This document shows positions 1 to 29,571 of a stretch of DNA of 29,571 nt, piece by piece. The position numbers and the translations under genes were made by a program. How positions within the stretch are numbered: position 1 is the first letter of the stretch; the number at the start of each line of letters is the position of its first letter. The stretch is from Bacteroidales bacterium. GTDB taxonomy: Bacteria > Bacteroidota > Bacteroidia > Bacteroidales > NBLH01. Under the pieces are notes generated by a model. It was not told the DNA's origin. It did no database searches and saw only the letters and a program-made list of their open reading frames with translations. The stretch lies in contig JARGGF010000001.1 of NCBI GenBank assembly GCA_029210905.1, positions 1 to 29,571 on the forward strand, given 5' to 3'.

Positions 1-202
1 AAACAAAATCTTTAAAAACAAAAATTAATATGCCAAATATTATGGACAGAGACAGTAGGAAACTATGTTTTGAAATCAACTTTCCGAATCCCGACAGTTT
101 AAATGTATCTTTTGTTGAATTTTTTACAACAGTTTTCTGAACTACCCTCTTGTTTGTTTTTTTTATCGTTTTTTGCGGTTTTTTTATTTCTCTTTTACTC
201 AT
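1..202 (-). CDS. Partial CDS running off the left edge: membrane protein with Lys-rich N-terminus followed by a TM helix (possibly YfhO-like)
   Basis: Hand translation from ATG at 202: MSKREIKKPQKTIKKTNKRVVQKTVVKNSTKDTFKLSGFGKLISKHSFLLSLSIIFGILIFVFKDFV..., open to position 1. TATATTTG promoter-like box upstream at 249-256 (- strand). The family guess is weak. Confidence 0.7.
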   Translation of the reverse strand, partial: MSKREIKKPQKTIKKTNKRVVQKTVVKNSTKDTFKLSGFGKLISKHSFLLSLSIIFGILIFVFKDFV

Positions 203-248
203 TTTTTTGAGTCTTTAGCTTGCAGATGATTTTTATTTTAGACAGATA

Positions 249-256
249 CAAATATA
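249..256 (-). promoter_or_regulatory. Bacteroidota sigma-A -7 element (TATATTTG)
   Basis: + strand CAAATATA matches TAnnTTTG on the - strand, about 47 nt upstream of the ATG at 202. Confidence 0.45.
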
Positions 257-493
257 GTATTTCCGATAGAATGAACAAGCTATTGCTGAAAGGTAATCTA
301 TGTAAATAAAAACAAAATAAACAAGGTAAATGGTTGCATCTATAGTAATTTGTCTATTTTTATTTCTCATGTAATCTCTCATATAAATTTTTTAAAATAA
401 AAAATCTGATTCCCCTGCCCATTTTAGCCGAAAAATCAGAATTTTATCCATTTCGATTTTAAAAGTGTTATTGACTATACCTATTAGATATTC

Positions 494-1354
494 TCATTTC
501 GCCCCTTTAAACCTAGCCAGCGCCTCTCTATAAAAATCTATATCTTCCTGTTTATCACCATTTTGTATGGCTTTTTGTAAGGCGATGTCTTCGTGCTTTA
601 CGGCTGCGGTGTAATCGCCCAAGTCAAATAAAATGTGGGCATAGGTATCGTTGTAGTAAGAGCTTCCTGGTTTTGAACTTACAGATTTTGCTGACCATAC
701 TTTTGCGGATTGCAGGGCCATGCGGTCATTAAAATTTGTATAATTTTCGTAAATAAACCAGCAGGCATTGTTGATATGATCATTGTCTGCCTGATCCATG
801 GCGAAATAAATTCCTGCTTTTTTAATAAAATCATTCCATAAGCTTTGGTTGTTTTTATTTGCCGATGAACTTTTATAGGCGGCAACAAATTGATCTTCAT
901 CAACCTGGCCAGGATTATTATTTACCACCGTTTTACCTCCTTTTTTAACCGCTTCCTTACCCAAACTTAAAACATATTGGACATCGCCAGCACCTTCGGT
1001 AGAGTGTACAAGTTCTCCGTTAGCATTAAAAAACAATAAGGTAGGATATGCACGTATTTGAACCCTTGAATTAATTGCCGGCCCATTCAGGTTGGCCTCC
1101 ATGTCAACTTTTAAATTGATGAAATTTTTATTATAAAAATCGCCTACATTCTGTTGTGTAAATATGTTTTTAGAAAGGTAAGTACATGGACCACACCATG
1201 TTGTATAACAATCAACAAATAATAATTTACCTTCGGCACTTGCTTTTGAAAGTGCTTCTTTAAATTGAATATCTTTATAAAACTCAATCCCCTGGCCTTT
1301 GACTATTAAGGCAAATCCTAAACAAAACATCACTAATATCGACAATTTCTTCAT
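494..1354 (-). CDS. Exported thioredoxin-family protein with C-terminal TPR-like helical domain
   Basis: Signal peptide MKKLSILVMFCLGFALIVKG (start moved to the ATG at 1354); active site YTTWCGPC; cis-Pro motif AYPT; C-terminal YNDTYAHILFDLGDY TPR-like repeat. Confidence 0.88.
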   Translation of the reverse strand: MKKLSILVMFCLGFALIVKGQGIEFYKDIQFKEALSKASAEGKLLFVDCYTTWCGPCTYLSKNIFTQQNVGDFYNKNFINLKVDMEANLNGPAINSRVQIRAYPTLLFFNANGELVHSTEGAGDVQYVLSLGKEAVKKGGKTVVNNNPGQVDEDQFVAAYKSSSANKNNQSLWNDFIKKAGIYFAMDQADNDHINNACWFIYENYTNFNDRMALQSAKVWSAKSVSSKPGSSYYNDTYAHILFDLGDYTAAVKHEDIALQKAIQNGDKQEDIDFYREALARFKGAK

Positions 1355-1740
1355 GCTTTTCTTTTTAAAATGAATAATAACTATTGAAGATAGCAATAAA
1401 GTTCTGTATCATAAAATGATTATTTATTTAGTTTGGATATATTTTAAATAACCCGATAATCAAATTCCTGAATTTAGCTCATAAAACATAGGATTTAAGT
1501 TTGAATATCATTACAACATATATGGCAATGCTACTGATGTTTACTTTAAAATACCAAAGGTCTATTACTTCTAGAATTGAGTACCATTAATGCCCAATAT
1601 GGTAAAGCTGGAGCAAGTGAAAATTAAGAACTATGATTTGCAAAAAGCATGACTGGGGCTGCGCTTTCTGTTTAATAGAGATGCTCTACAGGAGTTTTGC
1701 GCCTTTATAATTATTTAGTTACCCATATCACTAAATTCAT

Positions 1741-1748
1741 TATCTTTG
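1741..1748 (+). promoter_or_regulatory. Bacteroidota -7 promoter element (TATCTTTG) for the TA operon
   Basis: Exact TAnnTTTG about 43 nt upstream of the antitoxin ATG at 1791. Confidence 0.55.
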
Positions 1749-1790
1749 TATCATATCAGGATTATTTATACTGGTTAATTAGATAAAGTT

Positions 1791-2018
1791 ATGGAACTAA
1801 CAATAAGTATAAAAGAACAAGGAAAACTTGACTTTGTCCTTCGCTTGCTGCAAGAATTTGACTATGTTGAAATTCTTAATATCAAAGATGATGAAGCATC
1901 CATCTCAATTGAACACAAAGAACTTCTTCAAAAGCGTCTCGAAAGAATAAATAAGGGCGAAACAACTTTCAAAAGCTGGGATTTGATTAAGAAAAAATAT
2001 GAAAAAAAAACATTATAA
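1791..2018 (+). CDS. Putative addiction-module antitoxin (TIGR02574-like)
   Basis: 75 aa; C-terminal ELLQKRLERINKGETTFKSWDLIKKKY pattern typical of these antitoxins; overlaps the downstream ParE-like gene by 20 nt. Confidence 0.78.
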   Translation: MELTISIKEQGKLDFVLRLLQEFDYVEILNIKDDEASISIEHKELLQKRLERINKGETTFKSWDLIKKKYEKKTL

Positions 2019-2319
2019 GATTGAACTATCTGATGAGGCCGAAAAGGATTTCGATATATCTTATCAGTACTATAATACTGAAAATGAAAACGTTGCTGAT
2101 AATTTCTACAAACATATAAACCAAAGTTTTATTCAAATTCAAAAGTTTCCTGCTACTAACCCTAAAGTACATGAAGATGTAAGAAAATTTGTCGTTAAAA
2201 AATTTCCATTTGTCATATATTACCTACTAAAAGAACCGATTATTCGGGTAATTGCCATATTTCACACAAGCAGAAATCCTGAAATTTGGCAGGAAAGGAC
2301 TGTTAACGAAAGTGATTGA
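1999..2319 (+). CDS. parE: ParE/RelE-family type II toxin
   Basis: YKIELSDEAEKDF...YY...I...FP...VRKFVVKKFPFVIYY...IRVIAIFHTSRNP is the ParE-family pattern; coupled to the upstream antitoxin. Confidence 0.85.
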   Translation: MKKKHYKIELSDEAEKDFDISYQYYNTENENVADNFYKHINQSFIQIQKFPATNPKVHEDVRKFVVKKFPFVIYYLLKEPIIRVIAIFHTSRNPEIWQERTVNESD

Positions 2320-2640
2320 TTAACAATAATCCATTGATTGCATTTTTGATAACCATAATCTTGTATATAAGGTTCTACAAGTAAAACAATATCGAATTAA
2401 AAGCGAATTTTTCCCTAACTTAACAAGCAATCAGCGACAAAAATAACCAGAAAAGGCAGAGCCTTCAGAACAGCAACGATTTAGGCAAAGCCTAACTTGA
2501 CCAAAGAAGTTCCGATTTAAAGATGATGAAAATAACTTAAAGAATATTAGATACTAATAAACTGCCATTAAGTATTAAATTATGCTTTTTTGAACAAATT
2601 AAATATTGCCCTAACATTAAACCTAGATAATTTATATGGC

Positions 2641-2940
2641 ATGGTTGAAAGAAATTCATTACTATTATCAATCCAACGAGCATTACTATTCAACATTCTA
2701 GCTTATATTCGATTTATTTTTATTGAAGTGGAAAAAGGTCCGTTCCTTAAAATCTGGATATATTCTGATAAGGAATTAAATGAAAGTGAAAAAGAAATAT
2801 ACTATTCTGTAGCTGGAGAAGTTGTAGGTGATTTCACTGAGTTGAATAATCAAGATGTTGAAGTTCTCTTTTTTGTAGATCAATCTAATTTTGAAAATAT
2901 TCAAAAATTAACTAACCTTGTATATGCACGGTATGAATAA
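2641..2940 (+). CDS. Hypothetical protein resembling polymorphic-toxin immunity proteins
   Basis: About 99 aa from the ATG at 2641 (track start 2590 is a TTG). LLLSIQRALL...EKEIYYSVAGEVVGDF...VYARYE resembles small immunity-type proteins I recall; not verified by search. Confidence 0.55.
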   Translation: MVERNSLLLSIQRALLFNILAYIRFIFIEVEKGPFLKIWIYSDKELNESEKEIYYSVAGEVVGDFTELNNQDVEVLFFVDQSNFENIQKLTNLVYARYE

Positions 2941-2959
2941 AAAAAATAAAGTACACTCC

Positions 2960-3511
2960 TCATTTCACCCTCCCCGGATTCCTCCCAATAAAATCCTTCC
3001 AGCTGTTAAAGCTTGTGCCATTGGTTAGTGCATTGTTTTGAAAAAAGTGACAGACGGCAGCGGCCAATCCATCTGTAGCATCAAGTAAATCGGGTATATC
3101 TTTAAACTTAAACATGCCACGTAGAATGGAAGCTACCTGTTCTTTTGAGGCGTTTCCATTGCCGGTTATGGCAATTTTTATTTTCCTTGGGGCATATTCA
3201 AATATAGGAATGGTCCTGTATAGCGCTGCCGACATGGCCACACCCTGTGCCCTGCCCAGTTTAAGCATAGATTGCACATTTTTTCCAAAAAACGGGGCTT
3301 CAATCGCCAGTTCATCAGGGTGGTACTCATCAATTAACTGAAGGGTGCGGCTAAATATTTTCTGCAGTTTCAGGTAATGATCAGTATATTTTCTTAGTTC
3401 CAGTACACCCATTGTAATCATCTGAGGTTGTTTGCCTTGTGCCTGTATTAAGCCATAGCCCATTACCGAAGTTCCCGGATCAATCCCTAGTATAATTCTT
3501 TCTTTACTCAT
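2960..3511 (-). CDS. ruvC: Crossover junction endodeoxyribonuclease RuvC
   Basis: [43 protein letters not shown] and [12 protein letters not shown] motifs. Confidence 0.97.
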
Positions 3512-3708
3512 TCACACTTCACCTTCCTCTTTAAGCTTTTTAAACCTATGCATTATCAATTCTGGTTATTTCAATTATCAACTGCAGAATAAATCATTGG
3601 AAATTTATTGTCTTTTTGAAAAACAATATTCATTATTCCAACTACAAAAGTCAGTGTATATTTGAACTTAGTATATTAGTATATTGATTCTTAAAAACCT
3701 ATTCTTGT

Positions 3709-3735
3709 AATAAACAAATAAACCAATAAACAACA
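3709..3735. repeat. AATAAAC short-period intergenic repeat, copy 1
   Basis: aataaacaaataaaccaataaacaacaa; the 15-mer aataaacaaataaac recurs at 13739. Confidence 0.55.
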
Positions 3736-3866
3736 AAAAAATATCTCCTAACTAAATGTCATTGAATGACTCATGACTGCAACAAAAAATAAAATATTTT
3801 CAAAATGCCACATCCGATAAATAAACCTTGAACCCAATCAGGTCCCTTTGTGCTATTATAAATACT

Positions 3867-4775
3867 TCAAGTACTTCTTCCAAACTTTTTCCTTTTGTCT
3901 TTTATCTTTACCTGCTGCACGAAAATACCCAAAATAATAAAAACCAGTCCAAAAATTGTTGTTTTATAAATGGCTTCGCCTAAAAACAAATGTATCCAAA
4001 GCAAGGCAAAAAATGGTGATATAAAAACCAGATTGCTTAATTTATCGTTTCGTCCAACCATTTGCAAAGCTTTTAACCATAAAATGAAAGTAAAACCCAT
4101 TTCAAACAAACCAATATAAAACACTGATAATATGCCCTTTAATGGAGGTATTTTAAATTCGGAAAACATTAAAAGTGCCATTGTGGTAAAAATAAAAGAT
4201 GAAATAAAACCCATGCACAATTTTAATAATTCCGGACGTTTGTCCTTAACGTTGGCTATCCAATACAAGGCCCAAATAACCGAACTAATGGTAGCAAGGA
4301 AAATCCCGAAAGGTTCTTCAATTTTAAAGTCGAAAAAAGCATCGCGCGATGAAATTAAATACACCCCTGAAAAGCTGATAAGAATAGCTACAAAACTTTT
4401 TAAATGGAGTTTCTGACCCAAAAAAGGTACAGATAGCAACACCAGCATAATTGGCCAGGTATAATTTAGCGGTTGGGCCAATTGTGCGGGTAAAAGCGTA
4501 TATGCTTTTAGTAAAACCATGTAATAGGCAAACGGGTTCAAAAACCCATGTAAAAAAGAAAAGAAGTACTGCTTACGCGAAAATTTAAACAGTAATTTTA
4601 GCTCTCCTCTAAAATAGAGAAATACCAAAAATAAACACACTGAAATAAACGAGGAATAAAACAGCAACTGAATAAAATCCATGTATTGCAAGGCTATTTT
4701 AAAGGCCACGGCCACAGTTGACCAAATTAAAATGGCACTTATTCCATAAATATAAGCTAAATTGGTTTTTTTCAC
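3867..4775 (-). CDS. EamA/DMT family transporter
   Basis: 302 aa, about 10 TM helices, two EamA halves (AILIWST..., AQPLNYTWP, FILWLKAL, LVFISPFFA). Confidence 0.92.
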   Translation of the reverse strand: MKKTNLAYIYGISAILIWSTVAVAFKIALQYMDFIQLLFYSSFISVCLFLVFLYFRGELKLLFKFSRKQYFFSFLHGFLNPFAYYMVLLKAYTLLPAQLAQPLNYTWPIMLVLLSVPFLGQKLHLKSFVAILISFSGVYLISSRDAFFDFKIEEPFGIFLATISSVIWALYWIANVKDKRPELLKLCMGFISSFIFTTMALLMFSEFKIPPLKGILSVFYIGLFEMGFTFILWLKALQMVGRNDKLSNLVFISPFFALLWIHLFLGEAIYKTTIFGLVFIILGIFVQQVKIKDKRKKFGRST

Positions 4776-4812
4776 TTTATCGTTTTAAAACAACTTGTTA
4801 TGTTATAAAATT

Positions 4813-5913
4813 TTACACCCTTATCCCCAGGATTAAAATATCATCTATCTGTCTTCTGTCCCCTTTCCATTTGTTTATTTTTTCTTGCAACAAAATTTGT
4901 TGTTTTTCCAACGTTTCATGGGCAATTTTTTCTAAGAAAAGCTTAAGGTTTTTTGATAAAAACTTTTTCCCGGTTTTCCCACCAAATTGATCGGCATATC
5001 CATCGGAAAGCAGGTATATCATGTCACCATTATTTAAGTCAATATTTACACTATTATAATTGTGTTTTGCAGATTGAAGCATGCTTATAGATTGAATATC
5101 AGTTCTGAATTGTTCCAGTTTATTAATATTATCAGCAGTCTTTCTTACAAAATACAATGGATGCATGGCTCCTGAATATTCTACCACTTTTTGAATTTTA
5201 TCTATGATACAAACTGAAATATCCATCCCATCATAGGTGCGTTCTTCAGATTCGGATTTTGTAAGTGCCCCGGCCATCTTTTCCCTCAATTCGTCCAAAA
5301 TCATGGCAGGGTTTATTTTTATTTTATTAATGCTTGCCCTTTGCACTATATCGTTCAAAAATGAAATGCCTAATACACTTACAAAGGCCCCCGGTACACC
5401 ATGGCCTGTGCAGTCCGCAACAGCAACTATGGTTTTGCCATCATACTCATCAACCCAATAAAAGTCGCCACTTACAATATCACGGGGTTTAAAGTAGAGG
5501 AAGTGATGGTTTAACAACCTGTCAAGCTTAGCCTCAGAGGGTAACAGGGCCGATTGAATTTTACCGGCATATTTTATACTATCACGTAAATCCCTGTTTT
5601 GTAATTCAATTTTTTTATTTTGCTTTTCAATTTCTTCTTTTTGCTGCATTATTTTTTTTAGCTGCAATTGGGTAAATTTGGCCCATAAATATTGCGTTTC
5701 GAATACAATTAAAAAAGTACACAGCAAACTGATATACTTGGCATATTTAGCATGAAAATTAAAAGCCTCGTTATCCAAATGTTCGGGAAATTGATAGGAA
5801 AACAAAAAAACAGTAAGTAAAATAAAGAGGGTGAAAAAAAACATTTCAAATATAAGCATCTGTTTTTTAGACAGATAAAATATACCCCAGACTTTGATTT
5901 TCAAATCATCCAT
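4813..5913 (-). CDS. Membrane-anchored SpoIIE/RsbU-type PP2C serine phosphatase
   Basis: Two N-terminal TMs, a coiled coil (QQKEEIEKQNKKIE), then SIKYAGKIQSALLP, PRDIVSGDFY, DCTGHGVPGA, DGMD, SDGYADQFGG and DDILILG motifs. Confidence 0.93.
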   Translation of the reverse strand: MDDLKIKVWGIFYLSKKQMLIFEMFFFTLFILLTVFLFSYQFPEHLDNEAFNFHAKYAKYISLLCTFLIVFETQYLWAKFTQLQLKKIMQQKEEIEKQNKKIELQNRDLRDSIKYAGKIQSALLPSEAKLDRLLNHHFLYFKPRDIVSGDFYWVDEYDGKTIVAVADCTGHGVPGAFVSVLGISFLNDIVQRASINKIKINPAMILDELREKMAGALTKSESEERTYDGMDISVCIIDKIQKVVEYSGAMHPLYFVRKTADNINKLEQFRTDIQSISMLQSAKHNYNSVNIDLNNGDMIYLLSDGYADQFGGKTGKKFLSKNLKLFLEKIAHETLEKQQILLQEKINKWKGDRRQIDDILILGIRV

Positions 5914-6075
5914 GCCCCAAAACTCTTGATCTTGAAAATTAAAATTAGATAAAATTTCAGTTCCGGCAATTAATTTTGCCTAAACAAAACTTAGTAAATA
6001 ATACTTTGTAAATTCATTTTCAGATATCTATCTTAGCACCAGAATCATATATTAGTTTTACCAATCCGTATTATT

Positions 6076-6528
6076 ATGAAAAAAAAATGGATCTTCATCA
6101 TTTTACTAGTTTTGCTGGTACTCGTCCAGTTTATCAGAATTGATAAAACCCATCCTGACATAGATAAGAATAAGGATTTTATTAGCCTTACAAATCCTCC
6201 TCAGGAAATTGCCAAAATGATAAAAACCAGCTGTTACGATTGTCATTCATACGAAAGCAAGTATCCCTGGTATGCTGAAGTAGCACCTGTTTCGTGGTAC
6301 CTTAAAAACCATATCAATGAAGCCCGTGAAAGGGTAAATTTCTCTGAATGGGCGGACTATACCAAAGAAAAAGCTGCAAGGAAGCTACATGCCTGCGCCG
6401 AGGATGTTGACGAAGAAGAAATGCCATTAAGTTCCTATACCTTTGTACATGGTAAGGCAAGTCTAAATAAAGAACAAATTAAACAGTTAAGCAATTGGTT
6501 TGCAGACCAAGCCAAACTGGAAAAGTAA
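6076..6528 (+). CDS. Exported monoheme c-type cytochrome (Haem_bd family)
   Basis: N-terminal hydrophobic anchor; SCYDCHS CxxCH motif; YPWY; EMPL with a likely axial Met. Confidence 0.88.
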   Translation: MKKKWIFIILLVLLVLVQFIRIDKTHPDIDKNKDFISLTNPPQEIAKMIKTSCYDCHSYESKYPWYAEVAPVSWYLKNHINEARERVNFSEWADYTKEKAARKLHACAEDVDEEEMPLSSYTFVHGKASLNKEQIKQLSNWFADQAKLEK

Positions 6529-6628
6529 GGGGTATTATCATGTGTCTGCTTTGATTTTTACTATGCCTTTTTTTTTACATTATCATTAATTTTTTATTTC
6601 TCTGCTGGAATAAAGTTATTTTTGATGC

Positions 6629-7036
6629 ATGGAAACGGAATACTCAAATATTGTCCTGTTCGATGGTGTTTGCAATCTTTGCAATGGCGGAGTGCAATTT
6701 ATTATCAAACGCGACAAAAAAAATATTTTTAAATTTGCTGCACTTCAATCTGAATTTGGACAGGCTCAACTTGTTAAATATAAGCTGGATACATCAAGTT
6801 TTGATTCTTTTATTCTGATAAAAAATGAAGCTATTTTTCAGAAATCAACCGCAGCTTTAAAAATTGCCAAAGAATTAAAAAGTGGCTGGCAATTTTTTTA
6901 TGTATTTATTATTATCCCAGCTTTTATTAGGGATTGGCTTTATGACAGAGTTGCCAAAAACCGCTACCGGATGTTTGGGAAAAAAGATTCGTGCATGATT
7001 CCAACTCCTGAATTGAAAGCTAAATTTCTTGGGTAA
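6629..7036 (+). CDS. DCC family (DUF393/YuxK-like) thiol-disulfide oxidoreductase
   Basis: IVLFDGVCNLCNGGVQFII (DxxCxxC), FAALQS, YDRVAKNRYRMFGK. Confidence 0.93.
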   Translation: METEYSNIVLFDGVCNLCNGGVQFIIKRDKKNIFKFAALQSEFGQAQLVKYKLDTSSFDSFILIKNEAIFQKSTAALKIAKELKSGWQFFYVFIIIPAFIRDWLYDRVAKNRYRMFGKKDSCMIPTPELKAKFLG

Positions 7037-7105
7037 ATATCAAATAAAACGTGTTAACTGCAAGTTAAATCTACATAATGATTAATGTCCTCTCCATATT
7101 TTTAT

Positions 7106-7113
7106 TATCTTCG
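7106..7113 (+). promoter_or_regulatory. -7 promoter-like element (TATCTTCG)
   Basis: One-mismatch TAnnTTTG followed by CA, 63 nt upstream of the lipoprotein ATG at 7176. Confidence 0.4.
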
Positions 7114-7175
7114 CAAGATATCATAAATATTTAATAACTAATCAATTAACATTCAATATTCATTAAAATTAAATT

Positions 7176-8273
7176 ATGAAGACTAAAAATCTTGTTTATT
7201 TATTAAGTCTGCTTGCTTTTTTAAGCTTTGGCATCATAGCCTGCAATAGCGGGGAAAAAGAAACTGACGAAAACACTGAAACAACACAAGCTGTAAAACA
7301 CTTCAGACATATTTTGTTTAGCGAAACAGCTTTTGACGGTATTAATGGCGCACATGAAATAAGTGCCGATCAGGCAAAAAATATCAATAATTACAAATTC
7401 ACTTACGATGAAAAAAACAGACCTGTAAGCATAGAATTTTGTCGTGATAGCATTCTATTGGATTATTCCTCAACAGGTGCAGCTAAAATTACGTTTGATT
7501 ATACTGACAGTACTGAAACCCGTCTTTATTTTGATAAGGATAATCAGCCAAAAGTGGTTAATGGTGAAGTATTTAAGTCCGTTTTTAGTACCGATGCCAC
7601 TGGCATGCGCACTGGTTTAAAGTTCTTTGATAAAGAAGGAAATCAAATTGAAAACCGCAATAAAATAGCCAGCTACACCTGGTCGAAATTACCAGACGGA
7701 ATGGTTAAAGAAAACCGTTATAACATGGCTGGCGAAGAAGTGGTTATGAACGAGTTTTGTCCTTTCTACGAGCTTCGGTTTACTTATGATGACAGAGGTT
7801 TTGTTCAAAGAATGGCCAACTACCAGGCCGATACTTTATATAATTGTACAGCAGAAAACTGCGGCGATATCGGTGTTTCGTATTTTTCTTTTGATATTTC
7901 AGACAAAGGAGATTTACAGAAATTTACTGTCTACAATACTGTTGGCCAACTTTCGAATCTTTACTGGGGATGGGCTAAATTTGAAAATAAATTTGATGAA
8001 AATGGTTATGTTACCGAAAGAGCTTTTTGGGACCAGGATGACGAGTATTTAGCCGGAAAATCAGTACCTGTGCGCCAGATTAAATATGACGAACACGGAG
8101 CAAAAATTGAAGAAGTACTAATGGATGGCGAAAGAAATGTTATTAATGATCCGAATAATGGCATTGCTATTTTTGAATACAAATATGATGAGCAGGGACA
8201 TCCCACCGATACCATTCGCTACGACAAAGAAAGAGTAGTGATTGCACCTAAAAATACAACTGCAGCAATGTAG
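7176..8273 (+). CDS. Hypothetical lipoprotein with YD/RHS-like beta-hairpin repeats
   Basis: Lipobox IIAC at residue 23; repeats YDEKNRP, YDDRGF, FDENGY, YDEHGA, YDEQGH. Confidence 0.75.
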   Translation: MKTKNLVYLLSLLAFLSFGIIACNSGEKETDENTETTQAVKHFRHILFSETAFDGINGAHEISADQAKNINNYKFTYDEKNRPVSIEFCRDSILLDYSSTGAAKITFDYTDSTETRLYFDKDNQPKVVNGEVFKSVFSTDATGMRTGLKFFDKEGNQIENRNKIASYTWSKLPDGMVKENRYNMAGEEVVMNEFCPFYELRFTYDDRGFVQRMANYQADTLYNCTAENCGDIGVSYFSFDISDKGDLQKFTVYNTVGQLSNLYWGWAKFENKFDENGYVTERAFWDQDDEYLAGKSVPVRQIKYDEHGAKIEEVLMDGERNVINDPNNGIAIFEYKYDEQGHPTDTIRYDKERVVIAPKNTTAAM

Positions 8274-8415
8274 TTAATATTAACCTGGTAACTTAAAAGT
8301 GGCTGTATTAAAAGAATAACTGAAGACATGAAATTTAAAATGTTAAAGTGGTTCTTTTAAAACGGCCTCTTTCCATTTTGAGAGGCTATTCAAAACAACC
8401 AATAACTAACTAATA

Positions 8416-9447
8416 ATGAGATATTTAAAAATATTATTGCTTGCTTTTTTAGTGTTTAATTTTGCCTGCAATTCCGCTGAACCCAAACAAGAAAACACAG
8501 AGCAGACAGAAGCACAAAAGCAACCAGAGGTTAAATTAAATCCGGAAGCCAAGCTACTTATGGATTACCTGAACGAGATGGGAGATTATGTTAACAGTCG
8601 TGATTTCCCTTCATTAATTAAGGCTTCTGTTGTTTATGAGGAATTAGATAAAAAAAATCTGGTAATTGATATCAGGAAAGAGGAATATTTTAAAAAAGGG
8701 CATATTAAAGGCGCTGTAAACGTCCAGTTTAGTGATATCCCAGAATATTTTGAATCAAAAATAAAACCTTTTGAATACGACAGAATTATCATTGCCTGTT
8801 ATTCAGGGCAATACGCAAGTTATACCACATCCTTGCTCCGCTTAATGGGTTATGGTAATGTGTATGCAATGCGCTGGGGCATGAGTGGTTGGAACAAAGA
8901 ACTGGCAAAAGATAACTGGTTAAGTGCTATTTCATCAAAATACGAATCAAAACTGGAAACCAAAGAGAATGAAAAACCAAATGTTGGGACTTTTCCCGTT
9001 TTGAATACCGGCAAAACCACCGGTGAAGAAGTGTTACAAGTACGCATAAAGCAATTATTTGCAGAAGGAGTTAAAGAAGCTACCATAAATGCCGATGCCG
9101 TATTTGAAAATCCTTCGAATTACTTTATCATTAACTATGATAGAAAAGACAAGTATGAAGCAGGCCATGTACCCGGGGCCATTCGTTACAAACCCAAAGG
9201 AACATTGGGAATTAAAGATGAAATGGCAACCATTCCATCAGATAAAGATCTTGTGGTGTACTGTGGAACAGGCCATAACTCAGGTTTTGTAAGCGCCTAC
9301 CTTCAATTATTTGGTTACAAGGCACATACACTTATTTACGGCAACAATAGCTTTATGCATGATAAAATGTTAGCTGAAAAAGAAAAACTTTCGTGGTTGC
9401 CTTTTACTGAAGATTTGATTGAAAATTATCCGGTGGTTAAAAACTAA
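8416..9447 (+). CDS. Tandem two-domain rhodanese (sulfurtransferase) lipoprotein
   Basis: Lipobox NFAC; two rhodanese signatures (IDIR...GHIKGAVN; YEAGHVPGA); active-site loops ACYSGQYA and YCGTGHNS both carry Cys. Confidence 0.88.
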   Translation: MRYLKILLLAFLVFNFACNSAEPKQENTEQTEAQKQPEVKLNPEAKLLMDYLNEMGDYVNSRDFPSLIKASVVYEELDKKNLVIDIRKEEYFKKGHIKGAVNVQFSDIPEYFESKIKPFEYDRIIIACYSGQYASYTTSLLRLMGYGNVYAMRWGMSGWNKELAKDNWLSAISSKYESKLETKENEKPNVGTFPVLNTGKTTGEEVLQVRIKQLFAEGVKEATINADAVFENPSNYFIINYDRKDKYEAGHVPGAIRYKPKGTLGIKDEMATIPSDKDLVVYCGTGHNSGFVSAYLQLFGYKAHTLIYGNNSFMHDKMLAEKEKLSWLPFTEDLIENYPVVKN

Positions 9448-9968
9448 TTGTTTATTTCCGGCCTGATTAAAGTATCGGGCTGGAATTTATATTTCAATAC
9501 CTCATTACCCAGGGGCAAACTATCTTTTACAAACAGATCTTCTGTAATTAATTCGCCTGGAACATCCAAAATGTAGATATTGTTATACCCTATCTGGCTT
9601 AAAATGGTCCAGGTTTTAGTTGTTTTAGCCAGGTTTTCGGAATAAAAAACATAATAGACACCAGACTTATTTTGCTCAATATCAGCGTTTTTAAACAATG
9701 CAACCGGCTCAATGTTTATAGCGCCATCCAGGTGCTCTGACTCATACTCACCTTTACTCCTTAAATCTATCAATACAAAATTTTCTTTTGAATATTTTTT
9801 GTGTTTGTAGTCTTCAACCGATAGAATATGCTTTTGCTCAAGACTTATTTGATGTACGTCCTTTGCACTCAATTCAAAACTATCTTTATCCAATGATTTG
9901 ATTATTAACAATATCAGTATAATAATCACAGGTGCTATAATTAGAAATAGGCCTTTTTTTAGTTTCAT
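9444..9968 (-). CDS. Membrane-anchored rhodanese-like protein lacking the catalytic Cys
   Basis: N-terminal TM; LIDLRSKGEYESEHLDGAINI; the loop position reads VFYSENL. The translated protein contains no Cys at all. Confidence 0.8.
   Translation of the reverse strand: MKLKKGLFLIIAPVIIILILLIIKSLDKDSFELSAKDVHQISLEQKHILSVEDYKHKKYSKENFVLIDLRSKGEYESEHLDGAINIEPVALFKNADIEQNKSGVYYVFYSENLAKTTKTWTILSQIGYNNIYILDVPGELITEDLFVKDSLPLGNEVLKYKFQPDTLIRPEINN
9456..9494 (+). terminator. Intrinsic terminator for the rhodanese lipoprotein gene, lying within the convergent CDS
   Basis: ttccggcctgat-taaagt-atcgggctggaa gives a 12-bp stem with 2 G-U pairs only on the + RNA, followed by tttatattt. Confidence 0.6.
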
Positions 9969-10051
9969 AATAAATATATTTCAAATCGTTCCTTGTAAAG
10001 ACGCTAAGCTCAAGTTATTGAAGTCATACAATTTCGTTTAGAAAGAATAAA

Positions 10052-10086
10052 ATCTGTGACAATCTGTTCTATCCGCGTTATCTGTG
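10052..10086. repeat. ATCTGTG/ATCCGCG ~10-bp-period repeat
   Basis: atctgtg 10052, atctgtt 10062, atccgcg 10071, atctgtg 10080, immediately after the stop of the 10093-10704 gene. Confidence 0.55.
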
Positions 10087-10092
10087 TTCCAT

Positions 10093-10704
10093 TTATTCAC
10101 AACCCCCATCCAACTTCATCTCCTTCTTCCGTTTAGCTTCCACAAATTTTACTTTCAGACTGTCAGGTAAACTATTTATTTCAGTAAATAATTTCCTGGC
10201 TTTAAATCGGGTTTCGAAAAGTGCATTTTCACGGGCAGAGATTCTTTCGCCACTGAAATTGCTGTTCATCACAGTGTTGTACCATTCATTCATACCGCCT
10301 TGCATCACAAAATTATTTTTGTAGCCCATTCTGCTGCATAAAGTCCAGGCCTGTGTGGCCAGGATATCACCATTCGAATAAAAAATATTTTTAACTTTGT
10401 GCTGATCCAGATAACCACCAAAATCCCTGTGCAACAAATCTTTATAAGGTATATTTATTGAGCCCGGAATATTAAACGCTTTATATTCTTGTGGAGTGCG
10501 AAGATCTATAATTAAAACTGAAGAATCTTCATCCACTACATATCGGGCAACCTTATCTACATAAAACATATATTGCTCATCCATAGCCTTTTCCAGCAGT
10601 TCATCTGGTTTTAACTGATTGGCTTTATTCTGCTTAAAAGGCACAAAGGCAGTAATAAGGCCAAGTCCTACTAATAATATTGATATTTTTATTCTTGGAC
10701 TCAT
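10093..10704 (-). CDS. Exported/anchored rhodanese-like protein, Cys-less catalytic loop, C-terminal GGCE tail
   Basis: N-terminal hydrophobic segment; IIDLRTPQEYKAFNIPGSINIP; loop IFYSNGD; ends KKEMKLDGGCE*. Confidence 0.82.
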   Translation of the reverse strand: MSPRIKISILLVGLGLITAFVPFKQNKANQLKPDELLEKAMDEQYMFYVDKVARYVVDEDSSVLIIDLRTPQEYKAFNIPGSINIPYKDLLHRDFGGYLDQHKVKNIFYSNGDILATQAWTLCSRMGYKNNFVMQGGMNEWYNTVMNSNFSGERISARENALFETRFKARKLFTEINSLPDSLKVKFVEAKRKKEMKLDGGCE

Positions 10705-10709
10705 ATTTT

Positions 10710-10792
10710 GAATATTATCTATATTCTACGTTAAAATCTAATATCTTATTTCTCACATCTAAAATCTAACTACTCCCATCTAAAATCTCAAG
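10710..10792. repeat. TCTAAAA/TCTAATA heptamer-type intergenic repeat
   Basis: aaaatctaatatct...catctaaaatctaac...catctaaaatctca; the same family occurs at 14521-14560. Confidence 0.6.
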
Positions 10793-10794
10793 TA

Positions 10795-11397
10795 CTAAAA
10801 ATCATTCGTAATATCCGGTCTTGGAAATTTCTTTTCAGCTTTTTCGGCCAACCAGAACATAACTACAGCTGCAATAATCAACAGCAATGCAAAAACGCCC
10901 GGTGAAAGTCCCATCCACTCATTAATTTTAACAGGCCCTTCATAATAATCTGTGGCAAAAGCCGCAATATAAGGATAGCTTTCAGCAAAAAGGAAGGCAC
11001 CAAAAAAACCGCCAATCAAAAAGAATATAGCGTCAATTTTGCCTATTGAAAGCGCACAAATTCCGGTTCCGGGACAAAATCCACCCATGATAAAACCCGC
11101 TCCCATAATCACGCCCCCAACAATGGCAGCACCTACATAATAATTGTTGACAAACACCAAATCAAGATCAATCATTCCAAAGTAATTCATTAATAATGAA
11201 CCCACTAAGGCAAATATTGAAGCCGTAAAAAATACCTTAAGCACCGTGGTATCGTAACCATAAAACATCCCTGCAAGTTTCCTGCTCGAGGAAAAACCGG
11301 CCTGCTCCAACGCAAAACCAAAGGCAATTCCTATTAAAAAAGCTGCTAATAAGCTCAGCCAAAGTGGAGTATCTGATGATATCAATATAGGTCCCAT
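10795..11397 (-). CDS. yeeE: YeeE/YedE-family sulfur transporter, half-size subunit B
   Basis: Start refined to the ATG at 11397. GIAFGFALEQAGF, DTTVLKVFFTA and GFIMGGFCPGT conserved motifs; multi-TM. Confidence 0.88.
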   Translation of the reverse strand: MGPILISSDTPLWLSLLAAFLIGIAFGFALEQAGFSSSRKLAGMFYGYDTTVLKVFFTASIFALVGSLLMNYFGMIDLDLVFVNNYYVGAAIVGGVIMGAGFIMGGFCPGTGICALSIGKIDAIFFLIGGFFGAFLFAESYPYIAAFATDYYEGPVKINEWMGLSPGVFALLLIIAAVVMFWLAEKAEKKFPRPDITNDF

Positions 11398-11414
11398 TAT
11401 TTTGTATTTATTGA

Positions 11415-11460
11415 TTAACTTAAGGCACTTCAAACTCAAGCGCACTTTAAGTACTCTTAA
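11415..11460. repeat. AGTGCCT/AGTACTT repeat family (reverse orientation)
   Basis: Reverse complement ttaagagtacttaaagtgcgcttgagtttgaagtgccttaagttaa resembles the copies at 13653 and 22826. Confidence 0.6.
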
Positions 11461-11973
11461 TTATATCCAGTTCTTTCTAAAAAACCATGCAAAAGCATAG
11501 GCCGAACCAAAAATGGCCACCATGGTTACAAATCCAGCTGTTGAAAGCACTGCCATTCCAGACAAAGCTGCCCCGCTCGTACATCCACGGGCTAATTGTG
11601 CGCCATAAACAAAAAATAGCCCACCCAGGAATGCAAACAATAAGCGCCTACTCGAAGAGATGTTTGGCGACCGCTCAATTTTAAATTTCAAGCGCCCCGA
11701 AATGGCCCCGGAAATAAATCCACCCACAAGCAAACCAACTACTTCAAATACCAACCAGCTTTTTAGTGGATTTCGCTCTTTTTCAACATATTGACTGTAG
11801 TAAGGTGAGTTTTCGGCATGCTCAGGGCTAATGGCTTTTACTGCCGAAACCATAGCATATTTAACACCTCCGCTAGCCCCCAGCCCCCGTCCGGAAAAAT
11901 ACATCGCAGCCAGCAAAGCTGATCCCAAAATGCATCCGGCAAGGTAGGGATTCATATATGGTTTTTTCTTCAT
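11461..11973 (-). CDS. yeeE: YeeE/YedE-family sulfur transporter, half-size subunit A
   Basis: NPYLAG...GLGASGG, W...G...GGFISG and GAQLARGCTSGAALSG conserved motifs. Confidence 0.88.
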   Translation of the reverse strand: MKKKPYMNPYLAGCILGSALLAAMYFSGRGLGASGGVKYAMVSAVKAISPEHAENSPYYSQYVEKERNPLKSWLVFEVVGLLVGGFISGAISGRLKFKIERSPNISSSRRLLFAFLGGLFFVYGAQLARGCTSGAALSGMAVLSTAGFVTMVAIFGSAYAFAWFFRKNWI

Positions 11974-12077
11974 AAGTTACCGTTTATTAAAGCAGCTAAG
12001 TTAATAAACCGCTGGCATTTTTTGTGTTATGGGGATGTTAAATTAAAACTGCTAAAATTGTAATTATAAAAATTGAC

Positions 12078-13496
12078 TTATCTGCTCATTTGGGCTTTTA
12101 TTTCTTCCGGTTTTCTTTTCGAATTATCAATCACATCCATCTTATCCAAAAGATAAATAAAAGTTGCCAATGCTGCACTTCCTGATTGCAGGTTCGTTTT
12201 ATCAACCGATTCAAAAACATCGTTTGCCGAATGATGATAATCGAAATAATGAACATCCTCGCAAAGCAAATGGCCTAAAATAATTTTATTTTTTTGATAA
12301 AGCGGCCAGCTCTCAGCGTATGAATTTGAAAAACGCAGCATATCAATTTGATAAGGTTCTAATAATTTTCTCCATTTAACCTGCTTAGTAAACACCGAAC
12401 TATCAGCCTGAATACTAAAACCATAAGGGACTCCGATACCGTTATCAACCTCTATTTCAATCAGATGGGTTTGTTTATCATCGGCAATTGAGGCGGCATA
12501 TTGCACAATTCCAGAATTAAATTGCTCTTCATCAATATAAGGCATAATTCTGATGGTATGTTTTGGCCTGATTTTTAGTTCTTTAAAAATGCGAATTACA
12601 TCAATAATCTGTGCCACGCCTCCCCCATCGTCATTTGCGCCTTCTGTATTAAACCATGCGTCCAGATGCCCTGTTAACAGAAAAATATCATTAGGATATT
12701 TACTCCCTTTGATTTCTCCCACCACATTATTAGTATTAATAAGACCCGGATTATCGCAAAAAACCTCCAAATGAACTTTTAAATCAGGATTTTTTTGCAG
12801 GTTAATTTCGAATGAATCAGCAGCTTGCCATGAAAGTGCTACTGCGGGTATTTGTTTTGTATTATCTGCATAACGCATCACTCCTGTATGTGGAACATCG
12901 TCATATTTTGTGGTCAGGGATCTGATGATTACTCCAATTGCCCCATATTCTGCTACCAATGAAGAGCCCTGCACCCGTTGCCAAACCATTTTTCCATAAT
13001 CTCTTCTTTCCTGCATCTTTAGATTGAAAAAAACGATTTTCCCTTTCAATCCCGCTTCACCCAATGAATCTATCTGCGATTTATTGTCAATCATAACAAC
13101 CTGAGCATCAATTCCTTTTTCAGCGGAAGAAACAGATTGCCCCAGACTAACTGCATTTAAATTGATGTACTTATCATCTCCTAATATTAACTGAACAATT
13201 GGTTTTTTAACTTCTTTCCATCCACTTGATATTACGGGAATTAACCAAACTGAATCTGCTCCGTTTTGTATTAAAGTTTCTTTTACCAGTTCAATGGCCT
13301 TTTCCAATTCATGTGTGCCAGGGAGCCTTCCCGGAGCTTCTTTACATATTCTCCTGAGCATTTCGTAGGATTTATCTGAATGCTGGGAATTGTTATATAT
13401 AGATTTGATTACTTTTTCCGGGTTTTTCTGTGCTTTACAAACAGGAAAATATGATCCCAGTATTGAAAGGACAATTAGTATACTAAATTTTCTCAT
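12078..13496 (-). CDS. Secreted M28-family metallopeptidase (carboxypeptidase Q-like) with PA domain
   Basis: Signal peptide; GRLPGT; PA insert; GHLDAW, GANDDGGG, DEEQ, DNG and YHHSANDVF metal-binding motifs. Confidence 0.88.
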   Translation of the reverse strand: MRKFSILIVLSILGSYFPVCKAQKNPEKVIKSIYNNSQHSDKSYEMLRRICKEAPGRLPGTHELEKAIELVKETLIQNGADSVWLIPVISSGWKEVKKPIVQLILGDDKYINLNAVSLGQSVSSAEKGIDAQVVMIDNKSQIDSLGEAGLKGKIVFFNLKMQERRDYGKMVWQRVQGSSLVAEYGAIGVIIRSLTTKYDDVPHTGVMRYADNTKQIPAVALSWQAADSFEINLQKNPDLKVHLEVFCDNPGLINTNNVVGEIKGSKYPNDIFLLTGHLDAWFNTEGANDDGGGVAQIIDVIRIFKELKIRPKHTIRIMPYIDEEQFNSGIVQYAASIADDKQTHLIEIEVDNGIGVPYGFSIQADSSVFTKQVKWRKLLEPYQIDMLRFSNSYAESWPLYQKNKIILGHLLCEDVHYFDYHHSANDVFESVDKTNLQSGSAALATFIYLLDKMDVIDNSKRKPEEIKAQMSR

Positions 13497-13507
13497 GTTT
13501 TTTTTCT

Positions 13508-13515
13508 CAAAAATA
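13508..13515 (-). promoter_or_regulatory. -7 promoter element (TATTTTTG) for the M28 peptidase
   Basis: + strand CAAAAATA 12 nt upstream of the ATG at 13496. Confidence 0.4.
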
Positions 13516-13576
13516 GATAAATATGCAGATAATCTACTGTAGCCATTTAAAAAAATGCTCTTTTAAACCTTGCTTC

Positions 13577-13608
13577 AAAAAAAGAGGCCGACACATCTGC
13601 CGACCTCT
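13577..13608 (-). terminator. Rho-independent terminator downstream of flavodoxin
   Basis: - strand RNA AGAGGUCGGCA-GAUG-UGUCGGCCUCU-UUUUUU: 11-bp stem with 2 G-U pairs plus a U tract. Confidence 0.8.
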
Positions 13609-13652
13609 CCCAAAATGAAAGTCTGAAAAAAACACAAATCATAGAAAATATG

Positions 13653-13688
13653 AAGTGCCTTGAGTACTTAGAGTGCCTAAAGTACTTA
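13653..13688. repeat. AGTGCCT/AGTACTT repeat family
   Basis: aagtgccttgagtacttagagtgcctaaagtactta, period about 9-10. Confidence 0.6.
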
Positions 13689-13738
13689 TAAGAGTATGTT
13701 TAACTCAATGCTGTTTAGTTAACAAAGCGTATTATTGC

Positions 13739-13775
13739 AATAAACAAATAAACGAATGCACCAATAAACAATAAA
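13739..13775. repeat. AATAAAC short-period intergenic repeat, copy 2
   Basis: aataaacaaataaacgaatgcaccaataaacaataaa, abutting the flavodoxin stop codon. Confidence 0.55.
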
Positions 13776-13777
13776 AA

Positions 13778-14284
13778 TTATCCGAATTTCTTTTTAATCT
13801 CTTTTACCCAGGTTTTTACTCGTTCATCTGTTAAATCATCCTGATTTTCAGCATCTAACATTAAACCAACGAATTTATTGTTTCTTACGCCTCTGGAATT
13901 TTCATAGGTATAGCCTTTTGTTGAAGTTTCACCTATCACTTTAGCGCCTTGCTTTTCAAGTATATTTGTCATAATTCCGATGGCATCACCAAAATTTTCA
14001 GGATACCCTTTCTGGTCACCCAGACCAAAAATGGCGAAGGTTTTGCCCTTTAAATTCATGTCTTCAATGGCAGGTACAAATTCATCCCAATAATTAGGCA
14101 ATTCCCCGTCGAACCAGGTAGGTACTGAAAGTATTAAATTATCATAAGCAAGAAACTGATCTTCAGTCAGTTCCTCTGCATTTAAAGTATCAATTTCCGA
14201 TTTGCCAAAAGCATCTTTCACCTTTTCGGCTACTTTTGCTGAGTTTTTTGTGTTAAAACTGTAAATTACTGCTGTTTTGTTCAT
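13778..14284 (-). CDS. fldA: Long-chain flavodoxin
   Basis: VIYSFNTKNS (variant FMN loop), SVPTWFDGELP, AIFGLGDQKGYPENF, FVGLMLDAENQ. Confidence 0.93.
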   Translation of the reverse strand: MNKTAVIYSFNTKNSAKVAEKVKDAFGKSEIDTLNAEELTEDQFLAYDNLILSVPTWFDGELPNYWDEFVPAIEDMNLKGKTFAIFGLGDQKGYPENFGDAIGIMTNILEKQGAKVIGETSTKGYTYENSRGVRNNKFVGLMLDAENQDDLTDERVKTWVKEIKKKFG

Positions 14285-14443
14285 TTGATTCTATTCTCAA
14301 TTATACCTAAATCACTGAATTATAATTAATTAGCTGATAAAAATCAATCGTTAAGGATCTATTTTAGAGCAGCTCAAAAGGCCCGAAAAAAGCAATTCTT
14401 TTCAACTTGATTTCTGTACGCGGGCCATATTAATTTGCATATC

Positions 14444-14493
14444 AACCTGGGGCTCCACCCCTGGCTTTTATCTATCGCCCTTTCAGGGCTAAA
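14444..14493. repeat. REP-like GC-rich double-hairpin element
   Basis: - strand: agccctgaaagggcga-tagataaa-agccaggggtggagccccagg. Two short hairpins, the architecture I associate with REP elements next to IS200-like/RAYT transposases; no transposase in the window. Confidence 0.5.
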
Positions 14494-14520
14494 TGTTTAA
14501 AACTGAGTGTTTCTTTTCTC

Positions 14521-14560
14521 AATTCTAAATTCTAATATCTAAATTCTAATATCTAACTTC
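14521..14560. repeat. TCTAAAT/TCTAATA heptamer tandem repeat
   Basis: aattctaaattctaatatctaaattctaatatctaacttc, immediately after the E1 stop codon. Confidence 0.7.
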
Positions 14561-16677
14561 TAATACTGTAACAATTCCGCCGCTGCCTTATATATCCTTT
14601 CTTCATCTGGTAGAATGGCTTTTTCCAAAATTCTGTTAAAACCAACAGGTGTAAAAGTAGAACCAACCCTCCTAACAGGTCCATCAAGATATTCAAAGGC
14701 TTTTTCGTTAATCATGGAAGCCACTTCGCCTCCAAAACCACCAAATACTTTGTCTTCATGAACAATCAAAGCTTTTCCGGTTTTTTTCAACGATTCAATA
14801 ATCCCTTCTTCATCCAAAGGTATAAGCGATCTTAAATCAATCACTTCTATACTATAATCAGGGAATTCTTTTTCAAGTTTTTCCGCCACATTAATACACA
14901 TATGTGTAGTATTTCCGTAGGTAATGATTGTCAGGTCTTTACCTTCTTTTCTTACCCGTAATTTTCCAAAAGGTACTTCAAAATCCTCAGGTACATTTGC
15001 TGCTGCAATGGGTGAATTATAAAGCGATTTGGGTTCCATAAAGATGGTTGGCCCTTGTGATCGCATGGCTGTTCTAAGTAAACCTGCGGCATCATCGGCA
15101 TAGGAAGGATATACCACTCTTATGCCCGGAAAAGTGGTTAATGCACCTTCAATATTCTGTGAATGGTATAAGCCACCGCCAATATAACCTCCTGATGCTA
15201 AGCGTACTACTACATTTGGGCTAAATTGTCCCTTTGATCGCCAGTAATCATGAGTAAGTTCAACAAACTGCTCCATAGCAGGCCAAAAATAATCAGCAAA
15301 TTCAGCCCCTTCCACTACAATCCGTATTTTATCATCAAAACGGCTCATTCCATTGGCGGTTCCCAGTATATAATCCTCAGCAATTGGTCCGTTAAAAACC
15401 CGGGTTTCGCCAAACTCCTGTTGCATGCCTTTTGAAACATTAAAAATACCGCCTTTATCCTTATTGGCCATGTCCTGACCCCAAATAAAAGTGTCAGGGT
15501 TTTTTCTGAACTCTTCTTTTAAGGTCTGATTTAAAGCTTCAACCAACTTTAGTTTTTCACCAGAACCATCGGGTAAACCATCTTTAAATTTTTTAGGTTC
15601 GTAAGCAGGTGGTAATACAAAATCATAAATACTTTCAGGATCCGGATCTGGCGCAGCCAATGCAGTCCTATGCGCCTTTTTTACAATTTCTTTGGTCTCT
15701 GCCTCAATGGCCTGCAATTCTTCTTCAGTAAATCGTTTATAGCGCGTCAGTAACCTTCTGAACTTACCAAGCGGATCATATTCTTTAACGTAATTGAGCT
15801 CATAATCATCACGATACAATTCATGCCTGTCAGAATTTGAGTGAGAATGAATTCTGATACAATTAGCATGAACAATACAGGGTTTTTGATTTTCAATGAC
15901 CCATTGCTTAGCCTCTTCCATTGCATTCATTGAATCAAACAAGTCTTTTCCGTTGGTGTGGATAATACGCAGGTTTTTAAGTCCTGTGAAATTATCCGCT
16001 ACTTTTCGGTTGGCAGTTTGATCTTTTTTAGGCACTGAAATACCATAACCATTGTCCTGAAAAACAAAAATAACGGGCAACTGTTCGTTGGATGCTCCGT
16101 TAATTGCCTCATATACATAGCCTTCCGAGACCGACGATTCACCTTGCGAACTGATCGAAACTCCTTTATGATTGTAAACTTTCATGGCACGCCCTACTCC
16201 AACTGCGTGCAAAGTATGATTACCAGTTGCCGACGAAACGTTATGGATATTCCATTCAGGCTTTGCAAAATGATTAGACATATGCCTTCCACCTCCAGCA
16301 ACATCAGTATCTTTTGAAATTCCATTAAATATTATTTCTTCAGGTGTAAGTCCTGCCGATAATGCAGTCATCATGTCCCTGTAATAGGGGAAAAGATGAT
16401 CTGTGTCCTTGTTAAATACCTGACCAATAGCAAGTTGAATTCCATCGTGACCTGCGTAGGGTGCATGGTACGACCAGCCAATGGCTTGTTTAAGGTAATT
16501 CGGAGCGCGGTCATCCAATGCCCTGCCCAGTACCATTAAACGAAACCATTTTTCAAGTGTTTGTTTATCAGTTGTTTTTATCGAATATTTCTTTTTAACT
16601 TCCAATTCTTCTGAATTAATTTCTATGTCCTGATTTTCTTCAGCTTTTTGTTTTTTTTCTAATATTGTATTTTCCAT
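14560..16677 (-). CDS. 2-oxoacid (probably branched-chain/2-oxoisovalerate) dehydrogenase E1, fused alpha+beta
   Basis: TPP-binding GESSVSEG...DNGYGIS, HSNSD, beta-domain GQD...GGIF, PIAE, HSQ and VHED motifs in a single 705 aa chain. Substrate is inferred from the Bacteroides-type E2-E1-flavodoxin arrangement. Confidence 0.93.
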   Translation of the reverse strand: MENTILEKKQKAEENQDIEINSEELEVKKKYSIKTTDKQTLEKWFRLMVLGRALDDRAPNYLKQAIGWSYHAPYAGHDGIQLAIGQVFNKDTDHLFPYYRDMMTALSAGLTPEEIIFNGISKDTDVAGGGRHMSNHFAKPEWNIHNVSSATGNHTLHAVGVGRAMKVYNHKGVSISSQGESSVSEGYVYEAINGASNEQLPVIFVFQDNGYGISVPKKDQTANRKVADNFTGLKNLRIIHTNGKDLFDSMNAMEEAKQWVIENQKPCIVHANCIRIHSHSNSDRHELYRDDYELNYVKEYDPLGKFRRLLTRYKRFTEEELQAIEAETKEIVKKAHRTALAAPDPDPESIYDFVLPPAYEPKKFKDGLPDGSGEKLKLVEALNQTLKEEFRKNPDTFIWGQDMANKDKGGIFNVSKGMQQEFGETRVFNGPIAEDYILGTANGMSRFDDKIRIVVEGAEFADYFWPAMEQFVELTHDYWRSKGQFSPNVVVRLASGGYIGGGLYHSQNIEGALTTFPGIRVVYPSYADDAAGLLRTAMRSQGPTIFMEPKSLYNSPIAAANVPEDFEVPFGKLRVRKEGKDLTIITYGNTTHMCINVAEKLEKEFPDYSIEVIDLRSLIPLDEEGIIESLKKTGKALIVHEDKVFGGFGGEVASMINEKAFEYLDGPVRRVGSTFTPVGFNRILEKAILPDEERIYKAAAELLQY

Positions 16678-16733
16678 GATATTAAAATTTTCAGTACTTT
16701 CAATTGATTTTATGCATTTTGGCCAGCCAAGAA

Positions 16734-18041
16734 CTAAATATCTGAATTCTTGTCAAATGCTTCAATATAATCTGCTACTTTACGTAAAAATGCACCACCC
16801 AGGGCACCATCAACCACTCGATGGTCATAGGTAAGTGATAAGAACATTTTATGGCGAACTGCAATCACATCTCCGGCCTCAGTTTCAACAACAGCTGGTT
16901 TCTTTTCAACGGTTCCTACTGCCATAATAGCTACTTCGGGCTGATTGATAATAGGTGTCCCCATTACATTTTTAAACGACCCAAAATTAGAAACTGAGAA
17001 AGTTCCACCAGAAACATCATCAGGACCCAATTTGTTATTGCGTGCTGCGTTTGCCAGTCGGTTTAATTCTTTGGTCATGCCTAAAACATTCAACCTGTCA
17101 GCATTTTTTATCACCGGAACTATTAAGTTTCCATTGTCCAGGGCAACCGCAATACCCAGATTTATATTTTTACGTAAAATAATGTTATTGCCATCAACCG
17201 ATGCATTTACACCAGGAAAATCCTTCAATGCTTTTGCCATTGCTACAAGGAATACGGGCAAGAAACTAATCTTTTCTTTTTCCCTTGCATAGAAAGTGTC
17301 TTTAATTTTATTGCGCCACTCAACCACATTGGTTACATCAGCCTCAACCATAGATGTTACGTGGGGAGCAACGTGTTTTGAGGTGACCATTCGCTCAGCT
17401 ATCATCCGGCGCATACGGCTCATTTCAACTATCTCATCCTCAGCGCCTACTGATACGCTTACTTTATGTATTTGCTGAGTTTGCTGTATTTGTTCTTTTG
17501 GCTTTTCAACTTGTTGATTTGAAGATTTTCCGTTTGATCCGCCATTAGATTTTCTATTGTCAATAAACTCAATAATATCATGTTTGGTCACTCTGTTATT
17601 TGTGCCACTTCCAGATATAGCTTCAAGTTCTTCAAGGCTTACATTTTCCTGTTGGGCTATACTTTTTACCAATGGTGAATAAAAGCGGCTTCCTTCCTTG
17701 TTGGCTTCTTTCAAAGATGAATTTCCATTGTTTGAAACCTTTACTTGTTCAATTTGTGATTCTTCAACTTTTTCTTCCTTTTCTTCATCATCTGCCGATC
17801 CTTCAAGTGCAATGTGGGCAATTATTTTACCCACTTCAACCAGGTCGTTTTCGGCAAATAATATTTTATTTATTACACCAGCAACTGGCGATGGAATTTC
17901 AGAATCGACCTTATCTGTGGCAATCTCTAAAATAGGATCGTCTTCTTCCACAGTATCGCCTTCTTTTACAAACCATTTGGTAATAGTGGCTTCTTGCACA
18001 CTTTCACCCAGCTTAGGCATTATTAAATCAAATTTTGACAT
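16734..18041 (-). CDS. Dihydrolipoamide acyltransferase (E2) of the 2-oxoacid dehydrogenase
   Basis: Start refined to the ATG at 18041 (MSKFDLIMPKLGES). Lipoyl motif ATDKVDSE, E3-binding domain (FYSPLV...GSG...RVTK), catalytic YDHRVVDG. Confidence 0.95.
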   Translation of the reverse strand: MSKFDLIMPKLGESVQEATITKWFVKEGDTVEEDDPILEIATDKVDSEIPSPVAGVINKILFAENDLVEVGKIIAHIALEGSADDEEKEEKVEESQIEQVKVSNNGNSSLKEANKEGSRFYSPLVKSIAQQENVSLEELEAISGSGTNNRVTKHDIIEFIDNRKSNGGSNGKSSNQQVEKPKEQIQQTQQIHKVSVSVGAEDEIVEMSRMRRMIAERMVTSKHVAPHVTSMVEADVTNVVEWRNKIKDTFYAREKEKISFLPVFLVAMAKALKDFPGVNASVDGNNIILRKNINLGIAVALDNGNLIVPVIKNADRLNVLGMTKELNRLANAARNNKLGPDDVSGGTFSVSNFGSFKNVMGTPIINQPEVAIMAVGTVEKKPAVVETEAGDVIAVRHKMFLSLTYDHRVVDGALGGAFLRKVADYIEAFDKNSDI

Positions 18042-18230
18042 TATTTTTGTGTATTTAATTTTACTTTCATTTCTATATTTCATTCAGTCAGTTACAAAAA
18101 ACTAACTAACATGCTCATTTAAAACCGAATAGGGTTTATTTAAATGTTTTTCTTTAGCAACAAATAAGAAGCTTATTTAGAATAAACAAAATAAATAAAA
18201 GATTTTCAGACTTCTTTATCTTTTATTGCG

Positions 18231-18238
18231 CAAAGATA
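18231..18238 (-). promoter_or_regulatory. -7 promoter element (TATCTTTG) for the E2-E1-flavodoxin operon
   Basis: + strand CAAAGATA in the AT-rich divergent intergenic region, about 190 nt upstream of the E2 ATG. Confidence 0.55.
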
Positions 18239-18328
18239 AGGAAAGAATTTTATTTAGACTAGTTCTAAATAGTGAAATTATATAAATTTAACTTATTAGC
18301 TTATAGATAAAAATGATATTGATAGGAA

Positions 18329-18346
18329 TGGTGAAATCTTTCAATT
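18329..18346. promoter_or_regulatory. Possible Rex-like operator
   Basis: TGGTGAAATCTTTCAATT matches 13 of 18 positions of TTGTGAAATATTTCACAA; lies between two divergent redox operons. The region is AT-rich, so chance is possible. Confidence 0.25.
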
Positions 18347-18713
18347 TGTTAAAAATGTATAAACCAATTAGGTCAACCAATATGCAAAATTACCTTATTT
18401 CTTTGTAACATCCTATTTTTCTATGACTTAACAATTTGTAAGACTCTTATGTTAGAATTTCTTTGCCTTAAGCCCAGGTAAACAAAATAATCCAGTTTTG
18501 TTCTAAATAATTTAATTAATATCTTGGCAAACCTGCTGAAAAAGGGGATAAGCTTTTGTTTTGATTCAAATTTCGGACTAATGAAAAAGAAAGTATTTTA
18601 ATTTGCAGTATAATGGTTAAATGTTAGTGGTTATACGTTATTTGTTAATCCGCTAAAACAATTAACTTATAACAATTAACCAATAACTTCTACAGAACAA
18701 ATAAGAACACTCT

Positions 18714-18944
18714 ATGAACAACTTGGTTAATAATCAACATGATACAAACAGGAGGAATTTCATAAAATCAATCATTAGGAACTTTTTACTTCTTGGACTT
18801 GCTTTTACCAGTATATTCCTGGTTTTCAAAGAAGATGATGGCGAAGAATGTAACTTTGATTTTGTATGCAGATCATGTAAAAAATCAAAAGGCTGTTCGC
18901 TCCCTGAAGCAAAAAATTATCGTTCAAATAAATTAAGGGTATAG
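18714..18944 (+). CDS. Small membrane-anchored Cys4 protein with twin-Arg-like motif
   Basis: NRRNFIK, a TM segment (FLLLGLAFTSIFLVF), then C-x5-C-x2-C-x5-C (CNFDFVCRSCKKSKGC). First gene of the operon; 3 nt gap to the next ATG. Confidence 0.72.
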   Translation: MNNLVNNQHDTNRRNFIKSIIRNFLLLGLAFTSIFLVFKEDDGEECNFDFVCRSCKKSKGCSLPEAKNYRSNKLRV

Positions 18945-18947
18945 GTT

Positions 18948-19523
18948 ATGGACGAAAATGTTAAGAGGATCGATCGTCGTGATTTTATCAACAGTGCCCT
19001 TCGCATTTCTGTTGGTATTGCAGTAGGAAGCATTGGTGGTGTTTTGCTTGCCAGAACCTCAAAAGACGATATGGTCTGGCAGCTTGATCCGGCTAAATGC
19101 GTACAATGTGGAAGGTGTGCAACCAGCTGTGTTTTAACACCTTCGGCAGTAAAATGTGTGCATGTATACAACATGTGTGGTTATTGCGATTTATGTGGTG
19201 GCTACTTCAGGCCCGAAGCTAAAAATTTAACCACAGCAGCTGAAAACCAACTTTGTCCAACAGCAGCCATAGAACGAAAATATATCGAAGACCCATTTTT
19301 TGAATACCACATTAATGAGGATTTGTGCATTGGATGCGGCAAATGTGTTGAAGGCTGTGGTTCGTTCGGAAACGGTTCCATGCAATTACAGGTTCGCCAT
19401 GATTTGTGCGTTAACTGCAACCAGTGTGCTATCGCAAGGGATTGTCCTGCTGATGCATTTAGCAGGGTATCAAGAGAAAGCCCTTATATTTTCAAAGGAT
19501 TTAGTACGGATGAAACTACATAA
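18948..19523 (+). CDS. Membrane-anchored polyferredoxin (about four [4Fe-4S]) with twin-Arg-like N-terminus
   Basis: DRRDFIN plus a hydrophobic helix; CVQCGRCATSC, CGYCDLC...LCP, CIGCGKCVEGC and CVNCNQCAIARDCP (17 Cys). Confidence 0.88.
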   Translation: MDENVKRIDRRDFINSALRISVGIAVGSIGGVLLARTSKDDMVWQLDPAKCVQCGRCATSCVLTPSAVKCVHVYNMCGYCDLCGGYFRPEAKNLTTAAENQLCPTAAIERKYIEDPFFEYHINEDLCIGCGKCVEGCGSFGNGSMQLQVRHDLCVNCNQCAIARDCPADAFSRVSRESPYIFKGFSTDETT

Positions 19524-19599
19524 ATTTCAAATAGCAAAATACAATTTCCAATTTTTACTGAAATTGCCAGCAATTAAAATTCAAACTTTATTAGCAACA

Positions 19600-20871
19600 A
19601 TGAACAGCAACAAAATAAAAATAATTGTTTTATTTATCCTCCTTGGAATTCAAACTGTTGCTATCTCGGGTCCCCGTTTCCCAATGCCCGAATTTGAGTC
19701 GGGGCATACACAGCCACCTACGCTCCAACCTGAACCAAGGTCAGACTTTTTCGAAATTTTTGATGCTTTTGTGCTGATTGCCGCATTGACAGTTATAACC
19801 TGGCTCATTCATAAAAAACGCTCAAGAAGAGGTGTTTTTTGGGTTTCAATTTTCTCCCTTCTTTATTTTGGATTTATTCGCGAAGGGTGTATTTGTTCTA
19901 TTGGGGCTATACAAAATATTACGCTTGCATTGTTCAACCCCTCTTATCAAATACCTGCTACTGTTATCGCTTTTTTTGTTATCCCATTGATTTACACCTT
20001 GTTCTATGGAAGAACCTTTTGCGCGGGAGTTTGTCCTTTGGGTGCTATCCAGGATATTTTTGCTTTGCAACCAGTAGATTTAAAAACCTGGGTACAAAAA
20101 ATCTTAGGCCTTATCCCTTTCATTTATCTGGGACTGGCTATTTTATATGCTGCCACCAGTACTGATTTTATTATTTGCCGGTACGACCCATTTGTGGGTA
20201 TTTTCAGGCTTGATGCTACCTTCTTTATGTTTAGCATTGGAGCACTTTTTATTATCACCTCAGTTTTTATTGCAAGGCCTTATTGTCGGTTTTTCTGCCC
20301 TTATGGTGTTCTTCTTAACTTAATTAGCAGGGTTTCTAAAAAACATGTTGAAATAACGCCCACGCATTGCATTAATTGCAGGTTATGTGAAAATTCTTGT
20401 CCATTTGGAGCCATTGAAAAACCAGTTCCGGTTAAAGAGATTGGGAATAAAAATACCGCCTTACGAAAATTCATGACCCTAAGTTTCATTATCCCACTTT
20501 TAATATTTATTGGAGGCTGGACCGGATCTCAGTTTCACGAAAACCTGGCCATGGTAAATGCCGATGTAAGACTGGCAAATGAAATATTAACCACTGATTT
20601 ACAGGATAAAACAATAGAGTTTTCAGAAGAAATAAAAGCTTTCAAAAGCTCCGGTAAAACTGCTGATGAAATTTATGCAAAAGCCAACGAAATTTTAGAT
20701 GATTTTTACATAGGTGGCTGGATACTAGGTGGATTTATTGGGCTGGTATTCGGAATAACCCTTGCAAGTGTTTCAATATTCAGATACAGAGAAGATTATA
20801 AAACAAATAAGGGAGAATGTTTCAGTTGTGCCAGGTGCTTTGATTATTGTCCGGTAAAGGTTGAAAGTTAA
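19600..20871 (+). CDS. NapH/MauN/NosR-C-like polytopic membrane Fe-S protein
   Basis: True start is the ATG at 19600; the track extension overlaps the upstream gene. CICSIGAIQ, FCAGVCPLG, YCRFFCPYG, CINCRLCENSCP and C-terminal CFSCARCFDYCP; multiple TMs. Confidence 0.88.
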   Translation: MNSNKIKIIVLFILLGIQTVAISGPRFPMPEFESGHTQPPTLQPEPRSDFFEIFDAFVLIAALTVITWLIHKKRSRRGVFWVSIFSLLYFGFIREGCICSIGAIQNITLALFNPSYQIPATVIAFFVIPLIYTLFYGRTFCAGVCPLGAIQDIFALQPVDLKTWVQKILGLIPFIYLGLAILYAATSTDFIICRYDPFVGIFRLDATFFMFSIGALFIITSVFIARPYCRFFCPYGVLLNLISRVSKKHVEITPTHCINCRLCENSCPFGAIEKPVPVKEIGNKNTALRKFMTLSFIIPLLIFIGGWTGSQFHENLAMVNADVRLANEILTTDLQDKTIEFSEEIKAFKSSGKTADEIYAKANEILDDFYIGGWILGGFIGLVFGITLASVSIFRYREDYKTNKGECFSCARCFDYCPVKVES

Positions 20872-20879
20872 ATTAATAA

Positions 20880-20967
20880 CTCTGTGCCCCTCCGTGTTTC
20901 TCTGTGCAACTCTGTGAAATAACCTATTGCACAGAGGCTCACAGAGTTTTCACAGAGGTACACAGTG
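20880..20967. repeat. Inverted array: 4x CTCTGTG followed by 4x CACAGAG, phased at 10-11 bp
   Basis: ctctgtg 20880, ctccgtg 20890, ctctgtg 20900, ctctgtg 20910; 13-nt spacer; cacagag 20930, 20940, 20951, cacagtg 20961. Confidence 0.9.
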
Positions 20968-20975
20968 AAAATAAA

Positions 20976-22820
20976 ATGAAAATGCAGGAAAATAACCATA
21001 AAAAAGTAAACGTCCGGTTATGGAAAAGAATCGTGCTTATCGCAGCTGTTTTTTCCCTCTTAACCGCTTTATTGCTCATTGCCAATTACATACAACTAAA
21101 TAGGGCAGATCCGGTTAACACTAAAACCATCAATATGCTGGTGGAACGTCTCAATCAAAACCCTGATGATGATGCACTTAGGAATGAAATCAGGGAACTG
21201 GATTTATTGGCCCGTAAAGCATATTTTACCAATCAATGGCAAATAAGAACAGGTGCTTATCTTTTATTAATTGGAATAATTGTAGTGGTGGTGGCGCTGC
21301 AAATTATAAAATCAGCAAAGGGTATTGAACCTGAGATTCCTGCTGAAAAAGGTCTGGATTTTCTTTCAAATCAGGTAATTACCAGAAAATGGGTATCTAT
21401 TAGTGGTATTTCTTTGGTTGGAATTGCTCTTCTTTTTGCTTTTTTAACACATAACAAACTGGGTAATGCGATAACACAGGCATCTACCAGTACCCAGACT
21501 GACACTATCTCAAGCAAGCTAGCTGTAAACAGTAATAATACTATAGAAACCAGCACAATGGTTTCTGATTCTATGACTACTAGTGAAGTAGCTGAAAATC
21601 AAGATACTGCCACAAACGAAAATGATGTAGATACTACAACCAAAGTGTTATCTGAATATCCAACATATAAAGAAATTATACAGAATTTTCCTTGCTTTAG
21701 AGGTCCTGGAGGTAATGGAATTGCATATCAGAAAAATGTTCCTACCAGTTGGGATGGCGCTTCAGGTGCAAACATAAAATGGAAGTTTGCAGTTCCGCTT
21801 CCTGGTTTTAATTCACCTGTGGTTTGGGAAGACAAAGTATTTATTTCAGGAGCAAATGCAACAACAAGAGAGGTTTATTGTATTGATAGAAATACTGGTA
21901 AATTATTATGGAAGGCACCAGTTGTAAATGTACCTGGTTCTCCTGGGACTTCCCCCAAAGTTACAGACGATACCGGACATGCTGCCCCAACTTTGGCTGT
22001 TGATGGACGCAGGGTTTATGCGATTTTTTCAAACGGTGATATTATTGCCCTTGATATGGACGGGAACAAAGTCTGGGCCAGGAACCTGGGAACACCATCT
22101 AATCATTATGGACATTCATCTTCGCTGATGTTATTTAATAATATGGTTATCATACAATACGACCAAAAAAACTCACCAAAGGTGATGGCTTTATCAACAA
22201 CTACCGGAAAAACTATCTGGAGTACCGCCCGTGAAGTAAAAATTTCATGGGCATCACCAGTAATTGTATATACTGGCCAACAAACTGAAATCATCTTATC
22301 TTCAGATCCTTACGTGGCATCTTACAATCCATGGTCGGGTAAGGAAAACTGGCGCATCGACTGTATTTTTGGTGAGGTAGGCCCTTCAGTGGCTTATGCC
22401 GATGGCCTTGTGTTCGCTCAGAATGAGTATGCCAGATTGGTAGCCATTAAAATTGGCGAAAAACCAGAAATTTTGTGGGAGTCTGACGAATATTTATCTG
22501 ACGTTCCCAGCCCGGTTGCTACTAAAGATTATTTATTTTCAGCAACCAGCTATGGTGTAGTAGTTTGTTACGAAGCCAAAACATGCAAAAAATTATGGGA
22601 ACAAGAGTTCGGAAATGGTTTCTATTCATCGCCAATGATGGTAGGTGGAAGAATATATCTGTTTGATAGAAAAGGAGTTGCACATATTTTCTCGGCCAGC
22701 GGAACTTATAAAAGTCTTGGTGAACCAAAATTGGGTGAAGATGTGGTAAGCACCCCTGCTTTTGCTGATGGGCAATTGTTTATCAGGGGGTCGAAGAATT
22801 TATATTGTATTGGAAAATAA
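20976..22820 (+). CDS. Three-TM membrane protein with C-terminal BamB/PQQ-like beta-propeller
   Basis: Start refined to the ATG at 20976 (or 20982). Three hydrophobic helices, a Ser/Thr-rich linker, FPCFRGPGGNG, then repeated W-containing blades (IKWK, LLWK, KVWAR, TIWS, ENWR, ILWE, KLWE). Confidence 0.88.
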   Translation: MKMQENNHKKVNVRLWKRIVLIAAVFSLLTALLLIANYIQLNRADPVNTKTINMLVERLNQNPDDDALRNEIRELDLLARKAYFTNQWQIRTGAYLLLIGIIVVVVALQIIKSAKGIEPEIPAEKGLDFLSNQVITRKWVSISGISLVGIALLFAFLTHNKLGNAITQASTSTQTDTISSKLAVNSNNTIETSTMVSDSMTTSEVAENQDTATNENDVDTTTKVLSEYPTYKEIIQNFPCFRGPGGNGIAYQKNVPTSWDGASGANIKWKFAVPLPGFNSPVVWEDKVFISGANATTREVYCIDRNTGKLLWKAPVVNVPGSPGTSPKVTDDTGHAAPTLAVDGRRVYAIFSNGDIIALDMDGNKVWARNLGTPSNHYGHSSSLMLFNNMVIIQYDQKNSPKVMALSTTTGKTIWSTAREVKISWASPVIVYTGQQTEIILSSDPYVASYNPWSGKENWRIDCIFGEVGPSVAYADGLVFAQNEYARLVAIKIGEKPEILWESDEYLSDVPSPVATKDYLFSATSYGVVVCYEAKTCKKLWEQEFGNGFYSSPMMVGGRIYLFDRKGVAHIFSASGTYKSLGEPKLGEDVVSTPAFADGQLFIRGSKNLYCIGK

Positions 22821-22825
22821 AAAGC

Positions 22826-22902
22826 AGTGCCTTAAGTGCCCTAAAGTTTAAAGTACTTAGAGTTAAAATAGCAACAAAACTTAGCGCCTTTGCGCCTTTG
22901 CG
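22826..22902. repeat. Two adjacent microrepeats: AGTGCCT/AGTACTT family and CTTTGCG family
   Basis: agtgccttaagtgccctaaagtttaaagtacttagagtt (22826-22864); cttagcg 22880, ctttgcg 22888 and 22896 (period 8). Confidence 0.65.
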
Positions 22903-22910
22903 AGAAAGAA

Positions 22911-25259
22911 ATGAACGAATCAATCATAAATACCGTTGACCAAATAATAGCTGAAAAAGGGATAACTTCAAATGCGGTTATCCCTATTCTTCAGGCTATC
23001 CAGGAAAAATTTAATTATTTGCCCGAAGATGCCCTGAAAAGAGTGTGTGAAAATACAGACATCACTCAATCACAAATTACTGGGATATCAACTTTTTATT
23101 CACAATTCAGGCATAAGCCTGTAGGTGAGCATATTATAAAGGTTTGTGTTGGGACTGCCTGTCATGTAAAAGGTGCTTTACAGGTTTACGATTCATTCAA
23201 AAGAACGCTAAAACTTAAAGACAAAGAAGATACAGATAAGAACGGACTTTATACCATTGAAAAAGTAGCTTGCCTGGGCTGCTGCACCATTGCCCCTGTG
23301 GTTCAGATAGATAACATTACTTATGGCAATGTTGAAACAGAAAAAGTACCTGAAATACTTGACGACTTTATCTTAGCGAAAAATAATACAGAAACAAGTA
23401 TTGTTAAAACCTACCAAAATAACAGCCTGGTTCAGGGTGAAATAAGGGTAGGCCTGGGCTCCTGCTGTGTGGCAAGCGGAAGTGCCGATGTTAAAAACGA
23501 ATTAGAGAAAACATTGGCTAACAATAAGATACATGTGGATGTGAAACATGTTGGCTGTGTGGGAGTTTGCAATCAGGTGCCATTGCTGGAAATTCACAAA
23601 CCCAACATGGAACCTGTCTACTATGCCAAAATTAAGCCCGATGAAGTAAAACAAATTATCCAAACGCATTTTAGGGCAAACCGACTGATTGATCGTCTAA
23701 AAAATCAATTCTTTTTGTTTTTCGAAAACATGCTGGTGGAAAACCTTCCGCAAACTGTGAAAAGATATGCTTCAGATCATCGTGATACACCAATTGCAGA
23801 ATTCCTGAACGGACAGATTTCCATTGCCACCGAACATCGAGGCCAATTAAAACCATCTGATATTGAGGAGTATAAAAAAAAGGGAGGTTTCAATTCATTT
23901 CTAAAATGTATTAAAGAATATTCACAGGATCAGTTAATCGAAATCATCCGACAAAGTGGTTTAAAAGGCCGTGGAGGAGGAGGATTCCCTTCAGCAATAA
24001 AATGGCAGATGGTTAAAGATGCCAAAGCTGAAAAAAAATACATCATTTGCAATGGTGATGAAGGTGATCCGGGTGCATTTATGGATAGAATGTTGCTTGA
24101 ATCCTATCCCTATAGAGTAATAGAAGGGATGCTGATTGCGGCTTATGCAGTGGGGGCACAGGAAGGTATTTTCTACATCAGGGCTGAGTATCCACTTGCT
24201 GTTCAGCGAATTAATGAAGCTTTAGCAATATGCAGGCAAGAAAATTACCTTGGTAAAAATATTCAGGGAACTGATTTTTCAATCAATTTTAAAATATTCG
24301 AAGGTGCGGGTGCCTTTGTTTGTGGTGAAGAAACCGCATTGATTGCTTCTATTGAAGGAAAAAGAGGTTTGCCTTCCATGCGCCCACCCTACCCTGCTGA
24401 AAGTGGTTTGTGGGATGGGCCTACTTTAATAAATAATACAGAAACATTGGCGCTGGTTCCATGGATAGTAAGAAACGGCGCAGAAGCCTTCAATCAAATA
24501 GGAACTAAAAACAGCACGGGTACTAAAGTTTTTGCACTGGCAGGCAAAGTAAAACGGGGAGGGCTTATAGAAGTACCTATGGGGACAACGATACATCAGG
24601 TAATTGAAGAAATAGGTGGTGGCATTGCCAACGATAAACAATTTAAAGCAGTACAAATTGGCGGACCATCAGGAGGTTGTATCCCTGCCTCATTATCAGC
24701 CACTCCAATCGACTATGAATCGCTGGAAAAATTAGGAGCCATGATGGGTTCTGGCGGACTCATTGTTTTGGACGAAACAGATTGTATGGTTGATATTGCT
24801 AAGTATTTTCTGTCCTTTACCCAGGACCAAAGCTGTGGAAAATGCACTTTCTGCAGAATTGGGACTAAACGTATGCTTGAAATACTTGAAAAAATTACCA
24901 GAGGGCAAGGTGTTTTGAAAGATCTGGAAATACTTGAGCAATTAGCCGAAAGCACAAAAAAAGGAAGTATCTGCGGATTGGGAAGAACTGCTCCAAATCC
25001 AATTTTATCGACACTCCACTATTTTAGAGAGGAATATTTAGCACATATTAATGGCACTTGCCCTTCAGGAAAATGCACTGAATTAATCACATACAGTATT
25101 ACAGATGATTGCATCGGCTGTACCATTTGTGCGCAAAAATGCCCCTCGGATGCCATACCACTGAATCCTTATAAAAAGCATGAAATTATTAATGATAAAT
25201 GCATTAAGTGTGATGTTTGCAGGCAGGTTTGTCCGGAAAAAGCTGTATTAGTAAAATAA
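22911..25259 (+). CDS. NuoE-NuoF (HydC-HydB / BfuC-BfuB) fusion: NADH/FMN-binding Fe-S flavoprotein
   Basis: Start at the ATG at 22911. NuoE part CVGTACHVKG...ACLGCC; second thioredoxin-like domain GLGSCC...GCVGVC; GLKGRGGGGFP, CNGDEGDPGAFMDR, GAFVCGEETAL, GGPSGG, SCGKCTFCRIG...SICGLG, HINGTCPSGKC; C-terminal CIGCTICAQKCP and CIKCDVCRQVCP. Confidence 0.93.
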   Translation: MNESIINTVDQIIAEKGITSNAVIPILQAIQEKFNYLPEDALKRVCENTDITQSQITGISTFYSQFRHKPVGEHIIKVCVGTACHVKGALQVYDSFKRTLKLKDKEDTDKNGLYTIEKVACLGCCTIAPVVQIDNITYGNVETEKVPEILDDFILAKNNTETSIVKTYQNNSLVQGEIRVGLGSCCVASGSADVKNELEKTLANNKIHVDVKHVGCVGVCNQVPLLEIHKPNMEPVYYAKIKPDEVKQIIQTHFRANRLIDRLKNQFFLFFENMLVENLPQTVKRYASDHRDTPIAEFLNGQISIATEHRGQLKPSDIEEYKKKGGFNSFLKCIKEYSQDQLIEIIRQSGLKGRGGGGFPSAIKWQMVKDAKAEKKYIICNGDEGDPGAFMDRMLLESYPYRVIEGMLIAAYAVGAQEGIFYIRAEYPLAVQRINEALAICRQENYLGKNIQGTDFSINFKIFEGAGAFVCGEETALIASIEGKRGLPSMRPPYPAESGLWDGPTLINNTETLALVPWIVRNGAEAFNQIGTKNSTGTKVFALAGKVKRGGLIEVPMGTTIHQVIEEIGGGIANDKQFKAVQIGGPSGGCIPASLSATPIDYESLEKLGAMMGSGGLIVLDETDCMVDIAKYFLSFTQDQSCGKCTFCRIGTKRMLEILEKITRGQGVLKDLEILEQLAESTKKGSICGLGRTAPNPILSTLHYFREEYLAHINGTCPSGKCTELITYSITDDCIGCTICAQKCPSDAIPLNPYKKHEIINDKCIKCDVCRQVCPEKAVLVK

Positions 25260-25279
25260 CCATAACGAAAACTTATATT

Positions 25280-26614
25280 ATGAGTTTTGAAATTGATAAT
25301 CAGACACTAAGAGATTTAAATATATTTCCAAATAAGAAGAAAGAACAATCCATTTTTGACTTATTCAAACAAACCAAAACAGTAGGTGGGCAAAATACAC
25401 TTATTCGTTTAATGAAAAATCCGCTGAACAATTTTGAACAACTTTCAGAAAGAGTTGAGGCCATCCGATATTTTCAAGACAATAATATTGCTTTTCATTT
25501 TATTGACAGAAACCTTGAATTTATTGAACATTACCTTAACTTAAACATGCCTGTGCTTCGAAAAGGGTGGATTTTTGCCCTATCCGATTGGTTAAGTGAT
25601 GTTATTTTACCTACAAATGAATATTTTGCAATTAAACGTGGCTTAAAGTTCTTACAGCAATTTTTACTTCAATTAAAGATTTATATTGAGAGTATTCAGC
25701 TTACGGAATATCCTGAATATTTTAATAGCGTCATAAATGAATTTAACTTGCTTAATACTAGCGATCTATTTAAATCTTTTTTAGCTCTCTCAGATAAAAA
25801 AATCAATCGCTTAAAATCAGTAAATAGCTTTGATAATTTAATACGTAAAAAGTCAAAAGACGATCTTCTAAAATTAATAAGCAAAATATACGAAATTGAT
25901 TCATTGAGAACTGTTGCTCTGGTATCGAAAGAAAACAATTATTGTCTGCCTGATTATACTCAAAACAACTCTTCATTATTGAATATCGACAACTTATTCC
26001 ATCCATTTGTTAATGAGCCAATTACTAATAGTTTTTCTTTCAATGAGCAAACAAATATGTGCTTTTTGACAGGTGCAAATATGGCTGGAAAATCAACCTT
26101 CTTAAAATCAGTCGGTTTGTGCTGTTACTTGGCACATTTAGGATTTCCTGTACCTGCAAGCAAAATGGAAACCAGCATTTATAGTGGTTTAATTACTGCT
26201 ATAAATCTATCAGATGATGTTACCAAAGGTTATAGTCATTTTTATTCTGAAGTAAAAAGAGTTAAGAATACAGCAATAAGTATTAAAGAAAAAAAGAAGA
26301 TCCTGGTTATTTTCGATGAACTGTTTAGAGGAACTAATGTAAAAGACGCCTATGATGCTTCATTAATGATAACTGCAGCATTTGCAAAAATTAAACACTG
26401 TGCATTTTTTATTTCGACCCATATAGTGGAAATTGCTGAGGAATTAAAAAATGAAGACAATATCATTTTCAAATATTTTGAATCGGAAGTGGTTAACGAA
26501 ATCCCCGTCTATAGTTACAAGTTAGCAAATGGAGTTTCTGCAGACAGGCATGGGCTGAGAATAGTTAAAAATGAAAAAATAGTTGAAATACTTGAGGGAA
26601 TAATTAATGAATAA
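25280..26614 (+). CDS. MutS-related ATPase (domain III remnant plus domain V only; no mismatch-binding domain)
   Basis: Start refined to the ATG at 25280. DNQTLRDLNIF, Walker A LTGANMAGKSTF, SHFYSEVKRV, Walker B IFDELFRGTN, FISTH. Confidence 0.88.
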   Translation: MSFEIDNQTLRDLNIFPNKKKEQSIFDLFKQTKTVGGQNTLIRLMKNPLNNFEQLSERVEAIRYFQDNNIAFHFIDRNLEFIEHYLNLNMPVLRKGWIFALSDWLSDVILPTNEYFAIKRGLKFLQQFLLQLKIYIESIQLTEYPEYFNSVINEFNLLNTSDLFKSFLALSDKKINRLKSVNSFDNLIRKKSKDDLLKLISKIYEIDSLRTVALVSKENNYCLPDYTQNNSSLLNIDNLFHPFVNEPITNSFSFNEQTNMCFLTGANMAGKSTFLKSVGLCCYLAHLGFPVPASKMETSIYSGLITAINLSDDVTKGYSHFYSEVKRVKNTAISIKEKKKILVIFDELFRGTNVKDAYDASLMITAAFAKIKHCAFFISTHIVEIAEELKNEDNIIFKYFESEVVNEIPVYSYKLANGVSADRHGLRIVKNEKIVEILEGIINE

Positions 26615-26679
26615 CAAATTTTACTTACCAATAAAGCGGATGCATATTAAGAATGAGATAGTTACAATGACAATTATTG

Positions 26680-26717
26680 CACGGAGATTCACAGAGTCAA
26701 CATAGAGGTTCACAAAG
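26680..26717. repeat. CACAGAG half-array (4 units, 10/11/10 spacing)
   Basis: attg-cacggag 26680, cacagag 26690, catagag 26701, cacaaag 26711; same layout as 20930-20967, including the attg prefix. Confidence 0.8.
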
Positions 26718-26846
26718 TAAAAGCCAAAATTGACTCTATGAATGAAAATTATTGAAACCTAAACAATTAAAGAACGGAATTAAACGATTTATAAATGATT
26801 AGCTATATGTTTACTATTGTTAAACAAAATATCTAACACCTAACAA

Positions 26847-26883
26847 CTCTGTGAAACTCTGTGTTTCTCAGTGAAACTCAGTG
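26847..26883. repeat. CTCTGTG half-array (4 units, 10-bp spacing)
   Basis: ctctgtg 26847 and 26857; ctcagtg 26867 and 26877. Confidence 0.85.
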
Positions 26884-26920
26884 TAACAGATTGTATACCA
26901 ATGAAATAGCAATAAAACGA

Positions 26921-28486
26921 ATGATAAAACTCAAAATTAATAATATAGAAACACAGGTTGAAAATGGAACCTCCGTTCTAAAGGCCGCTGAACAAGCAGG
27001 TTTTAAAATACCTTCCATGTGCTTTAAAGAAGGTTATTCCAATCACCCTTCATGCATGGTGTGCATGGTAAAGGACAATAAAAATGGTAAGCTTTTCCCT
27101 TCCTGTGCCATTGCAGCAACCGAAGGTATGGATATTATTACTGATGATGATGAAGTAAAACAATCAAGAAAGGAAGCACTTGAGCTGTTGCTGAGCGACC
27201 ATGTGGGTGATTGCGAAGCTCCTTGCCAGCCATCATGTCCGGCCAACATGAATATTCCATTGATGAACCGCCTGATTGCCGAAGGAAAATTTGCCGAATC
27301 GCTAAAAGTAGTAAAAGAAGCTATTGCCCTTCCGCTAATTTTGGGCTACATCTGCCCTGCGCCATGCGAAAAGGCTTGTCGTCGCGGACAGATAGATAGC
27401 CCCGTTTCTATTTGTATATTAAAGAAATACGTGGCCGTGGAGGATCTCAAAAACGAAACATTTTACCTGCCCGAAAAACAAAAAAAATCAAATAAAAAAG
27501 TAGCCATCATCGGTTCAGGTCCGGGCGGATTGTCAGCTGCTTTTTATTTATTAAAACTAGGCCACGATTGTGTTATTTTCGATAAAAATGAAAAAGCCGG
27601 AGGAACCCTTCGCTACGAAATTCTTGAAAACCAATTGCCAAACGAGGCTATTGATAAAGAAGTGGAAGTGCTTATAAAATATGGAGCTAAATTTCAATTT
27701 AATACCAACATTACCAAAGAAATTTTTGAAAATGAGATAAGAAAAAATTTCGATGCAATTATTTTAGCTACAGGAAATTACGAAGGTTCAGTTATTGAAA
27801 ATTTTGGTTTTGAAAGTGGTAAATCGGGCATCAATATCAATAAAGATACCTACGAAACCAGTATTCCCGGAATATTTGCCTGTGGAAATATTATCCGTTC
27901 CAGGCGAATGGCCATAAACTCTGTGGCGCAGGGTAAAATTGCAGCTGAATCGGCTCATGCATTTTTGAATGGACAAACACCTGAAGCTAAACATCGTATG
28001 TTCAACTCAAAATTTGCCAAACTTCTTGAAGAAGAGTTTGAGGAATATTTGAAAGAATCAATACCTGAAAACAGGGTTGAACTAGAAAATGGCAAAATGG
28101 GCGATTTTTCAATGGAAGAAGCCATGTTGGAAGCCAAACGCTGCCTGCATTGCGACTGCCGCAAAATTGATAATTGCAAATTGCGCATTTTCTCAGATGA
28201 ATACAGCGCAGATAGAAAAAAATTCGATTTTGGTGAACGAAAAATCATCAAAAAATATGATCAGCATGAATTAGTAATTTACGAATCGGAAAAATGCATC
28301 AGGTGCAATTTATGCGTTGATATCACTATGAAAAACAGTGAGTTAACAGGTTTGTCAAGCATTGGCAGGGGATTCACAGTTGAAATAAATATACCATTTA
28401 ATCAATTATTGAGTGCCGCATTAACTAAAACAGCCATTGATTGTGTTGAATCGTGCCCGACGGGGGCGTTGGCTTTTAAAAAATAG
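26921..28486 (+). CDS. HydA/NuoG-N-terminal Fe-S protein with an inserted, internally truncated GltD/NfnL-like FAD domain (BfuA-like)
   Basis: Start at the ATG at 26921. [2Fe-2S] CFKE...SCMVC...SCA; LLLSDHVGDCEAPC; CPANMNIP...GYICPAPCEKACRR; KVAIIGSGPGGLSAA; TSIPGIFACG; EAKRCLHCDC...CKLR; KCIRCNLC; CVESCPTGAL. Confidence 0.9.
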   Translation: MIKLKINNIETQVENGTSVLKAAEQAGFKIPSMCFKEGYSNHPSCMVCMVKDNKNGKLFPSCAIAATEGMDIITDDDEVKQSRKEALELLLSDHVGDCEAPCQPSCPANMNIPLMNRLIAEGKFAESLKVVKEAIALPLILGYICPAPCEKACRRGQIDSPVSICILKKYVAVEDLKNETFYLPEKQKKSNKKVAIIGSGPGGLSAAFYLLKLGHDCVIFDKNEKAGGTLRYEILENQLPNEAIDKEVEVLIKYGAKFQFNTNITKEIFENEIRKNFDAIILATGNYEGSVIENFGFESGKSGININKDTYETSIPGIFACGNIIRSRRMAINSVAQGKIAAESAHAFLNGQTPEAKHRMFNSKFAKLLEEEFEEYLKESIPENRVELENGKMGDFSMEEAMLEAKRCLHCDCRKIDNCKLRIFSDEYSADRKKFDFGERKIIKKYDQHELVIYESEKCIRCNLCVDITMKNSELTGLSSIGRGFTVEINIPFNQLLSAALTKTAIDCVESCPTGALAFKK

Positions 28487-28532
28487 GACACTGATTTTTA
28501 AGATTATTATTATTTAATATGATACAATCAGC

Positions 28533-28626
28533 CTTTGTGAAAAACTTTGTGAAACATTGTGTTACAATAATAAATTCATAAATAGGAGCACAAAGTCCCT
28601 CAAAGGAATCACAAAGTTCCACCATG
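28533..28626. repeat. Variant inverted array CTTTGTG / CACAAAG
   Basis: ctttgtg 28533 and 28545, cattgtg 28555; spacer; cacaaag 28589, ctcaaag 28599, cacaaag 28610, caccatg 28620. Confidence 0.7.
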
Positions 28627-28639
28627 AAATAAATTAAGA

Positions 28640-29571
28640 ATGAAAAAGATACTTGCACTGTTATTTCTAATCTTTCCTTTAATTTCAAAAGCCCAAAGTT
28701 CCACCTGCTGGCCATCCTTTAGGGGTAATTCAGCAATGACTGGCACAACTAACATTAAATTATCCAACTCGCCAGAACTGCTTTGGTCTTTTAAAACAGG
28801 TGATGGAATTAAATCATCGCCAATTTATTGCAATAAAAATATATTTATTGGTTCAAACGATGGATTTGTTTATTCGATTTCATCAAAGGGAAAGTTAAAC
28901 TGGAAATATAAAACAACAGCTTCTATAGAAGCCGCTCCACTTTATCTTAATCATATTCTTTATGTCAGTTCACTTGAAGGTATTTTATATTCCATTGATG
29001 CCTTATCCGGCAAATTAAAATGGAAATATGCTACTGAAGGTCAGATTTCAGGCTCTTCAACCTGGGTATTTTCGCCAGATAAAAAAAGTAAATACGTTCT
29101 TACTGGCAGCTACGATTATTTTTTGCATGCAGTAGACATGAATACAGGAAAAGCAGTCTGGAAGTATGAAGCTGACAATTACATCAATGGAGCACCCTGT
29201 ACCAATGGAAAAGTAGCACTTTTTGGTGGCTGCGATGGCTATCTGCATATTGTTGATGTTCAGACAGGTAAGGCAGAAAAACTGGATATTGGAACCTATA
29301 TAGCTTCTTCTGCGGCAATCAGCGACAGCCTGTGTTTTTTTGGCAATTACGATGGTGATTTTTATTGTGCAGATTTTGCGAACAAAAAAATCATATGGAA
29401 ACATACAGGATCAGGTCCGTTTTTAGCTTCTCCTGCGGTGTTTGGAAATAAAGTAATTATTGGTTCACAGGACAAAACCATATATTGTTTTAATAAGACA
29501 GATGGAAAAGTATTGTGGAAGTTTAAAACCCTGGGTAAAGTCGATGGATCCGCAATAATATCAGGAGATAA
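28640..29571 (+). CDS. Secreted BamB/PQQ-like beta-propeller protein (partial, runs off the right edge; absent from the ORF track)
   Basis: Hand translation: MKKILALLFLIFPLISKAQSSTCWPSFRGNSAMTG...LLWSFKTGDGIKSSP...LNWKYKT...LKWKYATEG...GSYDYFLHAVD...AVWKYEADNYINGAP...FGGCDGYLHIVD...; no stop before 29571. Confidence 0.9.
   Translation, partial: MKKILALLFLIFPLISKAQSSTCWPSFRGNSAMTGTTNIKLSNSPELLWSFKTGDGIKSSPIYCNKNIFIGSNDGFVYSISSKGKLNWKYKTTASIEAAPLYLNHILYVSSLEGILYSIDALSGKLKWKYATEGQISGSSTWVFSPDKKSKYVLTGSYDYFLHAVDMNTGKAVWKYEADNYINGAPCTNGKVALFGGCDGYLHIVDVQTGKAEKLDIGTYIASSAAISDSLCFFGNYDGDFYCADFANKKIIWKHTGSGPFLASPAVFGNKVIIGSQDKTIYCFNKTDGKVLWKFKTLGKVDGSAIISGD

Follow-up and report, generated by a model that had tools for sequence, protein, structure and literature searches.

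NapGH of the periplasmic nitrate reductase is an established quinol dehydrogenase. Rnf and Na+-NQR join NADH and/or ferredoxin to the membrane, and in both an intramembrane, Cys-bound Fe-S centre ([2Fe-2S]) moves electrons through the bilayer. For NapH-like (PF12801) membrane Fe-S proteins, a proposed role is transmembrane electron delivery to modular partners in the periplasm, PQQ-type propeller oxidases among them (Meheust et al. 2021, eLife, PMC8238504). Bfu enzymes are reversible (PMC9304861; PMC12018979), and quinone-linked Bfu complexes have been predicted by Schut et al. (PMC9304861). The extra parts of BfuB, namely the N-terminal [2Fe-2S], the CxxxxC site and the C-terminal 2x[4Fe-4S], are lacking in non-bifurcating NuoF homologues (PMC9304861).

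In this study, a gene cluster of a Bacteroidales bacterium (GCA_029210905.1, JARGGF010000001.1) was compared with these systems. The window, i.e., the whole stretch of DNA analyzed, is the entire contig C343 (29,571 nt); there is therefore no sequence past 29571 on this contig. No published description of the cluster was found in the literature. The Bfu survey of Schut et al. (2022, PMC9304861) names no such cluster, and NapH and PQQ never occur in its text.

Gene content and conservation

All seven genes listed in an earlier note on this DNA (g1-g5, g7, and g8) are real, lie on the + strand, and encode the expected domains (Pfam and NCBIfam). The list omitted g6 (25280..26614, +), located between g5 and g7, which encodes a MutS-family ATPase of 444 aa with MutS_III and MutS_V domains and without a mismatch-binding or Smr domain. 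No homologue of g6 was found in 87 related loci; paralogues are present elsewhere in the same genome. To judge from these comparisons, g6 is an insertion seen in this genome only and lies outside the conserved system. The 630-bp divergent intergenic region ahead of g1 (18084..18713, no strand) is AT-rich (27% GC) and is the presumed promoter region of the operon; the gene on its 5' side encodes a 2-oxoacid dehydrogenase E2 on the - strand. The genes had been described as closely spaced, which holds for g1/g2 (3 nt) and g5/g6 (20 nt) and fails for the remaining gaps (76-306 nt). Palindromic heptamer arrays, to which no strand is assigned, occupy three of the wider gaps. In the g3/g4 gap (20880..20970), four CTCTGTG-type heptamers face four of the CACAGAG type (inverted repeats I2 and I6), with a predicted hairpin of -40 kcal/mol; similar arrays were confined to the corresponding operons of the two closest species. 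Sequence and fold reveal two half-arrays of the same heptamers, with ~130 nt between the halves, in the g6/g7 gap (26680..26883), and the g7/g8 gap (28533..28626) holds a variant heptamer palindrome (CTTTGTG / CACAAAG).

The synteny to which the earlier note looked in other genomes was found: the order g1-g2-g3-g4-g5-g7-g8 is kept in six of seven loci that belong to other species and families within the order, as well as in most of the best 80 of at least 590 loci. The same order was observed in distant metagenomic relatives, in which the identity of the g4 module is only 30-34%. Its recurrence in most of 87 related loci shows that the arrangement is not due to chance. Gene overlaps of 4 nt are frequent in relatives, e.g., g4/g5 and g5/g7 in L031 and L032, and involve membrane, periplasmic, and cytoplasmic parts, which fits a single operon with translational coupling. 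Of 391 genomes sampled within the order, 70 have a g3 orthologue, and of 400 drawn from across the phylum, nearly all of them from outside the order, none has one. The system is confined to this anaerobe-rich order.

Compared with its relatives, the locus in the window is only the core of a larger cluster that is widely conserved in anaerobic Bacteroidales. In most loci of relatives the core is followed at its 3' side by genes for a GT4 glycosyltransferase, a LolD-like ABC ATPase, and a large FtsX permease, and the Marinifilum loci are without the GT4 gene. Counterparts of the GT4, ABC, and FtsX genes are located on the small contigs C190 and C521 in this genome. An array of further propellers usually precedes the core in relatives. 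In this genus the array lies ~70 kb from the core, and in one species (97% complete) it is present while g3 and g4 were not found; the parts are therefore separable. Distant variants carry a VanY-fused propeller, PGA_cap, or terpenoid-synthesis genes. The noted absence of an H-cluster hydrogenase and of Mo/W, NiFe, Nuo, or Rnf membrane subunits was upheld for the 24 ORFs of the window (Pfam scan), and no NapA, NapB, NapC, NosZ, or MADH gene is present. Likewise, no hydrogenase, formate dehydrogenase, molybdoenzyme, Rnf/Nuo, or other conventional catalytic subunit adjoins the cluster in the loci read; the downstream genes of relatives (GT4, ABC ATPase, and FtsX) do not encode the standard catalytic subunit that would have made this a known complex.

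The Bfu-type flavoprotein module

Gene g5 (22911..25259, +) encodes a fused BfuC-BfuB protein of the NuoE-NuoF type, with NuoE, thioredoxin-like [2Fe-2S], NuoF, and C-terminal 2x[4Fe-4S] parts. The BfuC part is represented by 2Fe-2S_thioredx (1.9e-49, residues 17-159) and is fused to BfuB; the NuoF-type FMN/NADH and B1 [4Fe-4S] sites are represented by Complex1_51K (2.5e-44) and NADH_4Fe-4S (8e-32). Its PDB matches are 9bov_B, 9n5u_B (NfnB), and 8oh5_B (E 1e-201 to 1e-206), and the alignment covers the entire BfuB chain of NfnABC with all cluster Cys and the FMN loop kept. In the alignment with NfnB, the GRGGGGFP loop and the CGKCTFCR...CGLG motif find counterparts, as do CPSGKC and two CxxCxxCxxxCP motifs (Fer4_21, residues 739-785). 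The extra clusters of BfuB are also present, residues 177-262 aligning with the N-terminal domains of 9bov_B and 9n5u_B. The cofactor sites comprise FMN/NADH, two [2Fe-2S] domains, an N3-type [4Fe-4S], the CxxxxC site, and the C-terminal 2x[4Fe-4S], with ~7 cluster motifs. The earlier term "bifurcating-type flavin module" is well founded, given E values of ~1e-200 to the BfuB chains of solved Bfu enzymes and the presence of every cluster motif. As far as motifs can tell, g5 has a complete cofactor set of the BfuBC core, as in bifurcating/confurcating NADH/ferredoxin flavoproteins.

The product of g7 (26921..28486, +) contains Fer2_4, a His-4Fe4S motif, Fer4_20, an FAD domain, and Fer4_Nqo3, i.e., sites for a [2Fe-2S], a His-ligated [4Fe-4S], and GltD-type clusters together with an FAD fold. 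Upon alignment with 9bov_A and 8oh5_C, residues 2-292 correspond to chain positions 4-293 and residues 277-518 to chain positions 426-672. The NADPH Rossmann domain (chain 294-425) is skipped and thus deleted, the second GxGxxG/A motif is absent, and the C-terminal molybdopterin-like domain is missing. The GxGxxG motif of the FAD fold is invariant in 40 orthologues, and the FAD domain is gone entirely in several lineages that keep the whole cluster. The earlier description overlooked the loss of the NADPH domain, as it did the interruption by g6 and the fact that the window holds the core only. By alignment, g7 descends from an NfnA/StnA-like protein and is an adaptor of the BfuA type that has lost NADP(H) binding. 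As the NADPH domain is lost, and in some lineages the FAD domain too, NADP(H) cannot be the third substrate; lacking the NADPH and StnA C-terminal domains, the enzyme cannot be an NADH-dependent ferredoxin:NADP oxidoreductase. Assignment of g5-g7 to Nfn-Bfu (NfnABC / StnABC) was rejected because its BfuA has no NADPH-binding Rossmann domain.

In g7 no partner domain remains for the FAD, which could therefore face a small molecule. Thus g5-g7 might be a soluble Bfu enzyme acting on a soluble third substrate at the exposed FAD, with the membrane and propeller genes forming a separate, merely co-regulated envelope system. Contact between g3 and g7 is unsupported, which agrees with such a separation. 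However, the FAD domain is missing in several lineages in which the whole cluster is kept, and g4-g5-g7-g8 interleaves cytoplasmic and periplasmic parts in an order that persists at identities as low as 30%, and stop and start codons overlap. We consider two electronically unconnected systems improbable.

Membrane and putatively exported proteins

Gene g3 (19600..20871, +) encodes a membrane protein with two Fer4_5 matches, ~8 helices, two CxxCxxCxxxCP motifs, and two CX3CP motifs; the two ferredoxin-type clusters and both CX3CP motifs are predicted to face the cytoplasm. Fifteen Cys are invariant in its orthologues. C141/C145/P146, C229/C233/P234, C257-C267, and C407-C417 are invariant and aligned with true NapH, and the periplasmic-loop residues F92, Q105, P197, and R203 are common to true NapH as well. 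Beyond true NapH, g3 has an N-terminal periplasmic segment, two extra helices with a periplasmic insert, and the family-specific invariant C97, C99, and C193 in predicted periplasmic loops. No solved structure was matched by sequence or by fold. Identity of g3 with NapH proper was rejected, as it scored 56.9 bits against a TIGR02163 cut-off of 213, which makes it a paralogue. True NapH of the same order reached 217-324 bits and co-occurs with g3 orthologues in G026, G082, and G107; true napAGHB clusters and a g3 orthologue are found together in three genomes. The earlier label "NapH/MauN-like" therefore stands at the superfamily level and falls at the family level, where true NapH and NapG of the same order are distinct from g3 and g2.

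The residues shared with true NapH suggest that a quinone site may persist in g3, so that electrons need not travel over Fe-S clusters only. With the NapH core retained, including F92, Q105, P197, and R203, g5-g7-g3 could be a heme-free NADH (plus ferredoxin):menaquinone oxidoreductase and g3-g2 a NapGH-like menaquinol dehydrogenase feeding the periplasm, with the menaquinone pool, and not a protein wire, carrying the electrons across the membrane. The established role of NapGH as quinol dehydrogenase and the quinone-linked Bfu complexes predicted by Schut et al. (PMC9304861) are in line with this arrangement. It is nevertheless rather unlikely in our view: C97/C99/C193, the N-terminal segment, and the two extra helices of g3 are absent in true NapH, and NapH has no dedicated cytoplasmic donor gene beside it.

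The two genes ahead of g3 encode small proteins with twin-arginine motifs. The 76-aa product of g1 (18714..18944, +) has the motif RRNFIK, one hydrophobic helix (TM segment, residues 20-38), and a Cys4 knob, C-x5-C-x2-C-x5-C (C46, C52, C55, and C61). Its RR motif is conserved and its four Cys are invariant across 25 orthologues, and it matched no Pfam or NCBIfam family. The polyferredoxin g2 (18948..19523, +) has the motif RRDFIN, one helix, Fer4 families, and 16 Cys; the RRxF motif and the 16 Cys in ferredoxin motifs, enough for four clusters, are invariant in 63 orthologues. In both g1 and g2 the conserved RR motif lies ahead of a hydrophobic stretch, and TatC is encoded in the genome (222 bits, contig C331), so export is predicted. 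It is predicted that g1 sits on the periplasmic face and that g2 is membrane-tethered and periplasmic. NapG/MauM was rejected for g2, which matched neither TIGR00397 nor NF007012. A true NapG (from G082) scored 315 bits, and its likeness to g2 is confined to ferredoxin motifs (E 7e-5 over 54 aa).

Two propellers complete the core. In the product of g4 (20976..22820, +), a low-complexity linker joins three N-terminal helices to a PQQ_2 (BamB-like) propeller with eight blades, for which a periplasmic orientation is predicted. The three-helix module is conserved and matches 729 representative clusters. In a structure model (pLDDT 72), the best solved matches of g4 were BamB, tetrathionate hydrolase, and PQQ alcohol dehydrogenases (Foldseek E 1e-16 to 1e-18; TM by target 0.6-0.79). 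Gene g8 (28640..29571, +) encodes a secreted PQQ_2 propeller with a signal peptide, of which residue 310 of ~380 is the last before the contig end; full-length orthologues have 367-397 aa, and the C-terminal remainder was found with the GT4 gene on contig C190 of the same assembly. Neither propeller is BamB: the TIGR03300 scores were 76 bits (g4) and 105 bits (g8) against a cut-off of 285, and the BamB-type lipoprotein signal is missing, g4 being anchored by three helices and the signal peptide of g8 having no lipobox. A PQQ-dependent dehydrogenase identity was also rejected (TIGR03075, 47 and 61 bits against a cut-off of 480), and no PQQ, metal-ligand, or other cofactor site was recognizable in the propellers.

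BamB being the closest solved structure to g4, the propellers might be scaffolds for export of a glycolipid or wall component by GT4/ABC/FtsX, with the Fe-S/flavin module reporting or gating by redox state. The GT4, LolD-like ATPase, and FtsX genes that follow the core in most loci and the VanY-fused propeller, PGA_cap, or terpenoid-synthesis genes of distant variants are compatible with envelope biogenesis. However, the chain is too long for sensing (FMN and ~7 cluster motifs in g5, several in g7, at least two clusters in g3, and four in g2), and the Marinifilum loci dispense with the GT4 gene. We regard a redox-gated export system as highly improbable.

Proposed electron path and relation to known systems

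We slightly favor the reading in which a single redox system spans the envelope and has the seven conserved genes as its core, with electrons passing along NADH -> g5 -> g7 -> g3 -> g2/g1 -> propellers. It is synteny that argues for a single system; contact between the modules, electron direction, and substrate we infer. NADH, probably plus reduced ferredoxin, would be oxidized at g5, and the g7 Fe-S chain would hand the electrons on to the clusters on the cytoplasmic side of g3. The membrane would then be crossed via g3, either directly over Cys-bound clusters (cf. the intramembrane [2Fe-2S] of Nqr/Rnf) or via bound menaquinone, and electrons would reach g2 and g1, to be consumed at the propellers or close to them. 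The end reaction would belong to the cell envelope, since in relatives the cluster extends into GT4 and a LolD/FtsX-type ABC machine. Physiologically, the system most likely provides anaerobic, largely fermentative Bacteroidales with an extracytoplasmic sink for electrons or with a supply of reductant. Overall, the observation made in the earlier note is partly confirmed, and its interpretation, a third electron branch leading to a membrane/periplasmic relay, is partly supported.

It counts against a single system that its parts are separable and that the propellers are closest to a scaffold protein, BamB, and are without a recognizable cofactor site.

A more specific and decidedly speculative version would make g3 a heme-free, quinone-independent Fe-S wire driven by confurcation of NADH and reduced ferredoxin at the Bfu core, with the propellers as the acceptor-binding or catalytic end. 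Such a wire would give fermentative Bacteroidales a dedicated extracytoplasmic sink; the "fermentative" reduction of Fe(III)/Mn(IV) by Labilibaculum, reported but unexplained, would be an example. The sequences fix neither direction, and Bfu enzymes are reversible (PMC9304861; PMC12018979); the cluster could thus be an electron-uptake device in which a periplasmic low-potential donor is oxidized at the propellers/ferredoxins and the BfuBC core bifurcates to NAD+ and ferredoxin. However, the carriers are mostly fermentative heterotrophs, which need sinks and not donors (PMC5760507, for Labilibaculum), and the cluster is without a recognizable oxidase for H2, formate, sulfide, or metals. Inward flow is therefore very doubtful.

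As in NfnABC / StnABC (PDB 9n5u, 8oh5, 9bov; PMC9304861; Xiao et al. 2025, PMC12018979), the BfuC and BfuB domains and their Cys are complete in g5, and g7 aligns with NfnA/StnA over the [2Fe-2S], the His-[4Fe-4S], the GltD-type clusters, the FAD fold, and the following Fe-S domain. In contrast to those enzymes, BfuC and BfuB are fused, g7 lacks the ~130-aa NADPH Rossmann domain and the ~500-aa StnA C-terminal domain, and the genes are set among membrane and periplasmic genes. The likeness to Rnf and Na+-NQR is one of functional analogy only: except for generic ferredoxin motifs, no Rnf or Nqr subunit homologue was found (NCBIfam), and ion pumping is unsupported. The g4 propeller has the eight-bladed fold in common with BamB, tetrathionate hydrolase, and PQQ alcohol dehydrogenases, but identity is 11-18%, and its anchor is a three-helix module and not a lipid. 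NapGH, MauMN, and clade II NosGH combine, as do g2-g3, a Tat-type periplasmic polyferredoxin with a membrane protein bearing two CX3CP and two cytoplasmic ferredoxin motifs; however, g3 is far under the NapH/MauN cut-off and g2 falls outside NapG/MauM. The flavinylation-associated NapH-like systems (PMC8238504) share with the arrangement proposed for g3 a NapH-like membrane protein and modular periplasmic partners. The domain required for them is absent from the eight window proteins and the accessory proteins scanned; in contrast to those systems, Fe-S proteins are the periplasmic carriers here, and the operon itself encodes a cytoplasmic donor of the Bfu type.

Gene content and conservation of the cluster

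The source assembly is fragmented (1231 contigs, 82.6% complete), and the window represents an entire contig (C343). An eight-gene run (g1-g8) on the forward strand extends from 18714 to the window end, downstream of a 630-bp AT-rich divergent region. All seven genes listed in the earlier note were recovered in Pfam and NCBIfam searches with the domain content claimed for them: a Cys4 protein (g1), a polyferredoxin (g2), a NapH-like membrane Fe-S protein (g3), a membrane-anchored propeller (g4), a NuoE-NuoF fusion (g5), a flavoprotein (g7), and a secreted propeller cut off at the contig end (g8). The list was incomplete, however, as it left out g6 (25280-26614), located between g5 and g7 and encoding a 444-aa MutS_III+MutS_V ATPase with no mismatch-binding or nuclease domain. 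Since g6 is missing from all 87 related loci, it is regarded as an insertion. Three g6 paralogues are found elsewhere in the genome (C100, C673, and C573), and PADLOC returned a marginal match for this MutS-like gene and nothing more. Small GxxExxY/PD-(D/E)XK_3 genes occupy the g4/g5 or g5/g7 junctions of several relatives (e.g., 10212-10586 of locus L016 and 11877-12263 of locus L029), indicating that these junctions tolerate insertions.

Clear g3 orthologues (E below 1e-109) were detected in 10 of 40 relatives searched; weak paralogues were far apart from them, with E above 1e-13. The prediction that the genes would be syntenic in other genomes held: the order g1-g2-g3-g4-g5-g7-g8 was retained in six of the seven loci fetched from other species and families, and the same core was also found in distant relatives, at 30-34% identity in the g4 membrane module. 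Gene order therefore argues that g1-g2-g3-g4-g5-g7-g8 is one conserved unit. When a g4 alignment was run against prokaryotic genomes, one for each species, at least 590 loci were returned. The 80 best were nearly all labeled Bacteroidales or Bacteroidota, with two labeled Chlorobiota, and carriers among them include Marinifilum fragile, M. flexuosum, Ancylomarina euxinus, a Labilibaculum species, and Perlabentimonas gracilis. In the gene-order table of the best 80 loci, the canonical cluster is larger: one to five propellers of ~410 aa, a propeller of ~470 aa, and an NHL-like protein of ~320 aa precede g1-g8, and g8 is followed by a GT4 glycosyltransferase, a LolD-like ABC ATPase, and an FtsX permease of ~1000 aa. 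Overlaps of 4-14 nt at g4/g5, g5/g7, and GT4/ABC in two of the relatives' loci (L031 and L032) are the pattern expected of translational coupling; a look-up of RNA sequencing runs containing the locus returned none. The NHL-like protein carries an invariant vicinal GCCNP cysteine pair (L031 4820-5806; orthologue on C759 of this assembly), and the GT4 protein an invariant N-terminal GGTFYCGNCLRD CxxC motif (L031 14958-16253; orthologue on C190); both are unusual for their families.

The earlier note had allowed that a standard catalytic subunit might lie next to these genes and turn them into a known complex. Hydrogenase, formate dehydrogenase, molybdopterin, and Rnf/Nuo genes do not adjoin the cluster in the loci read, and no hydrogenase, molybdoenzyme, Nuo, or Rnf genes are present among the remaining genes of the window. 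The latter encode thioredoxin-like and DCC1-like proteins, a ParE toxin, RuvC, an EamA transporter, a SpoIIE-type phosphatase, a heme-binding-domain protein, a rhodanese, a split YeeE pair, an M28 peptidase, a flavodoxin, and the E1 and E2 components of a 2-oxoacid dehydrogenase. The ParE-family toxin gene (1999-2319) adjoins a 116-aa ORF without a family match. The flavodoxin, fused E1 alpha/beta, and E2 genes (13778-18083, reverse strand) are divergent from the operon and lie upstream of it; relatives do not keep them next to the cluster. A tie to the sulfur-trafficking genes further upstream (7176-11973) was considered and dropped, because no upstream gene of the window recurs next to the cluster in relatives.

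Several features are particular to this genome and genus. Palindromic arrays of CTCTGTG-type heptamers, four heptamers each with a spacing of ~10-11 nt, are found in the gaps g3/g4 (20880-20970), g6/g7 (26680-26883), and g7/g8 (28533-28626), and one of them has a predicted hairpin of -40 kcal/mol. These arrays are rare genome-wide; outside this genome, the operons of the two closest species (L015 and L016) alone have them, at other junctions, and they may represent REP-like elements or regulator sites. Contig C190 of the same assembly carries the C-terminal part of g8 that the window lacks, with the GT4 gene after it; the FtsX gene with one more propeller is on C521, and the array propellers and NHL protein are on C883, C759, C1104, and C534. 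In this genus the propeller array forms a separate four-gene operon encoding two propellers of ~415 aa, one of ~476 aa, and the NHL-like protein (10027-15010 of locus L105 on G002:C15; 8981-13976 of locus L106 on G011:C99); loci L105-L107 are known from ORF lists. In genome G002, the array and the core share a contig and are ~70 kb apart. Genome G011 (97% complete) has the propeller array, yet searches turned up neither a g3 nor a g4 orthologue there.

Cytoplasmic flavin module and membrane protein

The g5 product matches the BfuB chains of solved Bfu (flavin-based electron-bifurcating) enzymes (9bov_B, 9n5u_B (NfnB), and 8oh5_B) at E 1e-201 to 1e-206, compared with about 1e-100 for non-bifurcating NuoF proteins. 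The alignment takes in the N-terminal [2Fe-2S] domain, the FMN loop, the [4Fe-4S] motif, the CxxxxC site, and both C-terminal ferredoxin motifs, the features that set Bfu cores apart from plain NuoF homologues (Schut et al., PMC9304861). The NuoE-like BfuC is fused N-terminally to the BfuB part. The best matches of g7 are NfnA/StnA chains; the alignment skips from chain residue 293 to 426 and ends near residue 672 of about 1170, so that g7 lacks the NADPH Rossmann and C-terminal molybdopterin-like domains. Its FAD dinucleotide fold is retained across 40 orthologues, and in some lineages g7 is 321-351 aa long with no FAD domain. The g5-g7 module thus descends from an Nfn/Stn-type enzyme. With the NADPH domain deleted, NADP(H) is ruled out as the third substrate, and the third partner must therefore be another one.

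True NapH, scoring over the curated cut-off, was found in seven of 151 sampled genomes of the order, alongside a g3 orthologue in three of the seven; one true NapH belongs to a canonical napA-napG-napH-napB cluster. Both CX3CP motifs and both ferredoxin motifs are common to NapH and g3. In contrast to NapH, g3, with its 15 invariant cysteines, adds C97 and C99 (a GCxCS motif) and C193, an N-terminal helix with a conserved PRFPxPEFESG segment after it, and two helices flanking a helical insert of ~70 aa. An eight-helix topology of g3 agrees with the positive-inside rule and with the predicted helices. NapH has periplasmic loops. Given this topology and the homology with those loops, C97, C99, and C193 are predicted to be periplasmic, where they could bind a cluster. 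The same loops hold F92, Q105, P197, and R203, which g3 shares with NapH, and a quinone site may thus persist in g3. Sequence comparison of g3 with the PDB gave nothing meaningful, and a fold search with its model (pLDDT 67) gave no solved relative; among reviewed AlphaFold entries, the sole match was the uncharacterized MJ0750. A complex prediction for g3 and g7 with self-made 40-row alignments gave no support for contact, a result that bears neither for nor against binding.

The two small Fe-S candidates carry Tat motifs, and TatC is encoded in the genome. In g2, 16 cysteines are invariant and an RRxF motif is conserved; the protein is not a member of the NapG family according to the family-model search and a comparison with true NapG. 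The g1 product (76 aa) has an RR motif and four invariant cysteines, and belongs to no known family.

Propellers and the cell envelope

As modeled (pLDDT 72), g4 forms a propeller of eight blades. The solved structures closest to it, at 11-18% identity, are those of BamB, tetrathionate hydrolase, and PQQ alcohol dehydrogenases; these are generic eight-bladed matches from which a function could not be read, and all scores against propeller family models were far under their cut-offs. The three N-terminal helices of g4 form a module specific to this system, with matches to 729 representative clusters. Near-identical g4 architectures in the Atlas, for which the commonest phylum is Bacteroidota or Planctomycetota, provide a lead. 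The conserved polar blade motifs (e.g., DTGH, NHYGHSSS, GEVGPS, NEYA, and TSYG) may line a pocket.

Distant loci differ in their surroundings. In a metagenomic relative (L108 1-5142), a radical SAM gene, a DUF116-polyprenyl synthase fusion, and two prenyltransferase/squalene-hopene-cyclase-like genes stand ahead of the cluster in the same orientation. In another variant (L111 7935-13077), g7 is just 321 aa and has no FAD domain, a VanY D,D-carboxypeptidase domain is joined to the g8-like propeller, and GT4 is replaced by a PGA_cap protein. The accessory genes (GT4 and LolD/FtsX, and in distant variants the VanY-fused propeller, PGA_cap, and polyprenyl-synthase/cyclase-like genes) point to the cell envelope.

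Distribution, proposed electron path, and relation to known systems

Even sampling of the order gave 391 high-quality genomes, of which 70 (in 51 of 226 genera) have a g3 orthologue at a threshold of E below 1e-60, almost always as a single copy. None was detected in 400 high-quality genomes sampled phylum-wide, nearly all of which belong to other orders of the class or to groups further out. The system therefore tracks an anaerobe-rich order. A few g3 orthologues in the order carry interrupting stop codons (G157:C68:43715-44937; G195:C188; G349:C45), which may reflect decay of the system.

The best-supported reading is that all parts make up one system leading from NADH to the propellers. NADH, and probably reduced ferredoxin too, would be oxidized at g5, and electrons would pass via g7 to g3, enter at its cytoplasmic clusters, cross the membrane there through either an Fe-S relay or a quinone, and continue via g2 and g1 to the propeller proteins, the presumed place of the end reaction. 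Fe(III)/Mn(IV) reduction by fermentative Labilibaculum strains has no known mechanism (PMC5760507); a connection between the cluster in a Labilibaculum species and this activity is only a lead.

If the modules cooperate, the system would be a new low-potential electron exit from the cytoplasm in anaerobes, without cytochromes in the pathway. It would also supply the long-sought physiological donor for NapH-type cytoplasmic clusters, and a membrane-linked third branch for the Bfu family, 17 clades of which have no assigned function. It could bear on the disposal of reductant by fermenters in sediments, bioreactors, and possibly guts. The system is common (about one-sixth of the sampled genomes of the order) and occurs in the cultivable genera Marinifilum, Labilibaculum, Ancylomarina, and Perlabentimonas, and is therefore accessible to genetics and biochemistry.

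No description of this gene combination was found in the literature. When tested for membership, the system fell outside Nfn-Bfu, NapH, NapG, BamB, and the PQQ dehydrogenases, and also outside the flavinylation-linked NapH-like systems (Meheust et al., PMC8238504). We rate it as a Bfu-type system that is linked to the membrane and includes a new NapH paralogue, and possibly as a new kind of trans-membrane electron path; its proposed operation resembles that of a Bfu enzyme coupled to a NapGH-like relay.

Follow-up and report, generated by a model that had tools for sequence, protein, structure and literature searches.

A BfuC-BfuB fusion as the single-chain core of a conserved, putatively membrane-linked gene cluster in Bacteroidales

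The Bfu enzymes constitute a major, still poorly understood energy-coupling class in anaerobes, and their mechanism is thought to hinge on a swing of the BfuC domain that bears the C1 cluster. In the definition of Schut et al. (2022, PMC9304861), BfuB combines an FMN-binding 51K domain, an SLBB domain, the NuoF [4Fe-4S] region and ferredoxin-type 4Fe-4S motifs, and BfuC is NuoE-like. The histidine of the B2 site is present in 1550 of 1558 BfuB sequences and absent from non-bifurcating homologues, and a variable fifth B2 position has been described for the family (PMC9304861). In the solved enzymes, the B3/B4 domain forms the ferredoxin-facing end, and shortening of the NfnC hinge lowered bifurcating activity by 70% (PMC12018979). 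The C-terminal domain of HydC and the N-terminal domain of HydB turn mobile upon FMN/NADH binding (PMC8880783).

Here, the window denotes the whole stretch of Bacteroidales DNA that was analysed (29,571 nucleotides). Its positions 22911-25259 on the forward strand form an open reading frame with a translation of 782 residues, in which a BfuC-like and a BfuB-like part follow one another in a single polypeptide (the CB chain). A TTG at 22890 is a possible earlier start; homologues of 776-787 residues align from residue 1. The parts of the gene are as follows.

22911..23369, forward strand: BfuC/NuoE-like part, residues 1-153 (Pfam PF01257, residues 10-152)
23370..23435, forward strand: fusion linker, residues ~154-175 (81-sequence alignment, motif spacing, AlphaFold)
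23436..23696, forward strand: second thioredoxin-like stretch (second PF01257 match; aligns to residues 2-86 of NfnB/StnB; four Cys invariant)
23946..24677, forward strand: FMN/NAD(H) domain (Complex1_51K, residues 346-517) and SLBB domain (residues 541-589), from Pfam
24783..25046, forward strand: B1 [4Fe-4S] four-helix bundle (C642, C645, C648, C688), interleaved with the B2 site (C625, T663, H712), from Pfam and alignments
25044..25256, forward strand: B2 His/Cys residues (H712, C717, C722) and C-terminal 2x[4Fe-4S] ferredoxin domain (B3/B4), from Pfam and alignments

Within the BfuC part, a four-helix N-terminal domain is followed by the hinge Y63-xQFRxxPxG-72 and a thioredoxin-like domain, in which the C1 [2Fe-2S] ligands C79, C84, C121 and C125 are invariant among 81 fused sequences. 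Pfam matches to the translation comprised 2Fe-2S_thioredx (E 1.8e-49, in two stretches, the first being the better), Complex1_51K (E 2.4e-44), SLBB, NADH_4Fe-4S (residues 628-712, E 8e-32) and a 4Fe-4S dicluster (residues 730-778). The initial annotation had placed a NuoE-type domain, a second thioredoxin-like domain, the FMN/NAD site, SLBB, a [4Fe-4S] site, a Cys/His site and a 2x[4Fe-4S] tail in this one reading frame; all were found, and every motif that it quoted could be located. Thus, GLGSCC...GCVGVC supplies C185, C186, C216 and C220; GDPGAFMDR, GAGAFVCGEE and GGPSGG lie at residues 385-393, 465-474 and 584-589, respectively; DETDCMVD supplies C625; SCGKCTFC is followed by C688; AHINGTCPSGKC corresponds to H712-x4-C717-P-x3-C722; and the tail holds two CxxCxxCxxxCP motifs. 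Among the 81 fused homologues, the Cys/His ligands of C1, B1, B2, B3/B4 and B5 show either no variation or a conservation of at least 98%. At the B2 site, C625, H712, C717 and C722 are invariant and align to C438, H525, C531 and C536 of 7t2r_B, and the fifth position, residue 663, varies across the fused family (T in 29, C in 27, R in 13 and S in 10).

All Pfam families that define the Bfu core (PF01512, PF10531, PF10589, PF14697/PF00037 and PF01257) scored above their cut-offs in the CB chain, and a BfuA homologue with Fer2_4, Fer4_20 and Fer4_Nqo3 is encoded at 26921-28486. Among solved structures, the top matches were NfnB from C. saccharolyticus (690 bits; in Foldseek, a TM of 0.96 on the target and an rmsd of 2.8 A), NfnB from T. 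sibiricus and StnB from S. ovata; HydB came next at 608-617 bits, with NuoF far lower at 361 bits. The NCBIfam NuoF model TIGR01959 gave 460.3 bits, short of its cut-off of 558.65; the NuoE models likewise fell below theirs. The AlphaFold model of the 782 residues has a pLDDT of 87.2 and a pTM of 0.88.

Two trees (FastTree and IQ-TREE) were calculated from representatives drawn from the 150 best matches, which is a biased sample, and from references in annotated plasmid or replicon records, with no PDB sequences included. A fused clade of 21 rows was recovered inside the Bfu-type group with an SH-aLRT of 96, and in both trees it stood apart from NuoF, FdsB and the short non-bifurcating form. 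A sister relation to a Stn-like clade appeared in FastTree with a support of 0.895; it was dropped as a settled result because IQ-TREE collapses the same node and places the fused clade no nearer to the Stn/Nfn than to the Hyd lineages. Given the complete set of Bfu domains, the B2 histidine, the scores below the NuoF cut-off and the separation from NuoF in both trees, the assignment of a bifurcating-type module in place of respiratory NuoEF holds, and identification of the CB chain as a BfuC-BfuB (HydC-HydB type) core is supported by its sequence. The signature residues listed in the initial annotation set the chain apart from NuoF but not all of them from HoxF. A NuoF of Sinorhizobium, with PGTFKDR, GAYICGEE and no ferredoxin tail, conforms to the contrast, but a cyanobacterial HoxF, which is not known to bifurcate, has PGAFMDR, GAFVCGEE and GGPSGG and lacks the Cys3-His site and the tail. 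Of these features, the Cys3-His site and the tail are therefore the only ones that distinguish the Bfu type in the reference set.

The gene encoding the CB chain lies among others on the same strand.

18714..19523, forward strand: two small Cys-rich proteins of 76 and 191 residues with RRxF N-termini, the larger a 4Fe-4S polyferredoxin (NapG-like)
19600..20871, forward strand: NapH-like membrane polyferredoxin (Pfam Fer4_5; NCBIfam napH subfamily, below cut-off)
20976..22820, forward strand: PQQ_2/BamB-like beta-propeller with N-terminal membrane helices (Pfam)
22911..25259, forward strand: BfuC-BfuB single-chain fusion (translation, Pfam, PDB matches, AlphaFold model)
25281..26614, forward strand: MutS domain III/V-like ATPase between the CB and A genes (Pfam, NCBIfam; likely ATG at 25281)
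26921..28486, forward strand: BfuA-like subunit, short form (N-terminal [2Fe-2S], GltD-like FAD part, NuoG-type [4Fe-4S] clusters)
28640..29569, forward strand: second PQQ_2-like beta-propeller, truncated where the contig ends (Pfam)

The same order, namely Tat-type ferredoxin, NapH-like protein, propeller, CB, short A and propeller, recurs in related loci and is there followed by glycosyltransferase and ABC/FtsX genes, which are common. The 191-residue NapG-like protein was found in 57 of 80 related loci (a total that includes loci too short to reach its position), the NapH-like gene in 57 of the 61 with enough upstream DNA, and the first and second propellers in 63 of 64 and 54 of 59, respectively. 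The MutS-like gene has no counterpart in the 80 related loci and is outside the conserved cluster. The cluster itself is conserved and undescribed and links the CB gene with genes for membrane and exported proteins. From conserved gene order only, we infer a physical tie between CB-A and the NapH-like and propeller proteins.

Downstream of the CB gene, the short A subunit is encoded in 69 of 71 loci. When aligned with NfnA (9bov_A, 1178 residues), its residues 20-312 match 2-293 and its residues 297-538 match 426-672; ~132 residues corresponding to the NADPH domain of NfnA (294-425) and the entire Fdh-like half past residue 672 are missing, as they are in 68 of 71 loci. No PF00070 match was obtained in the short A, unlike the 1195-residue A subunit of Acetoanaerobium noterae. 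Given these losses, the third substrate cannot be NADP(H). A few loci are without the flavin domain, one relative, for instance, having a flavin-less A of 323 residues, and Lentisphaerota include a triple fusion, C-B-A, in which A is minimal. Since the A subunits of some relatives have no flavin domain, A is most likely an iron-sulfur wire.

The fusion is far from rare. The initial annotation regarded it as a less usual architecture, a view contradicted by its occurrence in at least 553 stretches of species-representative genomes and in more than 120 protein clusters. The tree contains one well-supported fused clade, from Bacteroidales, Planctomycetota and Lentisphaerota, and separate fusions in other lineages. 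Fused genes were present in none of 300 genomes sampled across Bacteroidota and in 9 of 30 close relatives. Cultured organisms that have the fused gene include Mariniphaga anaerophila DSM 26910, Maribellus luteus XSD2, Perlabentimonas gracilis and Marinifilum flexuosum. Two kinds of apparent fusion were rejected: a match in A. noterae with 99% coverage, for which tblastn had read through a stop between separate C (175 residues) and B (576 residues) genes, and close-relative matches with one TAA, which are unfused pairs, the one checked in the same genus being a HydCBA operon. The C and B genes of A. noterae are contiguous and in the same frame. Full-text searches of a limited literature set, which is no proof of absence, found neither a C-B fusion nor the present operon: neither "fused" nor "fusion" appears in PMC9304861 or PMC11406978, such a fusion goes unmentioned in the Stn and Nfn papers, and searches for NapH, NuoF and propeller returned unrelated papers only. 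On its own, the fusion is no surprise; databases already contain it in abundance, labelled with generic names.

Several functions compatible with a BfuBC-like chain were weighed against this body of evidence. The label "HydC-HydB" in the initial annotation implies the diaphorase of an electron-bifurcating [FeFe]-hydrogenase, and HydB proteins of T. kivui, A. woodii and T. maritima do share the domain set and 46-58% identity with the CB chain, in a genome that encodes [FeFe]-hydrogenases. However, no gene for the H-cluster domain (Fe_hyd_lg_C) was found in the window cluster or in the 80 related loci, and each of the three hydA genes of the genome directly follows unfused C and B genes of its own, with HydB paralogues that are just 49% identical to the CB chain and fall in other clades. 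With NfnB and StnB as the nearest solved relatives, the hydrogenase part of the label is not supported, and a hydrogenase diaphorase is a highly improbable identity for the chain. That same resemblance would favor the B and C parts of an NADH-dependent ferredoxin:NADP+ transhydrogenase of the Stn/NfnABC type, as would the C-B-A gene order shared with the stn cluster of A. noterae, an organism listed as Stn-positive (PMC7483475), and the ~50% identity, judged by eye, of the short A to NfnA over its N-terminal 290 residues. Against it stands the lack of the NADPH domain from A, from which it follows that CB-A is not a transhydrogenase; this function is accordingly improbable, if slightly less so than the hydrogenase role. 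In domain content, CB plus short A equals NuoE, NuoF and the NuoG N-terminus, and could be the missing NADH-oxidizing N-module of the 11-subunit NDH-1 of Bacteroidota. Yet nuo genes never adjoin the fused gene in the 80 loci, the fused form extends to Planctomycetota and Lentisphaerota, and its patchy distribution within Bacteroidota makes it unfit as a general N-module, so that this assignment too is very doubtful.

An alternative that deserves more weight, although we consider it unlikely, is that the chain is a non-bifurcating NADH (or ferredoxin) dehydrogenase head that passes electrons from NADH to the short A and on to the NapH-like module; its ferredoxin domain would then be another point of electron entry or a relic. 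Single-chain NuoE-NuoF fusions do occur in the non-bifurcating HoxF and FDH1 beta subunit of M. extorquens and, with quinone as a high-potential third partner, coupling to ferredoxin would presumably not be required thermodynamically. By contrast, the Bfu-specific parts do not vary across a deep clade, which argues that the B2 Cys3-His site, the hinge and the B3/B4 domain are in use; known non-bifurcating relatives do not have them (references used here; PMC9304861). The preferred reading, to which we assign a probability of about 0.6, is that the gene encodes in one polypeptide the complete BfuBC core of a flavin/iron-sulfur enzyme of the Bfu family (HydABC/NfnABC type) within a membrane-linked complex. 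Domain content, ligand conservation, relatedness and the conservation of the cluster are observed, and bifurcation, partners and electron direction are inferred from them.

Most likely, the CB chain forms the NADH/ferredoxin head, on the cytoplasmic side, of a membrane-linked complex of the Bfu type that has not been described before. It would carry FMN with the NAD(H) site, B1 [4Fe-4S], C1 [2Fe-2S], the B2 Cys3-His site (zinc), B5 and B3/B4 and, by analogy with solved relatives, would oxidize NADH, with single electrons passing to or from ferredoxin. Through the B1 cluster, a third path would lead to the A subunit, a shortened NfnA relative with no NADPH site that would act as the wire. Electrons could then cross the membrane by way of the NapH-like polyferredoxin, the Tat-type NapG-like ferredoxin and the two exported or anchored propellers, with quinone or a periplasmic acceptor or donor as candidate third substrates.

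The linker between the two fused parts is polar and hypervariable, with a mean identity to the window residue of 0.29-0.38 in the 81-sequence alignment, and is almost constant in length, the last C1 cysteine and the GxGxC motif being 54-56 residues apart in 77 of 79 sequences. AlphaFold pLDDT is below 50 at residues 160-171, and a linker of ~20 residues is predicted to be disordered. The hinge is the same length as that of NfnC and is conserved, with Q65 in 79 and F66, R67 and G72 in all of 81 sequences. The fusion links the C terminus of the mobile, C1-bearing BfuC domain to the mobile N-terminal domain of BfuB, and a disordered tether of ~20 residues may fix a 1:1 stoichiometry with the gating swing still allowed. 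The fuller proposal is a membrane-spanning Bfu member in which an A wire poor in flavin, together with a NapGH-like relay, couples NADH and ferredoxin to the quinone pool or to a periplasmic reaction at or with the propellers, and in which the tether is a gating adaptation; it is tentative, and we place it a little short of even odds.

A large natural clade in which the C1 domain is tethered at both ends lends itself to asking how freely the gate must move, and CB plus A provides a simpler system of two genes to express. As a handy marker, the fused gene points to a widespread cluster, present in sediment, bioreactor and groundwater members of Bacteroidales, Planctomycetota and Lentisphaerota, through which chemistry of the bifurcation type may reach the membrane or periplasm.

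Among described systems, the closest are NfnB plus NfnC (C. saccharolyticus, 9bov/9bp5; T. sibiricus, 9n5u) and StnABC of S. ovata (8oh5), where the NuoF-like subunit is named StnB and the NuoE-like subunit StnA. Domain order and ligands (C1, B1, B2, B3/B4 and the FMN/NAD loops) are the same as in the CB chain, as is the gene order C-B-A, and the AlphaFold model of the CB chain fits 9bp5_B at a TM of 0.96. Identity to NfnB/StnB is ~50% over the whole B chain (Foldseek) and, by eye, nearer 60% from about residue 300. C and B are separate in Nfn/Stn and single in the CB chain, and the four cysteines at the B5 site of the CB chain (a CC pair plus CxxxC) contrast with the depleted motif of StnB/NfnB (PMC7483475). 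HydB plus HydC (T. maritima, 7p5h; A. woodii, 7q4v; T. kivui, 8a6t; and NiFe-HydABCSL, 7t2r) present the same BfuBC core and signature residues at E values of 1e-181 to 1e-184, with scores lower than those for the Nfn/Stn B subunits and with a hydrogenase partner that the CB chain does not have.

HoxF of the NAD-reducing [NiFe]-hydrogenase (5xf9), described as a fused HydC and HydB (PMC8880783), and the FDH1 beta subunit of Methylorubrum extorquens (7vw6/7e5z) resemble the CB chain in having NuoE-like and NuoF-like parts in one chain, and superpose on it over ~700 columns. Both are non-bifurcating and ~24% identical to it (24-25% for 5xf9); the cyanobacterial HoxF and FdsB references have neither a B2 Cys3-His site nor a C-terminal 2x[4Fe-4S] domain, features that the CB chain possesses, and the window cluster contains no hox genes. 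NuoE and NuoF of complex I, the genes for which are absent from the neighborhood of the CB gene in the window, share with the CB chain a homologous FMN/NADH site, an N3-type [4Fe-4S] and an N1a-type [2Fe-2S] cluster. In place of the PGTFKDR and GAYICGEE of NuoF, the CB chain has PGAFMDR and GAFVCGEE, and it carries B5, B2 and B3/B4 in addition.

Translation of the open frame at 22911-25259 (forward strand) gave a 782-aa protein in which the NuoE-like part (BfuC) and the NuoF-like part (BfuB) of a bifurcating-type (Bfu) enzyme lie in a single chain. When this protein was aligned with 80 fused homologues from related genome loci, all of its presumed metal ligands were invariant or ≥98% conserved.

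Domains (Pfam) and presumed ligands (81-sequence alignment) of the fused protein
Residues 10-152: NuoE-type thioredoxin-like [2Fe-2S] domain (E 1.8e-49); a second, weaker thioredoxin-like stretch belongs to the same Pfam family
Residues 346-517: 51K FMN-binding domain
Residues 541-589: SLBB
Residues 628-712: NuoF [4Fe-4S] region
Residues 730-778: 2x[4Fe-4S] ferredoxin domain
C79/C84/C121/C125: C1
C185/C186/C216/C220: B5
C642/C645/C648/C688: B1
C625/H712/C717/C722: B2
Eight Cys: B3/B4

All motifs quoted in the initial annotation were found at the places given. Given these domains, motifs and conserved ligands, the observation on 22911-25259 is confirmed, well past chance. The four invariant Cys of B5 comprise three of the four canonical positions and an extra Cys as in StnB and NfnB; on sequence, the site may be a [2Fe-2S] or a zinc site, both being compatible. 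The B5 site differs between the S. ovata and C. saccharolyticus enzymes though the motifs are similar (PMC11829005).

Schut et al. defined Bfu enzymes by the BfuB and BfuC domains together with the B2-site His, which non-bifurcating homologues lack (PMC9304861), and the window protein has all of these. Its B2 site matches, residue by residue, C438/C476/H525/C531/C536 of the NiFe-HydB structure. StnB and the NfnB of T. sibiricus share the Thr at the fifth position, a position that varies (T/C/R/S) across the fused family; this fits the current view of B2 as a Cys3-His zinc site (PMC11829005). The best PDB matches were NfnB of C. saccharolyticus (690 bits) and T. sibiricus (676 bits), StnB of S. 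ovata (672 bits), several HydB proteins (608-617 bits) and, as the best NuoF, Thermus Nqo1 (361 bits). The AlphaFold model (pLDDT 87.2, pTM 0.88) gave a target TM-score of 0.96 against C. saccharolyticus NfnB (9bp5_B), and scores against the NCBIfam NuoF and NuoE equivalogs fell under their cut-offs (TIGR01959, 460 vs 558.65 bits).

Two trees were built from the core region only (residues 300-715) with S. meliloti NuoF, two FdsB, one cyanobacterial HoxF, a Parabacteroides HydB adjoining an [FeFe]-hydrogenase, the A. noterae Stn-cluster B subunit and the paralogues of the source genome. In both, the window protein lay within the Bfu-type group, with NuoF, FdsB and a paralogue of only 387 aa placed elsewhere, and it did not cluster with NADH-only enzymes. 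The initial annotation's assignment to the Bfu type and not to complex I is therefore borne out by domains, B2 His, NuoF cut-off and trees, and the protein clearly belongs, in fused form, to the Bfu core family. The proposed signature contrast stands in part: PGAFMDR, GAFVCGEE and GGPSGG are common to cyanobacterial HoxF and the window protein, and within the reference set used the Bfu type is told apart by just two features, the B2 site and the ferredoxin tail.

The fusion had been thought a less usual architecture, but it is already abundant in databases. A word-indexed search returned >120 clusters of 776-803-aa proteins (66-97% identity) from Bacteroidales, Marinifilum, Ancylomarina and Salinivirgaceae, whose names, where given, are generic for the most part (subunit E, subunit F, "proton-conducting membrane transporter"). 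When a single genome per species was scanned, at least 553 matching stretches emerged; each of the best 80 proved to be a full-length fused gene, and these belong to Planctomycetota and to Bacteroidales families that include Prolixibacteraceae and Tenuifilaceae. An exhaustive search of representatives added more fused clusters at 41-51% identity, some of them named Lentisphaerota or Phycisphaerae. In IQ-TREE analysis the window family and distant fused representatives formed one 21-row clade (SH-aLRT 96; 20 rows fused). Given that two other fused proteins fell outside it, P0126 with the Stn-like reference and P0134 with a HydB paralogue, fusion arose more than once. A route is easily pictured from A. 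noterae, where the B gene ATG directly follows the C gene stop codon in the same reading frame. Spread is patchy, with a full-length fused copy in 9 of 30 close relatives and in none of 300 genomes sampled over the whole phylum. The Bfu, Stn and Nfn papers searched do not mention a C-B fused form.

The operon type marked by the fused gene is of more interest than the fusion itself. Neighbours were counted at 80 related loci, with loci having enough flanking DNA as denominators, except where a count is out of all 80.

Genes and features around the fused gene
63/64 loci: beta-propeller (PQQ_2), directly upstream
57/61 loci: NapH-like membrane polyferredoxin, upstream of the first propeller
57/80 loci (short loci included in the 80): 191-aa polyferredoxin with RRxF N-terminus, before the NapH-like gene
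69/71 loci: NfnA/StnC-like gene (A), directly downstream
54/59 loci: second propeller
52/80 loci: family-4 glycosyltransferase
52/80 loci: ABC ATPase
49/80 loci: giant FtsX-type permease, about 1100 aa
25281-26614, forward strand, this window: gene for an ATPase like MutS domains III + V, between the fused gene and A (weak KamC-like and MutS matches)
26680-26720 and 26845-26885, this window: heptamer-like short repeats (cacagag / ctctgtg, ctcagtg)
26921-28486, forward strand, this window: A gene

The glycosyltransferase, ABC ATPase and permease genes usually lie past the second propeller (for example L009:15305-20614, and about 50 other loci) and are upstream in two Planctomycetota loci (L087/L088); the window stops short of this region. 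The A match starts ≤150 nt past the end of the fused gene in 53 of 69 loci, often abutting it, and further away in 16, with a gap of 612-1365 nt in 12 of these. The junction seems to tolerate insertions. In the window it holds the MutS-like gene (product of about 444 aa if translation starts at the 25281 ATG), which has no counterpart in the 80 related loci; the heptamer-like repeats flank the spacer after it, just ahead of A. The Mariniphaga anaerophila gap (L057:12559-13641) encodes a secreted 360-aa protein that, judged by eye, resembles an SGNH-type hydrolase.

The initial label of HydC-HydB, a hydrogenase subunit, was not upheld. The source genome has three more NuoF-like genes, in three [FeFe]-hydrogenase operons (contigs C352, C338 and C397; loci L002-L004), each after its own separate NuoE-like gene and before an H-cluster-domain gene. 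Two encode full bifurcating-type HydB (634 and 647 aa), and the third encodes the 387-aa NuoF-like subunit with PGTFKDR and GAYVCGEE, of non-bifurcating type. None is fused, and each is ≤49% identical to the window protein. With no HydA at the fused gene and the H-cluster genes accompanied by their own unfused C and B, the hydrogenase reading was rejected. A complex I N-module is contradicted by distribution and gene neighbourhood.

A transhydrogenase was likewise rejected, because its defining NADPH domain is absent from A. This protein (541 aa as listed, 521 aa from the likely ATG) aligned with NfnA (9bov_A, 1178 aa) in two blocks, 20-312 to 2-293 and 297-538 to 426-672; about 132 residues at the NADPH-binding domain and the entire Fdh-like half are thus missing. 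The full-length A. noterae subunit has Pyr_redox and Molybdopterin domains, both absent here. In the C-terminal FAD motif of A, G-N (gifacgniirs) replaces the G-D of NfnA (gvfaggdavtg), so FAD binding may be altered. A 323-aa A from the same order (L101:9797-10768, genome G329), with Fer2_4, Fer4_20 and C-terminal clusters, lacks the FAD-binding domain although the rest of its cluster is complete; the A of L070 seems to resemble it. In a C-B-A triple fusion (P0127/P0274, Lentisphaerota, 995 aa) a minimal A of [2Fe-2S] and His-[4Fe-4S] (Fer2_4 + NADH-G_4Fe-4S_3) sits on the C-terminus of the fused chain. Since A invariably retains the cluster chain leading to B1/FMN in solved enzymes, A would be mainly a wire, with the third reaction site elsewhere; gene order would place it, possibly, in the membrane or periplasmic part, with the NapGH-like pair and propellers. 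A third partner of high potential would need no coupling, and single-chain E-F fusions are known in non-bifurcating enzymes; a plain, non-bifurcating NADH dehydrogenase head is nevertheless the less likely reading, since the Bfu-specific modules are strictly conserved.

For the Bfu-type core, published structures suggest what the fusion might do. The N-terminal domain of HydB in NiFe-HydABCSL holds on to the C-terminal (C1) domain of HydC, and binding of FMN and NADH makes both mobile (PMC8880783). In the fused chain the C1 domain runs on into the B5 domain through a linker that is hypervariable in sequence among fused homologues, near-constant in length (flanking motifs 54-56 residues apart in 77 of 79 sequences) and predicted by AlphaFold to be disordered (pLDDT <50 at residues 160-171). 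Such a linker points to a flexible leash that would tether two moving domains, C1 and B5, in tandem, guarantee 1:1 stoichiometry and be compatible with a gating swing. In P0128, a distant fused relative (784 aa, metagenomic), the FMN/NAD site is degenerate (NGNDGDPSSFAGR and GEHAFVCNEE vs NGDEGDPGAFMDR and GAGAFVCGEE), and flavin binding may have been lost. In the NfnABC of T. sibiricus a swing of 45-90 degrees carries the C1 domain between FMN and B3/B4, and deletion of one residue from the 11-residue hinge, Y58-K68, lowered bifurcation by 70% (PMC12018979). The corresponding hinge of the window protein, Y63-xQFRxxPxG-72, is highly conserved and equal in length to that of NfnABC.

Follow-up and report, generated by a model that had tools for sequence, protein, structure and literature searches.

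What does a subunit of an electron-bifurcating enzyme do once its NADPH site has gone? The Bfu enzymes (HydABC, NfnABC and relatives) form a large electron-bifurcating family whose third substrate is still unknown in many clades (PMC9304861). The question is raised by the 29,571-nucleotide stretch of Bacteroidales DNA analysed here (the window), in which positions 26921–28486 encode a 521-residue, short NfnA/StnC-like (BfuA-type) iron–sulfur flavoprotein, as assigned from its open reading frame and translation, Pfam, PDB relatives and AlphaFold. Like all the features described below, the gene lies on the forward strand, and its translated frame contains neither a stop codon nor a frameshift. 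The original prediction, made from the letters alone, had described a GltD-like subunit with a deleted NADPH-binding domain, an eroded ferredoxin cluster and no catalytic domain, and had supposed a different electron partner.

Pfam searches placed Fer2_4 at residues 1–75, Fer4_20 at 97–177, Pyr_redox_2 at 187–338 and Fer4_Nqo3 at 451–517, the last with an E-value of 1.2e-5 and 25.8 bits, just under the 27-bit cut-off. The N-terminal [2Fe-2S] domain, which resembles that of NuoG N1b (26921–27145; Fer2_4, E 3.5e-12), has the ligands C34, C45, C48 and C62, which do not vary among 117 aligned short forms and are present in 133–134 of 136, the remainder being gaps. It is followed by a GltD/NfnL-type domain for two [4Fe-4S] clusters, A6 and A7 (27200–27451; Fer4_20, E 2e-15), with residues H94, C98, C102, C106, C145, C149, C153 and K168; the histidine and the six cysteines are invariant across the aligned short forms. 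HMMER alignment to PDB chains equates K168 with K170 of NfnA/StnC, and C106/C145/C149 with C108/C147/C151 of Caldicellulosiruptor saccharolyticus (Csac) NfnA, in which K170 and these three cysteines are the A7 ligands (PMC11829005; PMC10482914). Position 168 is distributed as K69/E25/H20 among the short forms; the A7 lysine, essential in Stn, is thus kept in just about half of them and is otherwise mainly glutamate or histidine, an observation that counts against the role preferred below.

The first part of the FAD-binding Rossmann domain (27497–27775) carries GSGPGG (residues 198–203, nucleotides 27512–27529), D221, G227–G228, R231 and the ATG motif (283–285) that closes FDAIILATG (277–285, 27749–27775). 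G198, G200 and G203 are invariant among the short forms, D/E221 is kept in 132 of 136, the glycine pair in 132–133 and R231 in 102; the last aligns with StnC R239, which is close to the flavin N5 (PMC10482914). These residues persist down to 34% identity. Because the three glycines are invariant, and D/E221 and G227–G228 nearly so, the flavin domain is under selection despite the loss of the NADPH domain, and we infer FAD binding at the level of sequence and fold. About 17 residues had been noted after FDAIILATG, and exactly 17 (286–302; 27776–27826) precede residue 303, the start of GININ, where relatives possess an NADPH-binding Rossmann domain of 130–162 residues. This junction is gappy among the short forms and variable in both length and sequence. 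The FAD domain then resumes with its return strands and last helix (27827–27970), which align with chain 9bov_A from residue 426 onward. They contain the GD motif as G322–N323 (27884–27889), so the reported GN reading was accurate, but it is nothing special to this protein: G322 occurs in 120 of 136 short forms, and position 323 varies across the family (S30/D21/G21/N20 of 136). The unconserved aspartate of this motif is a further point against the preferred role.

Downstream, C408-x2-C411-x-C413-x5-C419 (28142–28177) provides [4Fe-4S] ligands assigned to A3, in a position like that of NuoG N5. The same motif is found in 9bov_A and 8oh5_C, and all four cysteines are present in 136/136 short and 12/12 long forms. 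The ferredoxin-like domain (28295–28459; Fer4_Nqo3) reads C459-x2-C462-x2-C465-x3-T469 and then C508-x3-C512-P513, and, as had been noticed, only one [4Fe-4S] cluster, A2, retains four cysteines (C459, C462, C465 and C512). The ligands of the second C-terminal cluster, A4, are gone, with C508 alone remaining in the window protein; across the family, position 469 is A, T or S and never cysteine, and C508 occurs in just 102 of 136 short forms (valine in the L019 variant). The term “eroded” was therefore correct as to the missing ligands, but the change is better described as the loss of A4, part of a published dead-end branch (PMC11829005). The chain terminates eight residues past the CP motif, in keeping with the abrupt end noted earlier, and the whole Fdh-like C-terminal domain is missing, which bears out the absence of a catalytic domain.

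Comparison with PDB chains using HMMER yielded 9bov_A (Csac NfnA; E 2.5e-94), 8oh5_C (3e-89) and 9n5u_A (6e-85), with the NADPH domain skipped. The match to 9bov_A is split, with query residues 2–292 paired with chain residues 4–293 and residues 277–518 paired with 426–672, such that approximately 132 chain residues are passed over and the C-terminal ~500 are left unmatched by the short protein; the alignment to 8oh5_C was likewise split. The AlphaFold model is compact, with a mean pLDDT of 96.3 and a pTM of 0.92, and Foldseek returned TM scores (by query) of 0.82–0.86 to the three chains. Superposition of the model (residues 1–521) on 9bov_A 3–675 with VIA-align matched 510 residues (of 673; Z 39.2) and agreed with HMMER on the deletion of the NADPH domain, which thus stands as proposed; on NfnI-L (5jfc_L), 252 residues were aligned over chain 48–472 with an rmsd of 1.6 Å. 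The end of the short protein corresponds to chain residue 675 of the 1178 of 9bov_A, and the Fdh/NuoG-like C-terminal domain with A4 and A5 is absent.

The short architecture is a family trait. A short junction (≤39 residues) is found in 139 of 151 cluster representatives at 50% identity (34–57% identical), and that of P0135 is even shorter, at 14 residues. Retention of the NADPH domain by close homologs had been named as what would overturn the original prediction, and none of the 120 closest 90%-identity clusters is long enough to hold one, all being full-length proteins of ~520 residues or shorter fragments. In a rooted tree, 134 short forms constitute one clade with 99% support inside a grade of ~650-residue forms, with those of the PRK12814 type as the basal grade. 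A predicted single-cluster C-terminal domain is common to the short forms and to ~650-residue relatives with an NADPH domain, and several of the ~650-residue relatives have degenerate NADPH GxGxxA motifs. No variation is seen in the FAD GxGxxG motif or in the ligands of the [2Fe-2S] cluster and the four [4Fe-4S] clusters, and the loss of the NADPH-binding domain is both clean and ancient.

One of the 151 representatives, P0127 (1133 residues), carries, fused to its short form, another complete Fer4_20 + Pyr_redox_2 + Fer4 module; an NAD(P)H site could be supplied separately in this way in some lineages. A 649-residue frame (G445) was considered as a long-form intermediate and rejected, as its extra length is a 75-residue low-complexity linker and it has no NADPH domain. 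G098 is a true long form with a canonical NADPH motif, which lies outside a NapGH-like operon in the one long-form neighbourhood examined, and it says nothing about former NADPH use by the operon; the long-form contigs of P0184, P0215 and P0127 end short of their upstream genes. The distribution of the short family within the phylum is patchy, with no short form at E ≤ 1e-80 in an even sample of 400 phylum genomes, and it is common in relatives and metagenomes.

The gene neighbourhood is likewise conserved. In 68 of 73 loci, the gene immediately upstream of the short one, often within ~10 nucleotides of it, is a fused BfuC–BfuB gene of the NuoE–NuoF type. In the window, this gene spans 22911–25259 and encodes, according to Pfam, a [2Fe-2S] domain, an FMN/NAD site, a [4Fe-4S] cluster and a C-terminal 2×[4Fe-4S] domain; among solved structures, its product is closest to Csac NfnB (9bov_B, E 4e-206). 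Of the Bfu family as defined by Schut et al. 2022, in which a conserved BfuBC core is joined by a BfuA subunit feeding in electrons from a third substrate, the window has the core and a putative BfuA-like wire. Between them lies a MutS-like gene (25280–26614; Pfam MutS_V and MutS_III), which is missing from the 92 related loci compared and from contigs of related strains, which jump from 25246 to 26667 and from 25237 to 26666. It is strain-variable and outside the system.

Further upstream, the window encodes a 76-residue protein with an RRxF motif and four cysteines (18714–18944, from its translation), with a small ORF at the same place in loci L001–L003; a NapG/MauM-like polyferredoxin with a twin-arginine motif and one hydrophobic helix (18948–19523; Pfam Fer4 families and hydrophobicity scan); a NapH/MauN-like membrane iron–sulfur protein with two CxxxCP and two CxxCxxCxxxCP motifs (19600–20871; Pfam Fer4_5 and hydrophobic segments), whose match to the NCBIfam napH_ model is under its cut-off; and a PQQ_2/BamB-like β-propeller with N-terminal membrane helices (20976–22820; Pfam and synteny). 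Downstream, a β-propeller with a signal peptide (28640–29571; Pfam) runs past the window end, and a propeller gene is found downstream of the short gene in most loci. Genes for the NapG-like, NapH-like and 3TM-propeller proteins are upstream in 53 of 58 loci, and loci with this module derive from Bacteroidota, Planctomycetota, Latescibacterota, Aminicenantes, KSB1 and Victivallales MAGs (at least six phyla). A congener with the short gene has all parts of the system adjacent, and four congeners without it have no NapH-like match either. In three Prolixibacteraceae-type genomes, the short gene is separated from both the NapGH-like genes and the fused core, which is located elsewhere in the genome, an arrangement that also speaks against the preferred role. 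Among RNA runs, none contained this stretch. Neither the short form nor the operon was described in any paper retrieved by literature searches on Bfu/GltD, Stn/Nfn and NapH-like/NuoEF/propeller combinations, and Bacteroidetes enzymes of this kind are missing from the supplement of Schut et al.

The short protein is a descendant of NfnA/StnC, a subunit of electron-bifurcating transhydrogenases. Electrons in NfnABC follow the path FAD-A7-A6-A3-A2-A1 to B1-FMN-C1, with A4/A5 as a dead end (PMC11829005). Judged from its sequence, the short protein has kept FAD, A7, A6, A3, A2 and A1 of this path and has lost the NADPH site and the side branch, which comprises cluster A4 and the pterin-free Fdh-like domain with A5. 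With its NADPH site lost, the short enzyme would not be expected to work as an NADPH:NAD/ferredoxin transhydrogenase, and the absence of the domain likewise argues against NADPH-dependent reduction of NAD and ferredoxin. We consider it fairly likely that a Bfu-family flavoenzyme resembling HydABC and NfnABC has this protein as its BfuA-type large subunit, acting as an NADPH-independent electron wire from the Bfu core to a membrane relay, and the conserved gene cluster probably connects the subunit to redox proteins of the membrane and periplasm.

In such an enzyme, the short subunit, which would still bind FAD to judge by its motifs, would dock on the fused BfuC–BfuB as NfnA does on NfnBC, with A1 touching the FMN-containing BfuB/BfuC core, and electrons would pass between the NADH/ferredoxin core and a third partner other than a pyridine nucleotide. 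Synteny suggests that this partner would most likely be the cytoplasmic iron–sulfur face of the co-encoded NapH-like membrane protein, contacted at the flavin face opened by the domain loss or at the adjacent cluster A7, from which electrons might proceed to the Tat-type NapG-like ferredoxin and then to the exported β-propellers. The different electron partner supposed originally would fit the conserved operon with its NapG/NapH-like proteins. A complex predicted for the short subunit and the NapH-like protein scored 0.00 in a run without controls, and counts neither for nor against binding. Possible, if somewhat doubtful, is the more specific reading that the third “substrate” is the NapH/NapG-like transmembrane iron–sulfur relay, with oxidation or reduction of NADH and ferredoxin in the cytoplasm coupled via the former NADPH flavin to the exported propellers, which would make this a new Bfu class; the flavin's part in it, just as tentatively, would be that of a protein–protein or quinone contact. 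A high-potential third partner would make true bifurcation needless.

Other explanations must be weighed against an electron wire to a membrane relay. A decayed copy, strain-specific deletion or assembly artefact might be suspected because the source genome is a fragmented MAG (1231 contigs, 83% complete) with an unrelated MutS-like gene within the operon. We give this practically no credence, since the short architecture is seen in hundreds of clusters, the reading frame is intact, independent metagenome contigs from other runs show no indel within the gene, the model is compact and confident, and the ligands are invariant. We also regard it as unlikely that the exposed flavin reacts with a small substrate (quinone, oxygen/peroxide, a sulfur compound or free flavin), the NapGH-like module being served by another part of the complex. 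Quinones and peroxide have indeed been proposed among Bfu third substrates (Schut et al. 2022, PMC9304861); removal of the NADPH domain from the GltD/NfnL fold should, from the known fold and the alignment, expose the nicotinamide-side isoalloxazine face, and strictly kept FAD motifs are to be expected if flavin chemistry is needed. However, the junction 286–302, which would line such a site, varies in length and sequence, one variant having the 75-residue low-complexity linker; conserved new pocket-forming residues were looked for and none were found, and the tight NapGH-like synteny would be left without explanation.

There is a slim chance that the FAD domain is a structural relic, with flavin absent or redox-silent and electrons entering or leaving via A7 or A6. 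The unconserved GD-motif aspartate (S/D/G/N) and the 14-residue junction of P0135 favour such a relic, and the degenerate GxGxxA motifs of several ~650-residue relatives suggest that selection on nucleotide handling was already relaxed; yet the conservation of G198, G200, G203, D/E221, G227–G228 and R231 to 34% identity is hard to account for without a bound dinucleotide. It appears very improbable that the third substrate has remained NAD(P)H, with another GltD-like flavoprotein docking on the short subunit and handling the nucleotide in trans. The P0127 fusion to a complete GltD-like module and a further GltD-like ORF of 1004 residues on contig C536 of the source genome are in its favour, but such a fusion is found once among 151 representatives, and no GltD-like gene is a member of the conserved operon in 80 loci.

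With the NADPH-independent wire as the preferred reading, the family represents a natural experiment, in which the NADPH site and dead-end branch of NfnA have been removed and the published electron path is under strong selection, and it suggests, as a third partner that can be tested, an iron–sulfur relay of the membrane and periplasm. The carriers are anaerobes of sediments, bioreactors and groundwater from several phyla, and at least one non-MAG record, Draconibacterium sp. IB214405, carries the system, which may open the way to genetics and biochemistry. The short proteins are misdescribed by current database names such as “NADPH-dependent glutamate synthase beta subunit-like” and “NAD(P)-binding protein”.

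The closest known systems are Csac NfnABC, through its NfnA (9bov/9bp5), and Sporomusa ovata StnABC, through its 1172-residue subunit StnC (8oh5), with ~35% identity over the 510 structurally aligned residues. Common to these and the short protein are the N-terminal [2Fe-2S] domain, the GltD/NfnL-type iron–sulfur domain with the lysine-ligand position, the FAD Rossmann domain, the CxxCxCx5C cluster and the first ferredoxin-type cluster. The short protein differs in lacking the NADPH Rossmann domain (~132 residues), the A4 ligands and the ~500-residue Fdh/NuoG-like domain with A5; its BfuC and BfuB are one fused chain, and its operon has NapGH-like and propeller genes, whereas NfnABC/StnABC stands alone. 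Thermococcus sibiricus NfnA (9n5u/9n5v) shares the N-terminal modules (Z 37 over 509 aligned residues) and also lacks the A4 cluster (PMC9304861), but it keeps the NADPH and C-terminal domains and is a proven NADPH-dependent bifurcating transhydrogenase.

The nearest sequence family is that of the PRK12814-type proteins of ~650 residues (NCBIfam NF009454, “putative NADPH-dependent glutamate synthase small subunit”), matched with 415 bits (query 2–298 on profile 4–300) against a cut-off of 916 bits; TIGR01317 was matched with 159 bits against a cut-off of 448. With scores below these cut-offs and the second Rossmann domain missing, the protein does not appear to belong to GltD, the glutamate synthase small subunit. 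PRK12814-type proteins share its N- and C-terminal modules, the single-cluster ferredoxin domain and the lack of an Fdh-like domain; unlike it, they have a second Rossmann domain of 130–162 residues, canonical in some (GGGNTA...YRRT) and degenerate in others. NfnL/NfnB and the N-terminal half of GltD/DPD (5jfc_L, 4ylf_B, 2vdc_G and 1h7w) superpose in their iron–sulfur and FAD domains over ~250–260 residues with rmsd values of 1.6–2.5 Å, but their FAD domain is interrupted by the NADPH domain, and they lack the NuoG-type module that links to a NuoF-like core. Finally, the N-terminal module of complex I NuoG/Nqo3 aligns over ~204 residues with an rmsd of 2.0 Å, through the [2Fe-2S] domain and the one-cluster ferredoxin-like C-terminal part; unlike NuoG/Nqo3, the short protein lacks a pterin-like domain and the membrane arm of complex I, and it carries a GltD-like flavin module mid-chain.

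The gene at 26921-28486 (+) encodes 521 residues in a frame free of stops and frameshifts, and each motif quoted in the original prediction was found in its translation. Pfam assigned Fer2_4 to residues 1-75, Fer4_20 to residues 97-177, a partial Pyr_redox_2 to residues 187-338 and Fer4_Nqo3 to residues 451-517, the last with 25.8 bits, slightly under the 27-bit cut-off; NCBIfam scores were well under their cut-offs. The FAD motif GSGPGG occupies residues 198-203, and FDAIILATG (277-285) is followed by a junction of 17 residues before GININ starts at position 303. The GD motif of GltD-type proteins is replaced by G322-N323, and the C-terminal motif pair is left with C459, C462, C465 and C512, the ligands for one [4Fe-4S] cluster, the protein stopping eight residues past the CP motif.

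Deletion of the NAD(P)H Rossmann domain, as originally proposed, was borne out by this junction and by alignment to solved large subunits. The best solved relatives by sequence were those of NfnABC from Caldicellulosiruptor saccharolyticus (9bov_A; E 2.5e-94), StnABC from Sporomusa ovata (8oh5_C; E 3e-89) and NfnABC from Thermococcus sibiricus (9n5u_A; E 6e-85), and all three alignments were split in two. On 9bov_A, query residues 2-292 matched chain residues 4-293 and query residues 277-518 matched 426-672, so that ~132 residues, corresponding to the NADPH Rossmann domain, were left unmatched, as were the final ~500 residues (Fdh/NuoG-like domain). The query segment with the ATG motif matched twice, to the FAD domain's own ATG motif and to its equivalent ending the NADPH domain; in effect, one entire Rossmann unit has been excised between two homologous motifs. 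The AlphaFold model, computed with 117 short homologs as input, was compact and of high confidence (mean pLDDT 96.3, pTM 0.92, no segment below 70), with Foldseek TM-scores by query of 0.82-0.86 against the same three proteins. With VIA-align, model residues 1-521 were superposed on 9bov_A 3-675 (510 residues aligned, Z 39.2), residues 98-351 on NfnI-L (252 residues, rmsd 1.6 Å), and both ends jointly on the N-terminal module of complex I NuoG (~204 residues, rmsd 2.0 Å). Alignments and superpositions therefore describe a GltD-type Fe-S/FAD module set into a NuoG-type module of three clusters, as in NfnA/StnC, minus the NADPH domain.

The 120 closest 90%-identity clusters (57-98% identity) comprised ~520-aa full-length proteins or shorter fragments, and none was long enough for an NADPH domain. 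In an exhaustive search, the junction measured at most 39 residues in 139 of the 151 representatives at 50% identity, down to 34% identity, and 130-162 residues in the other 12. Independent metagenome-run contigs spanned gene and junction with many substitutions and no internal indel. A FastTree tree was rooted on four ~1225-aa true NfnA/StnC-like proteins encoded by genomes of the same order, its deep order being provisional; the ~650-aa long forms made up a basal grade, within which three short stragglers were placed, and 134 short forms fell into a single clade with 99% local support. The ~520-aa homologs, the short junctions, the indel-free contigs and the single clade exclude decay or an artefact, and the short form is real and conserved. 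The Fdh-like domain and the ligands of cluster A4 (NfnA nomenclature) are missing from all ingroup proteins, including the long forms, and these were likely lost first, after which the NADPH domain was removed in one main deletion. Among the long relatives, the NADPH glycine motifs are degenerate in several, and others retain the canonical GGGNTA...YRRT.

Residue conservation was counted over 136 short representatives. Invariant or nearly so were the [2Fe-2S] ligands C34, C45, C48 and C62; H94, C98, C102, C106, C145, C149 and C153; C408, C411, C413 and C419; C459, C462, C465 and C512-P513; and G198, G200 and G203 of the FAD dinucleotide motif. G227-G228 is conserved, D/E221 is present in 132/136 and R231 in 102/136. 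The ligands and FAD motifs are thus under selection. C106, C145, C149 and K168 align with C108, C147, C151 and K170 of Csac NfnA, which bind the flavin-proximal cluster A7 (PMC11829005); K170 is required for Stn activity (PMC10482914), and roughly half the short forms have Lys at position 168, most of the remainder having Glu or His. R231 aligns with StnC R239, which lies near the flavin N5 (PMC10482914). The ferredoxin cluster called eroded in the original prediction is better described as a lost A4: position 469 is Ala, Thr or Ser, and C508 persists in only 102/136. Retained are the FAD motifs and the ligands of one [2Fe-2S] and four [4Fe-4S] clusters, and from the alignments and ligand count we infer that these clusters are A1, A2, A3, A6 and A7. 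The working path of NfnABC is FAD-A7-A6-A3-A2-A1 to B1-FMN-C1, and its A4-A5 branch in the Fdh-like domain is a probable non-functional remnant (PMC11829005); what the short protein lacks is exactly the A4 ligands together with the A5 and NADPH domains.

The fused core at 22911-25259 (+) is a 782-residue protein in which a NuoE-like [2Fe-2S] domain (BfuC) is fused to a HydB/NfnB-like part with, by Pfam, a second thioredoxin-like domain, the FMN/NAD site, one [4Fe-4S] cluster and, C-terminally, a domain for two clusters; among solved proteins, Csac NfnB is the best match to the core (E 4e-206). Between core and short subunit lies a MutS-like gene (MutS_V, MutS_III; region 25217-26667), found there in this genome only and in none of 92 related loci compared. 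Related-strain contigs from two runs link 25246 with 26667 and 25237 with 26666, a few other letters lying in between, and a third run has the gene, which is therefore a strain-variable insertion; it also replaces the final codons of the core gene. Downstream of the short gene, at 28532-28545, related strains either have 10 extra bases (CTTTGTGAAA or CTTTGCGAAA) or lack 12 bases, inside a CTTTGTG heptamer array; such arrays vary in copy number among strains.

The neighbourhood proved strongly conserved across 80 loci from named genomes, every one with the short form. The fused core lies immediately upstream on the same strand in 68/73 loci with sufficient flank, and genes for NapG-like, NapH-like and membrane-anchored propeller proteins stand upstream together with it in 53/58; downstream usually follow a signal-peptide propeller, a GT4 glycosyltransferase, an ABC ATPase and a very large FtsX-type permease. 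An RRxF motif and one hydrophobic helix stand at the start of both the window's NapG-like protein and a Cys4 protein of 76 residues. Several hydrophobic segments occur in the NapH-like protein, together with CxxxCP and ferredoxin motifs, two of each. Carriers are chiefly Bacteroidales/Marinilabiliales (Prolixibacteraceae, Draconibacterium, Mariniphaga, Lentimicrobiaceae) and, by MAG label, Planctomycetota, Latescibacterota, Aminicenantes, KSB1, Poribacteria and Victivallales. The system behaves like an accessory unit in the window's genus: 5/11 congeners have the short gene, all parts are adjacent in congener G402, and four congeners without the gene (90-99% complete) gave no NapH-like match and, as NuoF relatives, only those of the HydB type. 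The window's own genome has a HydB-type NuoF-like gene adjoining a [FeFe]-hydrogenase large-subunit gene on contigs C338, C352 and C397, and therefore also has classical HydABC-type Bfu enzymes; its contig C536 carries a GltD-like ORF of 1004 aa.

Several variants were encountered. In three Prolixibacteraceae-type genomes (L071:4210-9604, L092:4837-9804, L094:4443-9876), the short gene has no core before it, the core being elsewhere in the genome; upstream, L071 and L094 both have HemN-like radical SAM and HemY-like amine oxidase genes (Pfam), accompanied by ferrochelatase in L071 and URO-D in L094, and L092 has ORFs of the same sizes. Representative P0157, a short form, bears a URO-D-like C-terminal extension, and from this one lineage and one fusion a tetrapyrrole link is possible. 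In P0135 (L110:1305-3908), the short subunit reads through a hydrophobic signal-like segment into the downstream propeller as one fusion, and its junction has only 14 residues; such a fusion, if genuine, would hold the cytoplasmic flavoprotein at the membrane and place the propeller outside. L019:9149-10981 (genome G445) has a ~75-residue low-complexity charged linker where the NADPH domain would be and Val for C508, in an operon unchanged in type.

The architecture, fold and synteny of the system are direct observations, and a role of the short subunit as an electron wire is well supported by homology to NfnABC and StnABC, in which case its [2Fe-2S] end would dock on the BfuB/BfuC core and the cluster chain would run to the flavin. 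Since the NADPH domain is missing, NADPH is probably not the third substrate, and the former nicotinamide face of the flavin would be open. A small-molecule acceptor binding at this face is possible, but the junction that lines it varies and tolerates even the 75-residue insert. Synteny suggests the NapH-like membrane protein as putative third partner; its Fe-S motifs are expected on the cytoplasmic side, as they are in NapH, and electrons would move on from it to the NapG-like protein and the propellers that are exported.

That the FAD domain is a flavin-free relic is difficult to reconcile with an invariant GxGxxG motif, although the non-conserved Asp of the GD motif leaves this reading a little room. 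One fusion protein, P0127 (1133 aa, from a metagenome contig), hints at an NAD(P)H module provided in trans; in it, the short form is joined to a second, complete GltD-like module comprising Fer4_20, a full Pyr_redox_2 with NAD(P)H domain and a Fer4 dicluster. The wire mechanism remains our preferred reading.

Schut et al. 2022 (PMC9304861) named Bacteroidetes among Nfn-associated BfuB sequences and listed 17 clades without assigned function; no description of the NADPH-less form or the NapGH-like operon was found in the searchable literature. The short subunit descends from NfnA/StnC and probably works like it, and the two share a GltD-type Fe-S/FAD module inserted in a NuoG-type three-cluster module. 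In contrast to NfnA/StnC, it has neither the NADPH domain nor the Fdh-like domain, and because both define those proteins, it should be classed neither as an Nfn-type transhydrogenase subunit nor as a GltD.
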